This document shows positions 1-64,000 of a stretch of 64,000 nucleotides of DNA, in pieces; position 1 is the stretch's first letter; each line of letters opens with the position of its first letter. The position numbers and the translations under genes were made by a program. The notes below the pieces were generated by a model, which was given only the letters and a program-made list of their open reading frames with translations, was not told where the DNA came from and did not search any database. Where the stretch lies: contig JBBQKG010000003.1 of the NCBI GenBank assembly GCA_038326655.1, forward strand, positions 57,456 to 121,455, read 5' to 3'. The DNA comes from Solirubrobacterales bacterium (lineage in GTDB: Bacteria > Actinomycetota > Thermoleophilia > Solirubrobacterales > JBBDJG01).

Positions 1-612
1 CTCGCCGGCGGCGGTGCGGCGGGCGTTGCGCACAAGTCTGGCGCGATCGGGCCGGGCGGCGACAGCCACGGCGGGACGGCGATCGACCGGCAGGCCTCCG
101 GGAAGGCAGGTTCCGGCGCGGCGGCGGCTCACGCCAACACCGCCGGGCACGCCGGCAGGCAGCGATCCGGTAAGCCTTCAGACAAGTCTTCCGCGAAGCG
201 CGATGGCCACGCCGGGCCCGGCGCCGGCGCTCAGACGGGCGCCGGAGCGGCGGCGGGCGCAGGTTCGCTCGCCAAGGGCGCGACCGACAAGGCCGGCGCG
301 CTTACGGGCGGGCGCCTCGGGTCGGCGCTCGGAGGCGATCGCACCGGGGATCTCGGCGGCTCGATCGGCGACACCGCGACAGGCGTTGGCGACACCGCCG
401 GAGGCGCCGTGAGCGGCACGGTCGGCGGTGTCGGTGACACGGTCCAGGGCGTGGGCGGTACGGTCGGCGGTCCGGTGGGCGGGACGGTCAACCAGGTCGG
501 CGGGACCGTGAAGGGGCTCGGCACCACGGCCGGCCAGACGGTTACCGGCGTGGCGGGCGGCGCGACGGCTCCGCTGAGCGGGCAGTCGCTTCCCAAGACC
601 CAGCTTCCCTAG
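1..612 (+). CDS. Gly/Thr/Val-rich repeat protein, C-terminal part (5' end outside window)
   Basis: Frame 1 is open from base 1 to TAG 610-612, with G/C-dominated third codon positions. The competing ORF 14..412 is an Arg/Pro-rich shadow. The tail shows degenerate repeats GVGDTVQ GVGGTVG GPVGGTV NQVGGTV. The ORF track lists only the last 67 aa (409..612). Confidence 0.6.
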   Translation, partial: LAGGGAAGVAHKSGAIGPGGDSHGGTAIDRQASGKAGSGAAAAHANTAGHAGRQRSGKPSDKSSAKRDGHAGPGAGAQTGAGAAAGAGSLAKGATDKAGALTGGRLGSALGGDRTGDLGGSIGDTATGVGDTAGGAVSGTVGGVGDTVQGVGGTVGGPVGGTVNQVGGTVKGLGTTAGQTVTGVAGGATAPLSGQSLPKTQLP

Positions 613-667
613 CTCACTCCGGTCAAGCGCGGTCGGGTCGCTGTCGCGAGCAGGTACCCTGCCCGCC

Positions 668-910
668 ATGGCACCGCCAGAGCGGGACTCGTTCCTCGAG
701 TCCCTGATGGATACCAACCTCTACAGCATGGGTGCGTACTTCTCGGACCAGCACCCGGAGCTGGTCGACGAGGTGATCGAGCAGAGCACCGCGATCGAGG
801 ATCAGGGGATCCGGCTCTATTCCGAGCAGCACGACCTTACGCTCCAGGAGTGCTTCGAGACACTGATGACCGGCCTCGCGGTCCGGTATTACAAGGCCGT
901 CGCGTCCTAA
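668..910 (+). CDS. small acidic hypothetical protein (80 aa)
   Basis: ATG ORF with balanced, non-shadow composition (MAPPERDSFLESLMDTNLYSMGAYFSDQHPELVDEV...). It has GC3-rich codons and ends at TAA 908-910. No motif recognised. Confidence 0.55.
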   Translation: MAPPERDSFLESLMDTNLYSMGAYFSDQHPELVDEVIEQSTAIEDQGIRLYSEQHDLTLQECFETLMTGLAVRYYKAVAS

Positions 911-957
911 CGGGGCACGCGGGTCGCAGCGGACCTCTGCGATAATTGCGCCTTCGT

Positions 958-1031
958 CGGGGCGTAGCGCAGCCTGGTAGCGCGCACCGTTCGGGTCGGT
1001 GAGGTCCCCGGTTCGAATCCGGGCGCCCCGA
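958..1031 (+). tRNA. tRNA-Pro (anticodon CGG)
   Basis: Cloverleaf folded by hand. Acceptor CGGGGCG/CGCCCCG, D arm GCGC-AGCCTGGTA-GCGC, anticodon arm CACCG-TTCGGGT-CGGTG (CGG), T arm CCCGG-TTCGAAT-CCGGG, discriminator A, no encoded CCA. A GATAAT box lies about 12 nt upstream. Confidence 0.9.
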
Positions 1032-1076
1032 TGTATTTCCCTCACCACCCCTCGCCAAGTCGGGCATAATCGGAGC

Positions 1077-2051
1077 ATGCATGAGCACGGCTTTGCCGGA
1101 TCCGCCCGGCTGAGTCAGCCCACGAACGGGTTTCGCCACGAGGCGCTGTTCTATGCCGGTGAGGAGAGCTTCCTGGTCGGAACGGTTCCGTTCGTGCGCG
1201 ACGCGGTCGTGGGTGGCGAGCCCATCATGGTGGCGGTCGCCGATCACCGTGCCCGTGCGATCGCAGGCGAGCTGAACGGCGGGGCCGGGCACGTGCGCTT
1301 CGTCGACATGCCGGCGCTTGGGGTCAATCCCGCCCGCATCATCCCGGCGTGGCAGGCGTTCGTGAACGAGCACGCCGGCGGCGGCAAGCCCCTGCGCGGC
1401 ATCGGCGAGCCCGCGTGGCCGGGGCGCAGCGCCGCCGAGCTGGTCGAGTGCCGGCGCCACGAGATGCTCCTGAACCGGGTTTTTGGGGCCGCCCAGTCGC
1501 CGTTCTGGCTGCTCTGTCCCTACGACACCGAGGGGCTGGACCCCGGCGTGGTCGCGGGCGCCCGGTGCACCCACCCATTCGTCGCCGAAGGCGGCGTCGC
1601 CGCGGCCAGCGATGCCTATCTCGAGCCGGACCTGGCGCCGGGCCCATTCGAGGGCCGGCTGCCGCCTCCGTCCGAGGTCGCACGCGAGCTGGCCTTCGGC
1701 AGCGATCAGGTCCGCGCGGTGCGGAAGCTCGTGGCCGCGGAGGCGGCCGAAGCCGGCCTCGACAGCGTCCTGCGAGCCGACCTGACGGTGGCCGTGAGCG
1801 AGCTCGCCACGAACAGCGTGATCCACGGCGGGGGCGGCGGAACAGTGCGGCTGTGGCGCGAGCCGGGCGTGCTCGTGTGCGAGGTCTCCGATGCGGGGCG
1901 GCTGGAGGACCCTCTGCTCGGGCGGCGGCGTCCCCCGGCCCGGCGCGCACGCGGGCGGGGGCTCTGGCTCGTGAATCACCTCTGCGATCTGGTGCAGATC
2001 CGCTCCTCGGCGGCCGGAACCGTGATCCGGCTTCACATGCGACTCGCCTAG
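1077..2051 (+). CDS. MEDS-domain protein fused to an RsbW/SpoIIAB-like HATPase_c (anti-sigma regulatory kinase-like)
   Basis: ORF 999..2051 overlaps the tRNA, so the first plausible start is ATG 1077 (MHEHGF). The N-terminal half has a MEDS-like pattern (FRHEALFYAGEESF). The C-terminus resembles an anti-sigma Ser kinase ATPase (ELATNSVIHGGGGG, GRGLWLVNHLCD). Confidence 0.7.
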   Translation: MHEHGFAGSARLSQPTNGFRHEALFYAGEESFLVGTVPFVRDAVVGGEPIMVAVADHRARAIAGELNGGAGHVRFVDMPALGVNPARIIPAWQAFVNEHAGGGKPLRGIGEPAWPGRSAAELVECRRHEMLLNRVFGAAQSPFWLLCPYDTEGLDPGVVAGARCTHPFVAEGGVAAASDAYLEPDLAPGPFEGRLPPPSEVARELAFGSDQVRAVRKLVAAEAAEAGLDSVLRADLTVAVSELATNSVIHGGGGGTVRLWREPGVLVCEVSDAGRLEDPLLGRRRPPARRARGRGLWLVNHLCDLVQIRSSAAGTVIRLHMRLA

Positions 2052-2186
2052 CCGCGAAGCCCGAGAAAACCACGGCCCAGTCCGGGTTTGGCGAAGGTAT
2101 GCTGCCGGGCGCAGGTTCCCCTTCCTGCGGGAACCCGGAGGTCCCCTTCGTGTCGTGCGCCGCCCCGCGGCGCGGAAAGGAATCGC

Positions 2187-2726
2187 ATGTCAAATCGTCT
2201 CTGGCCGCGGGCCGTCGCGGCTGCCCTGCTGCTCGTGTTGGCACTGCTCGCCGGAACGGCCGTGGCGGCGTCGAAGAAGGCGCCCAACAAGGCCACGATC
2301 ACGATCAAGAGCCCGGTCAAGTACAAGAAGAACAAGTTCATCCAGGACGGCTCCCGCTACATCCCCGGCAACGTCGCGATCAAGTCGGGCGGCAAGCTGA
2401 CGCTCAAGAACAAGAGCGACCAGCCGCACACGTTCTCGATCGTGCAGAAGAAGGACCAGCCGAAGAACCTGAGGCAGGTGTTCGAGTGTGGATCGCCCGG
2501 CACGATCTGCGAGTCGATCTTCACCGCGTTCGCGCCCGACCCCGACGGAAACCCGACCAAGCCGGTGGTGGACGTGGGCAGCCCCGGGATCGACCAGGTC
2601 GGGGACGAGTTGTCCCTCAACCCGAAGTCGACCACCAAGGTGGACGTCAGCGCCAAGAAGGGCACGACGCTGTACTTCATGTGCGGCATCCACGCCTGGA
2701 TGCAGGGCTCGCTGAAAGTCCGCTGA
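2187..2726 (+). CDS. secreted cupredoxin (plastocyanin/amicyanin-like blue copper protein)
   Basis: ATG 2187 follows GGAAAGGA. Signal peptide AAALLLVLALLAGTAVAAS. Type-1 Cu ligand pattern: His in QPHTFS, then C-x2-H-x2-M in FMCGIHAWMQG. Confidence 0.8.
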   Translation: MSNRLWPRAVAAALLLVLALLAGTAVAASKKAPNKATITIKSPVKYKKNKFIQDGSRYIPGNVAIKSGGKLTLKNKSDQPHTFSIVQKKDQPKNLRQVFECGSPGTICESIFTAFAPDPDGNPTKPVVDVGSPGIDQVGDELSLNPKSTTKVDVSAKKGTTLYFMCGIHAWMQGSLKVR

Positions 2727-2730
2727 TGCG

Positions 2731-3663
2731 GTGAGGCTCCGCGCCGTCGCAGCACTGGCGGCAGCCGCGGCGATCATGGTCGCGGCTGCCGCACCGGCGC
2801 ACGCCTCGGTGCGGGAGTACTGGGTTGCGGCCGTGCCGGTCACGTGGAACGTCGTGCCGAACGGGCACGACGCGATCATGGACGAGAGCTTCACGCCAGC
2901 ACAGACGCTGTTTCCCACGGTTGTCTACCGGCGCTACACGCGGGGCTGGAAGCACCCTCTGCCGAACTCGATGGCCGGCAGCCAGCCGGGCACGGCGATC
3001 CCCGGGCCGCTGCTCCACGCCCGCGTCGGCGACCGCATCCTCGTCCACTTCAAGAACGAGGACACGATCTTCGGGCAACCGCACTCGATGCACTTTCACG
3101 GCGTCCACTACCGGCCCATCTCGGACGGCGCGTACCTGCCCGGTTTCTCCGGCCGGGACGGCGACGTGAAGCCCGGCCAGACCTGGACCTATCGGCTCCA
3201 GGCAGGCCGCGACTCGACTGGCGCGTGGCCCTACCATGACCACTCCCCCTCGATGGACCAGTCGATCGGCGGCGGAATGTACGGGACGCTGTCGATCCTC
3301 GGGCCCCGCGAGCGGGCGCCGGATCGGGAGTTCGTCGTGTACTTCGAATTCACGAAGGGCTTTGCGACGGTCGACGGCCGCGCGTTCGTCGGCAACACGC
3401 CGGTCTTCCGCTCGCGGGTCGGCGATCTCGTGCAGTGGGACGTGCTCGCGCTGGGTTCGGAGCACCACACCTTCCATGTCCACGGGCATCGGTGGCGCGA
3501 GCAGGGAACCCCGCGCGACACGAAGACGGTCGGCCCGGCCGAAAGCTTTCGCATCCGCTGGCGCGAGGACGCGCCGGGCACGTGGCTCTACCACTGCCAC
3601 GTGGAGCAGCACATGATGCACGGCATGATCGGCATCTACCGCGTCTCCGGCCGGCGGGGATGA
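2731..3663 (+). CDS. two-domain multicopper oxidase (small-laccase/SLAC-like)
   Basis: GTG 2731 with a signal peptide. Four copper motifs (HSMHFHG, WPYHDH, HTFHVHGH, HCHVEQHMMHGM) fit into only 310 aa, which implies a two-domain architecture with the type-1 site in domain 2. Confidence 0.85.
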   Translation: MRLRAVAALAAAAAIMVAAAAPAHASVREYWVAAVPVTWNVVPNGHDAIMDESFTPAQTLFPTVVYRRYTRGWKHPLPNSMAGSQPGTAIPGPLLHARVGDRILVHFKNEDTIFGQPHSMHFHGVHYRPISDGAYLPGFSGRDGDVKPGQTWTYRLQAGRDSTGAWPYHDHSPSMDQSIGGGMYGTLSILGPRERAPDREFVVYFEFTKGFATVDGRAFVGNTPVFRSRVGDLVQWDVLALGSEHHTFHVHGHRWREQGTPRDTKTVGPAESFRIRWREDAPGTWLYHCHVEQHMMHGMIGIYRVSGRRG

Positions 3664-4502
3664 GCATCCGAACGCTGATCGCGGCGACCCTCGTGGCCGC
3701 CCTTGCTGCCGTCCCCGCGCAGGCGGACACGGTTACCGTCGCGATTTCCGACTTCCACTTCACGCCGCCTCAGACGACCGTGCTGGCGGGGGACACCGTG
3801 GGCTGGCGGAACGGCAGCTTCATCAACCAGCACACGGTCACGAGCGCCGGCTTCGATTCCGGCCCGATCGTCCCGGGAGGCGGCTTCTTTCACGACTTCG
3901 CCGACCCGGGGCCGCAGCTCTACGCCTGCTCGATCCACCCGTTCATGACCGGCGAGGTGGATGTCTACCGGCTGCTGCTGCACGGGCCCGACCGGGCCGT
4001 CGCCCGCGGCGCGGCGACCGCCGTGAGCGGCCGGGCTGCGGCGGGCGTCGGACCGGTCTCGATCGAGGAGGACACCGGCGCGGGCTTCCACGCCGTGGCC
4101 ACGGCCCATACCGATCGCGGCAGCTTCCGCGCGACGGTCCATCCCAATGCGAACGCCTCCTACCGCGCGGTCTCGGGCACCGATGCGAGCCCGCCCGTGC
4201 AGGTCGAGGTGACCGACGTCAGCCAGTTCAAGCTGAGGAAGGCCCGCGGGCGCCTGCGCGTGCATGTCGATCCGCTGAATCCAGGCGCACGGGTGTCGCT
4301 GCAGCTCCGGCTGCGCGAGCGCTTCGGCTGGTGGACGGTGGCGCGCGCCCGCCTCGACGCGCGCTCCAGCGCAAGCTTCCCGATCCGGCTTCGCGATCGC
4401 CGGAACGCCAGGGCGCGCGTCGTCCTGACCCAGAGCGACGGCTGGACCGCGCTCGCCGTGAGCGATGCCGTGCGGATCCGCGCCCGTCGCGCGCATCGTT
4501 AG
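3660..4502 (+). CDS. secreted cupredoxin-domain protein with uncharacterised C-terminal domain
   Basis: ATG 3660 overlaps the oxidase stop (ATGA). Signal peptide LIAATLVAALAAVPAQA. Type-1 Cu pattern HTVTS...CSIHPFMTG. About 170 aa of C-terminal sequence has no recognisable motif. Confidence 0.75.
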   Translation: MSIRTLIAATLVAALAAVPAQADTVTVAISDFHFTPPQTTVLAGDTVGWRNGSFINQHTVTSAGFDSGPIVPGGGFFHDFADPGPQLYACSIHPFMTGEVDVYRLLLHGPDRAVARGAATAVSGRAAAGVGPVSIEEDTGAGFHAVATAHTDRGSFRATVHPNANASYRAVSGTDASPPVQVEVTDVSQFKLRKARGRLRVHVDPLNPGARVSLQLRLRERFGWWTVARARLDARSSASFPIRLRDRRNARARVVLTQSDGWTALAVSDAVRIRARRAHR

Positions 4503-4513
4503 CATCCCGCGCC

Positions 4514-5500
4514 ATGCGCGCGATGCAGATCAGCGACCTCGGCGGCCCCGGCGCGCTAGCGCTCGCCGACGTGACGGAGCCGGAGGCGAGCCACATGCTC
4601 ACCCCGGGCGAGGGCGTGGTGGTCGACGTGAAGGCGGCCGCCGTGTCGTTCCCGGACGTGCTCCAGAGCCGTGGGCTCTACCAGTTCAAGCCCGACCTGC
4701 CATTCGTCCCCGGCGCCGAGGTTGGGGGCGTGGTGCGCTCCGCGCCCGAGGGCTCCGGCCTCGAGCCGGGTGACCGGGTGGCGGCGTTCACGGCGCTCGG
4801 CGGCCTTGCCGAGGTCGCGGTGGCGCCTGCCTTCATGACCTTCAAGCTGGCTGACTCGCTCGACTTCGCACAGGGCGCGGCGCTGATCCTCAACTACCAC
4901 ACGGCGTACTTTGCGTTGAAGCTACGTGGCCGGCTGCAAGCGGGCGAGCGAGTGCTCGTGCATGGCGCCGCCGGCGGCGTGGGCACGGCCTCGCTTCAGG
5001 TCGCGAAGGGCCTGGGCGCGCACACGATCGCGGTCGTCTCGAGCGACGAGAAGGAGCAGGTCGCGCGCGAGGCGGGGGCGGGCGAGGTCGTGCGAGCAGA
5101 CGGGCCGTGGCGCGAGCAGGTGGTCGAGCTCGGCGGCGCCGACGTGGTGCTCGATCCGGTCGGCGGGGACCGCTTCACTGACAGCCTTCGCTCGCTGCGC
5201 GAGGACGGGCGCGTGGTCGTCGTGGGGTTCACCGGCGGTTCGATCCCGGAGGTGAAGGTGAACCGCCTGCTGCTGCGCAACACGGAGGTCGTCGGCGCCG
5301 GATGGGGCGCCTACGCGATGGCCAAGCCCGCGCTCAGCCGCGAGATCGGGGAGGCGCTCGACCGCCTGATCGCGGATGGCTCGGTCCGGCCGATCGTGGG
5401 CGCGCGCTTTCCGCTCGCACAGGGCGCGGATGCGATGCGGCTGATCGAGGAGCGCGGCGCGACCGGCAAGGTGGTGCTCGACGTTGACGGCGCAGGCTAG
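4514..5500 (+). CDS. NADPH:quinone oxidoreductase / zeta-crystallin family medium-chain reductase
   Basis: ATG 4514 (MRAMQISDLGGPGAL). MDR fold pattern with nucleotide motif VHGAAGGVGTA. Ends in ERGATGKVVL, typical of the Qor family. Confidence 0.85.
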   Translation: MRAMQISDLGGPGALALADVTEPEASHMLTPGEGVVVDVKAAAVSFPDVLQSRGLYQFKPDLPFVPGAEVGGVVRSAPEGSGLEPGDRVAAFTALGGLAEVAVAPAFMTFKLADSLDFAQGAALILNYHTAYFALKLRGRLQAGERVLVHGAAGGVGTASLQVAKGLGAHTIAVVSSDEKEQVAREAGAGEVVRADGPWREQVVELGGADVVLDPVGGDRFTDSLRSLREDGRVVVVGFTGGSIPEVKVNRLLLRNTEVVGAGWGAYAMAKPALSREIGEALDRLIADGSVRPIVGARFPLAQGADAMRLIEERGATGKVVLDVDGAG

Positions 5501-5509
5501 GTTCTTCCC

Positions 5510-5977
5510 GTGGTCACCCTGACAGGCATCGACGAGGTGAAAGCCCACGTGGGCGAGGAGCTCGGGGTGAGCGACTGGCACGAGGTCACGCAGGACGACA
5601 TCGACACGTTCGCCGAGGTGACCGGCGACGACTACTGGATCCACCTCGACGTCGAGCGGGCCAGGCAGGGCCCATTCGGAGGCACGATCGCCCACGGCTA
5701 CTACACGCTCTCGCTCGCGCCGATGTTCTCCTACCGCATGTTCTCGTTCGGCGGCTTCGCCTTCGGCGTGAACTACGGCGTCAACCGGGTGCGCTTTCCG
5801 GCGCCGATGCCGGTCGGCGACCGCGTGCGCATGCGCGCGAAGCTGGCGTCGGTCGAGGAGGTCCCGGGCGGCGCGCAGATCACGACTGAGCTGACCTTCG
5901 AGCGCGAGGGCGGCGACAAGCCGGTCTGCGTGGCCGAATCGCTGACGCGCGTGTATACCGGCGAAGCGACCGGCTGA
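5510..5977 (+). CDS. MaoC-like (R)-specific enoyl-CoA hydratase/dehydratase, hotdog fold
   Basis: GTG 5510. Contains VTQDDIDTFAEVTGDDYWIHLDVERA and IAHGYYTLSL, the MaoC dehydratase signature region. Confidence 0.8.
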   Translation: MVTLTGIDEVKAHVGEELGVSDWHEVTQDDIDTFAEVTGDDYWIHLDVERARQGPFGGTIAHGYYTLSLAPMFSYRMFSFGGFAFGVNYGVNRVRFPAPMPVGDRVRMRAKLASVEEVPGGAQITTELTFEREGGDKPVCVAESLTRVYTGEATG

Positions 5978-6006
5978 GCCGGTCGCCGGAGACCCCGAGA
6001 CCCGGC

Positions 6007-7161
6007 CTAGAGGCCGTAGGTGCGGCCGATGATCTCGCGCTGGATCTCGCTCGTTCCGCCGAAGATCGTCGTCACGAGCGCGTGGCGGACGTGGCTCTCC
6101 ATGTCGTACTCGGTCGCGTAGCCGTAGCCGCCCATCATCTGCATGCCCTCCAGCGACATCCGCTTCGCGGTCTCGGTCGCCTTCAGCTTCGCCATCGACG
6201 CTTCGCGGGGGAACATCCGCGCCGGGTCGGCATCGACGCGCGCGGCCACGTCGTAGACCAGCAGGCGGCAGCACTCGATCTCGGTCGCGAGGTCGGCGAG
6301 CCGATGCTTGAGCGCCTGGAAGGACCCGATCGGGCGATCGAACTGGCGTCGTTCGGTCACGTAGGCGAGCGTGTCGTCGAACGCCCGGCGAGCCATGCCG
6401 AGCGCCTGCGCGGCAAGGATGAGCCGCTCGATGTTGAGCCCGGCCATCAGCTGGGTCCAGCCGTGGTCCACCTGGCCCAGAAGCGCTTCCGCCGGCACCA
6501 CGCAGTCGGTGAAGAAGAGGTCGTTCACCTCGCGGCCGCCCAAGGTCTGGATCGGACGCACCTCCATCCCGGCTGCGCCAGCCGGTACGTTGAGCATCGA
6601 GATGCCCTCGTGCTTGGTCGCGCCCCGGCTCGTGCGGGCGACGAGCAGGACGTGCTCGGAGATGTGGGCGTTGGAGATCCAGGTCTTCTGGCCGTTCAAG
6701 ACGTAGGTGCCGTCGCGCCGCTCCGCGCGGCAGGTGAGGCTGCCGACGTCCGAGCCCGCTCCCGGCTCTGACATCGCGATCGCCTCGACCGCCCCGCGCA
6801 CGATGCCGCCGAGGATCCCCTGCTTCTGCTCCTCCGTCCCGAAGCGCTCGTATGCGCCCGCCACGATGAACGTCGTCACCATCGCGCCCACGACGGGTGC
6901 CATTCCGTACGCCAGCTCGTCGAGGAGCAGGCACATGTCGACCGCCCCCGCGCCCGAGCCTCCGTACTCCTGCGGCACCGCCACGCCGAGCCAGCCGAGG
7001 TCGGCCATCCGCAGGTAGAGCTCCGGGTTGAAGCCGTCCTCGCGGCTGCCGGTGAGGCGGTCCCGCTGCTCGCGCGTGCCGCACTCACGCCGGCAGAAGT
7101 CGCGGATCGACTCCACGAATGCTCGGCGTTCGTCGGTCTGCTCGATTGCGCGGGTCGTCAT
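6007..7161 (-). CDS. acyl-CoA dehydrogenase
   Basis: ATG 7161 follows AGGAGA. The longer 474-aa ORF prefix is Arg/Ser-rich shadow. ACAD motifs AMSEPGAGSD, GQKTWISN and GGYGYATEYD, C-terminal EIQREIIGR. Confidence 0.9.
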   Translation of the reverse strand: MTTRAIEQTDERRAFVESIRDFCRRECGTREQRDRLTGSREDGFNPELYLRMADLGWLGVAVPQEYGGSGAGAVDMCLLLDELAYGMAPVVGAMVTTFIVAGAYERFGTEEQKQGILGGIVRGAVEAIAMSEPGAGSDVGSLTCRAERRDGTYVLNGQKTWISNAHISEHVLLVARTSRGATKHEGISMLNVPAGAAGMEVRPIQTLGGREVNDLFFTDCVVPAEALLGQVDHGWTQLMAGLNIERLILAAQALGMARRAFDDTLAYVTERRQFDRPIGSFQALKHRLADLATEIECCRLLVYDVAARVDADPARMFPREASMAKLKATETAKRMSLEGMQMMGGYGYATEYDMESHVRHALVTTIFGGTSEIQREIIGRTYGL

Positions 7162-7204
7162 AGGCTCTCCTGTCTTGCCGGTGTCGTCCACGAACTTACA
7201 GGAG

Positions 7205-8311
7205 GTGACTGTCCGCGAGCTGAACCGGGCGACGCTCGCCCGGCAACTGCTGCTCGCGCGAGCAGCGATGTCGATCCCGGATGCGATCGCCCGGCTGGTG
7301 GGCCTGCAGGCGCAGATGCCGAGCCCGCCGCACGTGGGACTGTGGAGCCGCCTGACCGAGTTCCGCGCCGATGATCTGGTCGGGCTGATCGAGCGCCGCC
7401 AGGTGGTCCGGGCGACGATGATGCGGCACACGCTGCACCTGATCGGCGCGAGGGACTATCTGAAGCTGCGGCCGGCGGTGCAGCCGGCATTGACCCGCGC
7501 GCTCCAGGGCATCGCGGGCAAGCGCATCGCTGGTGTCGACGTCGAGCGGCTCGTGCAGGCGGCACGGGAGTTCGTTCGCGAGCAGCCCAGGACCTTCGCC
7601 GAGATCCGGGTGCTGGTGGGCGAGCTCGAGCCCGAGGAGGACATTTCCGCGCTCACCTACGCGGTGCGCACCCATCTCAACCTGGTGCAGGTCCCCGGCG
7701 GTGGCTTGTGGGGCTATCCCGGCGGCAGCGTGCGGTACACGCTCGCGGAGTCCTGGCTTCGAAAGCCGGTCAGAACCGCGGAGGACCCCCGCGAGCTGGT
7801 GCTGCGCTACCTCGCGGGCTTCGGGCCCGCGAGCGTGCGCGACATCCAGGCATGGTCCGGGCTCGGCGGGTTGAAGGCGGTCGTGGAGGAGCTGCGGCCA
7901 AAGCTGCGCTCGCTTCGCGACGAGCGCGGGAGAGAGCTGTTCGACGTTCCCGACGCGCCCCTGCCCGGCGCAGACCACCCCGCGCCGCCTCGGTTCCTGC
8001 CCGACTACGACAACGTGATCCTCGGCCACGCGGACCGGAGCCGCGTGATCGCCGACGCGCACCGCCCGGCGGTCTACCTGAAGGCCGCGCGCGTCCGGGC
8101 CACCTTCCTCCTCGACGGCTTCGTGAGCGGGACCTGGAGGATCGAGCGCACGCGGGAGGCTTCGACGCTCGTGATCGAGCCTTTCGCGAGGCTGGCGGGC
8201 GAGGATCGGGCCGCGCTCACCGGGGAGGCGGACGGCCTGGTGGCGTTCGTGGAGCCGGCCGCCAAGCGACATGCCGTGCGGATCGCGCGCCTCGCTCGCC
8301 GATCCGGTTGA
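7205..8311 (+). CDS. winged-helix DNA-binding protein of the AlkZ/YcaQ (HTH_42) family, putative DNA glycosylase
   Basis: The family-typical N-terminus LNRATLARQLLL then GLQAQ begins near GTG 7205. The exact start is uncertain because there is no well-spaced SD. The upstream part of ORF 7028..8311 is antisense to the ACAD gene. Confidence 0.7.
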   Translation: MTVRELNRATLARQLLLARAAMSIPDAIARLVGLQAQMPSPPHVGLWSRLTEFRADDLVGLIERRQVVRATMMRHTLHLIGARDYLKLRPAVQPALTRALQGIAGKRIAGVDVERLVQAAREFVREQPRTFAEIRVLVGELEPEEDISALTYAVRTHLNLVQVPGGGLWGYPGGSVRYTLAESWLRKPVRTAEDPRELVLRYLAGFGPASVRDIQAWSGLGGLKAVVEELRPKLRSLRDERGRELFDVPDAPLPGADHPAPPRFLPDYDNVILGHADRSRVIADAHRPAVYLKAARVRATFLLDGFVSGTWRIERTREASTLVIEPFARLAGEDRAALTGEADGLVAFVEPAAKRHAVRIARLARRSG

Positions 8312-8319
8312 ATTGCCCC

Positions 8320-9726
8320 ATGCCGACCGCCGAAGAAGTCGCCTTTGCGGGGATCGCCTCGCAGGCGGACATGGTCCGCCGCGGTGAGGTCTCCTCGCGC
8401 GAGCTGACCGATCTCTCGCTCGACCGGATCATCCGGCTCGACCCGCGGCTGAACGCATTCCGCGTGGTATTCGCCGATCGCGCGATCGAGGAGGCCGAGC
8501 GGGCCGACGAGCGCCGCGCGGCCGGGGAAGACGCTCCGCTCCTGGGCGTGCCGGTCGCGGTCAAGGACAACGTCGACGTGGCGGGCGAGGTGACCACGCA
8601 CGGCACCAACGCGTACGGCGGCGCGGCGATCAACGACTCCGAGGTGGTGCGGCGGCTGCGCGAGGCCGGCGCCGTGATCGTGGGGAAGACCACGCTTCCC
8701 GAGCTCGCGATCTGGCCGTTCACGGAGTCCGCGGCGTGGGGCGCGACCCGTAACCCGTGGGATCCCGCCCGCTCGACGGGAGGCTCGAGCGGGGGCGCTG
8801 CGGCGGCAGTCGCATCGGGCATGGTGGGCGTCGCCCACGCCAGCGACGGCGGCGGTTCGATCCGGATCCCGGCCGCGTGCTGCGGCCTGTTCGGGCTCAA
8901 GGCGCAGCGTGGCAGGGTCTCCCTGATGCCGGATGCCGAGCACTGGTACGGGCTGTCGGTCTTCGGCTGTGTCTCGCGCACGGTGCTCGACTCGGCGATC
9001 TTCTACGACGTGGTGCGGGGGCACGTGGAGGGCGACGCGCACACCGCTCCGGAGCCGCAGACCTCGTTCACCGACGCAGCGCGGACGCCGCCGGGCAAGC
9101 TTCGGATCGCTTTCACGACGAAGCCGATCCAGCCCGGGCCGGTCGCCGAAGAGGTCAAGCAGGCCGTCCACGAGACCGCCGACCTGTTGCACTCGCTCGG
9201 CCATGACGTGCGTGAGCGGGCGCCGAAGTGGGGCTTCCAGCTGCCGGCGTTCCTGCCGCGATATCTCGCCGGCATCCGCGACGACGTGATGCGCATGGCC
9301 CACCCGGAGCGCCTGGAGCCCCGCACGCGCCGCCTCGCAAGCTTCGGCGAGCGCCTGCGCGGCCGGCCGCTGCGATCGGCGCTCGCCGCCGAGGCGAACC
9401 ACGCGCGCCGACTCGGGGAGCTGTTCGCCGAATTCGACGTGCTGATCACGCCCACGATCGCGCGGATGCCGGTCGAGGTCGGGCGCTGGGAGGGAAAGGG
9501 CGCCGTCGCGACGGTCAACGGCGTCGCCAGGTACGTCCCGTTCACGACCCCCTGGAACCTCACGGGCCAGCCCGCCGCGGCCGTTCCCGCGGGGTTTTCT
9601 TCCGAAGGCATGCCGCGATCGGTGCAGCTCGTGGGCCGGCCCGCCGACGAGACGACGCTGCTCTCGCTGAGCGCGCAGCTCGAGGCCGAGCGGCCCTGGG
9701 CGGACCGCCGGCCGCGCGTGTCCTAG
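8320..9726 (+). CDS. amidase (amidase-signature family)
   Basis: ATG 8320. Amidase signature GVPVAVKDN ... GGSSGGAAAAVASG ... ASDGGGSIRIPAA. The upstream 204 codons of ORF 7708..9726 are shadow. Confidence 0.9.
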   Translation: MPTAEEVAFAGIASQADMVRRGEVSSRELTDLSLDRIIRLDPRLNAFRVVFADRAIEEAERADERRAAGEDAPLLGVPVAVKDNVDVAGEVTTHGTNAYGGAAINDSEVVRRLREAGAVIVGKTTLPELAIWPFTESAAWGATRNPWDPARSTGGSSGGAAAAVASGMVGVAHASDGGGSIRIPAACCGLFGLKAQRGRVSLMPDAEHWYGLSVFGCVSRTVLDSAIFYDVVRGHVEGDAHTAPEPQTSFTDAARTPPGKLRIAFTTKPIQPGPVAEEVKQAVHETADLLHSLGHDVRERAPKWGFQLPAFLPRYLAGIRDDVMRMAHPERLEPRTRRLASFGERLRGRPLRSALAAEANHARRLGELFAEFDVLITPTIARMPVEVGRWEGKGAVATVNGVARYVPFTTPWNLTGQPAAAVPAGFSSEGMPRSVQLVGRPADETTLLSLSAQLEAERPWADRRPRVS

Positions 9727-10925
9727 CGAAACGCCGCCCGGCAGTGCTCTGAGCAGAAGTAGACCGTGCGGCCCTCGTCGCTTGCGGTGAGCGCCTTCGC
9801 ACGGTCGACCCTCATGCCGCAAACCGGATCGGTGGCCCCCCGGCGCCGCGTGAGCAAGAGCAGGGCCGCGAAGACGGCCGTCGCGACCACGTTCAGGACG
9901 AGCTTGTAGTCCACCTGGATCGAGCCGAACACGTCCTCGGTGCCGGGCCGCTCGCGCGGGACGATGCCCAGCAGCGAGAACAGCCCGTCGACGGCGAGTG
10001 CTGCCAGCGCGATCGTCACGAACATGAGGGCGGTGATGCGGAGCGCAAAGCCCCAGCCGTAGTACTTGCGGTACACGACGATGATCGGGAGCACGATCAG
10101 GTCGGCGAAGATGAACGCCATCACGCCGGCGAAGGAGATGCCGCCGGACCACAGGACCGCCGCTAGCGGCACGTTCCCGATCGAGCAGACAAAACTCAGG
10201 ACGGCGATCAGCGGCCCGGCGACGACGTTCCAGACCGTCGGCAGCACGCCGGAGTCGCTGGTCAGGAAGAGGCCGTTGAAGAAGTCGTCGCCGAGCAGCG
10301 CGACGAACCCGGCCAGCAGGAAGCCGGCAGTGATCTCCTTCCAGAGCATCTGCCAATCGCCGCGGAAGTTGTGGGCGACGTCGGACCAGGCCTCGGCCGA
10401 CGTGAGGCGCGCACGCCAGCCGAGCTCCGAGCCCGCCGAGTGGTGCTGGTGGCCGGCCGCGGCCTCGCGCGCGTGCTCGCGCGCCCGCTCCTCCTCGCGC
10501 TGCGGCACGAACACCCGAAGCAGCAACGACATGAGCGCGATCATCACGAGCCCGCCGACGTACTCGCCGAGCGTGAACTGCCATCCGATCAGGATCCAGA
10601 GCACCAGCCCGAGCTCCCAGACCAGGTTCGTGGAGGCAAACTGGAAGGCCAGCGCCGAGACCGCCGAGGCACCCTTCTGGAACAGGCTCTTGGCGATTGC
10701 GATCGCGGCGTAGGAGCACGAGGACGAGGCCGCGCCGAGTCCCGTCGCGCGCGCGACCGATCCAAAGCCTGTCCCAGCCAGCGTGTTCTCGATCTTGCTG
10801 CGAGGGACCCATGCCTGCACCACAGCCGAGAGCGCGAAGCCGAGCACGAGCGCCCACCAGACCTCCCATGCCATCAGGAGGGCGTTGGAGAAGCCGTCGG
10901 CGATCTTGGCGATCACGTCGCTCAT
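9723..10925 (-). CDS. predicted permease (COG0701/ArsP_1-like) with C-terminal YHS/TRASH metal-binding domain
   Basis: Multi-pass membrane protein with Cys motifs [11 protein letters not shown] and [10 protein letters not shown] and a His-rich loop [11 protein letters not shown]. The C-terminal [14 protein letters not shown]...[15 protein letters not shown] matches the YHS/TRASH pattern. Confidence 0.75.
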
Positions 10926-10942
10926 GAGACTGAGACCAGGTT

Positions 10943-10959
10943 ATACCCCCACCGGGTAT
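10943..10959. promoter_or_regulatory. CsoR-box-like operator (ATACCC-N5-GGGTAT)
   Basis: Perfect 6-bp inverted arms ATACCCccaccGGGTAT. They sit in the 48-nt gap between the divergent permease start (10925) and csoR start (10974). The architecture matches actinobacterial CsoR operators. Confidence 0.6.
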
Positions 10960-10973
10960 GTAACAATGATGCC

Positions 10974-11258
10974 GTGACGGAGACGCGCGGCTATACGGCA
11001 ACCAAGGACCAGCTGCTCAAGCGCCTGCGTCGGGTCGAGGGCCAGGTCCGGGGGATCGAGCGGATGGTCGAGGAGGATCGCTACTGCGTCGATGTCCTGA
11101 CTCAGGTCGGCGCGGTCCAGGCGGCGCTCGACAAGGTCGCCCTCGGGCTCTTGGACGACCACGTCGAGCATTGCGTGATGGGCGCCGAGGGCACGAAGCG
11201 CCAGGAGCGCACCGATGAGCTGATGGCCGCGGTCGGCCGGATGATGCGCCGGGGCTGA
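10974..11258 (+). CDS. csoR: CsoR-family metal-sensing transcriptional repressor
   Basis: GTG 10974 ([42 protein letters not shown]). The C...H...C ligand pattern is present ([14 protein letters not shown]). Length about 94 aa. Confidence 0.85.
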
Positions 11259-11291
11259 GGCGCCTGGCGTTCTACAGCGCAGTGCGGCCCT

Positions 11292-11309
11292 GACCGGCAA
11301 TCGCCGGTC
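11292..11309 (+). terminator. hairpin downstream of csoR
   Basis: GACCGGC-aatc-GCCGGTC, a 7-bp stem lying 34 nt after the csoR stop, followed by a T-containing tract (gctttcgcttt). Confidence 0.4.
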
Positions 11310-11360
11310 GCTACGATTGCGGGCGCTTTCGCTTTAGCCTCCGACCGAAGGAGCAAGCCG

Positions 11361-11963
<603 letters not shown>

Positions 11964-11987
11964 CGGGTCGCCGGCGCGGCGACGGGC

Positions 11988-12170
11988 CTAGCGCCCGCGA
12001 TCGAGGTCGCGCAGGAGGCGCGCCGTCGCCGCGGGCTGCTCGACCATCGGCGAGTGGCCGGCGCCGGGCACGATCTCGACGCGGACCCCGAACCGGTGCC
12101 GGTAGGAGTCTGCGGCTTCGGCCGCCGGCTCCGCCAGCCCGATCTTCCAGCGCCGGCGCACGGTGCCACC
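11988..12170 (-). pseudogene. C-terminal remnant of an alpha/beta hydrolase gene
   Basis: The minus-strand frame reads GAVRRRWKIGLAEPAAEAADSYRHRFGVRVEIVPGAGHSPMVEQPAATARLLRDLDRGR*. This is a typical alpha/beta-hydrolase tail containing the catalytic-His region. It is preceded by an in-frame stop (12171-12173) only 17 nt from the GH2 stop, and no N-terminal part is present. Confidence 0.6.
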
Positions 12171-12187
12171 CTATCCGCCGTCAAAGC

Positions 12188-14038
12188 TCAGCGAAACGGC
12201 TGGGTCGCGCCGAAGATCTGCCGCACCATGTCAAAGGCGGGCTTGCGAAACCCGGTGTCGTCGATCAGGCCCTTCTCGTTGACGGGCGGATGGGGGAGCG
12301 GGTTGCCGCCCGCCCAGCCGGGCTTCACGCGGAAGTCGTGAAGCGCCCAGACGATCGCCCCGTTGATGAACGGCTTCGAAGCGAGCACGGCCAGCTGGTA
12401 GGCGAGAAAGTCGGACTGGAACTCGTACGTGCCCTTCTCGGTCACAGGGCCGTGGCGATTTGCCTCCGCACCGACCTCCGTGATCATGAACGCCTGGTGC
12501 GGGTAGTCGGAGTGCATCCGGTTGAGGTATCCGCCGAGGCCTGACCGGTCGGCGATCGAGCCCGCCGGCCCCGGATACCAGCCGAAGTAGTCGTTCAGCC
12601 CGATCACGTCGACCGTGGTGTAGATGCTCTGCTTCTCGACGGTCGGATAACCGGACACCGCGATCCCGGTGAGACGCGCCGGGTCGAGCCGCCGGGCGAG
12701 GCCGCCGGCTTCCCGGATGTAGCGTTTGAGGCCTCGCTTCGGCCGTGAGGCGTTCTCGTTGCCGAGGCTCCAAACCATCACGGAGGGATGGTCGTAGTCG
12801 CGCAGGATCTCCTCCCGCAGCATGCGTAACGCCCGTTCGCGGATCGAGGGGCGGTTGAAGAGGGTGCTCTTCATCCGGTAGACCGGGATCTCCGACCAGA
12901 CAAGGATCCCGTGCTGGTCTGCGAGCGCGAGCTCGTACGGGCTGAGTGGATAGTGGGCGCGGGTCACGGTTGCGCCGAGGTCGCTCAGGTTCTTGAAGGT
13001 CTGGTTCATCTGGGCGGTGGTCAACGCCGCACCGCGATCCAGCGAGTCCTCGTGAATCGCCGCGCCGCGCAGGTTCACCTCGCGCCCGTTCAGCTCGATT
13101 CGGCCGAGCCGGTTCACGCGGAGGCTGCGGATCCCGGTGTGGACCTGGTAGGGCTGCGCCGCGCGGCCGTGGCCGTCGACGGCCCGCAGCCGCACCGAGT
13201 AGAGGAATGGACGGCCAGGCTCCCACAGCTTCGGATTGCTGATCCGCAGGCGCGTCCTGAGGCTCCGCGTCCCGTGCCGGGGGATGCGGGCGGCCCGGAA
13301 GCGGAGCGCCCGCGCACCGAATGTGCCGAGCACCCGCGCACGCAGGGCGCGGCCGGTGACGTTCGCGACGCGAGCATCGATGCGGACGGTCGCCGGGCAG
13401 CTGCGGCAGCGCAGGACCGGGCGTACCAGCGCGTAGCGGATGTCGAGGCGCTTCACCTTCCGCAGGTAGACCTCGCGTAAAATCCCGTTGTAGTTCCACC
13501 AGCCGCCGTCGAAGGCCCCGTCGGCCCGGTTCGAGAGCGGCGGGATGTCGTCCGGCCCCCGGCGGCTGTCGACGCGGATCACGAGGTGGTTGACGCCCGC
13601 TCGGGTCCCGTTCGCCGGCAGCTCGAAGGGCAGGTAGGCGCCCACGTGCTTACCCAGCAGCCGGCCGTTGAGCCACACCGTCGCGCGAAAGTTGACCGAC
13701 TCGAACCGAACCGTCCAGCTCACGCCGGGACCGCCACGAGGCCGCGTGAAGTCGTTGCGGTACCAGTGCACGAAGCCGGTGTAGCTCGCGGGCGAGAAAT
13801 CACCCGCATTGGCTGCGATCGGCACGCTCGCAGCGCGCCACCCGGCGAGGCTCGCCGAGCTCTGGAATCCGTCTCGGATCCCGGTGAAGGCGGGATCGGG
13901 GCGGTCGTACCAGCCCTGCTCGAGCAGATCGCGGCCCGAGGGGCCGTCGCGATCGACCGCCTGTGACGTCGAAGGTGAGACGATCGCTGCGAACAGGACC
14001 GCGCAGCATGCGAACAGAACCCTTCCCCGCGACCGCAC
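12188..14038 (-). CDS. secreted glycoside hydrolase family 2 (beta-galactosidase/beta-glucuronidase-like)
   Basis: GTG 14038, signal peptide ending STSQA. GH2 sugar-binding-domain pattern (FESVNFRATVWLNGRLLG). Acid/base region MVWSLGNEN and nucleophile region FMITEVGAE. Confidence 0.85.
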   Translation of the reverse strand: MRSRGRVLFACCAVLFAAIVSPSTSQAVDRDGPSGRDLLEQGWYDRPDPAFTGIRDGFQSSASLAGWRAASVPIAANAGDFSPASYTGFVHWYRNDFTRPRGGPGVSWTVRFESVNFRATVWLNGRLLGKHVGAYLPFELPANGTRAGVNHLVIRVDSRRGPDDIPPLSNRADGAFDGGWWNYNGILREVYLRKVKRLDIRYALVRPVLRCRSCPATVRIDARVANVTGRALRARVLGTFGARALRFRAARIPRHGTRSLRTRLRISNPKLWEPGRPFLYSVRLRAVDGHGRAAQPYQVHTGIRSLRVNRLGRIELNGREVNLRGAAIHEDSLDRGAALTTAQMNQTFKNLSDLGATVTRAHYPLSPYELALADQHGILVWSEIPVYRMKSTLFNRPSIRERALRMLREEILRDYDHPSVMVWSLGNENASRPKRGLKRYIREAGGLARRLDPARLTGIAVSGYPTVEKQSIYTTVDVIGLNDYFGWYPGPAGSIADRSGLGGYLNRMHSDYPHQAFMITEVGAEANRHGPVTEKGTYEFQSDFLAYQLAVLASKPFINGAIVWALHDFRVKPGWAGGNPLPHPPVNEKGLIDDTGFRKPAFDMVRQIFGATQPFR

Positions 14039-14106
14039 GACGCCGAAATAGAGCCCGGGGCTAGGCTTTGCGCCGTCATCCGTCGAATTTTCCCAGGAGG
14101 GGTTTC

Positions 14107-15285
14107 GTGCAAGAAGTCGTGATCACGTCCGCCGCCCGCACAGCCGTCGGGCGCTACGGAGGAAGCCTGAAGGACCAGCCCCCGACCGACCTGGGCGCGC
14201 TGGCGACGAAGACCGCACTCGAGCGTGCCGGGATCGAGCCCGACCAGGTGGACCAGGTCGTGTTCGGCAACGTCATCCATTCGGCGCCCGAGGACATGTA
14301 CATGGCGCGGGTCGTAGCGATCAAGGCCGGCATCCCGCAGGAGGTGCCCGCGTTCACCGTCAACCGGCTCTGCGGGACGGGAGTCCAGGCGATCGTTTCG
14401 GCGGCCCAGACGATCGCGACCGGCGAGGCCGACGTCGCGGTCGCGGGGGGAGCGGAGTCGATGAGCCGCGGCCCCTACTGGATGCCGCACGTCCGCTGGG
14501 GCGCGCGGATGGGCGAGACGAAGATGGTCGACCCCGTCGTCGGCGGCCTCACCGACCCCTTCAACGACATCCACATGGGCGTCACCGCGGAGAATCTCGC
14601 GGAGTCGCACGACATCAGCCGTGAGCAGCAGGATGAGTTCTCGGTCGAGTCTCACCGCCGCGCCACCCGGGCGCAGGAGGAAGGACTGTTCGACGAGGAA
14701 ATCGTGCCGGTCGAGATCCGCTCGAAGAAGGGCACGACGGAGTTCGTGAAGGACGAGCACGTGCGCCCGGAGGCGACGATGGAGACGATGGCCAAGCTGA
14801 AGCCGGTGTTCAAGCCGGACGGGACGGTCACCGCCGGCAACGCCTCCGGCATGAACGACGCGGCCGCGGCGGTCGTGCTGATGTCCGCCGAGGCGGCGGA
14901 GCGCCTCGGGGCTCCGGTCCGGGGCCGGATTCTCTCGTACTCGTACTGCGGCGTCGATCCGAAGATCATGGGCATCGGCCCGGTCCCCGCCGTGCGCAAG
15001 GCCCTCGACCGGGCCGGGCGATCACTGGACGAGGTCGACGTGATCGAGCTGAACGAGGCCTTCGCGGCGCAGTCACTCGCGGTCATCAAGGACCTCGACC
15101 TCGACCGCGAGAAGGTCAACCCCAACGGCGGCGCGATCGCGCTTGGACACCCGATCGCCGCGACCGGCGCGGTGATCACGACCAAGATCCTCTATGAGAT
15201 GGAGCGCAGCGGCCAGGATCTGGGGCTCGTCACGCTCTGCATCGGTGGCGGCCAGGGCATCGCGATGCTCATAGGCCGCAACTAG
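14107..15285 (+). CDS. acetyl-CoA C-acetyltransferase (thiolase II)
   Basis: GTG 14107 follows CCAGGAGG. VVITSAARTAVGRYGG, active-site NRLCGTG, NPNGGAIALGHP and CIGGGQG. Confidence 0.9.
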   Translation: MQEVVITSAARTAVGRYGGSLKDQPPTDLGALATKTALERAGIEPDQVDQVVFGNVIHSAPEDMYMARVVAIKAGIPQEVPAFTVNRLCGTGVQAIVSAAQTIATGEADVAVAGGAESMSRGPYWMPHVRWGARMGETKMVDPVVGGLTDPFNDIHMGVTAENLAESHDISREQQDEFSVESHRRATRAQEEGLFDEEIVPVEIRSKKGTTEFVKDEHVRPEATMETMAKLKPVFKPDGTVTAGNASGMNDAAAAVVLMSAEAAERLGAPVRGRILSYSYCGVDPKIMGIGPVPAVRKALDRAGRSLDEVDVIELNEAFAAQSLAVIKDLDLDREKVNPNGGAIALGHPIAATGAVITTKILYEMERSGQDLGLVTLCIGGGQGIAMLIGRN

Positions 15286-15314
15286 ACTCCAGCCGACACC
15301 GAGAGAGGAGAGAG

Positions 15315-15734
15315 ATGCCCATTTTCAAGGATGACCAGGAGGTGTACGACTACATCGGGAAGTTGTTCGTCGACCTGTCCGATGATCCCGAGCTGTCGCC
15401 CAAGTTTCGCCGGGCGGACACGATCGTGCAGTACAAATACTCGAACCCGGACTCGCAGATCACGGTGAAGATGAAGGAGGGGGAGGACGGTCAGGTCGAC
15501 TTCGGGCCGACCGACATGCAGCCCGAGATCGTGATGGCGATGGAGGCCGACACCGCGCACAGGTTCTGGCTCGGCAAGGTGAACGTCACGATGGCGCTCG
15601 CGAAGGGGCAGATCAAGGCGAAGGGGCCCGTCGCGAAGATCCTCAAGCTCGTGCCGCTCGTCAAGCCCGTCTTCCCGCGGTATCAGCAGATGCTCGAAGA
15701 AGCCAAGCGAGACGACCTGCTGAAGGCCGCCTGA
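15315..15734 (+). CDS. SCP2 sterol-carrier-like lipid-binding protein
   Basis: SD GAGAGGAGAGAG upstream. The SCP2-type C-terminus GKVNVTMALAKGQIKAKGPVAKILKL lies directly after the thiolase, a split SCPx-like arrangement. Confidence 0.75.
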   Translation: MPIFKDDQEVYDYIGKLFVDLSDDPELSPKFRRADTIVQYKYSNPDSQITVKMKEGEDGQVDFGPTDMQPEIVMAMEADTAHRFWLGKVNVTMALAKGQIKAKGPVAKILKLVPLVKPVFPRYQQMLEEAKRDDLLKAA

Positions 15735-15812
15735 GTCCGACTAGCAGCCGGTAAACGAGCGCGCTGACTCCTCGTCTTCACACGGCAGGGCGTGTTCGTC
15801 CCGTAGAAACCG

Positions 15813-16775
15813 CTAGCCGCGGCGGCGGGCGAGCTCGCGCTTCGCGATCTTGCGGAAGCGCCTGACCTTGCTGAAGTTCGCCCGGTAAGCCTCGAGCTTG
15901 CTCTCGGGTAGCTCGAATCCGCCGATCATGCGATGCGGCACGAGCGCCCATCCGCCGTCCTCCTGGACCAGGTCGCCCCGGACCTGGAAGTTGGTCTGCC
16001 AGCGAAAGTCGGGGCCGTGCGCGTGGGCCGTCAGGCACGCTTTCCCCGGCGCCGCCGGAAGCCATTCCGGAAGATCGCCAAGGCGAATCCGCCCCGCTGC
16101 GCGGTCGGGCTCGATCGCGAGGCGGGCCGAGATCGGAAACCCGTCGGGAGCCACCAGCGTCAGCACCGCGGTCGGGTGGCGCCGGCCGAGCTCCTGCATG
16201 CGGTCGTCCCACTGCAGCCCGCCGCCCTCCGGAGCGGCCCGCTCGACCTCCGGCTCCTGGGAGTGATGGGTGCGCACCTCCTCCAAGTGGGTGCCGAACA
16301 GCTGGGGCTCGCGGGTGAAGTCGCCCTTCTCCCACACGAAGACCCGCTCGGGCCTGACGTATACGTAGATCCGGGTGAAGTACCAGCCGAACATGCCCCG
16401 GATGGGCTTCGGTGGGTACAGGGCCTTCGTTGCCGGGAGCTTGGCGACGCTCTCGCGCGCATAGCGCTCACGGTTCGCGACGAGGTTGCGGTCGTCCACC
16501 TCCGCGGTGCCCTGCACCAGCACCGCGGGCGGGTCTTCCATGCCGCACCCGGTGCTGTCCGAGAAGAGCAGCGCGACCTGCGGGTTGTGGGCCGCGTCGT
16601 TGGCCTTCTTCGGATAGCCCATCCCGGTCGTGAGGTCGATCGCGCCGGCGCCGGCCCGGTAGTAGGGCGTCACGGGCCACGTGATCGGCTGGCCCTTGGC
16701 GTCGATCGTCGTGTACTCCGTGCTGATGAACCGCTCGAAGACTCGCTGCACCTCTTCCGGGAGGGTGGCCGTCAT
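15813..16775 (-). CDS. pyridoxamine 5'-phosphate oxidase-like (FMN/F420 split-barrel) protein, two tandem domains
   Basis: ATG 16775 ([35 protein letters not shown]). The second half ([20 protein letters not shown]) repeats the split-barrel pattern. The 558-aa ORF prefix overlaps the NUDIX gene and is shadow. Confidence 0.7.
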
Positions 16776-16798
16776 CGCGGCGAGTATATTCGCGCCTC

Positions 16799-17422
16799 TC
16801 AGTAACCAGGGTCGCCTGGGAGCAGGATCTTCGGCTCCGGGCCCGAGGTGTCGATCTTTGGGAGGATCGGCTCCACCGCGACGGCGCCGATCCGCTCGAG
16901 CGCCTCCTCGGGCGACGAGAACCGCGCCAGCGTCTCCAGCATCTTGATCGTCGGGAAGACCAGCAGCAGCTCTCCCTCGCGATGACGTGCGAGCGCCTCG
17001 GCAGGGCCGAACCAGCCCACCTCGACGATCTCCTCCCCGTCCGGCTCCGGGACGGTGTGCGCGGCTGCCTGGGCGAGGTAGAACCGCGTGTCGTAGCGGA
17101 TCTTCACCTGCTCGGGGGTGATCCAGCGCGAGAACGGCACGAGCCCCTCGGGACCCGCCAGCGTGACGCCGGCCTCTTCCTCCAGCTCCCGGAGCGCCGT
17201 CGCGCGATGGGCGGTGTCGTCGTTTGCGGACCCGTCGACCGCGCCGCCCGGAAAGACCCAGACCTCGGCCATGAAGCGCGCGCGGGGTGTTCGCTTGCCG
17301 AGCAGCACCTCCAGGCCGCTCGCGGAATGCTTGGCGCCGCGGCGCATCAGGATCACGCCGGCGGCCGGCCTCGCGTCGGTCGGCGCGCCCCGGTTGAGCT
17401 CCTCGATGTGCTCGTCTGCCAC
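16799..17422 (-). CDS. NUDIX hydrolase
   Basis: GTG 17422. Nudix box [28 protein letters not shown]. Confidence 0.85.
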
Positions 17423-17473
17423 GGGTGGTCGTGTCTACAGCAAGATCGGCCGCTGTGTCAAACTCCCGGCCGG

Positions 17474-17656
17474 ATGGAAGCGGCCACACAGACCCGGAAG
17501 TGGATCTGCGAGTCCTGCGGATTCATCTACGACCCAGAGGAGGGCGACCTCGACGGGGGAATCGCGCCCGGCACGCCGTTCGACGCGATCCCGGACGACT
17601 GGTTCTGCCCGGTCTGCGGAGCCCGGAAGAAGGACTTCGTCCCCTACGAGGACTGA
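17474..17656 (+). CDS. rubredoxin
   Basis: ATG 17474. [15 protein letters not shown] ... [15 protein letters not shown] gives two CxxCG knuckles in 60 aa. Confidence 0.9.
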
Positions 17657-19452
17657 AGAAAAAGGCCGGAACCGGGTAGGCCCGAGGGGATCGCGGGCTC
17701 GCTCCAGTCCTGGGCGCCGACCATCTTCGCGTAGCGCCCCTCGGCCTCGACCAGCTCATCGTGGCTGCCCAGCTCGGTCAGCCGCCCGTCCTCGAGCACG
17801 GCGATCTGCTCGGCGTCCCGGACGGTCGACAGCCGGTGGGCGATCGCGAGCGTCGTGCGCCCGCGGGCCAGCTCGTCGAGCGCAGCCTGGACCGCCCGCT
17901 CCGTCTCGGTGTCGAGCGCGCTCGTAGCCTCGTCCAGAACCAGGATCGGCGGATCCCGCAGGATCGTGCGGGCAATCGCGATCCGCTGTTTCTCGCCGCC
18001 GGAGAATCGGTAGCCCCGCTCGCCCACGACGGTGTCGTAGCCGTCCGGCAGGTCCGCGATGAGGTCGTGGATCTGAGCCGCCCGGGCGGCACGCTCGAGC
18101 TCCTCCGGGGTCGCGTCCGGCTTCGCGAAGCGCAAGTTGTCCCCGATCGAGGCGTGGAAGAGGTAGGTCTCCTGCGAGACCACCCCGACGATCGCCGCGA
18201 GCGACGCGTGGCTCAGGTCGCGGAGGTCCACACCGTCGATCGTCACGCGGCCCTCGTCCACTTCGTAGAGGCGGGCCAGGAGGTAGGCGAGCGTGGTCTT
18301 GCCCGACCCGGTTTCGCCGACTACGGCAAGCGTTGTGCCAGACGGGATCTCGAGGTCGATGTCGCGCAGCGTCCACTCGCCACCCGGGGCGTAGCGGAAC
18401 GCGACTCGCTCGAACCGCACGTCGCCGCTGATGTCACGCTGATCCGGCGCCATCGCGCCGTCGCGCTCCTCGATGTCGACCGGCAGCTCGAGGTACTGGA
18501 AGACGCGCTCGAAGAGCGCCAGCGAGCTCTGGACGTCCACGCCGACGGACAGCAGCGACTGGATCGGGAAGAAGAGGCGCGTCTGGAGGGTCGTGAACGC
18601 GACCAGCGTGCCGATCGTGATCGCGCCGCCTCCGTTTGCGATCGTGAGGCCGGCGAACAGGTAGATCAGCGCCGGCATCGCGGCGAATGCGATCTGGACC
18701 GAGGCCATCCGCCAGCGGCCGGCCATGCGCGACCTGACCTCGAGGTCCGCCAGGTCGGCCGACTCGTGCTCGAACCGCTCGGCGAGCTCGTCGCGGCGTC
18801 CCATCGTCTTTCCGAGCAGGACGCCCGAGACCGACAGCGACTCCTCCACGAGCGACGAGATGTCGGCCAGGCGGTTCTGCCTCACCGCGGTGATCTTGCG
18901 GCGCTCCTCACCGACGCGGCGGGTGAGCCAGACGAAGAAGGGCAACAGGCCGAGTGCCGCCACGGCCAGGCGCCAGTCGAGCAGGAACATCGCCACGGTC
19001 GCGGCCAGCACGGTCGTGACGTTGGAGACGATCGAGGTCGCCGTGGTGGTCACGACGCCCTGCACGCCACCGATGTCGTTCGCGATCCGGGACTGGATCT
19101 CGCCGGTCCGGGTGCGGGTGAAGAAGGCAAGGGAGAGTCGCTGCAGGTGCCGGTAGACGGCGGCGCGCAGGTCGTGCATCACCCGCTGGCCGACCGTGTT
19201 GGAAAGCAGCGTCTGGGCGACCCCGAGCGCGCCGGTCGCGACCGCGATCACGATCATCCCGGCGACGAGCATCTCGAGAAGCGCCGTATCGTGCTGCGGG
19301 ATCGCCTGGTCGAGCACCTCGCGGAGCAGGAACGGCGACACCATGCCAAGTCCTGCGGAGAAGAGGATCAGGCCGAGGACCGCACCGAGGCGGCGGCGGT
19401 AGGGCCGGAAGAGCCCCAGCAGGCGGCGGCGGTCTAGCCGGGTGTCGCTCAA
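17644..19452 (-). CDS. ABC exporter, fused permease/ATPase (MsbA/MdlB-like)
   Basis: TTG 19452 overlaps the marR stop (TTGA). Six-TM ABC_membrane region, Walker [10 protein letters not shown], signature FSGGEKQR, Walker [10 protein letters not shown]. The start is the upstream-most option compatible with marR. Confidence 0.85.
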
Positions 19453-19916
19453 CAGCGGCCGGGACCGCAGGAATGGCCGGCGAGCCGGTCCAGCAGGGCG
19501 TACAGCTGCGTGCGCTCGTCGGCGCCGAGGGGCGCCAGGAACTCCTGCTCTGCCTCGGCCACGGCACGTCTGGCCTGGGCCAGCCGAGACTCTCCCGGTG
19601 GCGTCAGGCCGACGAGGTGGCGTCGCCGGTCGGAGGGATCCCTGGGACGGACGATGAGACCGTCGGCCTCGAGGGCGTCCAGCAGGCCGACGAGGTTGCT
19701 GGGGTTGATCCGGAGGGCGCCGCCGAGTTCCTGCTGGGACAGGGGTCCCGCATAGTGGAGGTGGTGGAGGACAGCGAACTCGTGCGTCCTCATCTGGAGG
19801 GACTCCAGCGCGCGACCGAGCTGATAGCCGGTGACGCGCGCGAGCCGGAAGATCAACATCGCATGGCCGGCGACGCCGGGCTGGGCGCGGGGTCGGGCTC
19901 GGGTCGCTTGATTCAC
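19449..19916 (-). CDS. MarR-family transcriptional regulator
   Basis: GTG 19916. Winged-helix core LSQQELGGALRINPSNLVGLLDALEADGLIVRPRDPSDRR. Confidence 0.85.
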   Translation of the reverse strand: MNQATRARPRAQPGVAGHAMLIFRLARVTGYQLGRALESLQMRTHEFAVLHHLHYAGPLSQQELGGALRINPSNLVGLLDALEADGLIVRPRDPSDRRRHLVGLTPPGESRLAQARRAVAEAEQEFLAPLGADERTQLYALLDRLAGHSCGPGRC

Positions 19917-19923
19917 GATCTCT

Positions 19924-19953
19924 ATAGTAGCGACACACTATGACAAGTGCCAA
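19924..19953 (-). promoter_or_regulatory. putative promoter giving a leaderless marR transcript
   Basis: The minus strand reads TTGGCA-18 nt-TACTAT-7 nt-GTG (marR start). This is an AT-rich island in otherwise GC-rich DNA. An ATAGT/ACTAT inverted repeat (19924-19941) overlaps it. Confidence 0.4.
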
Positions 19954-20022
19954 TCATGTCGAACTACCACGATTATTGGCTACACTTGAACAAGCTTGAC
20001 CACTGACGCGAAAAGAGACCCC

Positions 20023-22314
<2,292 letters not shown>

Positions 22315-22335
22315 CCTGGAACGGCCACGCAGGCG

Positions 22336-23670
22336 CTAGGCGGCGAGTGCGCCCAGCGCCTGCCCGGTCGCCGCGGCGACCGAGTCGGACACGACCTCGA
22401 CCAGCTCCTCGAGCGTCTCGGGCGCGATCGAGAGCGGCGGCATGAGGACCACGACGTCGCCCAGTGGCCGGACGATCGCGCCGCGACGGCGTGCTTCCAG
22501 CGCGACCTCGTGCCCGATCCTTGGGGCCGAGTCGTACGAGGCGCCGCGGGCGGGGTCGCGCGCGAGCTCGATCCCGCACATGAAGCCTGCCCGCCGGATC
22601 TCGGCGACGTGGTCGAGCGGGGCGATCAAGCTCTCGAGCAGCTGCTCGAACAGCGCGATCTTCGGCTGGAGGCGTTCCAGCGTGCGCTCCTCCTCGAACA
22701 CGTCGAGCGTCGCGAGTGCGGCAGCGCAGGCGAGCGGGTTGCCGGTGTAGGTGTGGCCGTGAAAAAACGTGCGGAACTCCTCGAACCGGCCGAGGAACCC
22801 GTCGTAGACGCGATCGGTCGTGAGCGTCGCCGCGAGCGGCAGATAGCCGCCGCTCAATCCCTTCGCGAGGCACAGGAAGTCCGGCACCACGTCCTCCTGC
22901 TCGCAGGCGAACATCGTCCCGGTCCGCCCGAACCCGGTCGCGACCTCGTCGCAGACGAGGAACACGTCGTGGGCGTCGCAGAGCTCCTTGACCGCGCGCA
23001 GGTAGCCAGGCGGCTGCACGAGCATGCCCGCCGCGCCCTGGACGAGCGGCTCGACTACCACCGCTGCGATCTCACCGGCACGCTTCGCGAGCACGCGGTC
23101 GAGCGCGGCCGCGTCACCGGCAGGCACCTGCAGGGCGTCGAACAGGAGCGGCCGGTAGAGGGAGTTGAAGAGCTCGATGCCGCCGACCGAGACCGCGCCC
23201 ACGGTGTCCCCGTGGTAGGCGTTCTCGAGCCGCACGAAGCTGGTCCGCTCGCCCCGCGCGTCGGATGCCTGCTGCCAGTACTGGAACGCCATCTTGAGCG
23301 CGACCTCGACCGCCGTCGAGCCGCTGTCGGAGTAGAACACCCACGAGAGCGGGCCGCCCTCCGCGCTCGCCCCCGGTGCGATCTCCACGAGCCGGCGCGC
23401 AAGCGCCTCGCCGCCTGGATGGGACAGCCCCAGCATCGTCGTGTGCGCGACCCGCTCGAGCTGCTCACGAACGGCGGCGTCGATGCGGGGATGGCGGTGG
23501 CCGTGGACGTTGCACCACAGGGACGAGATCCCGTCGATGTACCGCCGGCCGTCCGTGTCGAACAGGAACTCGCCCTCGCCAGACGCGATCATGGGCGCGG
23601 ACTCCGCGGCCCAGCCATGCATCTGCGTGAACGGATGCCAGACATGAGAGTCGGTTGCATGGGCCGGCAT
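22336..23670 (-). CDS. bioA: adenosylmethionine-8-amino-7-oxononanoate aminotransferase
   Basis: ATG 23670 (MPAHATDSHVWHPFTQMHGW). Class III aminotransferase with FLVCDEVATGFGRTG. Last gene of the bio operon. Confidence 0.9.
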   Translation of the reverse strand: MPAHATDSHVWHPFTQMHGWAAESAPMIASGEGEFLFDTDGRRYIDGISSLWCNVHGHRHPRIDAAVREQLERVAHTTMLGLSHPGGEALARRLVEIAPGASAEGGPLSWVFYSDSGSTAVEVALKMAFQYWQQASDARGERTSFVRLENAYHGDTVGAVSVGGIELFNSLYRPLLFDALQVPAGDAAALDRVLAKRAGEIAAVVVEPLVQGAAGMLVQPPGYLRAVKELCDAHDVFLVCDEVATGFGRTGTMFACEQEDVVPDFLCLAKGLSGGYLPLAATLTTDRVYDGFLGRFEEFRTFFHGHTYTGNPLACAAALATLDVFEEERTLERLQPKIALFEQLLESLIAPLDHVAEIRRAGFMCGIELARDPARGASYDSAPRIGHEVALEARRRGAIVRPLGDVVVLMPPLSIAPETLEELVEVVSDSVAAATGQALGALAA

Positions 23671-23744
23671 CGGCGCGATGCTAGCCACGGTCGAGGTCGG
23701 AACCGGGTCGCACCATTTGCGCCCCGCCCGTGACCGGCGGCGGC

Positions 23745-24446
23745 TCAGGCGTTGACGAGGCGTGCCGGCTGCCGGACCCTGACCCACCGCTCCACGGGCA
23801 GCGTCCGAAGCGCGCCCACGCCGCTTGCGATCTCCACTTTCGGCAGCCCGAAGGTCTCGACGCATCCGAGCGCTTCGATCGTGCGTCGATTCGAGGCCTC
23901 CAGCTGCCGCGGGAACCGCCGCCACGGTGTCAGCACGACGGCCGCCACGTCGAGGCCCACCGACCGTGCGGACTCGATCGTCAGCAGCGTGTGGTTGATC
24001 GTCCCGAGAGCCGGTCGCGCCGCGATCACGACGGGAAGGCCCAGCTCCACGGCGAAGTCGCGCACGAGGTAGTCCGGGGCAAGGGGGACGAGCAGGCCCC
24101 CGACGCCTTCGACCACGAGCGCGTCCACGTGCGCTGCGGCGGCCTCGGCGCCGGCGACCAGGTGTCCGGGCGCGATCTCGATCCCGGCCAGCTCGGCCGC
24201 GAGGTGCGGGGAGACGGCCGGGCCGAAGCGATATGGGGACACGGCCTCCGCAGGCTGATCCGAGCCGGCGGAGCGGCGCAGCAGGTCGTGATCCGGGATC
24301 GCGGCGGCGGTCTCGGTCAGGCCGGTCACGGCAGGCTTGAAGGCCGCCACGCGCTCGCCGTTCGCGACGAGCGTCGCAGCGATCGCGCAGGCCGCGACGG
24401 TCTTGCCGACCTCGGTGTCCGTCCCGGTGACGAAGACGCCGCGCAC
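23745..24446 (-). CDS. bioD: dethiobiotin synthase
   Basis: GTG 24446 gives VRGVFVTGTDTEVGKT (P-loop), followed by EGVGGLLVP. Confidence 0.85.
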   Translation of the reverse strand: MRGVFVTGTDTEVGKTVAACAIAATLVANGERVAAFKPAVTGLTETAAAIPDHDLLRRSAGSDQPAEAVSPYRFGPAVSPHLAAELAGIEIAPGHLVAGAEAAAAHVDALVVEGVGGLLVPLAPDYLVRDFAVELGLPVVIAARPALGTINHTLLTIESARSVGLDVAAVVLTPWRRFPRQLEASNRRTIEALGCVETFGLPKVEIASGVGALRTLPVERWVRVRQPARLVNA

Positions 24447-24457
24447 GCAGCCGCGCC

Positions 24458-25705
24458 TCAGGCGGCGCGGCCGAACGCCGGTTCGTCGAGCTCGGCGTCG
24501 TACAGGAAGAGGTCCGCCGAACGGGCCTCTGGATCGAGGTGCGATGGCTCGGCGCCCACCGCACGCGCCGCCGCGCCGAGCTGTGCCGCCGCCCATTCGA
24601 GCTCGGCGGGCGTGTGCGTCGCCATCGCGGCGAGACGGAGCCTGGAGCTTCCCTCGGGGACCGTGGGTGGCCGGATCGCCTGCGCGAAGACACCTCGCTG
24701 AAGCGCCCGCTCGCAGACATCGACCGCGAGTGCGGGCTCGCCCACCACCAGCGGCACGATCTGCGTCCCGTCGAGCGGGACCGAAAAGCCCTGGTGCGCG
24801 AGCGCCCCGCGCAGCGCCCGCGCGTTGCGGGCGAGGCGCTCGATGCGCCGTGGCTCGGATCCGAGCAGCTCGAGCGCGGCGAGCGCGGCGGCCACCGAGG
24901 GCGGCGGCGGCCCGGTGGAGAAGATCAGGGTGCGCGCCGTGTTGACCAGATAGCTCGCGATCTCGCGGTCGCAGCAGACATACGCGCCGTAGCCGCCGAG
25001 CGCCTTGCCGAGCGTGCCGACGATCACGTCGACCTCGTCGCCGATGCCGGCCGCCGCGACCGAGCCACGGCCGCCCGGGCCCAGCACCCCCGTCGCGTGC
25101 GCCTCGTCGACGACCAGGCGCGCGTCGTAGCGATGCGCCAGTTCGACGATCTCGGCGAGCGGCGCCACGTCGCCATCCATCGAGAACACGCCGTCGGTGA
25201 CGATCAGGCGCCCGCGGCCGCGCGTCTCGCGCAGGCCCCACTCGAGGTGGTCGGTGTCGAGATGGTCGTACACGAACGTGTCCGCGCGCGCGAGGCGGCA
25301 CCCGTCGATGATGCTCGCGTGGTTGAGAGCATCCGAGAAGATGACGTCGCCGGGGCCCGCCAGGGCTGCGATCACGCCCGTATTCGCCAGATAGCCGGAC
25401 CCGAACAGGACGCAACGCTCGGTCTGCTCGAAGCCCGCGAGCCGTTCCTCGAGGCGCCGGTGCAGCGTCATGTTGCCGGACACCAGCCGGGAGGCGCCGG
25501 CCCCGACGCCGTAGCGCATCGCCGCCTCGGCGGCAGCGGCGCGCACGCGGGGGTGATCGGCGAAGCCCAGGTAGTTGTTCGAGCAGAGCAGCAGCACGCG
25601 TTTGCCGTCGAGCAGCACCCTGGGCCCCTGCGGACCGGCGATCAGCCGCATGCGGCGGTGGAGGCCCTGCGCGGAAAGCTCGTCGAGGCGGCGCCGAAGG
25701 TCCAC
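24458..25705 (-). CDS. bioF: 8-amino-7-oxononanoate synthase
   Basis: GTG 25705 (VDLRRRLDELSAQGLHRR). CSNNYLGF, the PLP-lysine region VGTLGKALG, and DEAHATG. Confidence 0.88.
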   Translation of the reverse strand: MDLRRRLDELSAQGLHRRMRLIAGPQGPRVLLDGKRVLLLCSNNYLGFADHPRVRAAAAEAAMRYGVGAGASRLVSGNMTLHRRLEERLAGFEQTERCVLFGSGYLANTGVIAALAGPGDVIFSDALNHASIIDGCRLARADTFVYDHLDTDHLEWGLRETRGRGRLIVTDGVFSMDGDVAPLAEIVELAHRYDARLVVDEAHATGVLGPGGRGSVAAAGIGDEVDVIVGTLGKALGGYGAYVCCDREIASYLVNTARTLIFSTGPPPPSVAAALAALELLGSEPRRIERLARNARALRGALAHQGFSVPLDGTQIVPLVVGEPALAVDVCERALQRGVFAQAIRPPTVPEGSSRLRLAAMATHTPAELEWAAAQLGAAARAVGAEPSHLDPEARSADLFLYDAELDEPAFGRAA

Positions 25706-25716
25706 GCCGCGGGTCT

Positions 25717-26910
25717 CTAGTCGCCCCAGCCGGCGGCGTTCGTGACTGCTTCGCTGCCTTTGTCGGAAGCTTCGCTGGAAGCTTCCTCGGAAGGTCGCTT
25801 CGGGTAGGCGGGCGGCTTGCTCTTTTTGCGAAGCCGCAGCTGCTCGGCCGGGTTCCAGAAGTTCGCCTCGGCCTGGTTGTCGATCAGCTCGTCGATCGGC
25901 GTCGCAGGGGCCTCGCCCTCGAGCCACCCGGACCGGTTGTCGGGCCGCGGGTCGGCGCCGTTGTCGGGTTGACGCGCCACGTTCAACCCAAGCTCCTCGA
26001 ACATCGCGCGGTCCTCCTCGGGCTCGGATCCGAGGGTCGTGAGGAAATTCCCCATCATCACCCCGTTGAGCCCCGCCTTGACCGCCAGCGGCTGGAGCTC
26101 GCCGAGGTTCTCGACGCGGCCGCCGCAGAGGCGGAAGAGGGCGGCGGGGAGGATCAGGCGGAAGATCGCGATGAACTTGACCGCGTCCCAGGGATCGATC
26201 AGGTCGCGCTCGCCGAACTTGGTGCCCGGGCGCGGGTTCAAGAGGTTGATCGGGACGCTGGTGGGGTCGAGCTCGGCCAGCTCGAACGCCATCTCGACCC
26301 GCTGACGCGGCGACTCCCCGAGGTTGAGGATGCCGCCGACGCAGGTCTCGAGCCCGGCCTCGCGGACGGCCTCGATCGTCCGCACGCGGCCCTCGTAGCG
26401 GACCGTCGTGGAGACCTCGTCGTAGTAGCTGCGCGCCGTCTCGACGTTGTGGTGGACCCGCTGGATCCCAGCCTCCTTGAGCTGGCGGGCCCGCTCAGGC
26501 GACATGTGGCCGATCGAGGCGCAGCGCTTCAGGTTCGTGTGCTCGGCGACCAGCCGCGCGCCCTCCACGACCCGCGCGAAGTCGCGCTTGGAGAGTCCCT
26601 GACCCTGCGTGACCATGCAGAAGCGGTGCGCTCCGGCCGCCTCGGCCGCCCGCGCATGCTCCAGGATCTGGTCGGGCTCCATCATCGCGTGCATCGGGGT
26701 CTCGGCGTCGGCGTACTTGGACTGCGCGCAAAAGCCGCAGTCCTCCGTGCAGCCGCCGCTCTTGGCGTTGACGAGCGAGCACATGTCGGTCGACTCCCCG
26801 AACTGGTCCTGCCGGACCATCCAGGCGAGCTCGACGAGGCGCTCGATGTCGGCGTGTTCGGCGAGCCCTGCGAGGTCCAGCGCCTCTTCGAAGGTGATGA
26901 GGGAGGGCAT
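25717..26910 (-). CDS. bioB: biotin synthase (radical SAM) with extended C-terminal tail
   Basis: ATG 26910. Radical-SAM CTEDCGFCAQS, plus NHNVETA and GGILNLGES. About 86 aa of low-complexity tail follows EELGLNV. Confidence 0.92.
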   Translation of the reverse strand: MPSLITFEEALDLAGLAEHADIERLVELAWMVRQDQFGESTDMCSLVNAKSGGCTEDCGFCAQSKYADAETPMHAMMEPDQILEHARAAEAAGAHRFCMVTQGQGLSKRDFARVVEGARLVAEHTNLKRCASIGHMSPERARQLKEAGIQRVHHNVETARSYYDEVSTTVRYEGRVRTIEAVREAGLETCVGGILNLGESPRQRVEMAFELAELDPTSVPINLLNPRPGTKFGERDLIDPWDAVKFIAIFRLILPAALFRLCGGRVENLGELQPLAVKAGLNGVMMGNFLTTLGSEPEEDRAMFEELGLNVARQPDNGADPRPDNRSGWLEGEAPATPIDELIDNQAEANFWNPAEQLRLRKKSKPPAYPKRPSEEASSEASDKGSEAVTNAAGWGD

Positions 26911-26950
26911 CGGGCGCCAGCGTAGATCCGGTCCCGGACGGGACCTGGCG

Positions 26951-26978
26951 GGTCCGGCGGCTGAGGCGCCGCCGGACC
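26951..26978 (-). terminator. GC-rich hairpin between the small membrane protein genes and bioB
   Basis: GGTCCGGCGG-ctgaggcg-CCGCCGGACC, a 10-bp perfect stem. A second palindrome, GGTCCCGgaCGGGACC, lies at 26930-26945. Confidence 0.45.
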
Positions 26979-26995
26979 GCTGTGTTGCGGCGGAG

Positions 26996-27160
26996 CTACC
27001 GGGTCAGGGCACCGATCGCGACTGCGATCGCTCCGAAGATCAGTGCGGGCACGAGCCCGTACTCGACAAAGACCTTGACCACGTGAGGCGACTCGCGCAA
27101 CAGCTCTCCCAGAACTTCGTCGAACTCGCCGCCAGACGCGGCCAGAATGGAGATGGGCAT
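26996..27160 (-). CDS. small membrane protein (54 aa), not in ORF track
   Basis: GAGAGGAGCGAG-ATG 27160 gives MPISILAASGGEFDEVLGELLRESPHVVKVFVEYGLVPALIFGAIAVAIGALTR, stop at 26996-26998. It has a strong SD, GC3-rich codons and one C-terminal TM segment. Confidence 0.55.
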   Translation of the reverse strand: MPISILAASGGEFDEVLGELLRESPHVVKVFVEYGLVPALIFGAIAVAIGALTR

Positions 27161-27187
27161 CTCGCTCCTCTCGTTGCGCGCCGGCGG

Positions 27188-27496
27188 TCAGCCTGCGAGG
27201 ACCTCGGGCATCCTGGCCTGCAGGGCCGCACGCATCGCATTCGAGGTGGATGCGCGCAGATAGCCGTAGAGCGCGGCCACGAGGGCGCCCGCGAGGATGC
27301 CGAACGCACCAAGCGCCGAATAGGCGACCAGCCCGGCGACCGTGATCGCGACCGGGATCAGGAAATCCACGGCCGTCCTGAAGTAGATCGCAAGACCCAG
27401 GCCGCCGAACAGGAATCCGATCACGCATGCGAGGTTCGGGTGTGTGTCCCTCGAAACCGGGTCCAGCATCTCGAGCAGCTTCTTGATGGTCTCCAT
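27188..27496 (-). CDS. small integral membrane protein (102 aa)
   Basis: GAAGGAGGG SD before ATG 27496. METIKKLLEMLDPVS is followed by about three hydrophobic segments (CVIGFLFGGLGLAIYF, FLIPVAITVAGLVAY, FGILAGALVAALYGY). Confidence 0.65.
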   Translation of the reverse strand: METIKKLLEMLDPVSRDTHPNLACVIGFLFGGLGLAIYFRTAVDFLIPVAITVAGLVAYSALGAFGILAGALVAALYGYLRASTSNAMRAALQARMPEVLAG

Positions 27497-27624
27497 ACGC
27501 CCTCCTTCGGAAGCGCCCCTGTGCCGGCGGCGCCGGTGATGGACAAGGAGCCGACTATCCGCCGTTCGAGCGCTCCCGTCAGCCGGCTTTCCGGCGCGGC
27601 GCGAGCCGACTTCTCGGCAGAGGC

Positions 27625-30177
27625 CTACTCGTACGCGAGCGACTCGAGCACGTCGAGCCGCGAGGCCCGTCGCGCGGGCGGGATCGCGGCGAGCACTCCG
27701 GCGCCCGCTGCAAGCACCAGGAAGGCCAACAGGTAGAGCACGGGCACCTGGAGCGAGAAGCCCTGGTCGGCCAGCGCGACCGTCGTCATCGCCCCCAGCA
27801 GCAGGCCGATGAGTATGCCCAGCACGCCCCCGATCAAGGCCGTGATGAGAGACTCGTAGCGCACGATCTGCCGGACCTGCCGCCGGGAGGTCCCGATCGC
27901 GCGCATCATCCCGAGCTCGCGCGTGCGCTCGTGGATCGAGAGCACGAGCGTGTTCACGATGCCGAAGAGCGACACGATGATCGACAGCGACAGCAGCGCG
28001 TAGACGAGGTAGAGGATCTGGTTCACCCGCTTGGTGATGTCGTCCTTGTATTGCTTCTGGTCCTGCGACCTGACTACCGGGTAACGGGCGTCGAGCAGCG
28101 CGTTGACCTTCGCCTGCACCACCGCTATCGAGACGCCCGGCGCCGTCTTGATCAGGTCGACCGCGTCCTCGCGCTGGCGGAAGTCCGCCCTCAGCACCGG
28201 ATATGGGACCGTGACAGGGCTGAAGATGTCGCCCTTGTTGTCGACGGTGCCGCGCACCGTCGCGGAGATCGTCCTGCCGGTCGGCGTCTCGATCGAGAGT
28301 TTGTCGCCGACGCCGAAGCCGTTGCTCTTGGCCCAGTCGTCGACCAGCACCGCATCACCCCGCCCAAGCGTGGCGATCAGGTCGTCGGGGCCTTTCTTGA
28401 CGTCCGACTTCCAGACCCCGTCGAAGCTCTGCGGGTCCACGCCCTGCACCGAGGTGTGGCCGGAGACGCCCTTGACGTTTCCGGCGCTCGCGTTGATCGG
28501 CGAGACCACCGCGACGCCGGGGATCCGCGCGACCGCCCGGCCGGTCTGGGCCGGAATCGGGCTGAATCCGTCACGGTTCGTGAGCACGAGGTCGCCCGCG
28601 AAGTTCTTGTCGACGGTGTCGTTGATCGAGGCGCGGAGGCCTGCCGCTAGCACGGTCACGAACGTGACCAGCGCAAGGCCGATCATCAGGGCCGCCGCCG
28701 TGACCGCGGTGCGGCTTGGGTTGCGTTCGGCGTTTTCCCGCGCGAGCCGGCCGGTCACTCCCCGCAGCCGCTCGAGCGGCCAGCCGAGCGCAGACGCGAT
28801 CGGGGGCACGAGCCGGTTGCTGAGCAGTGCAACGCCGACGAAGATCGAGATCGCGCCGACCGCCATCAGGCCTAGAACGCTGGAGGCCCCGCCGGTGACG
28901 AACAGGCCGATCAGCAGCAACAGCACTCCGAAACCGGTCAGGCTGCCGGCCAGGATCGTGCGACGCCGCCCCGCGCGGCCGGTCGGCATGACGTCGTGCC
29001 GAAGCGCCGCCAGCGGCGGCACTCGGGTCGCCCGCCGTGCCGGCGACAGGCCCGCGACGACGGTCACGATCGTGCCCACCAGTAGCGAGACGATCACCGT
29101 GCGCGGCAGCAGGACGGTGCCCTGCGACGGAAGGTCGATGCTGAAGGCCTTGAAGAGGGCAGTGATGCCCTTCGCGGTCAGGATGCCGGCGAACAGGCCG
29201 ACGATCGACGCGCCGAGCCCGATCAGCAGCGCCTCCACCACCACCGACCGAAGGATCTGACCACGAGAGGCGCCCATCGTGCGCAGCAGGCCGAACTCGG
29301 TCGTGCGCTGCGCGACCGTGATCGAGAAGGTGTTGAAGATGATGAACGCGCCGACGAAGAGCGCGATCCCGGCGAATGCGAGCAGCAGCGTGTTGAGGAA
29401 GCTGAGGCCGCTCTGAATGTTGTCGGCCTGGTCCTTCGCATCCTGGGCGCCGGTCTTCACGTCGACCGTGCGCGGAAGCAGCCCGCGGAGCTCTCCGACG
29501 ACCTGCCTGGGGGCGGCGCCTTGCGCGACCGCGACGTCGATCTCGTCCAGGGTCCCGCGCTTCTCGCTGATGCGCTGAGCCTCGGGAAGCGTCAGCACGG
29601 CGATCGTCGCGCCGCCGAACGCAGACACGTCGCCGAACTTCCCGATCCCGGATATCCGGTAACGCTTTGCCGGCAGCTTGCCTGCTACGAGCACCATGTC
29701 GCCGACCTTGAAGTGCTTGTTGTCAGCGGTGCTCTGGTCGATTGTGACCTCGTTCGCGGTGGCGGGCGGGCGGCCCTTCACGTAGGTGAGAGGGTCGAAA
29801 GGCTCCGGCAACGAGGAGAACATCAGGGCAGGCGCCTGTCCGGTGTTTGCACGCATGCCGCGCTTGTCGAAGACCGTCGCGCTGTCGCTCACAGCCCCGC
29901 CGGCCTTTGCGACGCCCTGAGCCGACTTGACGCGGGGAAGCAGTGACGCGCTGAACGGAGGCTGCTGGATCTCCTCGGTGTCGACGGCTTTGTGCGGCGT
30001 CACCTTGATGTCGACGCCCTGGTTCGCCGTGTCGAAGATGCGGTCGAACGAGTGGTTGATCGTGTCTGTGAAGACGTAGGTCCCGGAGATCATCATCACC
30101 CCGAGGAGGACCGCGAGCGCGGTCAGGCACGCGCGCAGCTTGCGCGCCCAAAGGCCGCGGAGGGTGACTGCGGTCAC
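27625..30177 (-). CDS. ABC transporter permease with two FtsX domains (MacB/DevC-like)
   Basis: 850 aa. N-terminal [22 protein letters not shown], large extracytoplasmic domains, and two FtsX-type 4-TM blocks ([17 protein letters not shown] and [17 protein letters not shown]). Confidence 0.85.
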
Positions 30178-30884
30178 GCCGACTTCATCAGCTCGTGCAC
30201 GTCTTCCCCTTGCGCCGAGGGGGCGTCGTGCACGACGCGGCCGTCACGCAGCACCACGAGCCGATCGCCGGCGGAGGCCGCGTCGGCGTCGTGGGTCACC
30301 ATCACGACGGTCTGCTTGAAGCGGTCGACGGCCTCGCGAAGGAGCCGCAGGACATCCTCGCTCGAGCTGGAGTCGAGGTTGCCGGTCGGTTCGTCGGCGA
30401 ACACGACCGCGGGGCGCGTGACCAGGGCACGCGCGATCGCGACGCGCTGCTGCTGCCCCCCGGAAAGCTCGGAGGGCCGGTGCTTGCGCCGGTCGCCGAG
30501 GGCGACGATGTCGATCAGGTGCTCGACCCATTCACGGTCGACATCACGCCCGGCGATCGTAAGCGGTAGCACGATGTTCTCCTCCGCCGTCAAAACCGGA
30601 AGCAGGTTGAAAGCCTGGAAGATGAAGCCGACCTTCTGTCGGCGAAGCTCGGTCAGGTGGTTGTCGTCGAGCTGGGTGATCTCCGTGCCATCGATCTCGA
30701 CCGAGCCGGAGGTGGGCTGGTCGAGGCCCGCCAGGCAGTGCATCAGCGTCGACTTGCCCGAGCCCGACGGCCCCATGATCGCGCTGAACTGGCTGCACAG
30801 GAACTGCACCGTGACGCCCGCGAGCGCGTCAACTGCCGCATCCCCTTGGCCGTACCGGCGATAGAGATCCGTGGCGGCCACCAT
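30174..30884 (-). CDS. ABC transporter ATP-binding protein (MacB/LolD-like)
   Basis: ATG 30884 ([12 protein letters not shown]); an alternative TTG lies at 30926. Walker [10 protein letters not shown], signature [15 protein letters not shown], Walker [13 protein letters not shown]. The stop overlaps the permease start (GTGA). Confidence 0.88.
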
Positions 30885-30926
30885 GGGGCTTGCGGCCGTC
30901 ACGGCTTTCGCCCTGTCGATGTGCAA

Positions 30927-31730
30927 CTAGCGGCCCTCCCAGTTGGGCTTGCGCTTCTCGCCGAAGGCCCGGACGCCTTCGCGGAAGTCATGGGTGCGGA
31001 ACGAAGATAGTCGCAGATCTATGACTTCTTTTTCATGCGTTTTCGAAAGTCGGCTGAAGCCAGTCAGCCTTCCGATGATCTCCTTGTTGCCCCTCAGCGA
31101 GACGGGCGCGTGGCCCGCGATCTCGGCGGCCAGCGCGACCGCCGCGTCGTCGATCTGCTCTGGCTCGGCCACCTCGTGCACCAGCCCGATCTGCTCGGCG
31201 CGGTCGGCGTCGACGTTCCGCCCGGTGAAGAACAACTCACGCGTGCGCGCCGGGCCGACCGAGTCGATGAACTTTTGCAGCCCGGTATGGCTGTAGATCA
31301 GACCCAGCTTCGCCGGGGGCATCCCGAGCTTCACGCCGCGGGCCGCAATCCGCAGATCGCAGGTGAGCGCAAGCTCGAGGCCGCCGCCGAGCGCATGCCC
31401 GTTGACCGCTGCGAGGGTCGGGAACGGAAACGCCTCGACCGCCTCGATCGCCCGGCTGAAAGGGTGGGCGACGAGCCGCTCTGCCTCCTCGGCGAACACC
31501 TCGTCGGGGATATCGGCGATGTCGTAGCCCGCCGAGAACATGCCCTCGCTGCCGGCGATCACGACACAGCGGGTCTCGATGCCGTCGTCGAGCTCCGCCA
31601 TCAGCGTCGCGATCCCGTCGAGGATCTCGTGGTCGAGCGCGTTGCGCTTGGCCGGATTGCGGATCGTGACCCTGGCAACCGCCTCGGCCGGCCGATCGAG
31701 AACGAGCTTGCCTCCGGCAAGCTCGTTCAA
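30927..31730 (-). CDS. enoyl-CoA hydratase/isomerase (crotonase) family
   Basis: VARVTIRNPAKRNAL, FSAGYDI and NGHALGGGLELALTCDL. The ORF-track TTG 31751 lies inside a hairpin loop, so in-frame TTG 31730 is preferred. The start remains uncertain. Confidence 0.8.
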   Translation of the reverse strand: MNELAGGKLVLDRPAEAVARVTIRNPAKRNALDHEILDGIATLMAELDDGIETRCVVIAGSEGMFSAGYDIADIPDEVFAEEAERLVAHPFSRAIEAVEAFPFPTLAAVNGHALGGGLELALTCDLRIAARGVKLGMPPAKLGLIYSHTGLQKFIDSVGPARTRELFFTGRNVDADRAEQIGLVHEVAEPEQIDDAAVALAAEIAGHAPVSLRGNKEIIGRLTGFSRLSKTHEKEVIDLRLSSFRTHDFREGVRAFGEKRKPNWEGR

Positions 31731-31737
31731 GAAACTG

Positions 31738-31770
31738 CCGTCCGGCTGCAAGCACCCGGACGGGTGGCCT
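31738..31770. repeat. palindromic intergenic element, copy 1 (CCGTCCGGCTGCAAGCACCCGGACGG + GTGGCCT)
   Basis: 8-bp stem CCGTCCGG/CCGGACGG plus inner TGC/GCA. It lies 3' of the mini-BCCP gene on the minus strand. It is near-identical to the sequence at 35083..35120. Confidence 0.6.
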
Positions 31771-31797
31771 GCGCGCTCACCGCTCCTTGGGCGACCA

Positions 31798-32010
31798 TCA
31801 TTCCAGCGTCACAAGCGTGTCACCCTCGGACACGGCCTGGCCCTCCTCGACGTTGACCTCTTTCACGACGCCCGCGTCCTCGGCCTCGACGGGCATCTCC
31901 ATCTTCATCGACTCGAGGATCACGACCGTGTCGCCCTCCTCGACCGAGTCGCCGGGCGACACTTCGACCTTCCACACCGTGCCGGTTATATGAGCCTCGA
32001 TCGCCGCCAA
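31798..32010 (-). CDS. small biotinyl-domain protein (stand-alone BCCP-like, about 70 aa)
   Basis: TTG 32010 lies 4 nt after GAAGGAG. HITGTVWKVEVSPGDSVEEGDTVVILESMKMEMPVEAE carries the biotinylation motif E-S-M-K-M. The longer 115-aa ORF prefix looks like shadow. Confidence 0.8.
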   Translation of the reverse strand: MAAIEAHITGTVWKVEVSPGDSVEEGDTVVILESMKMEMPVEAEDAGVVKEVNVEEGQAVSEGDTLVTLE

Positions 32011-32061
32011 GTTGCTCCTTCTGTCGGTTCTGGGTCGGGGTCCGCGCCAGAATAACGGCCC

Positions 32062-32784
32062 GTGTCTCCCGAACCAGCCAGCCGGCCGCGGCCCGAGCGG
32101 ATCGTGATCGTGACCGCCCGCGACGAGGCCGATCGCATCCAGCACACGATCGAAGCGCTCCGCGACGCGCTTCCGGATGCCCGCATCCTGCTCGCCGAGA
32201 GCGGGTCACGCGATCGCACGGCGGCGCTCGCGGAGCGGGCCGGCGCCGAGGTCGTGCGAACGTCGGCGCCCCGCAAGGGCAAGGGCCGCTCCGCCACGAC
32301 CGCGGCCCGGGCGGCGCTGACCGTTCCCGGGGCCTACGACGCGACGTTCCTGCTCGCCGACGGCGACCTCGGTGCGTCGGCTGGGGCGCTGCTGCCGCTC
32401 GTCGACGCGATCGAGGCCGGCGAGTGCGACCTCGCGGTGGCCGCGTTCGCGCGGCGGCTGGGCGGGGGCTTCGGCCTCGCGGTGGGCTTCGCCCGCTGGG
32501 CGATCAGCGACCTCACCGGGCTCGAGACGCGTGCCCCGATCTCCGGGCAGCGCGCGCTGCGGGGCGCCACGCTTGCGCGGCTGCTGCCGTTCGCGGACGG
32601 GTTCGGCATGGAGACCGGCATGACCATCGACGCGGTTCGCGCCGGCCTCACACTGAGAGAGATCGACCTCGACCTCGAGCACCGGGCGACGACGCGCTCG
32701 CTCGCCGGCTTCGCCCACCGCGGGCGCCAGCTGCTGCATTTCGCGCGGGTGTACGTCAGCCGGCGGTTCTCGCGAGGCGGATAG
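32062..32784 (+). CDS. family 2 glycosyltransferase
   Basis: GTG 32062. GT-A pattern [13 protein letters not shown], acidic motif LLADGDL, then ISGQRALR. 240 aa. Confidence 0.7.
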
Positions 32785-32794
32785 TTTCCCAGCC

Positions 32795-34291
32795 GTGATC
32801 TGCTCGATCGACCAGGGCACGACCGGCACGACCTGCCTCGTGTTCGACGACGAGGCGCGCCTCGTGGGCCGCGCCTATCGCGAGTTCGCACAGCACTTCC
32901 CCCGTCCCGGCTGGGTCGAGCACGACGCCCTCGAGATCTGGGAGGTGTCGCGGGCGGTCGCGAAGGAGGCGCTGGACGCCGTCGGCGCGGCGCCGGGCGA
33001 CGTCAGCGCGATCGGGATCGCGAACCAGCGCGAGACGGTCGTGTGCTGGGACGAGCAGACGGGGGAGCCGCTCCACCGCGCGATCGTCTGGCAGGACCGC
33101 CGTACCGCAGCCCGGTGCGACGAGCTCCGCGAGCAGGGCGCCGAGCAGCTGGTCCGAGAGCGCACCGGTCTCGTGCTCGACCCGTACTTCTCCGGCACCA
33201 AGATCGAGTGGCTGCTCGAGCACGTCGAAGGCCTCCGCGAGCGAGCTCGTGCCGGCCGGGTCAAGTTCGGGACGATCGATGCGTGGCTCGCCTTCAAGCT
33301 CACGGGTCGCTCGGTCACCGACTACTCCAACGCCTCCCGCACGATGCTCTTCGACATCCACCGGCTCGACTGGGACCCGGAGCTCTGCGAGCTGCTCGGC
33401 GTGCCGCGCGCGTGGCTGCCCGAGGCGCGCCCGTCGGCCGGGCTCTACGGCGAGACCGATCCCGACGCGTTCTTCGGCGCGCGCGTGCCGCTTACGGGAA
33501 TCGCCGGCGATCAGCAGGCGGCGCTGTTCGGCCAGGCCTGCACGGCTCAGGGCCTGGGCAAGAACACCTACGGCACGGGCAGCTTCGTGCTGATGAACGC
33601 GGGCGGCGAGGCTCCGCGACCGAGCGCCGGTCTGCTCACGACGGTCGCCTGGGGCCTGGGCGGGAAGGCCGACTACGCGCTCGAGGCAAGCGTCTTCGTC
33701 ACCGGCGCGGCGCTCCAGTGGCTCCGTGACGGGCTCGGCCTGATCCGGACAGCCGCGGAGAGCGAGGGCATGGCGGCGTCGCTCGACTCGAACGACGGCG
33801 TGTACTTCGTCCCCGCGCTCACGGGCCTCGGCTCGCCGTACTGGGATCCGTACGCGCGCGGCACGATCGTCGGGCTGACGCGAGGAACCGGGCCCGAGCA
33901 TCTCGCCCGGGCGGCGCTGGAGGCGATCGCCTACCAGACCGTCGACGCGGTCGACGCGATGGAAGCCGCATCGGCAGAGCAGCTCGCCGAGTTGCGCGTT
34001 GACGGCGGCGGCACGGCGAACGCCTGGCTCATGCAATTCCAGGCCGATGTGCTCGGCAGGCCGGTGGTGGTCCCCGAGATCACCGAGACGACCGCGCTCG
34101 GTGCGGCCTACCTCGCCGGGGTCGGCGCGGGGGCGTGGACACTCGAGCAGGTCTCCGCGCTCTGGCGCGAGGCGGCACGGTTCGAGCCGCGGATGGGCGA
34201 GGGCCAGCGCCGTGCGCTGCTCGACCGGTGGCGCCAGGCGGTCGAGCACAGCAGGGGTTGGGCCGGTGGACCGGCAGGGCCCGAGCTGTAA
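32795..34291 (+). CDS. glpK: glycerol kinase
   Basis: GTG 32795 ([17 protein letters not shown]). [33 protein letters not shown] and VDGGGTAN. Confidence 0.93.
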
Positions 34292-34322
34292 CCGGTTTTT
34301 GGCGGAGGGGTAGCAACCGCCG

Positions 34323-35078
34323 ATGAAGCCTCAGGCGTACGTCGACCCCCGCCCGGCCAAGCACTTCACGAAGTTCTACGAGCATCCGCGCACCGAGCCG
34401 CCGGACTGGATCTACCGGCTGGCGAGGGCGGTGCTCACGATTCCGGTGCTGGGCGTCTACCGCTTCCGTGCGATCGGCGTGGACAACGTCCCCTACGCGG
34501 GCCCGGTGGTTCTCGCGCCCAACCACTTCAGCGTCCTCGACCACTTCTTCGTCGCGGTGCTGCTGCGCCGGCAGGTGCAGTTCATGGCCAAGTCGCAACT
34601 CTTCCGCCCGCCCTTGCTCGACTTCATCCTCACGCACGGGGGCGCCTTCCCCGTGCGGCGGGGACAGCACGACGAGGAGACTTTCAAGACCGCAAACGCG
34701 ATCCTCGGCCACGGCGGCGTGGTCTTGATGTACGCGGAAGGAGGCCGGTCCCGGTCGAGGAAGCTGGGCGAGCCGAAGTCGGGGCTCGGCCGGCTCGGGC
34801 TGGAGTCCGGCGTGCCGGTGGTGCCGATCGCGATCCACGGCTCGCAGCACGCGCGCGACGCGACGCGCGGCCACGTCCCGCCCAAGGTCACCTTGCAGTT
34901 CGGCGAGCCGATCGCCTGGGAGCAGGTGGAGCACCCCACCCGTGATCAGGCGCAGGGGGTCGCCGACCAGGTCTTCGATCGCGTGAAGACGATGTACGAG
35001 GCGCTCGAGGCGCAGGGCCGCCGGGGTGTACTGGCGAAGCTTCGCGAAGCCCACGGGCAGCCGGCGCACAACTTCTAA
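34323..35078 (+). CDS. plsC: 1-acyl-sn-glycerol-3-phosphate acyltransferase family
   Basis: HxxxxD motif APNHFSVLD, plus FPVRRG, MYAEGGRSRS and VPVVPIAIHG. Confidence 0.85.
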   Translation: MKPQAYVDPRPAKHFTKFYEHPRTEPPDWIYRLARAVLTIPVLGVYRFRAIGVDNVPYAGPVVLAPNHFSVLDHFFVAVLLRRQVQFMAKSQLFRPPLLDFILTHGGAFPVRRGQHDEETFKTANAILGHGGVVLMYAEGGRSRSRKLGEPKSGLGRLGLESGVPVVPIAIHGSQHARDATRGHVPPKVTLQFGEPIAWEQVEHPTRDQAQGVADQVFDRVKTMYEALEAQGRRGVLAKLREAHGQPAHNF

Positions 35079-35082
35079 GAGG

Positions 35083-35120
35083 CCGTCCGGCTGCAAGCAG
35101 CCGGACGGGATGGGTGGCCT
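35083..35120. repeat. palindromic intergenic element, copy 2; likely bidirectional terminator
   Basis: CCGTCCGGCTGC-aa-GCAGCCGGACGG (12-bp arms) followed by GATGGGTGGCCT. It fills the 42-nt gap between the convergent plsC stop (35078) and thioesterase stop (35121). Confidence 0.65.
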
Positions 35121-35567
35121 TCATTCGTTGCGGCGGACGTGCCAGTCGACGCTCATGGTCGCGACGCTGGCGCCGTCGGCATTGGTGAGGTCGACACTCA
35201 CCTGGAACTCGACCTTGCCGTCGGCCTCGAGCTGATCCAGTAATGCGGACTTCTCCGCGGACAGCGTGCCCGTCGCGGTGATCGGGCCCTTTGCGAGCTT
35301 GGTGTAGGAGATCTCGGCGTGGCGCGCCAGCGGGGTGATGCCGCCCATGTGCGCGGCGAACGCGCCCACGAACGCCGCGCCCGAGGCCGCCTCGCCGGCC
35401 GAGAACAACGCGCCCGCATGCTGGGAGCCGACGTGATTGTGAAGGGACTCGGAGTCCGGCAGCAGCACGACTCCGCGGCCGTCGGCGACCTCGACGACCT
35501 CCAAGCCGACGTGCTTGTTGAAGGGGATCGCCTCCTGCAGGCCTGCTCTTACGGCTTCATGGTCCAT
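35121..35567 (-). CDS. hotdog-fold thioesterase (PaaI/DUF4442-like)
   Basis: ATG 35567 (MDHEAVRAGLQEAIPFNKHVGLEV). HNHVGSQHAGALFSAGEAASG is typical of PaaI-type hotdog proteins. The 493-aa ORF prefix is shadow. Confidence 0.75.
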   Translation of the reverse strand: MDHEAVRAGLQEAIPFNKHVGLEVVEVADGRGVVLLPDSESLHNHVGSQHAGALFSAGEAASGAAFVGAFAAHMGGITPLARHAEISYTKLAKGPITATGTLSAEKSALLDQLEADGKVEFQVSVDLTNADGASVATMSVDWHVRRNE

Positions 35568-35600
35568 CGGCTCCGACCTCCTCGGCATAGACTCACGCGA

Positions 35601-36551
35601 ATGCCGAACCGTAACGGGCCGCGTCTCGACGCAGGCGCCTTTCCGGTCCAGCGCGCGGCCGTCGCCGACGGCCTCGAGCTGGCCTTCATCCGCCGGGGCG
35701 AGGGCGGCTACCCGCTCCTCCTGGTCCACGGCTGGCCCGAGACGAAGCGGATCTGGTGGCGCAACATCGAGCCGCTCGCGCAGGCCGGATTCGAGGTGAT
35801 CGTCCCGGACCTGCGCGGCTTCGGCGATTCCGACGTCGCGCCCGACGGGTTCTACGACCCGGCCGCACAGGCGGCCGACCTTCACCGCCTCGTTCACGAC
35901 GTGCTCGGCCACGAGCGGTGCGGGGCGGCCGGCGGCGACGTCGGCGGCGTCGTGATCCAGGACCTCGGCCTTCGCTTCGGGGGTTTCCTCGAGCGCCAGT
36001 GCCTTTTCAACACCGTCCTGCCGCTCCTGCGCGAGGACTACGAGCGCGCCGGCATTCCGCCCACGGTCCCCAGGGAGACCCGTGCGGCGGCCGACTATTT
36101 CCTCCGCCAGGGGCGGCACGCGGACGTGCTCGCCGCCGAGCTGGACACTCCGGAGCGGCGGCGGCGCTATGTCGCCCAGTTCTACGGCTCGCGGTTCTGG
36201 GCGGCGCCGGGCAGCTTCGACCGCGAGGCGACCGAGTTCATGACCGAGCCTTTCGCCGACGCCGAGAAGCTCCGGGCCGGCTTCGGCATATACGAGACCG
36301 CGGTCGGCGCGCGTCCGGCGTCGGCGCCGCCCCGTCTGCTGGAGAAGAACCCCTTGCCCACGCTCGTTCTCTACGGGCCCCAGGATCACGTGATCCCAGG
36401 GGACTTCCCCGAACGCGCCGAGGTCGCCTTTCCGGAGCTGATCGGCCCCTTCGACGTGCGGCGGGCGGGTCACTTCCTGCAGTGGGAGCGCGCCGACCTG
36501 CTCAACCGCAGTCTGATCTACTTCTTCGCGGACCTGCGAGGGGGACGATGA
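35601..36551 (+). CDS. alpha/beta hydrolase, epoxide hydrolase/dehalogenase-like
   Basis: ATG 35601. LLLVHGWPETKRIWW (HGWP oxyanion motif), Asp-type nucleophile elbow AAGGDVGGVV, C-terminal RAGHFLQWE. Confidence 0.8.
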   Translation: MPNRNGPRLDAGAFPVQRAAVADGLELAFIRRGEGGYPLLLVHGWPETKRIWWRNIEPLAQAGFEVIVPDLRGFGDSDVAPDGFYDPAAQAADLHRLVHDVLGHERCGAAGGDVGGVVIQDLGLRFGGFLERQCLFNTVLPLLREDYERAGIPPTVPRETRAAADYFLRQGRHADVLAAELDTPERRRRYVAQFYGSRFWAAPGSFDREATEFMTEPFADAEKLRAGFGIYETAVGARPASAPPRLLEKNPLPTLVLYGPQDHVIPGDFPERAEVAFPELIGPFDVRRAGHFLQWERADLLNRSLIYFFADLRGGR

Positions 36552-36552
36552 C

Positions 36553-37347
36553 GTGAAGCTCGACGGACGCACTGCGCTACTGACCGGAGCGACCGGCGGC
36601 ATCGGCCGCGCGATCGCCCACGCGCTTCACCGCCGTGGCGCGACGGTGATCCTCACCGGCCGCAGGCTCGACGTGCTCGAGAATCTGCGCCGCGAGCTGG
36701 GCAATCGCGCAGAGGTGATCGGCGCGGACCTCGCCAACAGGCCAGACGTCGAGCGTCTCGGGGAGCGGACGGACGTCGACGTGCTGGTCGCGAACGCTGC
36801 GCTGCCGGCGGCAGGCCGGCTCACGACCTTCTCCGCCAGGGACCTCGATCGCGCGATCGAGGTGAACCTGCGTGCGCCGATGCAGCTGACGCTCGCGCTG
36901 CTGCCGAAGATGCTCGAGCGGGCCTCGGGCCACCTCGTGTTCGTATCGTCGCTCGCCGGGAAGGTCGCGAGCGCAGGCAGCTCGGTGTACAGCGCGACGA
37001 AGTTCGGCATCCGCGGCTTCGGCTACTCGCTGGCCGAGGAGTTGCGTGGCACCGGCGTCGGGACCACCACGGTGTTTCCCGGCTTCATCCGCGAGGCGGG
37101 GATGTTCCACGAGAGCGGCACGAAGCTGCCGCGCGGCATCGGCACGCGCACGCCCCAGGACGTCGCCGAGGCGGTCCTCGAGGGCATCGAGAAGGGTCGC
37201 GCCGAGATCGACGTGGCCCCGTTCTCGCTCAGCTCGGGCGCCAAGATCTTCGGCGTCTCACCACCCGTGATGTCGCGCATCACACGCATCCTCGGAGCGG
37301 ACCGGGTAAGCGATCAACTCGAAACCGGGCAGAGGGACAAGCGTTAG
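36553..37347 (+). CDS. short-chain dehydrogenase/reductase
   Basis: GTG 36553 lies 1 nt after the upstream stop. TGATGGIGRAIA, NAAL, and the catalytic S...YSATK. Confidence 0.85.
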   Translation: MKLDGRTALLTGATGGIGRAIAHALHRRGATVILTGRRLDVLENLRRELGNRAEVIGADLANRPDVERLGERTDVDVLVANAALPAAGRLTTFSARDLDRAIEVNLRAPMQLTLALLPKMLERASGHLVFVSSLAGKVASAGSSVYSATKFGIRGFGYSLAEELRGTGVGTTTVFPGFIREAGMFHESGTKLPRGIGTRTPQDVAEAVLEGIEKGRAEIDVAPFSLSSGAKIFGVSPPVMSRITRILGADRVSDQLETGQRDKR

Positions 37348-37360
37348 AGAGAGAAACTGG

Positions 37361-37386
37361 CCGGCCGCCGCCAAGGCGGCGGCCGG
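37361..37386. terminator. bidirectional GC hairpin between convergent genes
   Basis: CCGGCCGCCGCC-aa-GGCGGCGGCCGG, 12-bp arms flanked by AGAGAGAGAAACT upstream and TTGGGTT downstream. Confidence 0.6.
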
Positions 37387-37415
37387 TTGGGTTAGGGCGC
37401 GCCCACTTGGAGCGC

Positions 37416-38291
37416 CTAGGGCGCGGGGACCTTGGACGGTTGTCGCGCGAACTCGCTGATCAGCGAGGCGAGCCGCTCCGGCTGGTCCTCGGACACGAAC
37501 GTGTAGGAGTCGTCGACCCGCTCCAGGCGCGCGTCCGGGAATGTCTCCGCCAGCCGCTCCGCGTGCTCCAGCGGGAAGAAGTCCTTCTCGGAGGCCCACA
37601 CGATCAGCACCGGCCGGTCGAACTCGCCGAGCCGCTCCGCCGCCTCCAGCGTGTACCGGGGATGGATTCCCCTCAGGACCTTGGCGAGGTCGCGGCGCAC
37701 CCCGGCGTTGGCCAGCGCCGGCCCCACCCAGGCCGCGGTCACGTCGCGGTCCAGGCCGTGCTTCGAGAGCCAGCCGAATCCCAGCGGGCCGTGCCGCATG
37801 AACGTGAGGCGCATCGGCTGAAGCATCACGCGCGCGCCGGCGGGTGACTTCGCGGGTGCGAGCAGCCACTTGAACAGGGTGGGGGGGAAGTTCTCGTAGG
37901 CGTCGCAGGGCGTCAGCACGAGCCGGCCGATGCGCTCGGGGTGCCGCGTGACGACGAGCTGGCAGAACGCTCCGCCGGTGTCGTTGCCGACCAGCGTCAC
38001 GCGCTCCAGGTCCAGGGACGCGATGAAGTCTGCGATCAGCTTCGCGACCGCATACGGCGAGAGGTCGGTGCCCTCGTCCAGCGGCTGCTCGTGCGAGCCG
38101 AGCGGCAGGTCGGGGGCGATGCAGCGGAAGTCCTTCGAGAGCGCGGGCACGACCTTGCGCCACAGGTCGCCGTTGACGAGCAGTCCGTGCACGAACACGA
38201 TCGGCTCGCCGGAGCCGCGCTCGCGGTAGCGGATCGTGCCCTGCGGGAGCTTGACTTCCTTCTGATCGCCTAGTGCTTGGGAGATGGACAT
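37416..38291 (-). CDS. alpha/beta hydrolase (dehalogenase-like, Asp nucleophile)
   Basis: PIVFVHGLLVNG, elbow LVGNDTGGAF, and C-terminal TFVSEDQPERL. Confidence 0.8.
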   Translation of the reverse strand: MSISQALGDQKEVKLPQGTIRYRERGSGEPIVFVHGLLVNGDLWRKVVPALSKDFRCIAPDLPLGSHEQPLDEGTDLSPYAVAKLIADFIASLDLERVTLVGNDTGGAFCQLVVTRHPERIGRLVLTPCDAYENFPPTLFKWLLAPAKSPAGARVMLQPMRLTFMRHGPLGFGWLSKHGLDRDVTAAWVGPALANAGVRRDLAKVLRGIHPRYTLEAAERLGEFDRPVLIVWASEKDFFPLEHAERLAETFPDARLERVDDSYTFVSEDQPERLASLISEFARQPSKVPAP

Positions 38292-38312
38292 TCGGCCTCC
38301 TTCGTGATGGGC

Positions 38313-38744
38313 TCAACCGAGCTTGTACGTGACGATGCCCTTCGCGACGAGCGCGCCGCCCGTATCGGTGACGTCGACGTCGCAAAAGCAAAGACTGCGC
38401 CCGCGGCGAAGCACGCGGGCCTCCGCCGTGACCTCCTGGCCCTGTGCCGCCGCCAGGAAGTCGACCGACAGGCCGACCGTGGTGCCACGGAGGGGACCGG
38501 AGGGGTCGTGCGCCGACCACGAGGCTGCCATCGCGGCCGTGTCGACGAGCGCGCTGAGGGCGCCGCCGTGGACCACGTCGCCCACGGTCGCGAGCTCGTC
38601 GCGGTAGGGCATCGCGAGCCGCGCGCGGTCGGCCTCGATCTCGACGAGACGCATTCCGAGATGCAGCACGAACGGCGAGTGCTTCAGGAACTCGGCGATG
38701 ATCTGGGCGCCGGTGGGGGACGCGCTCCGGCTGGTCTCCGGCAT
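38313..38744 (-). CDS. PaaI-family hotdog thioesterase
   Basis: FLKHSPFVLHLGMRLVEIE and VHGGALSALVDTAA (PaaI signature). 143 aa. Confidence 0.8.
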   Translation of the reverse strand: MPETSRSASPTGAQIIAEFLKHSPFVLHLGMRLVEIEADRARLAMPYRDELATVGDVVHGGALSALVDTAAMAASWSAHDPSGPLRGTTVGLSVDFLAAAQGQEVTAEARVLRRGRSLCFCDVDVTDTGGALVAKGIVTYKLG

Positions 38745-38772
38745 CGCTTTCAGCTACGCTGGTCCGAAGTTC

Positions 38773-38802
38773 GGATACATACAGCCGGTATCTAACATAC
38801 AG
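38773..38802. promoter_or_regulatory. candidate TetR operator: GGATAC-N9-GTATC inverted repeat plus two ACATACAG direct repeats
   Basis: The sequence reads ggatACATACAGccggtatctaACATACAGac, in the 67-nt gap between the divergent PaaI (38744) and TetR (38812) starts. CCGAAgTTCGG lies at 38764-38774. Confidence 0.35.
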
Positions 38803-38811
38803 ACTGCATGA

Positions 38812-39399
38812 ATGTCAAGTAAGTCGCAGCAATCCGAGGCGACCCGCCGCAAGCTCGTCCGCGTAGGGCGTGACCTGTTCGCCCGCCGGGGCTTTGCCGA
38901 CGTTCCCACCGAGGAGCTGGTGCGCCGCGCGGGCGTCACCCGTGGAGCGCTCTATCACCACTTCCGCGACAAGCGAGACCTCTTCGCGGCGGTCGTGGAG
39001 GCGGTCGAGCAGGACGTGACCGAGCGCGTCGCGGAGGCGGCGCTGGCGGAGCGCGACCCCTGGGAGCAGCAGCGCGCCGCGATCGGCGCGTACCTCGACG
39101 TCTGCCTCGAGCCGGCCGTGCAGCGGATCGTGCTGGTCGACGCGCCGTCGGTGCTGGGCGTCGCGGCCTGGCGCGAGATCGAGGCCCGCTACGGCCTCGG
39201 CCTCGTGAGCGCCGGGCTCCAGAGCGTGATGGAGGCTGGCTACATCGACGAGCAGCCGATCGAGCCGCTCGCGCACCTGCTGCTCGGCGCGCTCACCGAG
39301 GGCGGGCTGCTGATCGCGCGCGCCGAGGACCGCGGGGCCGCGCGGCGGGAGGTCGGCGACGGCCTGGACCGGATCCTGCAAGGGCTCCGGCGCTCCTAG
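38812..39399 (+). CDS. TetR-family transcriptional regulator
   Basis: N-terminal HTH: RRKLVRVGRDLFARRGFADVPTEELVRRAGVTRGALYHHF. Confidence 0.88.
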   Translation: MSSKSQQSEATRRKLVRVGRDLFARRGFADVPTEELVRRAGVTRGALYHHFRDKRDLFAAVVEAVEQDVTERVAEAALAERDPWEQQRAAIGAYLDVCLEPAVQRIVLVDAPSVLGVAAWREIEARYGLGLVSAGLQSVMEAGYIDEQPIEPLAHLLLGALTEGGLLIARAEDRGAARREVGDGLDRILQGLRRS

Positions 39400-39407
39400 G
39401 CGCGCCC

Positions 39408-40304
39408 CTACTCGTAGGTCTCCGGAATGCTCCCCCACACCCCGACGTCGTGGCTCGGGATGATCACCGCGTCCGGGTTCTCGCGCCGGTAGAGCTGCAC
39501 CTCTCGCAGGGAGCGACGCCAATTGTGCTCGTCGTCGAGAAACAGGCCGCGTCGCTCGTGCTCGAGCGTGTCGAGGGAGTAGATCGCGTCGCCGGCCAGC
39601 AGCGCCTCGCGGTCCTTCAGGCGCACGATCAGCGATTGATGCCCCGCCGAGTGCCCGGGCGTGTAGACCAGGCGGATCGATCCGTCGCCAAAGAGGTCGA
39701 ACGAGTGCCCGAAGGTCGAGTAGGAGCTCGCCAGGCGGGTGTCGTAGACGACCTCGCGGTAGTCGACCGCGTGGGCGCCCTGCTTTTGCACGTAGCCCTT
39801 GAAGGTCGACCGCGGCCCGCTGAATGCCGCCCATTCGCCCTCGCCGAGCACGTAGGTCGCCTCGGTGAAGTCGGAGATTGCCGAGGCGTGGTCCATGTGC
39901 AGGTGCGTCATCAAGACGAGCTTGATGTCGCCCGGCGCGAGCCCTCGCTTGCGCAGTTGCGCGACGGCGGTCCGGTCGGGCTCGCTCTCGAACCGGTACA
40001 GGCGGCCGATCAGACCGCCCATGTTCTGCTTCGGGTCGACCGAGACCGATGCGTGCAGCCCCGTATCGACCAGGATCGGCCCGGCCACGGGGTGCTCCAG
40101 CAGGAACACCGGCACGGGCGCCCTCAGCCATTCCTCGCGCGGCGAGCGCACGCTGCGGAGCGCCTTGAGCTTGCTTCCAGACATCGCCACCACATCCTCG
40201 GGCCCGAGGATGTGGCCCGTGTTGAGCGGGTGGACGCGCACGGTCGCGCCCTCCTGCCCGCCGGGCAGCGGTTGAGTCAGCCGGCTTGCCTCGGCGAGCG
40301 CCAT
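39408..40304 (-). CDS. metallo-beta-lactamase-fold hydrolase, N-acyl-homoserine-lactonase-like
   Basis: ATG 40304 (MALAEASRL). Zinc motif MTHLHMDHAS, later TPGHSAGH and LAGDAIY. The 414-aa ORF prefix is shadow. Confidence 0.75.
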   Translation of the reverse strand: MALAEASRLTQPLPGGQEGATVRVHPLNTGHILGPEDVVAMSGSKLKALRSVRSPREEWLRAPVPVFLLEHPVAGPILVDTGLHASVSVDPKQNMGGLIGRLYRFESEPDRTAVAQLRKRGLAPGDIKLVLMTHLHMDHASAISDFTEATYVLGEGEWAAFSGPRSTFKGYVQKQGAHAVDYREVVYDTRLASSYSTFGHSFDLFGDGSIRLVYTPGHSAGHQSLIVRLKDREALLAGDAIYSLDTLEHERRGLFLDDEHNWRRSLREVQLYRRENPDAVIIPSHDVGVWGSIPETYE

Positions 40305-40315
40305 GCGGCCCGACC

Positions 40316-40780
40316 CTAGTCGGCTCGTCTTTTGAGCACAACCTTGTTGATGGACTTCGCCACGGTCTCGTCGCGCTGGTTGAGAACCGTGTTGTGGAAC
40401 GTCGCGAGACCGAGATGCTCGTCGCGCTCCTCCTTCTCCTTCAGCTCGACGTGCACGTGGATCGTGTCGCCGATCTTGGTCGGGAGGAAGAAGCGAACCT
40501 TCTCCATCCCGTAGAAGGCGACGATCGGCCCTGGCTGCATCGGCACCAGGCCGGCCGCGTACGAGAGCACCAGCATCCCGTGCGCGATGCGCTCGCCGAA
40601 CATCGTCTTCGACGCCCATTCGGCGTCGACGTGCAGCGGGTACGTGTCCCACGTGAGCGCGGCGAAGTTGACGATGTCCGCCTCCGTGATCGTGCGTCCC
40701 TTGGTCGTGAACGAGTCGCCCACCCCGATGTCGTCGAAGTAGCGGGCGAACAGGTCCGGTGCTGTGGTGTCGATCGTCAT
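40316..40780 (-). CDS. MaoC-like dehydratase (hotdog fold)
   Basis: ATG 40780 overlaps the RidA stop (ATGA). ITEADIVNFAALTWDTYPLHVDAEWA and IAHGMLVLS. Confidence 0.8.
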   Translation of the reverse strand: MTIDTTAPDLFARYFDDIGVGDSFTTKGRTITEADIVNFAALTWDTYPLHVDAEWASKTMFGERIAHGMLVLSYAAGLVPMQPGPIVAFYGMEKVRFFLPTKIGDTIHVHVELKEKEERDEHLGLATFHNTVLNQRDETVAKSINKVVLKRRAD

Positions 40781-41250
40781 GAAACCTCCACTATCGCTTC
40801 TACCTCCACGGACATGTCGAATGGCAGCTCGGCCGCCCCGATCGCGGAGCGGGCGTGCCGCCCCGGCTCGCCCCAGAGCTCGAAGACGAGGTCACTGAAC
40901 CCGTTGATCACGGCCGGCGTCACGTTGAATCCCGGGGCACAGTTGACGAAGCCGAGCGCCTTCACCCACCCGCTCACGCGGTCGAGGTCGCCGAGCTCCT
41001 GCTTCAGCGAGGTGAGCATTGCAAGCCCGGTGTGGCGCGCGGCTTCGTAAGCCTGCTCCACCGTCACCCCGGCTCCCACCTTGCCCTGCATGAGCACGTC
41101 GTTGCCGTCGAGCGGTCCGTGACCGGACACGTATGCATGCCCGCCACTCACCCGCACCCAGGAGAACTTCAGCTCGAGCCCGGGCGGCGGGACGAACGGG
41201 CGCGGCAGTGACAGGCCGAGCTCCTTGAGTCGCTCCTCGATCCGGGCCAA
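40777..41250 (-). CDS. RidA/YjgF-family protein
   Basis: TTG 41250 (ARIEERLKELGLSLP). C-terminal RHARSAIGAAELPFDMSVEVEAIVEV is typical of the YjgF/RidA fold. Confidence 0.75.
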   Translation of the reverse strand: MARIEERLKELGLSLPRPFVPPPGLELKFSWVRVSGGHAYVSGHGPLDGNDVLMQGKVGAGVTVEQAYEAARHTGLAMLTSLKQELGDLDRVSGWVKALGFVNCAPGFNVTPAVINGFSDLVFELWGEPGRHARSAIGAAELPFDMSVEVEAIVEVS

Positions 41251-41262
41251 GGCGGACGTAGT

Positions 41263-42219
41263 CTATGCCCAGCGCTTGAGCAGCCGCTCGGCGCCCTCGG
41301 CGAGCTCGCGCACGATCGACTCGGCCGGCTGGAGGCGCTGGACAGCGGCCACCGACTGGCCGGCGTACATCGCCATCGCGTCGATCCTGCCGCTCGCGTG
41401 CCGCCCGGGCGACGGCGGTGAGAGCCTCACCACGGGCGTCCGCTCGCCGGCGTGCTCGTTCTCACCCACGATCTCGTCCTCGATCGCCTCGGCTGCGGCC
41501 ACACACGAGCGCAGCACGCGGTGGGGCGCGTTCGGCCACATCACCGAGAACGCCTCGGTGAGCACGGTGTCTCCAGGCCCTGCCTCGATCAGCGCGTCGG
41601 CATACGACGGGTGGATGTCGGCCTCCTCCGCGGCGAGGAAGCGCGTCCCCACGCGCACCGCGTCGGCGCCGGCCGCGATTGCCGCCGCCATGCCGCGCGC
41701 CGTGCCAATCCCGCCCGCCGCCACGACCGGCACGTCGACAACGTCGAGCACCTCGTCGAGCAGCGGCAGCAATGCGGTCGTGCCGCGCACGTGGCCGCCG
41801 GCCTCGACCCCCTGCGCGATCACGAAGTCGCAGCCGGCATCGGCGGCCGCCTTTGCCTCGCCCCCGCTGCCGACCTGCCAGGCCGCCAGCGCACCGGCGC
41901 TGCGCACCGATTTCACCAGTTCCGGGTCGGGGTCGCCGTAGAAGAACTCCACCACCCGCGCGTGTCCCGCGACCCCCTCGACCGCCTCGCGGTCGAGGAA
42001 CGGCATCAAGAAGTTCACCCCGATCGAGCCGCCGCCGTCGGCAATCGTGGCGTCCAGCTCCTCTGCCAGTGCCGCTGCCGGCTGCATCACGCCGCCGAGC
42101 ATGCCGAGTCCGCCAGCGCCGCCGACCGCTGCGGCGAGCTCGCGGCGTGCGTTCCCCATGCCGGCCTGTTGCAACGGCACGGCGCAGCCGACGAGCGCGG
42201 TGAACCGGGTTTGGAGCAT
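41263..42219 (-). CDS. nitronate monooxygenase / FabK-like FMN-dependent enoyl reductase family
   Basis: LVGCAVPLQQAGMG, GVNFLMP, AQGVEAGGHVRG, VVAAGGIGTARGMAAA and VRVGTRFL. Confidence 0.8.
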   Translation of the reverse strand: MLQTRFTALVGCAVPLQQAGMGNARRELAAAVGGAGGLGMLGGVMQPAAALAEELDATIADGGGSIGVNFLMPFLDREAVEGVAGHARVVEFFYGDPDPELVKSVRSAGALAAWQVGSGGEAKAAADAGCDFVIAQGVEAGGHVRGTTALLPLLDEVLDVVDVPVVAAGGIGTARGMAAAIAAGADAVRVGTRFLAAEEADIHPSYADALIEAGPGDTVLTEAFSVMWPNAPHRVLRSCVAAAEAIEDEIVGENEHAGERTPVVRLSPPSPGRHASGRIDAMAMYAGQSVAAVQRLQPAESIVRELAEGAERLLKRWA

Positions 42220-42232
42220 CGCGAGCGCCGGG

Positions 42233-43066
42233 TCAGCAGTACATGCCGCCGAACTGGCCTCCGGTCACGTTCACGATCTGGCCGTGAATGTAGTTGGCGA
42301 GTGGCGATGCGAGGAACAGCACCGGGCCCGCGGCCTCCTCCGGCTGGGCGGGGCGCCCGATCGGGATGATCATCGAGGCCATCTGGCGCATCTGCTCCGG
42401 CACGCCGATCGAGACGTCCTGCCCGCCCTCGCCGGCCTTGATCGTTTCGCCCTTCTCCTTGGCCTGGGTGAGGCGGGTCTCGACGAACCCGAAGGCGACC
42501 GCGTTCACGTTGATCTTGAATTGGCCCCACTCCTTCGCGAGCGTCTTCGTGAGGCCGGTGACCGCGGCCTTGCCGGAGGAGTAGTTCACCTGGCCGGCGT
42601 TGCCCATCGTGCCGGAGACCGAGGTGATGTTGATGATCTTGCGGAAGACCTCCTCGCCGCGGTCGCGCTCCGCCTTCGCCGGGTCACGCATGTGAGGCGC
42701 GACCGCACGGCACATCCGGAACGGCACCACCACGTGGATGTCGAGCATCGCCTGGAACTGCTCGTCGCTCATCCGGTGCGCCACGCCGTCCCAGGTGTAG
42801 CCGGCGTTGTTGACGAGGATGTCGACCTTTCCGAAGGCGTCCACGGTCTTCTGGACGACGTCGTCGCAGGAGCCCGGCTTGGTCAGGTCCCCGGCGACCG
42901 CGATCGTCTCGCCCTCGACCTCGCCCGCGGCCTGCTCGGCGATGTCGCCGTCGATGTCGTTGATCGTGACCTGTGCGCCCTCGGCGGCGAACAGCTCCGC
43001 GGTGGCGCGCCCGATCCCGCGCGCCGAGCCGGTGATGATCGCCGTCTTGCCGTCAAGTAGTCCCAT
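42233..43066 (-). CDS. short-chain dehydrogenase (FabG-like 3-oxoacyl reductase)
   Basis: TGSARGIGRATA, NNAG, catalytic S...YSSGK, and an unusually long substrate loop. 277 aa. Confidence 0.85.
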   Translation of the reverse strand: MGLLDGKTAIITGSARGIGRATAELFAAEGAQVTINDIDGDIAEQAAGEVEGETIAVAGDLTKPGSCDDVVQKTVDAFGKVDILVNNAGYTWDGVAHRMSDEQFQAMLDIHVVVPFRMCRAVAPHMRDPAKAERDRGEEVFRKIINITSVSGTMGNAGQVNYSSGKAAVTGLTKTLAKEWGQFKINVNAVAFGFVETRLTQAKEKGETIKAGEGGQDVSIGVPEQMRQMASMIIPIGRPAQPEEAAGPVLFLASPLANYIHGQIVNVTGGQFGGMYC

Positions 43067-43185
43067 TCGTGCGTGCTCCTATCGGTCAGCGGTACGTAGC
43101 CGCGGGAGCCTATCGAGCGTAGACTCAAGCTCCGGTACGCGAGAGCACCCGACGAAGTCGAGGAAGTCACAGAGGGAGGCTGGAG

Positions 43186-44739
43186 ATGTCCGCACTGGAG
43201 AATCCCGAGGTCGCAATCGAGGCGAACGGCGCGTCCGCCGCCGCCAGGGGGCGCATCGCGGTCGAGAACCCCGCGACCGGCGAGATCGTCGGCCATGTCG
43301 ACGACATGGACGCCGCGACGGTCGCGGCGATCGTCGACCGTGCCCGTGCCGCGCAGCCGGACTGGGAGGCGCTCGGGTTCGAGGGACGCGCGGCCAAGCT
43401 GCGCGAGCTGCGGACCTGGCTCGTCACGAACCGCAAGCGGGTGATCGACGTGCTCGTCGCCGAGGGTGGGAAGACGCCCGAGGACGCGATGCTCTCCGAC
43501 CTCTGGTATGTGTGCGACGGCCTTGGCTTTTGGGGCCGCAAGGCCGCGAAGTACCTCGCGGATGAACGCGTCAGGACGCACTCGCCGCTCCTGCTCGGCA
43601 AGAAGGTGCTCGTTCGCTACCGGCCGGTCGGCGTGGTCGGCGTGATCGGTCCCTGGAACTACCCGCTGACGAACACGTTCGGCGACGTGATCCCCGCACT
43701 CATGGCCGGCAACTCCGTCGTGATGAAGCCGAGCGAGATCACTCCGCTCACGAGCCTGCTGCTGGCCGAGGGTGCCGAGACGGTCGGGTTCCCGGCCGAC
43801 GTCCTCTCCGTCGCGACCGGCGCGGGCCAGACGGGTGCCGCGCTCGTCGACAAGGTCGACATGATCATGTTCACGGGCTCGACCCGCACCGGCAAGAAGA
43901 TCATGGCCCAGGCAGCTGAGCGTCTGATCCCCGTGTCGCTGGAGCTGGGCGGCAAGGACCCGATGATCGTGCTGGACGACGCCGACCTCGAGCGGGCGGC
44001 AAACATGGCCGTCCAGTGGGCGATGTCGAACAGCGGTCAGATCTGCATGGCGGTCGAGCGCGTGTACGTCGAGGAGCACGTCTATGACGAGTTCGTCTCG
44101 TCGGTCGTCGAGAAGGTCTCGCGCCTCCGGCAGGGGCCACCCGGCGAGCCCGGCACCGTCGACGTGGGCGCGATGACGTTTCCGCCGCAGATCGAAATCG
44201 TCGACCGCCACGTGCGCGACGCGGTCGACAAAGGCGCAAAGGTCCTGGTCGGCGGCAAGCGGGCCCCCGGCCCGGGGCGCTTCTACGAGCCCACCGTGCT
44301 CACAGGCGTGGACCACACGATGGAGGTCATGCGCGACGAGACCTTCGGCCCGGTGCTCCCGATCATGAAGGTCCGCGACGCCGAGGAGGCGGTCCAGCTC
44401 GCGAACGACACGCACTACGGCCTGAACTCGAGCGTTTTCACGCGGGACCTCGAGAAGGGCGAGCGCATCGCTCGCCGGCTCGAGGCCGGCAACGCATGCG
44501 TGAACGACGCGCTCATGAACTACCTCGCCCAAGAGGCGCCCTTCGGCGGCACGAACGAGTCTGGCCTGGGCGTGCGGCACGGGCCGCAGGGGATCCGCAA
44601 GTACTGCTCCCAGCAGACGATCCTGATCACCCGCTTCGGCCCCAAGCGGGAGCCCACGATGTTCCCCAACAAGCGCCTGACCTCCAAGGTGCTCGAGCGG
44701 CTGATGGTGCTGATGTGGGGCCGGGGCCGGCGCCGCTAG
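43186..44739 (+). CDS. NAD(P)-dependent aldehyde dehydrogenase
   Basis: SD GAGGGAGG upstream. GPWNYP, FTGSTRTGKKI, Glu in LELGGKDP, catalytic Cys in SGQICMAVER, and EETFGPV-like DETFGPV. Confidence 0.9.
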   Translation: MSALENPEVAIEANGASAAARGRIAVENPATGEIVGHVDDMDAATVAAIVDRARAAQPDWEALGFEGRAAKLRELRTWLVTNRKRVIDVLVAEGGKTPEDAMLSDLWYVCDGLGFWGRKAAKYLADERVRTHSPLLLGKKVLVRYRPVGVVGVIGPWNYPLTNTFGDVIPALMAGNSVVMKPSEITPLTSLLLAEGAETVGFPADVLSVATGAGQTGAALVDKVDMIMFTGSTRTGKKIMAQAAERLIPVSLELGGKDPMIVLDDADLERAANMAVQWAMSNSGQICMAVERVYVEEHVYDEFVSSVVEKVSRLRQGPPGEPGTVDVGAMTFPPQIEIVDRHVRDAVDKGAKVLVGGKRAPGPGRFYEPTVLTGVDHTMEVMRDETFGPVLPIMKVRDAEEAVQLANDTHYGLNSSVFTRDLEKGERIARRLEAGNACVNDALMNYLAQEAPFGGTNESGLGVRHGPQGIRKYCSQQTILITRFGPKREPTMFPNKRLTSKVLERLMVLMWGRGRRR

Positions 44740-44784
44740 GCACCGGGCAGGCAACGCTTACCTACACCCGCCGTCGCTATCCTC

Positions 44785-44815
44785 GGACCGTGCCTCCCGC
44801 CCTGCGGCACGGTCC
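44785..44815 (+). terminator. 10-bp hairpin after the ALDH gene, ending 3 nt before the next start codon
   Basis: GGACCGTGCC-tcccgccctgc-GGCACGGTCC, followed by ctgATG (44819). Confidence 0.45.
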
Positions 44816-44818
44816 CTG

Positions 44819-45709
44819 ATGGGTGGCCGGCCTCGCCTCTTCGTGCCTCTGGCTTTGACCCTCGCAGCGATCGCGCTGTGCCTCGCGCTCGTCAAGAGCC
44901 CGTTCTCCGAGTCCGACGGCAGCACGGCGGGCAAGGCGTTCGTCGGGTCGGACTCGCGCAAGAGCGTGGTCGTGTGGGCGGTCGGCGACGGCCCGGACGG
45001 CGGTCCAAATGCGCGCACGGTCGCACGCCTGATCGCACGCTCGCAACCGGATCGAGTGCTGTACTTGGGCGACGTCTACGAGCGCGGCACGATGAACGAT
45101 TTTGAGCGCAACTTCGAGCCGATCTACGGCAAGATCGCGAGCCGTATCGCGCCCACGCCGGGCAATCACGACTGGCCGCTGCATTCGGGCGGCTACGACC
45201 CGTACTGGCAGAAGCAGCGTGGCGCGCCGGTCGCGTACTACTACTCGTTCAGGTCCGGCGGCTGGCAGCTGATCAGCCTCAACTCGGAGATCGACCACGA
45301 CTCGGGGTCGGCCCAGGTGGCCTGGCTTCGGTCGAAGGCGACCGCCAAGGGCAACTGCGGCATCGCGTTCTGGCACCGGCCGCGCTACAGCGCGGGGGAC
45401 CACCACGGCGACGACCCGAGCATGCAGCCCTTCTGGGACGCGCTCGTCGGTCACGCCACGATCGTCCTGAACGGACACGAGCACGACATGCAGCGCTTCA
45501 AGCCCCGGCACGGAATCACGGAGTTCGTCTCCGGTGCCGGCGGGCACGTGCGCTACGGCGTCTACCGGCGGCGCGACCTGGCGTTCGCCGACAGCGCCCG
45601 TTTCGGCGCGCTGCGGCTCCAGCTCACTCCCGGTGCCGCCTGGTATCGCTTCGTCTCGACCAGCGGCAAGACGCTCGACTCCGGGACGGTGCGCTGCAGG
45701 ACGGGCTAG
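44819..45709 (+). CDS. secreted/membrane-anchored metallophosphoesterase
   Basis: N-terminal hydrophobic segment. Calcineurin-like motifs WAVGDGPDGG, LGDVYE, PGNHD and LNGHEHD. Confidence 0.8.
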   Translation: MGGRPRLFVPLALTLAAIALCLALVKSPFSESDGSTAGKAFVGSDSRKSVVVWAVGDGPDGGPNARTVARLIARSQPDRVLYLGDVYERGTMNDFERNFEPIYGKIASRIAPTPGNHDWPLHSGGYDPYWQKQRGAPVAYYYSFRSGGWQLISLNSEIDHDSGSAQVAWLRSKATAKGNCGIAFWHRPRYSAGDHHGDDPSMQPFWDALVGHATIVLNGHEHDMQRFKPRHGITEFVSGAGGHVRYGVYRRRDLAFADSARFGALRLQLTPGAAWYRFVSTSGKTLDSGTVRCRTG

Positions 45710-45727
45710 CGCGAGCCCGTGAGGATG

Positions 45728-46336
45728 TCAGCCGCCCAGCGTGAGGGCGCCGAGCTGGGCGCCGAGCTGACCCACCGACACGGGGCCGCCGGAGCTGGTG
45801 AGGCCGAGCTTGACCGTGTGATGGCCACGGCTGAGGCGCTTCGTGAGCCCGTAGAGCGTGTAGAAGCTGTAGCCGTCGCTGGCCTGGCCGTTGGCCTGCA
45901 ACCGCATCCCGGTCGATGGCACGGCCTTGTTGTCGACGTACACGCCCCACTGGGCCGCGCAGGCGCTCCCCCCGCAGGTGAGGAAGACGTCGCGGACGGT
46001 CCCGAGCACGAAAGTCCTGCCGCTCTGCTTGAGACGGAGGTTGACCGACTTGATCACGGTGCCCGGTGTCGGGGGCGGATTGAGGTCGGCCGCGCGCACG
46101 CCGCCCAGGACGGGAAGCTCTCCCCGCCGGAAGACACTCGCCGTGAGCGAATGGTGCTTGACCTTCGTGGCCGTCACGGCACCGTGGCGAAGCTCGCCCG
46201 CGCCGATGCTGTTCTTGGGCACCGACAGCGCGTAGGCGCCTCCGCTCAGCGCGACAAAGAGTGCGACGCTCGACATCAGGTTGGCGTAGGTCAGCCTTGA
46301 CCGCAGCCTTGATGGCGCTTCGCGAACCAAGCTCAT
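45728..46336 (-). CDS. hypothetical N-terminally anchored protein
   Basis: TM/signal anchor MSSVALFVALSGGAYA, then NSIGAGELRHGAVTATKVKHHSLT and a beta-rich, Cys-containing region (LTCGGSACAAQWG). No known motif. Confidence 0.6.
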   Translation of the reverse strand: MSLVREAPSRLRSRLTYANLMSSVALFVALSGGAYALSVPKNSIGAGELRHGAVTATKVKHHSLTASVFRRGELPVLGGVRAADLNPPPTPGTVIKSVNLRLKQSGRTFVLGTVRDVFLTCGGSACAAQWGVYVDNKAVPSTGMRLQANGQASDGYSFYTLYGLTKRLSRGHHTVKLGLTSSGGPVSVGQLGAQLGALTLGG

Positions 46337-46404
46337 AGAGGCGTTATCGGATCGGATCGCGAAGCCTTGAGCGTTTCGGCGTAAGGAATCCGACCTGCCC
46401 GGCT

Positions 46405-46418
46405 GAGACGATCGTCTC
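46405..46418. promoter_or_regulatory. perfect 14-bp palindrome GAGACGATCGTCTC
   Basis: Lies in the divergent 104-nt intergenic region, about 10 nt upstream of the GGGAGG SD of the gene starting at 46441. Confidence 0.3.
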
Positions 46419-46440
46419 CACCTATTAGGGAGGTTTCTCG

Positions 46441-47082
46441 ATGCGCGGTGACAGTTTCGAGCGGTTCGCGCCGCTCACCGGCGTGGCATTCGTCGTGATC
46501 GTCCTGATCGGCTTCATCGTCGGGGGCGACACCCCGGGCGCCCATGCCTCGGCCGCGAAGGCGGACTCCTTCTACGACAAGCACCACGACGTGCAGACGA
46601 TCGCGGCATTCGTGGTCGCGCTCGGCGCGGCGTTCCTGCCGTTCTTCGCCAGCTCACTGAAGCGCGCGCTGGACTGGTCGGGCGGAACGGGCCGGCTCGC
46701 CAACGCCGCGTTTGCCGGCGGCGTGATCGCGACGACCGGATTCCTCGTCCTGTCCACGATCCACCTCGCGCTGGCCGACGCCGCCGGCAAGACCAGCCCG
46801 CAGGTGACGCAGGCGCTGAACGTGCTCGACAACAACGACTTCATCCCGATGGCGGCCGGCCTCGGCGTGCTGCTGATCGCCAGCGGCCTCGCGATCGTGC
46901 GTTACCGCGCCTTGCCCGGGTGGCTGGGATGGGCGGCCCTGGTGGTCGGGATCCTGATCTTCACCCCGGCCGGGTTCATCGCCTTTCTCCTGAGCGGGAT
47001 CTGGATCCTGGTCACGAGCGTCGTGCTGTTCCGGCGCGCCGGCGCCGCGCCGCCGGGAGATGCCGGGTCGCTGCCTGCGTAG
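46441..47082 (+). CDS. multi-pass membrane protein, function unknown
   Basis: ATG follows TAGGGAGG. Five to six hydrophobic segments (VAFVVIVLIGFIV, IAAFVVALGAAFLPFF, GVIATTGFLVLS, AAGLGVLLIASGLAI, AALVVGILIF, FLLSGIWILVTSVVL). Confidence 0.7.
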   Translation: MRGDSFERFAPLTGVAFVVIVLIGFIVGGDTPGAHASAAKADSFYDKHHDVQTIAAFVVALGAAFLPFFASSLKRALDWSGGTGRLANAAFAGGVIATTGFLVLSTIHLALADAAGKTSPQVTQALNVLDNNDFIPMAAGLGVLLIASGLAIVRYRALPGWLGWAALVVGILIFTPAGFIAFLLSGIWILVTSVVLFRRAGAAPPGDAGSLPA

Positions 47083-47102
47083 TCGGCATACGATAGGAGC
47101 CG

Positions 47103-48644
47103 ATGCCCGCGGTGCAGCCGGCTCCAAGAGGGCGTAACCCCTTCGACGACGGCGGGGTCGAGCGCGGTCCGGACGGCGTGATGCGCTACACGGAGCGCCC
47201 GGCCTCGCTGGTCGCGATGCTCCGTGCGAGCGTCGAGCGGGACCCCGGCCATCCGGCGATCGTGGAGATCGGCGCAGGGACGCTCACCTACCAAGCGCTC
47301 TGGGACCGTGCCGCGCGCGTCGCCGGCGGCCTTCGCGCGGAGGGCATCTCGCGCGGAGACCGGGTCGCGCTGAGGCTGCCGAACGGGCTCGATTGGGTGG
47401 TCGCGTTCTTCGGCGTCCAGCTGCTCGGCGCCGTCGTGGTGCCCGTCAACATGCGCTTCAAGGAGTCCGAGGTCGCCTACGTGATCGCGGATTCGGGCGC
47501 GGCATTCACCTTCGAGGAGGGCAACGCCCTGCCCGACGGCGATCCCGTCGCGGTCGCGGACCTCGAGCCGCAGGACCTCGCGGCGATCTTCTACACGAGC
47601 GGCACGACCGGCTTTCCGAAGGGCGCGATGACCTCGCACGAGAACTTCCTCTCGAACAGCGAGAACGCGATCCGCTGTCTGAGCGTCGACCGCGCGGAGG
47701 GACCGGCGCTCAGCACGCTGGTGTCGGTGCCGCTGTTCCACGTGACGGGCTGCAACAGCCAGCTGATCCCGCTGCTCGAGCTGGGCGGGCGCGTCGAGAT
47801 CCTGGTCAGCCCGCTCGACATCGACGGCTTCTTCGAGGCGCTCACCGAACACGGCGTGAACCAGCTCGTGTCGGTGCCGGCGATCTACCACGCCGTCACC
47901 CGCCATCCCCGCTTCGAAGAGCTCGACGTCCAGGGCGTGCGCTGGGTCTCATACGGAGGCGCTCCGATCGCGGAGAGCCTCGTGCGGCGGATCCAGGAGA
48001 GCTTTCCGAACGCCCGCGTCGGCAACGGCTTCGGGCTGACCGAAACGAGCTCGCTGACCTCCTTCCTGCCCCACGAGGAAGCTGCGGAACACGCGGACTC
48101 GGTCGGTTTCGCGATGCCGGTCGTCGACCTGGCGCTCCACGAGCCGAATCCGGACACGGGTGTCGGCGAGCTGCTGGTGCGTGGTCAGAACGTCGTGCAG
48201 GGCTACTGGAACAAGCCGGACGCGACGCGGGAGACCTTCGTCGAGGACTGGCTGCACACCGGCGACCTCGCGCGCATCGACGACGACGGGCTGCTCTACA
48301 TCGTCGACCGGGAGAAGGACATGATCAACCGCGGCGGCGAGAACGTGTACTCGATCGAGGTCGAGAACGCGCTCGCGGGCGCACCGGGCGTGGGAGAGGC
48401 GGCGGTCGTGGCGGTGCCGGACGAGATGATGGGCGAGAAGGTCGGCGCCGTGATCGTTCCCGGCGGCGGGGAGGCGGACCTCGACGTCGCCGCCGTGATC
48501 GCGCACGTCGCCGAGGGGATCGCGGACTTCAAGGTCCCGCAGTATGTTGCCGTGCGCGGCGAGCCGCTTCCGCGCAACCCGGGCGGCAAGGTGCTGAAGG
48601 CGCAGCTGCGGGAGGAGACCGACTGGGGCGATCCGCTCCGGTAG
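47103..48644 (+). CDS. AMP-dependent acyl-CoA synthetase/ligase
   Basis: AMP-binding motif IFYTSGTTGFPKGA, GFGLTET, TGDLARIDDDGLLYIVDREKD, and terminal GKVLK. Confidence 0.9.
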   Translation: MPAVQPAPRGRNPFDDGGVERGPDGVMRYTERPASLVAMLRASVERDPGHPAIVEIGAGTLTYQALWDRAARVAGGLRAEGISRGDRVALRLPNGLDWVVAFFGVQLLGAVVVPVNMRFKESEVAYVIADSGAAFTFEEGNALPDGDPVAVADLEPQDLAAIFYTSGTTGFPKGAMTSHENFLSNSENAIRCLSVDRAEGPALSTLVSVPLFHVTGCNSQLIPLLELGGRVEILVSPLDIDGFFEALTEHGVNQLVSVPAIYHAVTRHPRFEELDVQGVRWVSYGGAPIAESLVRRIQESFPNARVGNGFGLTETSSLTSFLPHEEAAEHADSVGFAMPVVDLALHEPNPDTGVGELLVRGQNVVQGYWNKPDATRETFVEDWLHTGDLARIDDDGLLYIVDREKDMINRGGENVYSIEVENALAGAPGVGEAAVVAVPDEMMGEKVGAVIVPGGGEADLDVAAVIAHVAEGIADFKVPQYVAVRGEPLPRNPGGKVLKAQLREETDWGDPLR

Positions 48645-48671
48645 GCGACCAGCGAGAGGGAGAGGAGAGCG

Positions 48672-49631
48672 ATGCCCACCGTCGAGACCGTTCAGGGGCC
48701 GGTCGATGCCGGCGACCTCGGCACCGTGCTGATCCACGAGCATGTGCGCTTCCGCGACGAAGCGGTCGCGGAGCAGTGGCCCGGCCGCTATGACGAGCAG
48801 GCCGAGCTCGACGCGGCAATCGAGGCCGTGGGCGCGGCCGCGGGCCACGGCGTGCGCACGATCTGCGACGCCACCGCGATGTTCGGAGGCCGTGACGTGC
48901 GCTTCATGCAGCGCGTCGTTCAGGAGACGGGCGTGCAGCTGATCGCCTGCACCGGGATCTACACGTACGACTATCTCCCGCATTACTTCGAGAACCGCAC
49001 CGTCGATCAGATTGCCGAGCTGTTCGTCAGCGACATCGAGGAGGGAATCCAAGGGACCGGCGCCAAGGCCGGGTTCCTGAAGTGCGCGGCCGATGCTGCC
49101 GGCGTCACCGACAACGTCGAGAAGGTGCACCGCGCAGTCGCGCGTGCGAGCGTGCAGACCGGAGCGCCGATCATGGCGCACTCGCGGCCCGCCAGCAATA
49201 CGGGACCGCGGCAGGTCGAGCTCTTCCGCGAGGAGGGCGTCGATCCGTCGAAGATCCAGATCGCGCACACCGGCGACACGGACGACCTCGACTACATCGA
49301 CGGATTGCTGCACGCGGGCGTGATGATCGGGATGGACCGCTACGGGCTCGAGATGTTCCTCCCGATGGACCGCCGCAACGCGACCGTGGCGGAGCTGCTG
49401 CGGCGCGGGCACGCCGACCGGATCGTGATGTCGCAGGACTTCTGCGCGACGATCGACTGGTTCCCGCCCGAGGCGGTCGAGGGGCTCGTGGAGCAGGGGC
49501 TCGTGCGCAACTGGAGCATGACGCTCGTGTTCGAGGAGGTCCTGCCCGCGCTACGCGAGGACGGGGTCCTAACCGACGAGCACGTGCGCACGATGTTCGT
49601 CGAGAACCCTCGCCGCTGGCTCGCTGGTTAG
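48672..49631 (+). CDS. phosphotriesterase-like lactonase family (amidohydrolase fold)
   Basis: SD GAGGGAGAGGAG upstream. Metal ligands LIHEHV, carbamylated-Lys context AGFLKCAA, PIMAHS, IAHTGD and MSQDF. Confidence 0.85.
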   Translation: MPTVETVQGPVDAGDLGTVLIHEHVRFRDEAVAEQWPGRYDEQAELDAAIEAVGAAAGHGVRTICDATAMFGGRDVRFMQRVVQETGVQLIACTGIYTYDYLPHYFENRTVDQIAELFVSDIEEGIQGTGAKAGFLKCAADAAGVTDNVEKVHRAVARASVQTGAPIMAHSRPASNTGPRQVELFREEGVDPSKIQIAHTGDTDDLDYIDGLLHAGVMIGMDRYGLEMFLPMDRRNATVAELLRRGHADRIVMSQDFCATIDWFPPEAVEGLVEQGLVRNWSMTLVFEEVLPALREDGVLTDEHVRTMFVENPRRWLAG

Positions 49632-50795
49632 CGGCGGCACCTTCGGCGCAAGGCCGGCGCGGCGCGCCGCCTGCGCTCGTGTCACCGGGGCGCGGCCCCA
49701 CCGCGCGACCTGCGCGTAGTCGAGCAGCCGGTCGAAGTAGGTCTCGATCGGCGCAGCCGTCACTCCCACCGGCTCGAGCGCTCGTCGTGCCTGCTCGTTC
49801 GCATATCTGACCCGCATCGAGAAGTACGGGAAGAACGCGCGGCTGCGGTCGAGCCCCTCACGCAGCTTTCCGCCGCGGCGGCGCAGCAGCGGGTCGACGA
49901 TCGTGCGGAACAGGGGCGGCGGGATCACGACCGGCTCCCGCCGCTCCATGCGCTCGGCCGAGAGCTCGAGCAGCCGGCCGACGGTGGTCGCCAGCGGGCC
50001 GGCGACGAGGTTGTAGGCCCGAAGCCGGTCGACCGGGCGCCGGCAGAGCTCGAAGACGGCATCGGCGACGTAGTCGACGGGCACCACGTCGACCGGCGCC
50101 GACCGGCGGGCGGGAAGGGCGTGGAGCGACCCCCGCGCGAACGCCTTGAGCGGCGAGTAGAGCACGTTGAAGGCGGCCGTCCAGCCGGTCCGGCGATCCC
50201 CGACCACGATGCTCGGGCGGAAGACCTGGATCGGGAGACGGTCGCCGTGCGCGCGCACGAGTCGCTCCGCCTCGAACTTCGACTGCTCGTAGGCATTCCT
50301 GAATCGCTGCCCCACGTCCAGCTGCTCCTCGGCGAACTCGCCGGCGCAGGCTCCCGCCACGTAAGCGGTCGAGATGTAGCCGAGACAGTCGAGGCCGCCG
50401 CGGCGGCGGCAGAGGTCGGCGAGGCGGAGAATCTCCTCCGTGCCGGAGACGTTGATGTGCCGCGAGCGGTCGAGCGGCAACGCGAACGAGACCGAGGCCG
50501 CCGAGTGCACGATGTCGGTGACGCGTTCGGTGAGCGCGTCGCGGGTCCATCGATCGAGCCCCAGCCCTGGCTCCTCGATGTCTGCACGAACCGCCGCGAG
50601 ACGGTTCCGGTAAGCGTCGGGCGCCCCGCAGAGCCCTTCCACCGTCGCCCGCAGGCGTTGGTCCGCCTCCGCGTCGTCGCGCGCCCGCACCGCCACCAAC
50701 ACCGGCCGGTCGGTGCGCTCCAGGTATCGCGCAAGGATCTCCGTCCCGACGAATCCCGTCGCGCCTGTCAGCAGGACTGCGCCTTGCGGGCTCAT
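49569..50795 (-). CDS. fatty acyl-CoA/thioester reductase (SDR, NAD_binding_4 type)
   Basis: VLLTGATGFVGTEIL, HSAASVSF and the catalytic YEQSK. The 3' end overlaps the convergent lactonase gene by 63 nt. Confidence 0.8.
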   Translation of the reverse strand: MSPQGAVLLTGATGFVGTEILARYLERTDRPVLVAVRARDDAEADQRLRATVEGLCGAPDAYRNRLAAVRADIEEPGLGLDRWTRDALTERVTDIVHSAASVSFALPLDRSRHINVSGTEEILRLADLCRRRGGLDCLGYISTAYVAGACAGEFAEEQLDVGQRFRNAYEQSKFEAERLVRAHGDRLPIQVFRPSIVVGDRRTGWTAAFNVLYSPLKAFARGSLHALPARRSAPVDVVPVDYVADAVFELCRRPVDRLRAYNLVAGPLATTVGRLLELSAERMERREPVVIPPPLFRTIVDPLLRRRGGKLREGLDRSRAFFPYFSMRVRYANEQARRALEPVGVTAAPIETYFDRLLDYAQVARWGRAPVTRAQAARRAGLAPKVPPLTSEPAARVLDEHRAHVLVG

Positions 50796-50810
50796 CTCGG
50801 ATCCTCCTTG

Positions 50811-52169
50811 CTAGCGGGAAAGGGCGACCAGCTCGTCGAGCGACTGGTCGATCGCGTCCGCGACGAGGTCGGCGTCGGGAAGCGCCTCGCGGTCCGCGTA
50901 GATGCCGAAGAAAGCGTCGTCCCGGATCGTCGTGACGCCGATCGACAACGCATGCCGGTCGGCGATCGGCACGACGGGGTAGGCCTCCTCCAGCTCGCAC
51001 CCGAGCATGTACATCGGCTCACTCGGGCCGGGGATGTTCGAGACCGTGAGGTTGAAGACGAGGGGGCTCGCGATCACGCCCGAGAAGGCGTTGCGCACAG
51101 GCTGGGGCAGGTAGCCGATCGCGTCGAAGATCGCCTCCACCCAGTGCGCGTCCTCGTGGTCCTTCCGGCCGGCCGTCTCGGCGTGGATCGAGCGAAGCCG
51201 CCGAGCCGGGTCGGCCTCGTCGCAGGGCAGGTCGACGAACATGAACGAGATCCGGTTGCCCGCGTCGCCGTTCTCGCCCGCACCGCGCACGTTCACCGGG
51301 ACCATCGTCTTGAGCGGCACCGGCCGCTCCGCATGGCGCTCGAGCAGGCGGCGGACGCCGCCGGCCGAAGCGGCCAGCACGACATCGTTGATCGTGGTTC
51401 CGAAGCTCGCCTTGACGAGCCTGAGGTCCTGCAGCGGCCGCCGCGCGGTGGCGAGGTGCCGGAGCGGCGAGATCGGCGCGTTCAGCGCCGGCACAAGCGG
51501 CGCCGGGCGCAGCATCCCGGCGGCGGACCTGGCCGCGGTCGCGGCGATCTGCGCGGCCGTCAGCGGGGATCGCGCGACCCGCGCGGGCAGGCCGAGGATG
51601 CCGAGGTCGCCGCGCAGCTGGTCGACCACGCCGCCGACCATGCGGCTGAGCCCGGAAGGCTTCGGCTCGGGAGACCATCTGTCCGGAGCGGCCGGCTCCG
51701 GCTCGGGCGTCGGGTCGAGCAGGAGCGCCGCGAGCTCGACGGCGGCGATCCCGTCGACCATGCAGTGGTGAACCTTGCCGACCACGCCGATCCGGCCGTC
51801 GTCGAGTCGGTCTGCGATGCAGAGCTGCCACAGGGGGCGCCGGCGGTCGAGCTGCCGGGACATGCAGTCGTCGATCGCCTCGCCGAGTGTTGCGGAGCTC
51901 GCCCGCACGATATGGCGCGCCGGGTCGAAGTCCTCGTCGTCGATCCAGAGCGGTGCGTTCAGGCCGAGCGGGACCGAGGCCAGGCGCTGGCGGAAGCGCC
52001 GGCCCCGGCAGAGCCGGCCCTCGATGTGCCGGAAAAGGTCCTCGAACTCAGGGCGCGGCCCCTCGTCCGGGGGCCGGAAGGTCGTGGCCCAGCCGACGTG
52101 CATGTGCGCGGTCGAGCTCTCGACCGCGAGAAACGAGGCGTCAAGTGGCGACAGCCGGGTTGTTGACAT
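50811..52169 (-). CDS. wax ester synthase/diacylglycerol acyltransferase (WS/DGAT)
   Basis: ATG 52169 (MSTTRLSPLDASFL). Catalytic HHCMVDG, and NDVVLAA in the C-terminal domain. Confidence 0.88.
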   Translation of the reverse strand: MSTTRLSPLDASFLAVESSTAHMHVGWATTFRPPDEGPRPEFEDLFRHIEGRLCRGRRFRQRLASVPLGLNAPLWIDDEDFDPARHIVRASSATLGEAIDDCMSRQLDRRRPLWQLCIADRLDDGRIGVVGKVHHCMVDGIAAVELAALLLDPTPEPEPAAPDRWSPEPKPSGLSRMVGGVVDQLRGDLGILGLPARVARSPLTAAQIAATAARSAAGMLRPAPLVPALNAPISPLRHLATARRPLQDLRLVKASFGTTINDVVLAASAGGVRRLLERHAERPVPLKTMVPVNVRGAGENGDAGNRISFMFVDLPCDEADPARRLRSIHAETAGRKDHEDAHWVEAIFDAIGYLPQPVRNAFSGVIASPLVFNLTVSNIPGPSEPMYMLGCELEEAYPVVPIADRHALSIGVTTIRDDAFFGIYADREALPDADLVADAIDQSLDELVALSR

Positions 52170-52363
52170 TGCGACCCCCCGGGTCTGGTTCCGATTGACT
52201 TGGATTCGAGCGGGCCGGCCGGCCGTCTCCTCCGGCGGCATCGCGACAGGCGCACCCGCGGCAGTTAGAGCGTTCTGCCCAGCGATCACACCCGGAAACG
52301 CAGAAAGTTCTTAGAAACTGCGCAAATTGGCCGAAAGAACGATCCCGCTAGATTGCAGCGCCC

Positions 52364-53512
52364 CTACAGGCCCAGCTGCCGGCCGATGATCTCCTTCATG
52401 ATCTCGTCGGTGCCGCCCCCGATCGGCCCCAGGCGGGCGTCGCGCAGGGCACGCTCGACGTCGTACTCGCGCATGTAGCCGTAGCCGCCGTGCAGCTGGA
52501 CCGCCTCGTCGGCCACCTCGACCGCGGCGCGGCAGGCGAGCAGCTTCGCGCTCGAGACCTCGCGCAGCGCGTCCTGGCCCGAGACGAGCAGACGCAGGCC
52601 GTGGTAGGTGAGGTCCCGGCAGGCCTCGATCTTGGTCGCCATCGCCGCGATCTTGTGGCGAACGGCCTGGAAGCGCCCGATCGGCCGCCCGAAGGCCTCG
52701 CGCTCCTTGACGTATGCGAGCGTGCGCTCGAAGGTCGCCTGCATGCCCCCGACCGCTCCGAGCGCCATCGCGAGGCGCTCCCACTGGAAGTTGGCCATGA
52801 TCAGGTAGAAGCCCTTGTTCTCCTCGCCGAGCAGGTTCTCCGCGGGCACGCGCACGTCGGAGAACGACAGCTCGCCCGTGTCCGAGGCATGCCAGCCGAG
52901 CTTCTCCAGCTTCCGCGAGACCTCGAACCCCGGCATGCCCTTCTCGAGCACCAGGAACGAGATCCCGTGGTGCCCGCCGTCGGGCGTGGTCTTCACCGCG
53001 GTCACATAGAAGTCCGCGCGCACGCCGTTGGTGATGAACGTCTTGGACCCGTTCACGACGTACTCGCCGTGCTCGAGGCGGGCGCTGGTCTTCAGGCCGG
53101 CGACGTCGGAGCCCGCGCCCGGCTCGGTGATCGCGAGCGCGCCGATCTTCTCGCCCCTGATCGCCGGCGCAAGCCAGCGCCGCTTCTGCTCGTCGGTCCC
53201 GAACTTGTCGATCGGCGGCGTCGCGATCCCGACATGGGCGCCGATCCCGGCCGCCACTCCCCCCGAGCCACACCGCGCCATCTCCTCGGCGAACACGGCA
53301 CCGTGCACGGTGTCGCCGCCCTGGCCGCCGTACTCCTCGGGATAGGTGAGGCCGAGGAAGCCCAGCTCGCCCATGCGGGTGTACAGCTCACGCGGAAACT
53401 CCTCCGCCGCCTCCCAGGCGGGGGCATGCGGGCGGATCTCGCGTTCGACGAACGTCCGCAGCGACTCGCGCAGCGCCTCGTGCTCCTCGGTGAACGGCGG
53501 GATCAGCATCAT
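52364..53512 (-). CDS. acyl-CoA dehydrogenase
   Basis: ATG 53512 overlaps the upstream stop (ATGA). AITEPGAGSD, GSKTFITNG, GGYGYMREYDVERALRDAR, and the catalytic-Glu context IGGGTDEIM. Confidence 0.9.
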   Translation of the reverse strand: MMLIPPFTEEHEALRESLRTFVEREIRPHAPAWEAAEEFPRELYTRMGELGFLGLTYPEEYGGQGGDTVHGAVFAEEMARCGSGGVAAGIGAHVGIATPPIDKFGTDEQKRRWLAPAIRGEKIGALAITEPGAGSDVAGLKTSARLEHGEYVVNGSKTFITNGVRADFYVTAVKTTPDGGHHGISFLVLEKGMPGFEVSRKLEKLGWHASDTGELSFSDVRVPAENLLGEENKGFYLIMANFQWERLAMALGAVGGMQATFERTLAYVKEREAFGRPIGRFQAVRHKIAAMATKIEACRDLTYHGLRLLVSGQDALREVSSAKLLACRAAVEVADEAVQLHGGYGYMREYDVERALRDARLGPIGGGTDEIMKEIIGRQLGL

Positions 53513-53988
53513 GCGCGGACCCGGTCTGCCGCGTCGTGGCCCGCGCCGTCACGCTCGCGCGCCTCGTCCCAGCCCTTCAGCGTCGTGTAGCCGCGTCCGG
53601 CGTGGTCGAAGCCCAACAGGTTCCCCTGGCGGTTGGCGGCGTCGGAGTGGTGGTAGGCGCGGACCTCCGCGATCAGGCCGTCGCGAACCACGAACCACTC
53701 GGTGCCGCGGTCGATCCGCTGCTCGCCGCCGTGGCGGGCATCGCGCCAGAGCATCGTCCACTCGATCACGACCTCCTCGCCCTGCTCGATCGCGTGCTCC
53801 AGGTGCCAGCTCGCGTCGAGGTGCTTCACCCCCTGCTCGGTGATCTCGCCGATCTCACGAGCGCTGCGGTGCGGGCCGAGGCGCGTGTAGTAGTGGTTCG
53901 CGTCGGGCTGGAAGTGACGCGCGACCTTCTCGACGTCACCTGTGTTCAGGTCGCGGTAGTAGGCCCTGACCCGCTCGAGCGGTGTCAT
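53509..53988 (-). CDS. NTF2-like (SnoaL-type) protein
   Basis: ATG 53988 (MTPLERVRAYYRDLNTGDVEKVARHF). Typical SnoaL start with a cone-like alpha+beta pattern (EWFVVRDGLIAEVRAYH). Confidence 0.65.
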   Translation of the reverse strand: MTPLERVRAYYRDLNTGDVEKVARHFQPDANHYYTRLGPHRSAREIGEITEQGVKHLDASWHLEHAIEQGEEVVIEWTMLWRDARHGGEQRIDRGTEWFVVRDGLIAEVRAYHHSDAANRQGNLLGFDHAGRGYTTLKGWDEARERDGAGHDAADRVRA

Positions 53989-53993
53989 GTCGT

Positions 53994-54428
53994 TCACGTA
54001 ATCCCTCCCAGTAGCCGGACGAAGTGGAAGCTCGCGATCGTGTACCGCTCGCGGAAGTAGAAGCGGTGCGCCTTGCGGCGCTGCACGCCGGAGCCGAGGT
54101 GGATCGACCCGCAGCCCTCGTTGCGGGCAAGCTCGACGAGGTAGGTGTTCAGCAGCCGGCCATAGCCGTGCGAGCGCCAGGCTTCGGCGGTGACCAGGTC
54201 GTCCACGTACATGTGGAGGCCGCTGACCAGGTTCGTGAAGAGGCGATAGCCCGCCGCGGCGCGGCACTCGTCGCCGTCGAACAGGGCCGCCAGCCGGTAG
54301 CCCTGCGGATGGCCCGCCTCGTACCGCCGCCGGAACTCGGGCTCGTCGAGCTCGGTGCGGAGCTGCTGCATCACCGGGAAGACGGCCGCAAGGCGGGGGT
54401 CCCCCGGCGGGACCTCGAGGATGTCCAC
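53994..54428 (-). CDS. GNAT-family N-acetyltransferase
   Basis: GTG 54428. Acetyl-CoA-binding motif VTAEAWRSHGYGRLLN and C-terminal AHRFYFRERY. Confidence 0.7.
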   Translation of the reverse strand: MDILEVPPGDPRLAAVFPVMQQLRTELDEPEFRRRYEAGHPQGYRLAALFDGDECRAAAGYRLFTNLVSGLHMYVDDLVTAEAWRSHGYGRLLNTYLVELARNEGCGSIHLGSGVQRRKAHRFYFRERYTIASFHFVRLLGGIT

Positions 54429-54430
54429 CC

Positions 54431-55618
<1,188 letters not shown>

Positions 55619-55635
55619 ACGACCTCCCGGAAAAC

Positions 55636-55664
55636 TTGACAGGCTGGTCGGGCAAAGCTACAAG
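55636..55664 (+). promoter_or_regulatory. sigma-70-like promoter TTGACA-17 nt-TACAAG for the plus-strand operon
   Basis: Consensus -35 hexamer at 55636-55641 and TACAAG at 55659-55664, in an AT-enriched divergent intergenic region. Confidence 0.4.
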
Positions 55665-55684
55665 AAGCCTTCGGAAAAGTAAAC

Positions 55685-55700
55685 AGTAGGACTTCCTACT
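55685..55700. promoter_or_regulatory. 16-bp palindrome AGTAGGA-ct-TCCTACT (candidate operator)
   Basis: Perfect 7-bp arms ending 6 nt before ATG 55707. It lies downstream of the putative promoter, so it would sit on the 5' UTR/SD region. Confidence 0.4.
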
Positions 55701-55706
55701 TCCCGC

Positions 55707-56492
55707 ATGCCCAACTTCGAGACGCTTCTCTACGACACCGGCGACGGCGTTGCGACGATCACGCTGAACCAGCCGGAGACGCGTAACGCCCTCTCCAACG
55801 AGCTGCTCGGCGACCTGCTCGCGGCCTTCGAGACGGCGCGCGCCGACGGCGAGGTCCGGTGCGTGGTGCTGACCTCCTCGCACGAGACGGTCTTCTCCTC
55901 CGGCGCGAACCTGGCCGGCTTCGCGGCCGACGTGCCGATCGTCCATCGCCACTTCGGCACGGAGCGCTTCGTGAAGTTGTTCCGTCTGATCGGGACGCTC
56001 GGCAAGCCCAGCATCTGCGCCGCCAACGGCCACGTGCTCGCGGGTGCGCTCGGGATCGCGCTCGCCTGTGACCTGATCGTGGCGAAGGAGGGAGCGACGT
56101 TCGGAACGCCCGAGATCAACGTCGGCGCGTTTCCCTTCATGATCATGGCGCTGATCTACCGGAATGTCCCGCGCAAGAAGACGAACGAGCTGCTCCTGCT
56201 CGGGGACCGGATCGACGCGCGCGAGGCCGAGCGCATCGGGATCGTCAACAGGGTCGTGCCCGAGGCGGAGTTCGACGCCGCGGTGCGCGAATGGGCGGCG
56301 AAGCTGGCCTCGAAGTCGCCGGTGATCATGCGACTCGGCAAGGACGCGATGTACCGGCAGCTCGACATGCCCTTCGAGGACGCGCTCGACTACCTGCGGT
56401 CCCAGCTCAGCCTCGCGATGACCACCGAGGACATCCTCGAGGGCGTGCAGGCGTTCTTCGAAAAGCGCGAACCAAACTGGAAAGGACGGTAA
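55707..56492 (+). CDS. enoyl-CoA hydratase (crotonase family)
   Basis: VATITLNQPETRNAL, FSSGANL, ANGHVLAGALGIALACDL, and the C-terminal FFEKREPNWKGR. Confidence 0.88.
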   Translation: MPNFETLLYDTGDGVATITLNQPETRNALSNELLGDLLAAFETARADGEVRCVVLTSSHETVFSSGANLAGFAADVPIVHRHFGTERFVKLFRLIGTLGKPSICAANGHVLAGALGIALACDLIVAKEGATFGTPEINVGAFPFMIMALIYRNVPRKKTNELLLLGDRIDAREAERIGIVNRVVPEAEFDAAVREWAAKLASKSPVIMRLGKDAMYRQLDMPFEDALDYLRSQLSLAMTTEDILEGVQAFFEKREPNWKGR

Positions 56493-58232
56493 ATGGATAA
56501 ACAGGGTTCCGCCGAGTCGAGCAAGGTCGACTCGGCGGGGGAGAGCAAGGATGGGAAGGCAAAGCCCGACCCGCAGCTGGAGCAGCAGCGCGCCGTCGTC
56601 GCCGAGGCCGGCCGCGAGGCGACCGACACCGAGCACCCGAGTGAGGTGCCCTCGGCGCCACTCACCGACCACGGCGAGCAGAGCGGCCTGAAGAGCCTCG
56701 TCGAAGACCTCCACGGCCGCCGCGCGAAGATCAAGCTCGGCGGCGGCGAGGAGAAGATCGAAAGCCAGCACGGGAAAGGGAAGCTGACTGCGAGGGAGCG
56801 CATCGACCTGCTCGTCGACCGTGGCACGTTCGTGGAGATCGGCATGCACGGCCGCCCGCACTTCTCCCAGCGCTCGATGGAGGGGCGCGAAGCGCCCGCG
56901 GACGGCGTGATCACGGGATGGGGAGAGGTGGACGGCCGCCGGAGTGCGATCGCAGCCTACGACTTCACCGTGATGGCCGGCTCGATGGGCATGACCGGAG
57001 AGATCAAGGTGGGCCGGCTGCGCGAGATGGCGCTCCAGAAGCGGATGCCGTTCATCTGGCTCCTGGATTCCGCGGGCGCGCGCATCCAGGAGGCGGTCGG
57101 CTCGCTGTTCGCCGGCTCTGGCCACCTCTTCCGCGAGGAGGTGATCATGTCCGGCTGCATTCCGCTGGTGGCCGGCATGCTGGGGCCGTGCGCGGCCGGC
57201 ACCGCCTACATCCCCGGCCTTGCAGACTTCGTCCCGATGGTCTCCGGTCAGGGCTCGATGGCGCTTGCGGGACCGCACCTCGTGAAGGCCGTGACCGGCG
57301 AAGACGTCACCCAGGAGGAGCTCGGCGGCGCCAAGATCCACTGCCGCAAGTCCGGCGTGGGAGACCTCGAGGTGGCCGACGACCGCGAGTGCATCGAGGC
57401 GATCAAGACCTACCTGTCGTTTTTCCCCGCGAACTGCGAGGAGCAGCCCCCGATCCGTCCCACCACCGATCCGGTCGACCGCATGGACGAGGCGCTGCTG
57501 GACATCGTGCCCGAGTCCCCCCGGCATCCGTACAACATGTACGACGTGATCGAGCGGATCGTCGACGACGGCGAGTACTTCGACATCAAGCCGAAGTTCG
57601 CCCGCACGATCATCACCTGCCTCGCGCGTTTCGGGGGACGGCCGGTGGGCATCGTCGCGAGCCAGCCCAAGCAGCTGGCCGGCATCCTCGAGAACGACTC
57701 GGCCGACAAGGCGGCGCGCTTCGTGAACCTCTGCGACGCGTTCAACGTCCCGCTGGTGTTCCTGCAGGACGTGCCCGGCTTCATGGTCGGCACGAAGGTC
57801 GAGCAGGAAGGCATCATCCGCCATGGGGCCAAGATGCTCTACGCGGTCTCGCGCGCGACCGTGCCGAAGATCACGGTCGTGATCCGCAAGGCATACGGCG
57901 CCGGCTACTACGTGATGAACGGCCGGGCGTACGAGCCGGACCTGATCGTGGCCTGGCCGGGCGCGGAGATCTCGGTGATGGGCGCGGAGGGCGCGGTGAA
58001 CATCATCTTCCGCAAGCAGATCGACGCCGCCGAGGACCCGGACGCGGAGCGCCAGAAGCTGGTCGACAACTTCAAGGCGATCATCGATCCGTACATCTCC
58101 GCCGGGAACGACATGGTGGACGACATCATCGACCCGCGTGAGACCCGGCCGCGGATCATCCGCGGCCTCGAGATGGCGGCGACGAAACGCGTCGACCGGC
58201 CGTGGAAGAAGCACGGCGTGATGCCGGTGTGA
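56493..58232 (+). CDS. acyl-CoA carboxylase carboxyltransferase (AccD/PccB-like beta subunit)
   Basis: ATG immediately follows the upstream TAA. QHGKGKLTARERIDLL, DFTVMAGSMG, WLLDSAGARIQE, PGFMVG, and the C-terminal DDIIDPRETR. About 65 aa of acidic, low-complexity sequence extends the N-terminus. Confidence 0.88.
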   Translation: MDKQGSAESSKVDSAGESKDGKAKPDPQLEQQRAVVAEAGREATDTEHPSEVPSAPLTDHGEQSGLKSLVEDLHGRRAKIKLGGGEEKIESQHGKGKLTARERIDLLVDRGTFVEIGMHGRPHFSQRSMEGREAPADGVITGWGEVDGRRSAIAAYDFTVMAGSMGMTGEIKVGRLREMALQKRMPFIWLLDSAGARIQEAVGSLFAGSGHLFREEVIMSGCIPLVAGMLGPCAAGTAYIPGLADFVPMVSGQGSMALAGPHLVKAVTGEDVTQEELGGAKIHCRKSGVGDLEVADDRECIEAIKTYLSFFPANCEEQPPIRPTTDPVDRMDEALLDIVPESPRHPYNMYDVIERIVDDGEYFDIKPKFARTIITCLARFGGRPVGIVASQPKQLAGILENDSADKAARFVNLCDAFNVPLVFLQDVPGFMVGTKVEQEGIIRHGAKMLYAVSRATVPKITVVIRKAYGAGYYVMNGRAYEPDLIVAWPGAEISVMGAEGAVNIIFRKQIDAAEDPDAERQKLVDNFKAIIDPYISAGNDMVDDIIDPRETRPRIIRGLEMAATKRVDRPWKKHGVMPV

Positions 58233-58654
58233 CGACGGTCGGTGAGAACGAGGTGCTCGTCCGGCGGTTGGTGGATGCGTTCAACCACCTCGACGTCGAG
58301 CCCGTGATGGACGCTCTCGACCCCGATTGCGAGCTGCACGAGTGGCCCACGGCGCCGGGCGCGCGAAGCTACCACGGTCACGACGGCGTTCGTTCCGCCC
58401 TCGACACCTGGTTCGAGAGCTGGGATTGGATGCAGATCGAGATTCTCGAGCTCGTCGCGCGCGGGGACCGCCTGTTGGTCGTCCTGCATCAGCGCGCGAT
58501 GGGCAAGGGCAGCGGGGTCGAGGTCGAGATCAAGTCGTTCAACGTCTACACCTTCCGGGCGGGCAAGCTGCTGCGCATGCAGATGTTCACCGAAGAGGAG
58601 CCCGCGCTCGAGGCCGCCGGCCTGACCCTGAACCACGAGGAGGAGAAGCGATGA
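58229..58654 (+). CDS. NTF2-like (SnoaL-type) protein
   Basis: GTG 58229 overlaps the upstream stop (GTGA). NEVLVRRLVDAFNHLDVEPVMDALDPD and FNVYTFRAGKLLRMQMF. Confidence 0.65.
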   Translation: MTTVGENEVLVRRLVDAFNHLDVEPVMDALDPDCELHEWPTAPGARSYHGHDGVRSALDTWFESWDWMQIEILELVARGDRLLVVLHQRAMGKGSGVEVEIKSFNVYTFRAGKLLRMQMFTEEEPALEAAGLTLNHEEEKR

Positions 58655-59595
58655 GCCGTTTCGAGGACCCGGTGATCATCACGTGCTCGATCTCGGGCGC
58701 GGTCGCCAACCGCGACCAGTGCCCGGCGATCCCCTACACGCCCGAGGAGTACGCGGCCGAGGCGCGCCGGATCGTCGACGAGGGCGGATCGGCAATCCAC
58801 ATCCACGCGCGAACGCCCGACGGCGTGCCGAGCTACGAGGTCGAGGACTTCCGCAACATCACCGACGCGATCCTCACCGAGGTGGGCGACGTGATCGTCA
58901 ACTACTCGACCGGCGCGATCGGCGTGCCGATCGAGAAGCGCCTGCAGTACCTCCGCGAGCTGCGGCCAGAGGTGGGCGCGCTGAACATGGGCTCGATGAA
59001 CTACGCGAAGTACTCGAAGCGGCGCAAGAGCTTCGTGTTCCACACGGTGTTCGAGAACTCGTTCGAGACGATCATCACCTTTCTCAACGAGATGAACGAG
59101 CTCGGCATCAAGCCCGAGCACGAGTGCTTCGACTCCGGGCACATCGCCAACCTCGACCCGCTGATGGACATGGGCCTCCTGCGCGAGCCGCTGCAGGTCT
59201 CCTGCGTGATGGGCGTGACGGGTGGGATCCGGCCGAACGCGCGAAACCTCGCGCACATGTCGGAGCAGCTGCCCGGCGGCGCCCGCGGGCCGAACAACTG
59301 GGGCGTGATCGGGATCTCGCGCGACCAGTGGATGCTCGGCGCGGCAGCGCTGACGCTCGGCGGGAACGTGCGCGTCGGCCTCGAGGACAACTTCTACCTC
59401 CCGAACGGCGAGATGGCGCGGTCGAACGGCGACCTGATCGCCAAGGCGCGCCAGATGGTCGAGGACATCGGCCGGCGGGTCGCGACCGTCGAGGAGGCAC
59501 GAGCGATGCTGGGCATAGAGAAAATGGCGTGGCCGCCGCTGGCGGCGGCCACGGTCGCAGGGGGCGCGGGCGGCGGCACGGCCGCGGTAGGATGA
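58651..59595 (+). CDS. beta-keto acid cleavage enzyme (BKACE/DUF849, 3-keto-5-aminohexanoate cleavage enzyme family)
   Basis: ATG 58651 overlaps the upstream stop (ATGA). VIITCSISGAV, Zn-ligand pattern AIHIHAR, and VRVGLEDNFYLPNGE. Confidence 0.8.
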   Translation: MSRFEDPVIITCSISGAVANRDQCPAIPYTPEEYAAEARRIVDEGGSAIHIHARTPDGVPSYEVEDFRNITDAILTEVGDVIVNYSTGAIGVPIEKRLQYLRELRPEVGALNMGSMNYAKYSKRRKSFVFHTVFENSFETIITFLNEMNELGIKPEHECFDSGHIANLDPLMDMGLLREPLQVSCVMGVTGGIRPNARNLAHMSEQLPGGARGPNNWGVIGISRDQWMLGAAALTLGGNVRVGLEDNFYLPNGEMARSNGDLIAKARQMVEDIGRRVATVEEARAMLGIEKMAWPPLAAATVAGGAGGGTAAVG

Positions 59596-59603
59596 GGTAG
59601 GCG

Positions 59604-60803
59604 ATGGCGCACCGCCCGCTGGAAGGACTGCGCGTCCTCGATTTGACTCGGCTGCTCCCCGGAGGGTTCTGCACGTTGCTGCTGGCCGACCTCGGCGCCG
59701 ACGTGCTGAAGGTCGAGGACACCGCGGGCGGCGACTACATCCGCTGGATGCCGCCCTACTACGGCGGCGACGCCGAGCATGCGAACGGGACCGCGTCGGC
59801 CTACTTCCTGGGGCTCAACCGCAACAAGCGCTCGCTGAAGCTGAACCTCAAGCGCCCCGAAGGGCGCGACATCCTCCTGCGCCTCGCCGAGGATCACGAC
59901 GTGCTCGTGGAGAGCTTTCGCCCCGGCGTGATGGACCGGCTCGGCGTCGGCTACGAGGCGGTGGAGAAGCGGAATCCACGGTTGGTGTACTGCGCGATCT
60001 CCGGTTACGGCCAGAACAGCCCCCTGCGCGAGCGCTCGGGCCACGACACCAACTACCTCGCGCTGGCGGGGCTGCTCGGGCTGACCGGCCACCGAGACGG
60101 CCCGCCGGTCCAGTCGGCGGGGCAGATCGCCGACCTCGGGGGTGGGGCGCTGATGGCAGCGGTCGGGATCCTCGCGGCCCTGCGCGAGCGCGAGCGCTCG
60201 GGCGCCGGGCAGGTCGTCGACATCTCGATGACCGACGGTGCCACGTCGTGGCTTGCGATGGTGATCGCGCGCTACTTCTGCGAGGAGGTGGTCCCTCGCC
60301 GCGGCGAGGTCGAGCTTGCGGGTGGGATCCTCTGCTACTTCCCCTACGAGACCAAGGACGCCCGCTGGATGTCGCTGGGCGCGCTCGAGCCGAAGTTCTG
60401 GCAGAACTGGTGCGAGGGCACCGGCCGGCAGGACCTGGTCGACAAGCAGTTCGAGCACCCGCACTCCGAAGCAGGAGCCGAGGTCGCGGCAATGTTCCGC
60501 GAGCGCACCCGCGACGAGTGGACCGCGTTCGCCGGCGAGCACGACTGCTGCCTCGAGCCGGTGCTCGACCTCGACGAGGCGCTCACGCACGAGCAGGCGG
60601 TCGCGCGCGGCATGGTGTTGGAGCTCGACCAGCCGGGGATCGGCCCGGTTCGCCAGGCGGGCTTCCCGATCGCGCTCTCGCGCACGCCCGCGAAGGTCGA
60701 GCGGCCGGCGCCGGCACTGGGGCAGCAGACCGACGAGGTGCTCGCAGCGATCGGCTACGACCCCGAGCGAATCGCTGCCCTGCGCGCCGAGGGAGTCGTG
60801 TGA
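59604..60803 (+). CDS. family III CoA-transferase (CaiB/BaiF, alpha-methylacyl-CoA racemase-like)
   Basis: LEGLRVLDLTRLLPGGFCTLLLADLGADVLKVE, NRNKRSL, GHDTNYLALAG and DISMTDG. Confidence 0.88.
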   Translation: MAHRPLEGLRVLDLTRLLPGGFCTLLLADLGADVLKVEDTAGGDYIRWMPPYYGGDAEHANGTASAYFLGLNRNKRSLKLNLKRPEGRDILLRLAEDHDVLVESFRPGVMDRLGVGYEAVEKRNPRLVYCAISGYGQNSPLRERSGHDTNYLALAGLLGLTGHRDGPPVQSAGQIADLGGGALMAAVGILAALRERERSGAGQVVDISMTDGATSWLAMVIARYFCEEVVPRRGEVELAGGILCYFPYETKDARWMSLGALEPKFWQNWCEGTGRQDLVDKQFEHPHSEAGAEVAAMFRERTRDEWTAFAGEHDCCLEPVLDLDEALTHEQAVARGMVLELDQPGIGPVRQAGFPIALSRTPAKVERPAPALGQQTDEVLAAIGYDPERIAALRAEGVV

Positions 60804-61531
60804 GCGCGCCTCCCTCGCAGAACGGTGAGCTGCTTCGGATGCGCGAGCTCGCGGAGGCCGCGGGCGTGCCGGCGGGGACGATCAAGCACTACCTGCGCGA
60901 GGGCCTCCTGCCCGAGCCCGTGAAGACGTCGCGGAACATGGCGTGGTACCCGCGGGACTTCGTCGAGCGGGTGCAGGTCATCAAGCAGCTTCAGGAAGAG
61001 CGGTTCCTGCCGCTCAAGGTGATCCGCGAGGTGCTCGAGAACGGCGGCGTCGAAGGCCCGGAGCGGCTGCGCGCGATGGTCGAGCTCGAGGACCGGATCC
61101 TCGAACGCGCGCTTTCCGGGCAGGACTCGACGGGATTGAGCGCGCGTGAGGCGAAGCGCCGCTACGGGCTGCCCGAGGAGGCGCTCGACCGCCTCGAGAA
61201 GCTCGGCGTCCTCTCGCCCGCTCGCCGAAATGGCGCGAAGCGGTACGGGCCCGCCGATGTGCAGATCATCGAGGCGGTGAGCCGCATGCGCGCATCCGGG
61301 TACTCGGAGGCGCTCGGCTTCACCGTGCACGACACGATGATCTACAAGCGCCACCTCGAGCGGCTCGTGCACGAGGAGGTCGAGGTGATGATGGAGCGGG
61401 TCGCGGGGGAGATGGACACGGACGCCGCCGCCGACCTGCTCGAGCGCGCGGTCGAGCCGATGCGGGACCTCGTCGCGGCGATGCGGGCGAAGCTGATGAT
61501 CGCCGAGCTGCAGGCGCGGCGGGCGCCGTAG
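60800..61531 (+). CDS. MerR-family transcriptional regulator
   Basis: GTG 60800 overlaps the upstream stop (GTGA). HTH LRMRELAEAAGVPAGTIKHYLREGLL, followed by a long helical C-terminal domain. Confidence 0.8.
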   Translation: MSAPPSQNGELLRMRELAEAAGVPAGTIKHYLREGLLPEPVKTSRNMAWYPRDFVERVQVIKQLQEERFLPLKVIREVLENGGVEGPERLRAMVELEDRILERALSGQDSTGLSAREAKRRYGLPEEALDRLEKLGVLSPARRNGAKRYGPADVQIIEAVSRMRASGYSEALGFTVHDTMIYKRHLERLVHEEVEVMMERVAGEMDTDAAADLLERAVEPMRDLVAAMRAKLMIAELQARRAP

Positions 61532-61565
61532 CGTCCCTCACTTCGCGCACGCGGGAAGGCGCGCC

Positions 61566-61601
61566 TATAATCGTTTCCTGACTGATTGGTGAGTCAATCA
61601 G
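61566..61601 (+). promoter_or_regulatory. consensus TATAAT box followed by inverted repeat CTGATTG-N6-CAATCAG
   Basis: TATAAT at 61566-61571 is rare in this GC-rich DNA. The 7-bp inverted arms at 61582-61588 and 61595-61601 sit at the expected transcription start/5' UTR of the nitrilase-TetR operon. Confidence 0.4.
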
Positions 61602-61624
61602 GGCGAGTGACAAGGCGGTTGTCG

Positions 61625-62455
61625 GTGCGGGCGTCGGCGGTTCAGCTCAATTCGAACGAGGACAAGTCACGCAACCTCGAGGTTGCGGAGCGCCTCATCC
61701 GGCGCGCCGCCGGGGACGGTGCGGAGCTGGTCGCGCTGCCAGAGAAGTTCAACGTGCTGGGCTCGCCCGAGCAGCTGATCGAAGGCGCCGAGCCGCTCGA
61801 CGGCCCCACGCTTCGGTGGGCCGGCGCGCTCGCGGCGGGGCTCGGGATCTGGCTGGTCGCGGGCAGCATCGTGGAGCGGGTCGAGGGCGACGAGAAGCTG
61901 CGCAACACCTCGGTCCTGTTCGATCCCGAGGGCGCCGCGCGGGCCGTCTACCGGAAGATCCACATGTTCGACGTCGAGGTCGGCGGTGTCACCTACCGGG
62001 AGTCCGACGTCGAGGGCGCCGGGGAGGAGATCGTGGTCGCGGACGCCGGCGCGCTGAGGCTGGGGCTGGCGATCTGCTACGACCTTCGCTTCCCGGAGCT
62101 GTTCCGGATCATGGCGGTCGACGGCGCCCAGGCCTTCACGCTACCCGCGGCGTTCACGGTACCGACCGGTCGCGCGCACTGGGAGACTTTGATCCGTGCC
62201 CGTGCGATCGAGAACCAGGCCTTCGTGGTCGCCGCCGGCCAGGTCGGCCGTCACCCGCCCGATCACGAGAGCTACGGGCACTCGATGATCGTCGACGCGT
62301 GGGGCACCGTGCTCGCCTCCGCTGCCGGGGAGCCGGAGCACGTCGTCACCGCGGACCTCGACCTGGACGCGCAGGAGGACGTGCGCGCAAAGCTGCCGTC
62401 GCTGGCCAACCGCCGCCCGGCCGCCTACCGGTGGCGCGAGCACGTGCTGCGATGA
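61625..62455 (+). CDS. carbon-nitrogen hydrolase (nitrilase superfamily, Nit-like)
   Basis: GTG 61625 gives VRASAVQLNS, the family-typical start. Other in-frame options are TTG 61586 and GTG 61607. E-K-C triad contexts LPEKF, YRKIHMF and LAICYDLRFPE. Confidence 0.85.
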   Translation: MRASAVQLNSNEDKSRNLEVAERLIRRAAGDGAELVALPEKFNVLGSPEQLIEGAEPLDGPTLRWAGALAAGLGIWLVAGSIVERVEGDEKLRNTSVLFDPEGAARAVYRKIHMFDVEVGGVTYRESDVEGAGEEIVVADAGALRLGLAICYDLRFPELFRIMAVDGAQAFTLPAAFTVPTGRAHWETLIRARAIENQAFVVAAGQVGRHPPDHESYGHSMIVDAWGTVLASAAGEPEHVVTADLDLDAQEDVRAKLPSLANRRPAAYRWREHVLR

Positions 62456-63060
62456 GCGCCCGAAACGCCGGCGCGGTGGACAAGCGGCGGGTGATCCTGG
62501 ACGCGGCGATCCGCGTGTTCGCGCGGGAGGGCTTCTACAGCTGCCGTGTCTCGGACATCGCGAACGAGGCGGGCGTCGCGTACGGGCTCGTCTACCACTA
62601 CTTCCGGTCGAAGGACGAGGTGCTCGACACGCTCTTCACGGAGCGCTGGACGCTGCTGCTGGAGGCGATCGCCGAAGTCGACCGGCGCGACCCGCCGATC
62701 CGCGAGAAGCTCGACGCGATCGCGTCTTTCATCGTCGACTCCTACCAGAACGACCCCGACCTGATGAAGGTGATCATCGTCGAGGTGACGCGCGCGGCGA
62801 ACACCTTCGGCCGTGCACACCTCCCCGAGATCAGCCAGGCCTACGACGGGATCGCGGCGATCATCCGCAAGGCTCAGGAAGAGGGCGCCTTCCGCACCGA
62901 CATCTCGCCCGAGTTCGCGACGCTCTGCTTCTACGGCGCGATCGAGCAGCTGCTGACGGCGTGGATCTTCGAGGCGATCCCCGCGACCCCCGACGACTTC
63001 GCGCAGGCCAAGCAGATGGTGGTCGAAACGGTGTGCGGCGGGCTCGAGGTCCGGGCTTAG
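62452..63060 (+). CDS. TetR-family transcriptional regulator
   Basis: ATG 62452 overlaps the nitrilase stop (ATGA). HTH ILDAAIRVFAREGFYSCRVSDIANEAGVAYGLVYHYF. Confidence 0.88.
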   Translation: MSARNAGAVDKRRVILDAAIRVFAREGFYSCRVSDIANEAGVAYGLVYHYFRSKDEVLDTLFTERWTLLLEAIAEVDRRDPPIREKLDAIASFIVDSYQNDPDLMKVIIVEVTRAANTFGRAHLPEISQAYDGIAAIIRKAQEEGAFRTDISPEFATLCFYGAIEQLLTAWIFEAIPATPDDFAQAKQMVVETVCGGLEVRA

Positions 63061-63097
63061 GGCCGCTCGCTCCGGTCGCACTGGTTTACTACGGCCC

Positions 63098-63235
63098 GTG
63101 CAGGACAACGAGCTCATCAAGCGGCTGATCTGGAGCGGGCTCCTCGCGGCGGCGGGAGCACTCGCCAGCATCGCTGCGAATCGTCTCGCGACCACGGTCT
63201 GGCGGCGGCTCTTCGACGAGGACCCGCCGGACTAG
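63098..63235 (+). CDS. small membrane protein (45 aa, DUF4235-like), not in ORF track
   Basis: GTG 63098 gives VQDNELIKRLIWSGLLAAAGALASIAANRLATTVWRRLFDEDPPD, stop TAG at 63233-63235. One TM segment and GC3-rich codons. The assignment is tentative. Confidence 0.45.
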   Translation: MQDNELIKRLIWSGLLAAAGALASIAANRLATTVWRRLFDEDPPD

Positions 63236-63284
63236 CGCCGGTTGCTTTACTGTCCCGGGGCCGGCCCCGACCAGGCCGAGTGCC

Positions 63285-63473
63285 ATGGAACAGAACGCAG
63301 AGAGCCAGGCAACCGCAGACATCATCGCCGGGGCGGACACGCACTCCACGTCCTCGAACGGCTTCGGCGCAGAGACCGCTCCGGCGGCTGCGCCGAGCCC
63401 GATCGTGCTCGTGGCCGCCGCGCTGGCCGGAGGCTTCCTGCTCGCCCGGGTCCTGAGGCGGCTGCGTGACTGA
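63285..63473 (+). CDS. small tail-anchored membrane protein (62 aa)
   Basis: ATG 63285. Polar N-terminus, then a single C-terminal TM segment, PIVLVAAALAGGFLLARVL. Confidence 0.5.
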   Translation: MEQNAESQATADIIAGADTHSTSSNGFGAETAPAAAPSPIVLVAAALAGGFLLARVLRRLRD

Positions 63474-63936
63474 TGGGGACTACACGCGTGTGAACGGCGG
63501 CATCGACGACAAGTCGCTCGGCGACCTCGTGACCCGCGTCTCCGAGAACGCCTCACTGCTGGTTCGCGAGGAGATCGAGCTCGCGAAGACGGAGATCGAG
63601 TTGAAGATGCGGCGACTCGTGCAGGGCGCCGCGGTCGGCGCGGCGGCGGGCTTTTTCGTGTTCCTCGCGCTGATCTTCGCCTTCCATGCGCTTTCCTGGG
63701 GGCTGTCGGACATCTTCAACAACCCGTACGGATGGGTCGGATACCTGATCACGACCGTGCTCCTGCTGGTGCTCGGGGGGATCGCGGGGTTGATCGCGAT
63801 GCGCGCCTTCAAGGCGGGCGCGCCGCCGACGCCCGACCGGGCGATCGAAGAGGCAAAGCGGATCAAGGAGACGCTCGAGCATCCCGAGGTCGAGGCCGCC
63901 CGCGCAGGGACGGCCGAGACGACGCCGAAGCCGTAG
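63466..63936 (+). CDS. holin-X-like (actinobacterial phage-holin-family) membrane protein
   Basis: GTG 63466 overlaps the upstream gene by 8 nt. SLGDLVTRVSENASLLVREEIELAKTEIELKMRRL is followed by two TM segments. Confidence 0.7.
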   Translation: MTDGDYTRVNGGIDDKSLGDLVTRVSENASLLVREEIELAKTEIELKMRRLVQGAAVGAAAGFFVFLALIFAFHALSWGLSDIFNNPYGWVGYLITTVLLLVLGGIAGLIAMRAFKAGAPPTPDRAIEEAKRIKETLEHPEVEAARAGTAETTPKP

Positions 63937-63938
63937 CG

Positions 63939-64000
63939 ATGGCCACCCGCAGCCCAGACGAGATCAAAGGCTCGATCGAGCGGACCCGCCACGACCTCGC
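63939..64000 (+). CDS. DUF3618-like protein, N-terminal fragment (runs off window)
   Basis: ATG 63939 lies 2 nt after the upstream stop. MATRSPDEIKGSIERTRHDL matches the usual DUF3618 opening (SPEEIR..IE.TR..L). Confidence 0.5.
   Translation, partial: MATRSPDEIKGSIERTRHDL

What the first reader, a model, noticed from the sequence alone, without database searches (positions are those of the whole stretch)
52364..61531. liu/atu-like acyl-CoA carboxylase catabolic locus lacking the biotin carboxylase and lyase but carrying BKACE, a family III CoA-transferase, two NTF2-like proteins and a GNAT
Seen in sequence:
- Two divergent, tightly packed operons share one AT-enriched control region.
- Minus strand: ACAD (54431..55618), GNAT, SnoaL-like protein, ACAD (ATGA-coupled).
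- Plus strand: crotonase, AccD/PccB-type carboxyltransferase, SnoaL-like protein, BKACE (HIH and GLED Zn pattern), CaiB/BaiF CoA-transferase, MerR regulator.
- The plus-strand gene junctions are 0, -4, -4, +8 and -4 nt.

Established: ACAD plus crotonase plus carboxyltransferase plus a MerR (LiuR-type) regulator is the skeleton of leucine/isovalerate and acyclic-terpene catabolism. That pathway also needs a biotin carboxylase/BCCP alpha subunit and an HMG-CoA-type lyase. BKACE enzymes cleave beta-keto acids with acetyl-CoA to give acetoacetate plus an acyl-CoA.

Inference: two explanations are possible. The carboxyltransferase may borrow a distant alpha subunit, with the end-game replaced by CoA-transfer plus BKACE cleavage. 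Alternatively the carboxyltransferase may act as a decarboxylase in an undescribed acid-degradation route.
Basis: partly seen in the sequence, partly recalled or inferred. Interest (0 to 1): 0.55.

Follow-up and report, generated by a model that had tools for sequence, protein, structure and literature searches.

The report
Leucine-type breakdown operon using BKACE
This is a real, widely conserved gene cluster of soil actinobacteria (Thermoleophilia) that looks like the leucine/isovalerate breakdown pathway, except that a zinc "beta-keto acid cleavage enzyme" sits where the usual final lyase would be and the biotin-handling parts of the carboxylase are encoded elsewhere; nobody has yet worked out its chemistry.

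Summary
All ten genes, their order, the five plus-strand junctions and the AT-rich divergent control region are as described.

The core ACAD | crotonase–carboxyltransferase (CT)–BKACE–family III enzyme–MerR is syntenic in about 120 Thermoleophilia/Solirubrobacterales loci. The GNAT and the second SnoaL gene occur only in the closest relatives.

The same BKACE subfamily (51–61% identity) occurs in two other layouts:
- Type B: crotonase–CT–x–BKACE–70-aa BCCP–second crotonase. In one lineage a biotin carboxylase (BC) heads this operon.
- Type C: TetR–ACAD–ACAD–true MCC-beta CT–BC–BCCP–crotonase–BKACE–ACAD–Liv-type transporter, with no HMG-CoA lyase.

The window carries the BCCP–crotonase pair 24 kb upstream (30927–32010). 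It has no BC. A related MAG keeps its BC on another contig.

The CT is PccB-like overall, but both of its oxyanion-hole loops and its specificity residue (Tyr473) are MCC-beta-like.

Best reading (about 0.5): a liu-type pathway with the biotin parts supplied in trans and BKACE in the lyase slot.

Caveats:
- The crotonase lacks one catalytic Glu.
- The "CoA-transferase" carries the racemase catalytic residues.
- The MerR is Rv1828/FtsR-like, not LiuR-like.

A published context survey already lists this association as a "pathway to discover".

The parts
52364..53512 (-). ACAD1, an acyl-CoA dehydrogenase of 382 aa. Its start is ATGA-coupled to the upstream SnoaL gene.
   Evidence: Pfam Acyl-CoA_dh_N/M/1. 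Present in about half of related loci at 60-86% identity. A 55% ortholog lies next to BKACE in L084. The C-terminal motif is IGGGTDEI, and a Glu lies in ..WERL...
53509..53997 (-). SnoaL_2 / NTF2-like protein (start at 53997 GTG or 53988 ATG). Accessory gene.
   Evidence: Pfam SnoaL_2, 44.7 bits. Start candidates. Found in roughly a third of related loci.
53994..54428 (-). GNAT acetyltransferase, 144 aa. Accessory gene.
   Evidence: Pfam Acetyltransf_1, 45.9 bits. Start confirmed. Outside the window it occurs only in L001 and L081.
54431..55618 (-). ACAD2, an acyl-CoA dehydrogenase of 395 aa. It is the conserved divergent partner of the plus-strand operon.
   Evidence: Pfam. PDB best hits are uncharacterised ACADs at 356 bits; IVD scores 276-281 and LCAD 286. 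Conserved at 59-90% identity in most loci. A 61% ortholog follows BKACE in L084. Motifs are IGAGTDEI and ..GERL...
55619..55706 (.). Shared divergent control region, 88 bp at 52% GC.
   Evidence: Sequence; composition.
55685..55700 (.). Perfect palindrome AGTAGGACTTCCTACT, a probable operator, ending 7 nt before the crotonase ATG.
   Evidence: An AGTAnnACTTCnTACT-type motif is conserved upstream of the crotonase gene in 39 related loci. It is unique in the window, with 0.02 matches expected. The hairpin scan also picks it up.
55707..56492 (+). ECH1, a crotonase-fold enzyme with one catalytic Glu (Gly116 in place of the first Glu; Glu136 kept).
   Evidence: Pfam ECH_1, 205 bits. Alignment to 5zai and 1uiy. 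Gly116, Glu136 and His109 are invariant in 68 orthologs. The same substitution occurs in type B and type C clusters.
56493..58232 (+). Carboxyltransferase (acyl-CoA carboxylase beta subunit), 579 aa. It has a PccB-like scaffold, MCC-beta-like active-site loops and a variable acidic N-terminal extension of about 60 aa.
   Evidence: Pfam, 568 bits. PDB: PCC-beta, 12S and MmdA score 470-522 bits; MCC-beta scores 280-340. Tyr473 occupies the M. extorquens D407 position. Loops GPCAAGTAYIP and YGAGYYVM[CN]G[KR]AYEP are invariant in 56 orthologs and match MCC-beta-type CTs.
58229..58654 (+). Second SnoaL_2 / NTF2-like protein. It fills a variable slot between the CT and BKACE.
   Evidence: Pfam, 54.8 bits. 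Present only in the window, L001, L031, L050 and L081. In other lineages the same slot holds a VOC protein, a 4HBT thioesterase or an alpha/beta hydrolase.
58651..59595 (+). BKACE (PF05853), a zinc TIM-barrel C-C cleavage enzyme of 314 aa.
   Evidence: Pfam, 304 bits. His50, His52, Glu245, Asp246 and Glu158 are invariant in 81 orthologs. The subfamily is monophyletic against generic BKACEs. All related cluster types are built around it.
59604..60803 (+). Family III CoA-transferase-fold enzyme, 399 aa, with racemase-type catalytic residues (His147/Asp148, Asp177, Glu262).
   Evidence: Pfam, 374 bits. PDB: SUGCT 213 bits, Mtb Far 208, MCR/AMACR 193. Alignments. The residues are invariant in 75-77 orthologs.
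60800..61531 (+). MerR-family regulator, 243 aa, GTGA-coupled to the preceding gene.
   Evidence: Pfam MerR_1, 92.7 bits. NCBIfam FtsR 52 bits, below cutoff. The ortholog in L081 has a faint Rv1828_C hit. It follows the family III gene in most loci.
31798..32010 (-). Stand-alone 70-aa biotin carboxyl carrier protein (SMKM motif). It is the probable carrier for the CT and lies 24 kb from the locus.
   Evidence: Motif scan. Pfam Biotin_lipoyl. NCBIfam PRK05889 84.7 bits, above its cutoff of 75. It is 49-56% identical to the BCCPs that directly follow BKACE in L082, L086, L088 and L091.
30927..31751 (-). ECH2, a canonical two-Glu-type crotonase downstream of the BCCP. The same BCCP-ECH2 pair follows BKACE in type B clusters.
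   Evidence: Pfam ECH_1, 164 bits. Motif GGGLELALTCD. BCCP-ECH2 pairs occur in L091, L094, L098, L104, L105, L113 and L171.

Best explanation
The locus is the Thermoleophilia form of a widespread but uncharacterised variant of the leucine/isovalerate (liu/MCC-type) branched-chain acyl-CoA catabolic pathway.

Proposed steps (all inferred unless stated otherwise):
1. ACAD2 and ACAD1 desaturate a short, probably 3-methyl-branched, acyl-CoA. Both have their catalytic Glu at the IVD/LCAD position.
2. A three-part biotin carboxylase carboxylates the enoyl-CoA. Its parts are the CT at 56493-58232, the 70-aa BCCP at 31798-32010 and an AccC-type BC encoded outside the window. The split organisation is shown by comparison with related genomes. 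The substrate is inferred from the MCC-beta-like active-site loops and from sister clusters that carry a true MCC-beta.
3. The single-Glu crotonase hydrates the 3-alkylglutaconyl-CoA to a 3-hydroxy-3-alkylglutaryl-CoA (HMG-CoA for leucine).
4. BKACE does the C-C cleavage that HMG-CoA lyase does elsewhere, giving acetoacetate plus acetyl- or acyl-CoA. This is chemically natural. The adduct of the acetyl-CoA enolate with a beta-keto acid on the BKACE reaction path is a 3-hydroxy-3-alkylglutaryl-CoA. For acetoacetate that adduct is HMG-CoA itself.
5. The family III enzyme either moves CoA (for example onto acetoacetate, or between the two carboxyls of the HMG-type intermediate) or epimerises a CoA ester. 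Thioesterases or hydrolases occupy the equivalent place in sister clusters.
6. The MerR protein probably controls both operons through the conserved palindrome upstream of the crotonase gene.
For: - The core gene order is conserved in 80 genome loci, L081 and 41 metagenome loci.
- One monophyletic BKACE subfamily is always linked to an acyl-CoA carboxylase CT and to the same single-Glu crotonase, in three layouts.
- Type C clusters (L141, L176 and others) read TetR-ACAD-ACAD-CT-BC-BCCP-ECH-BKACE-(MaoC)-ACAD-Liv-type ABC transporter.
- Their CT is true MCC-beta: 679 bits to P. aeruginosa MCC-beta and 663 to human MCCB, against at most 266 to PCC-beta. They contain no HMGL-like gene.
- In L086/L087 an AccC-type BC heads the operon and a 70-aa BCCP ends it.
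- MAG GCA_964560135.1 has its cluster without a BC (L082). The 71%-identical BC ortholog lies on another contig with the same upstream genes (L174).
- The window BCCP is 49-56% identical to the operon BCCPs and is followed by ECH2, as in L091.
- The window-type CT loops match MCC-beta-type CTs (GLCTAGAAYIP, FGAGNYGMCGRAYSP), not PCC-beta (GPCAGGxVYSP, GGAY[DI]xM..SKHxGAD).
- The BKACE catalytic residues are intact.
- ACAD orthologs are linked to BKACE in a further lineage.
- The closest solved relative of the family III enzyme is succinate-hydroxymethylglutarate CoA-transferase.
Against: - The CT is globally PccB/12S/MmdA-like: about 50% identity and 470-522 bits, against 280-340 bits to MCC-beta. 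MCC-type chemistry therefore rests on two loops only.
- The crotonase lacks the first catalytic Glu of hydratases, including known methylglutaconyl-CoA hydratases. That pattern also fits isomerases, hydratase-lyases or decarboxylases.
- No BKACE is known to cleave HMG-CoA. Characterised members use free beta-keto acids (PMC4922564, PMC11961710).
- Sister clusters carry a thioesterase, a hydrolase, a VOC protein or (here) a family III enzyme. These hint at a free-acid intermediate or at a methylmalonyl-type epimerisation.
- No BC was found in the window, so the carboxylase is incomplete on present evidence.
- There are no expression or biochemical data.
Confidence: 0.5

Rival explanations
1. 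Ordinary propionyl-CoA (short acyl-CoA) carboxylase role. The CT would be the PCC/ACC beta subunit of a general branched-chain or odd-chain acid catabolic supercluster. It would carboxylate propionyl-CoA released by the pathway. The racemase-like family III enzyme (or the VOC protein in a sister clade) would epimerise the (S)-alkylmalonyl-CoA product. BKACE and the crotonase would work on a separate intermediate.
For: - Global similarity to PCC-beta, 12S and MmdA is 470-522 bits.
- The NCBIfam mmdA subfamily model scores 603 bits.
- The family III enzyme has every MCR/AMACR catalytic residue.
- L082 has a VOC (Glyoxalase_6) protein in the slot after the CT.
- From own knowledge, actinobacterial AccD subunits routinely share alpha subunits encoded elsewhere.
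Against: - The specificity residue is Tyr, not Asp, Ile or Cys.
- Both oxyanion-hole loops are of the MCC-beta type.
- The CT is translationally coupled between the crotonase and BKACE, and occupies the slot that a true MCC-beta holds in type C clusters.
- No methylmalonyl-CoA mutase gene is nearby.
Confidence: 0.25
2. Canonical BKACE route on a free beta-keto acid, following carnitine-like logic. An acid would be activated by CoA transfer, desaturated by an ACAD and hydrated by a crotonase. It would then be released, oxidised elsewhere to a beta-keto acid, and cleaved by BKACE with acetyl-CoA to give acetoacetate plus a shorter acyl-CoA. The CT would only process that product.
For: - The ACAD + crotonase + family III enzyme + BKACE set mirrors the composition of caiA/caiD/caiB plus dehydrocarnitine cleavage (NetSyn supplement).
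- Thioesterases or hydrolases in sister clusters would yield free acids.
- All characterised BKACEs use free beta-keto acids (PMC4922564).
Against: - No 3-hydroxyacid or 3-hydroxyacyl-CoA dehydrogenase lies in the conserved core.
- Scores to the Cai models are far below their cutoffs: 113-220 bits against cutoffs of 413-540.
- The invariant partner of this BKACE subfamily is a biotin carboxylase component, not a CoA-transferase.
Confidence: 0.12
3. A BC-independent biotin enzyme. CT + 70-aa BCCP + BKACE would form a transcarboxylase-like (12S + 1.3S + metal TIM-barrel) or decarboxylase system. BKACE would exchange CO2 between a zinc-bound beta-keto acid and biotin.
For: - In most type B clusters a BCCP, but no BC, flanks BKACE.
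- The CT scores 493 bits to the 12S subunit.
- BKACE is a metal TIM barrel acting on beta-keto acids, as the 5S subunit acts on oxaloacetate (own knowledge).
Against: - A BC is in the operon in L086/L087 and in all type C clusters.
- A BC is kept elsewhere in the genome of L082.
- The BKACE residues for acetyl-CoA chemistry are fully conserved.
- No biotin-dependent activity is known in this family.
Confidence: 0.06
4. Fatty-acid biosynthesis context, which is the tentative label given to this BKACE context in the NetSyn survey.
For: The NetSyn supplement labels cluster 1 (ACAD, carboxyl transferase, 'carbamoyl-phosphate synthase', ECH, acyl-CoA ligase) as 'probably fatty acid biosynthesis'.
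Against: - The cluster contains ACADs, crotonases, TetR/FadR- or MerR-type regulators and Liv-type uptake systems. It has no ACP, KS or FabD genes.
- This content is catabolic.
Confidence: 0.02

Closest known systems
Leucine/isovalerate (liu) and acyclic terpene (atu) pathways, e.g. Pseudomonas liuRABCDE; also the Bacillus subtilis yngJIHGFE operon with split BC (YngH), small BCCP (YngHB) and CT (YngE) (recalled from own knowledge)
   Same: - The enzyme logic is the same: ACAD, then biotin carboxylase, then crotonase, then C-C cleavage to acetoacetate.
- A MerR- or TetR-family regulator is present.
- Sister clusters of the same BKACE subfamily carry a true MCC-beta, a BC and a BCCP.
- The BC/BCCP/CT organisation is split, as recalled for yng.
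   Different: - There is no HMGL-like lyase; BKACE sits in that slot.
- The CT is PccB-like overall and has only MCC-like loops.
- The crotonase has one catalytic Glu.
- The BCCP is 24 kb away and the BC is not in the window.
- The MerR is Rv1828/FtsR-like and 243 aa long.
BKACE family (PF05853; Kce of lysine fermentation, dehydrocarnitine and 3-oxoadipate cleavage enzymes). Specifically the ASMC group G3 / NetSyn cluster 1 context, labelled 'pathway to discover'
   Same: - The Pfam match is full length and the zinc and catalytic residues are intact.
- The context of ACAD + carboxyl transferase + BC-type ATP-grasp protein + ECH matches the NetSyn cluster 1 description, which includes one Thermoleophilia member.
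   Different: - Identity to any solved or screened BKACE is at most about 40%.
- The subfamily forms its own 50%-identity cluster.
- No substrate is known.
- Here the proposed substrate is a CoA thioester (HMG-CoA type) rather than a free beta-keto acid.
Actinobacterial PccB/AccD5-type acyl-CoA carboxylase beta subunits, the 12S transcarboxylase subunit and MmdA
   Same: These are the best global matches, at 470-522 bits over the full length. From own knowledge, beta subunits encoded away from their biotin subunits are normal in actinobacteria.
   Different: - Tyr473 replaces the Asp/Ile/Cys specificity residue.
- The oxyanion-hole motifs are xAG and GAG, as in MCC-beta, instead of xGG and GGA.
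- The probable partner is a split BC plus a 70-aa BCCP rather than a fused AccA.
Family III CoA-transferases (SUGCT, Frc, CaiB) and alpha-methylacyl-CoA racemases (Mtb MCR/Far, AMACR)
   Same: - The Pfam match is full length.
- The N-terminal and C-terminal regions align best with SUGCT (213 bits).
- The GHD, ADLGGG and GALEPKFW motifs match the racemase residues His126/Asp127, Asp156 and Glu241.
   Different: It is a hybrid. It has a transferase-like length and insertions together with the racemase catalytic set, so its activity cannot be assigned from sequence.
Mycobacterium tuberculosis TB7.3 (Rv3221c), a 71-aa putative BCCP of unknown partner
   Same: - The window BCCP passes the NCBIfam PRK05889 cutoff, a 71-aa model.
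- Related clusters show BCCP followed by a PdtaS-type kinase.
- That recalls the Rv3221c-pdtaS (Rv3220c) neighbourhood (own knowledge).
- Rv3221c is named as a putative BCCP in PMC3048393.
   Different: Orthology to Rv3221c was not tested directly. To my knowledge M. tuberculosis has no BKACE-CT cluster next to it.

Membership tests
liu/atu (MCC/GCC-dependent) catabolic cluster | Beta subunit of the MCC/GCC clade | tested here: inconclusive
   Globally this is not met. PCC-beta, 12S and MmdA score 470-522 bits, MCC-beta 280-340 and GCC-beta 268. However, both active-site loops and the Tyr at the specificity position are MCC-beta-like. A true MCC-beta fills the same slot in type C clusters.
liu/atu (MCC/GCC-dependent) catabolic cluster | Biotin carboxylase/BCCP alpha subunit encoded with the beta subunit | tested here: not met
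   There is no BC in the window or within +-10 kb in 80 related loci. A stand-alone BCCP lies 24 kb away. A BC is in cis only in L086/L087 and in type C clusters.
liu/atu (MCC/GCC-dependent) catabolic cluster | HMG-CoA (HMGL-like) lyase | tested here: not met
   No HMGL_like domain occurs in any scanned window ORF or in the related clusters.
liu/atu (MCC/GCC-dependent) catabolic cluster | Methylglutaconyl-CoA hydratase-type crotonase with two catalytic Glu | tested here: not met
   Gly116 replaces the first Glu and is invariant in 68 orthologs. Glu136 is kept.
liu/atu (MCC/GCC-dependent) catabolic cluster | Isovaleryl-CoA dehydrogenase-type ACAD | tested here: inconclusive
   The catalytic Glu lies at the IVD/LCAD helix-G position, and Gly/Ala replace the MCAD Glu376 position. 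This is a motif-level reading of the sequences against recalled reference motifs. IVD is not the best PDB hit: 276-281 bits against 356.
liu/atu (MCC/GCC-dependent) catabolic cluster | LiuR-type short MerR regulator | tested here: not met
   The protein is 243 aa. The best NCBIfam hit is FtsR at 52 bits, below its cutoff. The ortholog has a faint Rv1828_C hit.
BKACE (PF05853) | Full-length domain match above the gathering score | tested here: met
   304 bits against a cutoff of 24.8, covering profile positions 1-274 of 274.
BKACE (PF05853) | Zinc ligands (His-x-His, Glu) and the catalytic Glu/Asp | tested here: met
   His50, His52, Glu245, Asp246 and Glu158 align with solved BKACEs and are invariant in 81 orthologs.
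BKACE (PF05853) | Cleavage of a beta-keto acid with acetyl-CoA to give acetoacetate plus an acyl-CoA | not testable with these tools
   An enzyme assay is needed. The NCBIfam equivalog models (Kce, 3,5-dioxohexanoate, 3-oxoadipate) all score below their cutoffs.
PccB/AccD5-type propionyl/acetyl-CoA carboxylase beta subunit | Carboxyl_trans fold with highest similarity to PCC/ACC beta subunits | tested here: met
PccB/AccD5-type propionyl/acetyl-CoA carboxylase beta subunit | PCC-type specificity residue (Asp422 in S. coelicolor / Asp407 in M. extorquens; Ile in ACC types) and GG / GGA oxyanion-hole motifs | tested here: not met
   The residue is Tyr473. The motifs are CAAG and GAG, invariant in 56 orthologs.
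Family III CoA-transferase | CoA_transf_3 fold and the catalytic Asp | tested here: met
   374 bits. Asp177 in ADLGGG aligns with the conserved Asp and is invariant.
Alpha-methylacyl-CoA racemase (MCR/AMACR/Far) | Catalytic His126/Asp127, Asp156 and Glu241 (Mtb MCR numbering, recalled from own knowledge) | tested here: met
   GHD, ADLGGG and GALEPKFW align with the corresponding MCR/Far segments. SUGCT has GYD and lacks the Glu. The residues are invariant in 75-77 orthologs. The activity itself was not tested.
Transcarboxylase (12S + 5S + 1.3S) | 5S (HMGL-like / PYC_OADA) subunit and absence of any BC requirement | tested here: not met
   No 5S-type gene was found in the window or in related loci. 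A BC is present in L086, in type C clusters and in trans in the genome of L082.

The most novel reading that the evidence does not exclude
BKACE may be a physical and catalytic partner of the biotin system. Together with the PccB-scaffold CT and the 70-aa BCCP it would form a new kind of biotin enzyme. The biotinyl-lysine arm would enter the channel that normally takes acetyl-CoA, so that CO2 is exchanged between a zinc-bound beta-keto acid and an acyl-CoA. This would be a transcarboxylase with BKACE as an analogue of the 5S subunit. It would explain why BKACE is nested between the CT and BCCP genes in most type B clusters that lack a BC.
Probability: 0.06. Interest if true: 0.9.

Novelty: new variant of a known kind. 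Interest (0 to 1): 0.57.

Why it matters
Thermoleophilia/Solirubrobacterales are among the commonest soil actinobacteria. More than 580 species-level genomes and thousands of metagenome contigs carry this cluster.

If the reading is right, four things follow:
- A major soil lineage breaks down leucine-type branched acids without an HMG-CoA lyase. It would use a BKACE for the final C-C cleavage, which would be a new physiological role for that family.
- A PccB-scaffold carboxyltransferase has MCC-like active-site loops. That makes it a useful natural case for studying how alpha- versus gamma-carboxylation specificity is encoded.
- The orphan 70-aa BCCP of actinobacteria (TB7.3 type) gains a candidate partner.
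- A context that a published survey left as a "pathway to discover" gets a concrete, testable proposal.

BKACEs are also in demand for synthetic carbon-fixation designs (PMC11961710), so a new subfamily with a defined role has practical value.

Tried and rejected
- An exact-sequence look-up of the window BKACE found nothing.
- tblastn of BKACE against plasmids gave only hits below 40% identity. The two contexts inspected (Mycobacterium riyadhense, Variovorax) were unrelated.
- The sigma-70 promoter scan found nothing. The inverted-repeat tool missed the palindrome, which was found by eye and by alignment.
- Rfam and tRNA scans found nothing relevant. One tRNA-Pro lies at 957-1032, and one spurious ARAGORN call lies inside the family III gene.
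- Bastard et al. 2014 is not held in the library. A three-term literature search returned nothing.
- I considered a carnitine/gamma-butyrobetaine (cai-like) pathway. I rejected it because the Cai models score far below their cutoffs, there is no dehydrogenase, and the invariant partner is a carboxylase.
- I considered a natural counterpart of the synthetic CORE cycle: acetyl-CoA carboxylation, then malonate semialdehyde, then BKACE to formyl-CoA (PMC11961710). I dropped it because there is no malonyl-CoA reductase and because type C clusters have a true MCC-beta.
- The neighbouring aldehyde dehydrogenase could have been a malonate-semialdehyde dehydrogenase. It is succinic semialdehyde dehydrogenase-like instead.
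- The CN-hydrolase downstream is syntenic in most loci but is separated from the operon by variable genes. I do not count it as part of the system.
- The 60-aa N-terminal extension of the CT is not conserved.

Full report
**1. What is there**

The window is about 69% GC.

Minus strand:
- ACAD1, 52364-53512.
- A SnoaL_2 protein, 53509-53988/53997.
- A GNAT, 53994-54428.
- ACAD2, 54431-55618.

Plus strand:
- A crotonase, 55707-56492.
- A carboxyltransferase (CT), 56493-58232.
- A second SnoaL_2 protein, 58229-58654.
- BKACE, 58651-59595.
- A family III CoA-transferase-fold enzyme, 59604-60803.
- A MerR regulator, 60800-61531.

The junctions are exactly as reported: 0, GTGA (-4), ATGA (-4), +8 and GTGA (-4). 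The second SnoaL/ACAD1 junction on the minus strand is also ATGA. The 88-bp divergent spacer is 52% GC, against 69% for the locus.

No biotin carboxylase (BC) and no HMG-CoA-lyase-like gene occurs in the locus or anywhere in the window.

**2. Organism and conservation**

The best BKACE homologs (75-93% identity) all come from Thermoleophilia/Solirubrobacterales MAGs. I ran tblastn of the window proteins against 80 species-level genome loci.
- The core ACAD2 | crotonase-CT-BKACE-family III-MerR is present in nearly all loci long enough to show it.
- ACAD1 and the first SnoaL occur in roughly a third to a half of them.
- The second SnoaL occurs in four loci.
- The GNAT occurs only in the closest relatives.
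- A CN-hydrolase usually lies downstream but is separated by variable genes.
- A palindrome of the form AGTAnnACTTCnTACT precedes the crotonase gene in 39 loci. In the window it lies at 55685-55700 and is unique.

**3. The parts, looked at closely**

Carboxyltransferase:
- Its best solved relatives are PCC-beta, ACC-beta, 12S and MmdA (470-522 bits). MCC-beta scores 280-340, GCC-beta 268 and GcdA 112-140.
- At the position of M. extorquens Asp407 (recalled as S. coelicolor Asp422) it has Tyr473.
- An alignment with PCC-betas and with MCC-beta-type CTs from related clusters shows that both oxyanion-hole loops follow the MCC-beta pattern.

| Loop | Window type | MCC-beta type | PCC-beta type |
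|---|---|---|---|
| 1 | GPCAAGTAYIP | GLCTAGAAYIP | GPCAGGxVYSP |
| 2 | YGAGYYVM[CN]G[KR]AYEP | FGAGNYGMCGRAYSP | GGAY[DI]xM..SKHxGAD |

- These motifs are invariant in 56 orthologs.

Crotonase:
- It has Gly116 where hydratases have their first catalytic Glu, and it keeps Glu136. Both are invariant in 68 orthologs.

Family III enzyme:
- It scores almost equally to SUGCT (213 bits) and to the M. tuberculosis racemases Far and MCR (208 and 193 bits).
- It carries GHD, ADLGGG and GALEPKFW. These match the racemase catalytic His/Asp, Asp and Glu, which SUGCT lacks. They are invariant in orthologs.

BKACE:
- It has the His-x-His, Glu-Asp and catalytic Glu residues intact.

ACADs:
- Both have Gly/Ala at the MCAD Glu376 position and a Glu in the helix-G '..ERL..' motif, as in IVD and LCAD. 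This is my reading of the sequences against recalled reference motifs.

MerR:
- It is 243 aa long. It has a weak FtsR match, and its ortholog has a faint Rv1828_C match. It is not LiuR-like.

**4. The wider family gives the key evidence**

In a library clustered at 50% identity, the window BKACE falls in one cluster. The next full-length clusters are at 47-48% identity, and generic BKACEs lie at about 40% or less. I looked up members and scanned metagenomes. The same subfamily (51-61% mutual identity; monophyletic in a rough NJ tree) occurs in several layouts.

- **Type A** is the window layout (41 metagenome loci plus the 80 genome loci).
- **Type B** is crotonase - PccB-like CT (63-64% identical to the window CT, with GAGY[YF]VMNG) - variable slot - BKACE - 70-aa stand-alone BCCP, often followed by a second, canonical crotonase.
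  - The variable slot holds a VOC protein, a 4HBT thioesterase, an alpha/beta hydrolase or nothing.
  - In L086/L087 an AccC-type BC heads this operon, overlapping the crotonase start.
- **Type C** (11-13 loci, GC 44-59%) is TetR-ACAD-ACAD-CT-BC-BCCP-crotonase-BKACE-(MaoC)-ACAD-Liv-type ABC transporter.
  - Its CT is a true MCC-beta: 679 bits to P. aeruginosa MCC-beta, 663 to human MCCB and at most 266 to PCC-beta.
  - Its crotonase has the same Gly substitution.
  - No HMGL-like gene is present.
- A fourth layout is BKACE-ACAD2 ortholog-ACAD1 ortholog-TetR.

**5. Where the biotin parts are**

The window encodes a 70-aa BCCP (31798-32010, SMKM motif).
- It is 49-56% identical to the operon BCCPs of type B.
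- It passes the NCBIfam PRK05889 cutoff.
- It is followed by a canonical crotonase (30927-31751), the same BCCP-ECH2 pair seen in L091 and six metagenome loci.
- bioB and a bioF-like gene lie nearby.

No BC homolog is in the window or within +-10 kb in the 80 related loci.

A BC can serve in trans, as MAG GCA_964560135.1 shows. Its cluster (L082) lacks a BC. The 71%-identical ortholog of the L086 operon BC sits alone on another contig, behind the same HD-domain, guanylate-cyclase and response-regulator genes that precede the BC in L086.

**6. Most likely mechanism**

The invariant triad is carboxylase CT - single-Glu crotonase - BKACE, with ACADs alongside. In type C it is built around a genuine MCC and contains no lyase. 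I therefore read the family as a liu-type pathway in which BKACE takes the HMG-CoA lyase step.

The chemical rationale is my own inference. In the BKACE mechanism the acetyl-CoA enolate adds to the keto group of the zinc-bound beta-keto acid. That adduct is a 3-hydroxy-3-alkylglutaryl-CoA, and with acetoacetate it is HMG-CoA. An enzyme that binds this species from solution would perform the lyase reaction.

For the window's own cluster, the MCC-like loops on a PccB scaffold make MCC-type chemistry plausible but not proven. The family III enzyme may transfer CoA. Its closest solved relative acts on hydroxymethylglutarate, and thioesterases fill the analogous place in type B. Alternatively it may epimerise a CoA ester.

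I give this model a confidence of about 0.5.

**7. Rivals**

- An ordinary PCC role with epimerisation (0.25).
- A canonical free beta-keto-acid route with a CoA-transfer cycle (0.12).
- A BC-independent transcarboxylase or decarboxylase with BKACE as a 5S analogue (0.06). This is weakened by the BC genes in L086, in type C and in trans for L082.
- Fatty-acid biosynthesis (0.02).

**8. What is already known**

The NetSyn preprint lists a BKACE context in its supplement: ASMC group G3, cluster 1. It covers alpha- and beta-proteobacteria, a few Actinobacteria and one Thermoleophilia member. The context comprises ACAD, carboxyl transferase, 'carbamoyl-phosphate synthase' (the BC ATP-grasp fold), ECH, acyl-CoA ligase and SDR. 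It is labelled 'Pathway to discover, probably fatty acid biosynthesis'. G3 is a mixed group without a single substrate signature.

So the association has been noticed but not explained. The following appear to be new here:
- The lyase-slot argument from MCC-type clusters.
- The mosaic CT.
- The split BC/BCCP organisation with the BCCP found in the window.
- The atypical crotonase and family III signatures.
- The operator motif.

**9. Verdict**

The feature is real, conserved and uncharacterised. It is a new variant of a known kind of pathway. Interest is 0.57.

Noticed in passing
window 24458-26910 and 30927-32010: The stand-alone BCCP and its crotonase partner lie about 5 kb from a biotin synthase (bioB, 25717-26910) and a class I/II aminotransferase that may be bioF-like (24458-25927). 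A MacB/FtsX-type ABC exporter lies between them (27625-30926).
   Followed up: partly
window 44819-52289: In the close relative L081 the aldehyde dehydrogenase directly abuts ACAD1. The window has about 7.5 kb of extra genes at this point. They are a metallophosphoesterase, two unannotated ORFs, an acyl-CoA synthetase (47103-48644), a phosphotriesterase-family protein (48672-49631), a fatty acyl-CoA reductase (49569-50795) and a WS/DGAT wax-ester synthase (50811-52289). This looks like an inserted wax-ester/lipid module.
   Followed up: partly
window 41263-44739: An NMO-family oxidoreductase, an SDR and a succinic-semialdehyde-dehydrogenase-type ALDH (which passes the NCBIfam PRK09407 cutoff) form a block. 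The same block flanks the cluster in L081.
   Followed up: partly
window 4331-7431 and 14068-15734: There are further beta-oxidation-type genes elsewhere in the window: a zinc ADH, a MaoC dehydratase, a 474-aa ACAD, a thiolase (14068-15285) and an SCP2 protein. The thiolase could take acetoacetyl-CoA from the proposed pathway.
   Followed up: no
window 56493-56690: The CT has an acidic, low-complexity N-terminal extension of about 60 aa. It varies in length and sequence among orthologs and is absent from PCC-beta structures.
   Followed up: partly
L082, L086, L088, L091 (downstream of the BCCP): In type B clusters the 70-aa BCCP is followed by a PdtaS-type (GAF_PdtaS/HWE) histidine kinase. WhiB, Ku and sigma-factor genes lie nearby. 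This recalls the Rv3219-Rv3223c region of M. tuberculosis, where the orphan BCCP TB7.3 sits next to pdtaS (recalled from own knowledge, not tested).
   Followed up: no
L175 4988-10332: A different cluster comes from the same metagenome as L088. It reads racemase-signature family III enzyme (GHDINY, GDFGGG, EPKF) - Carboxyl_trans (34-37% identical to the window CT) - degenerate Carboxyl_trans - AccC-type BC (67% identical to the L086 BC). It suggests that this BC serves more than one CT, and that racemase-like family III enzymes recur next to carboxyltransferases.
   Followed up: partly
window 59528-59553: A GC-rich 11-bp-stem hairpin on the minus strand lies inside the 3' end of the BKACE gene. 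It codes the Ala/Gly-rich C-terminal tail that makes this BKACE about 10-15 aa longer than most orthologs.
   Followed up: no
window 957-1032; 999-3663: A tRNA-Pro (CGG) overlaps the predicted start of a MEDS-domain/HATPase ORF. That ORF is followed by cupredoxin-like and multicopper oxidase genes.
   Followed up: no
P0138 (nearest 50%-cluster representative, 48% identity): This close BKACE relative has lost the His-x-His zinc motif (IQVLDR in place of IHIHAR), so it is probably a non-catalytic or repurposed paralog.
   Followed up: no
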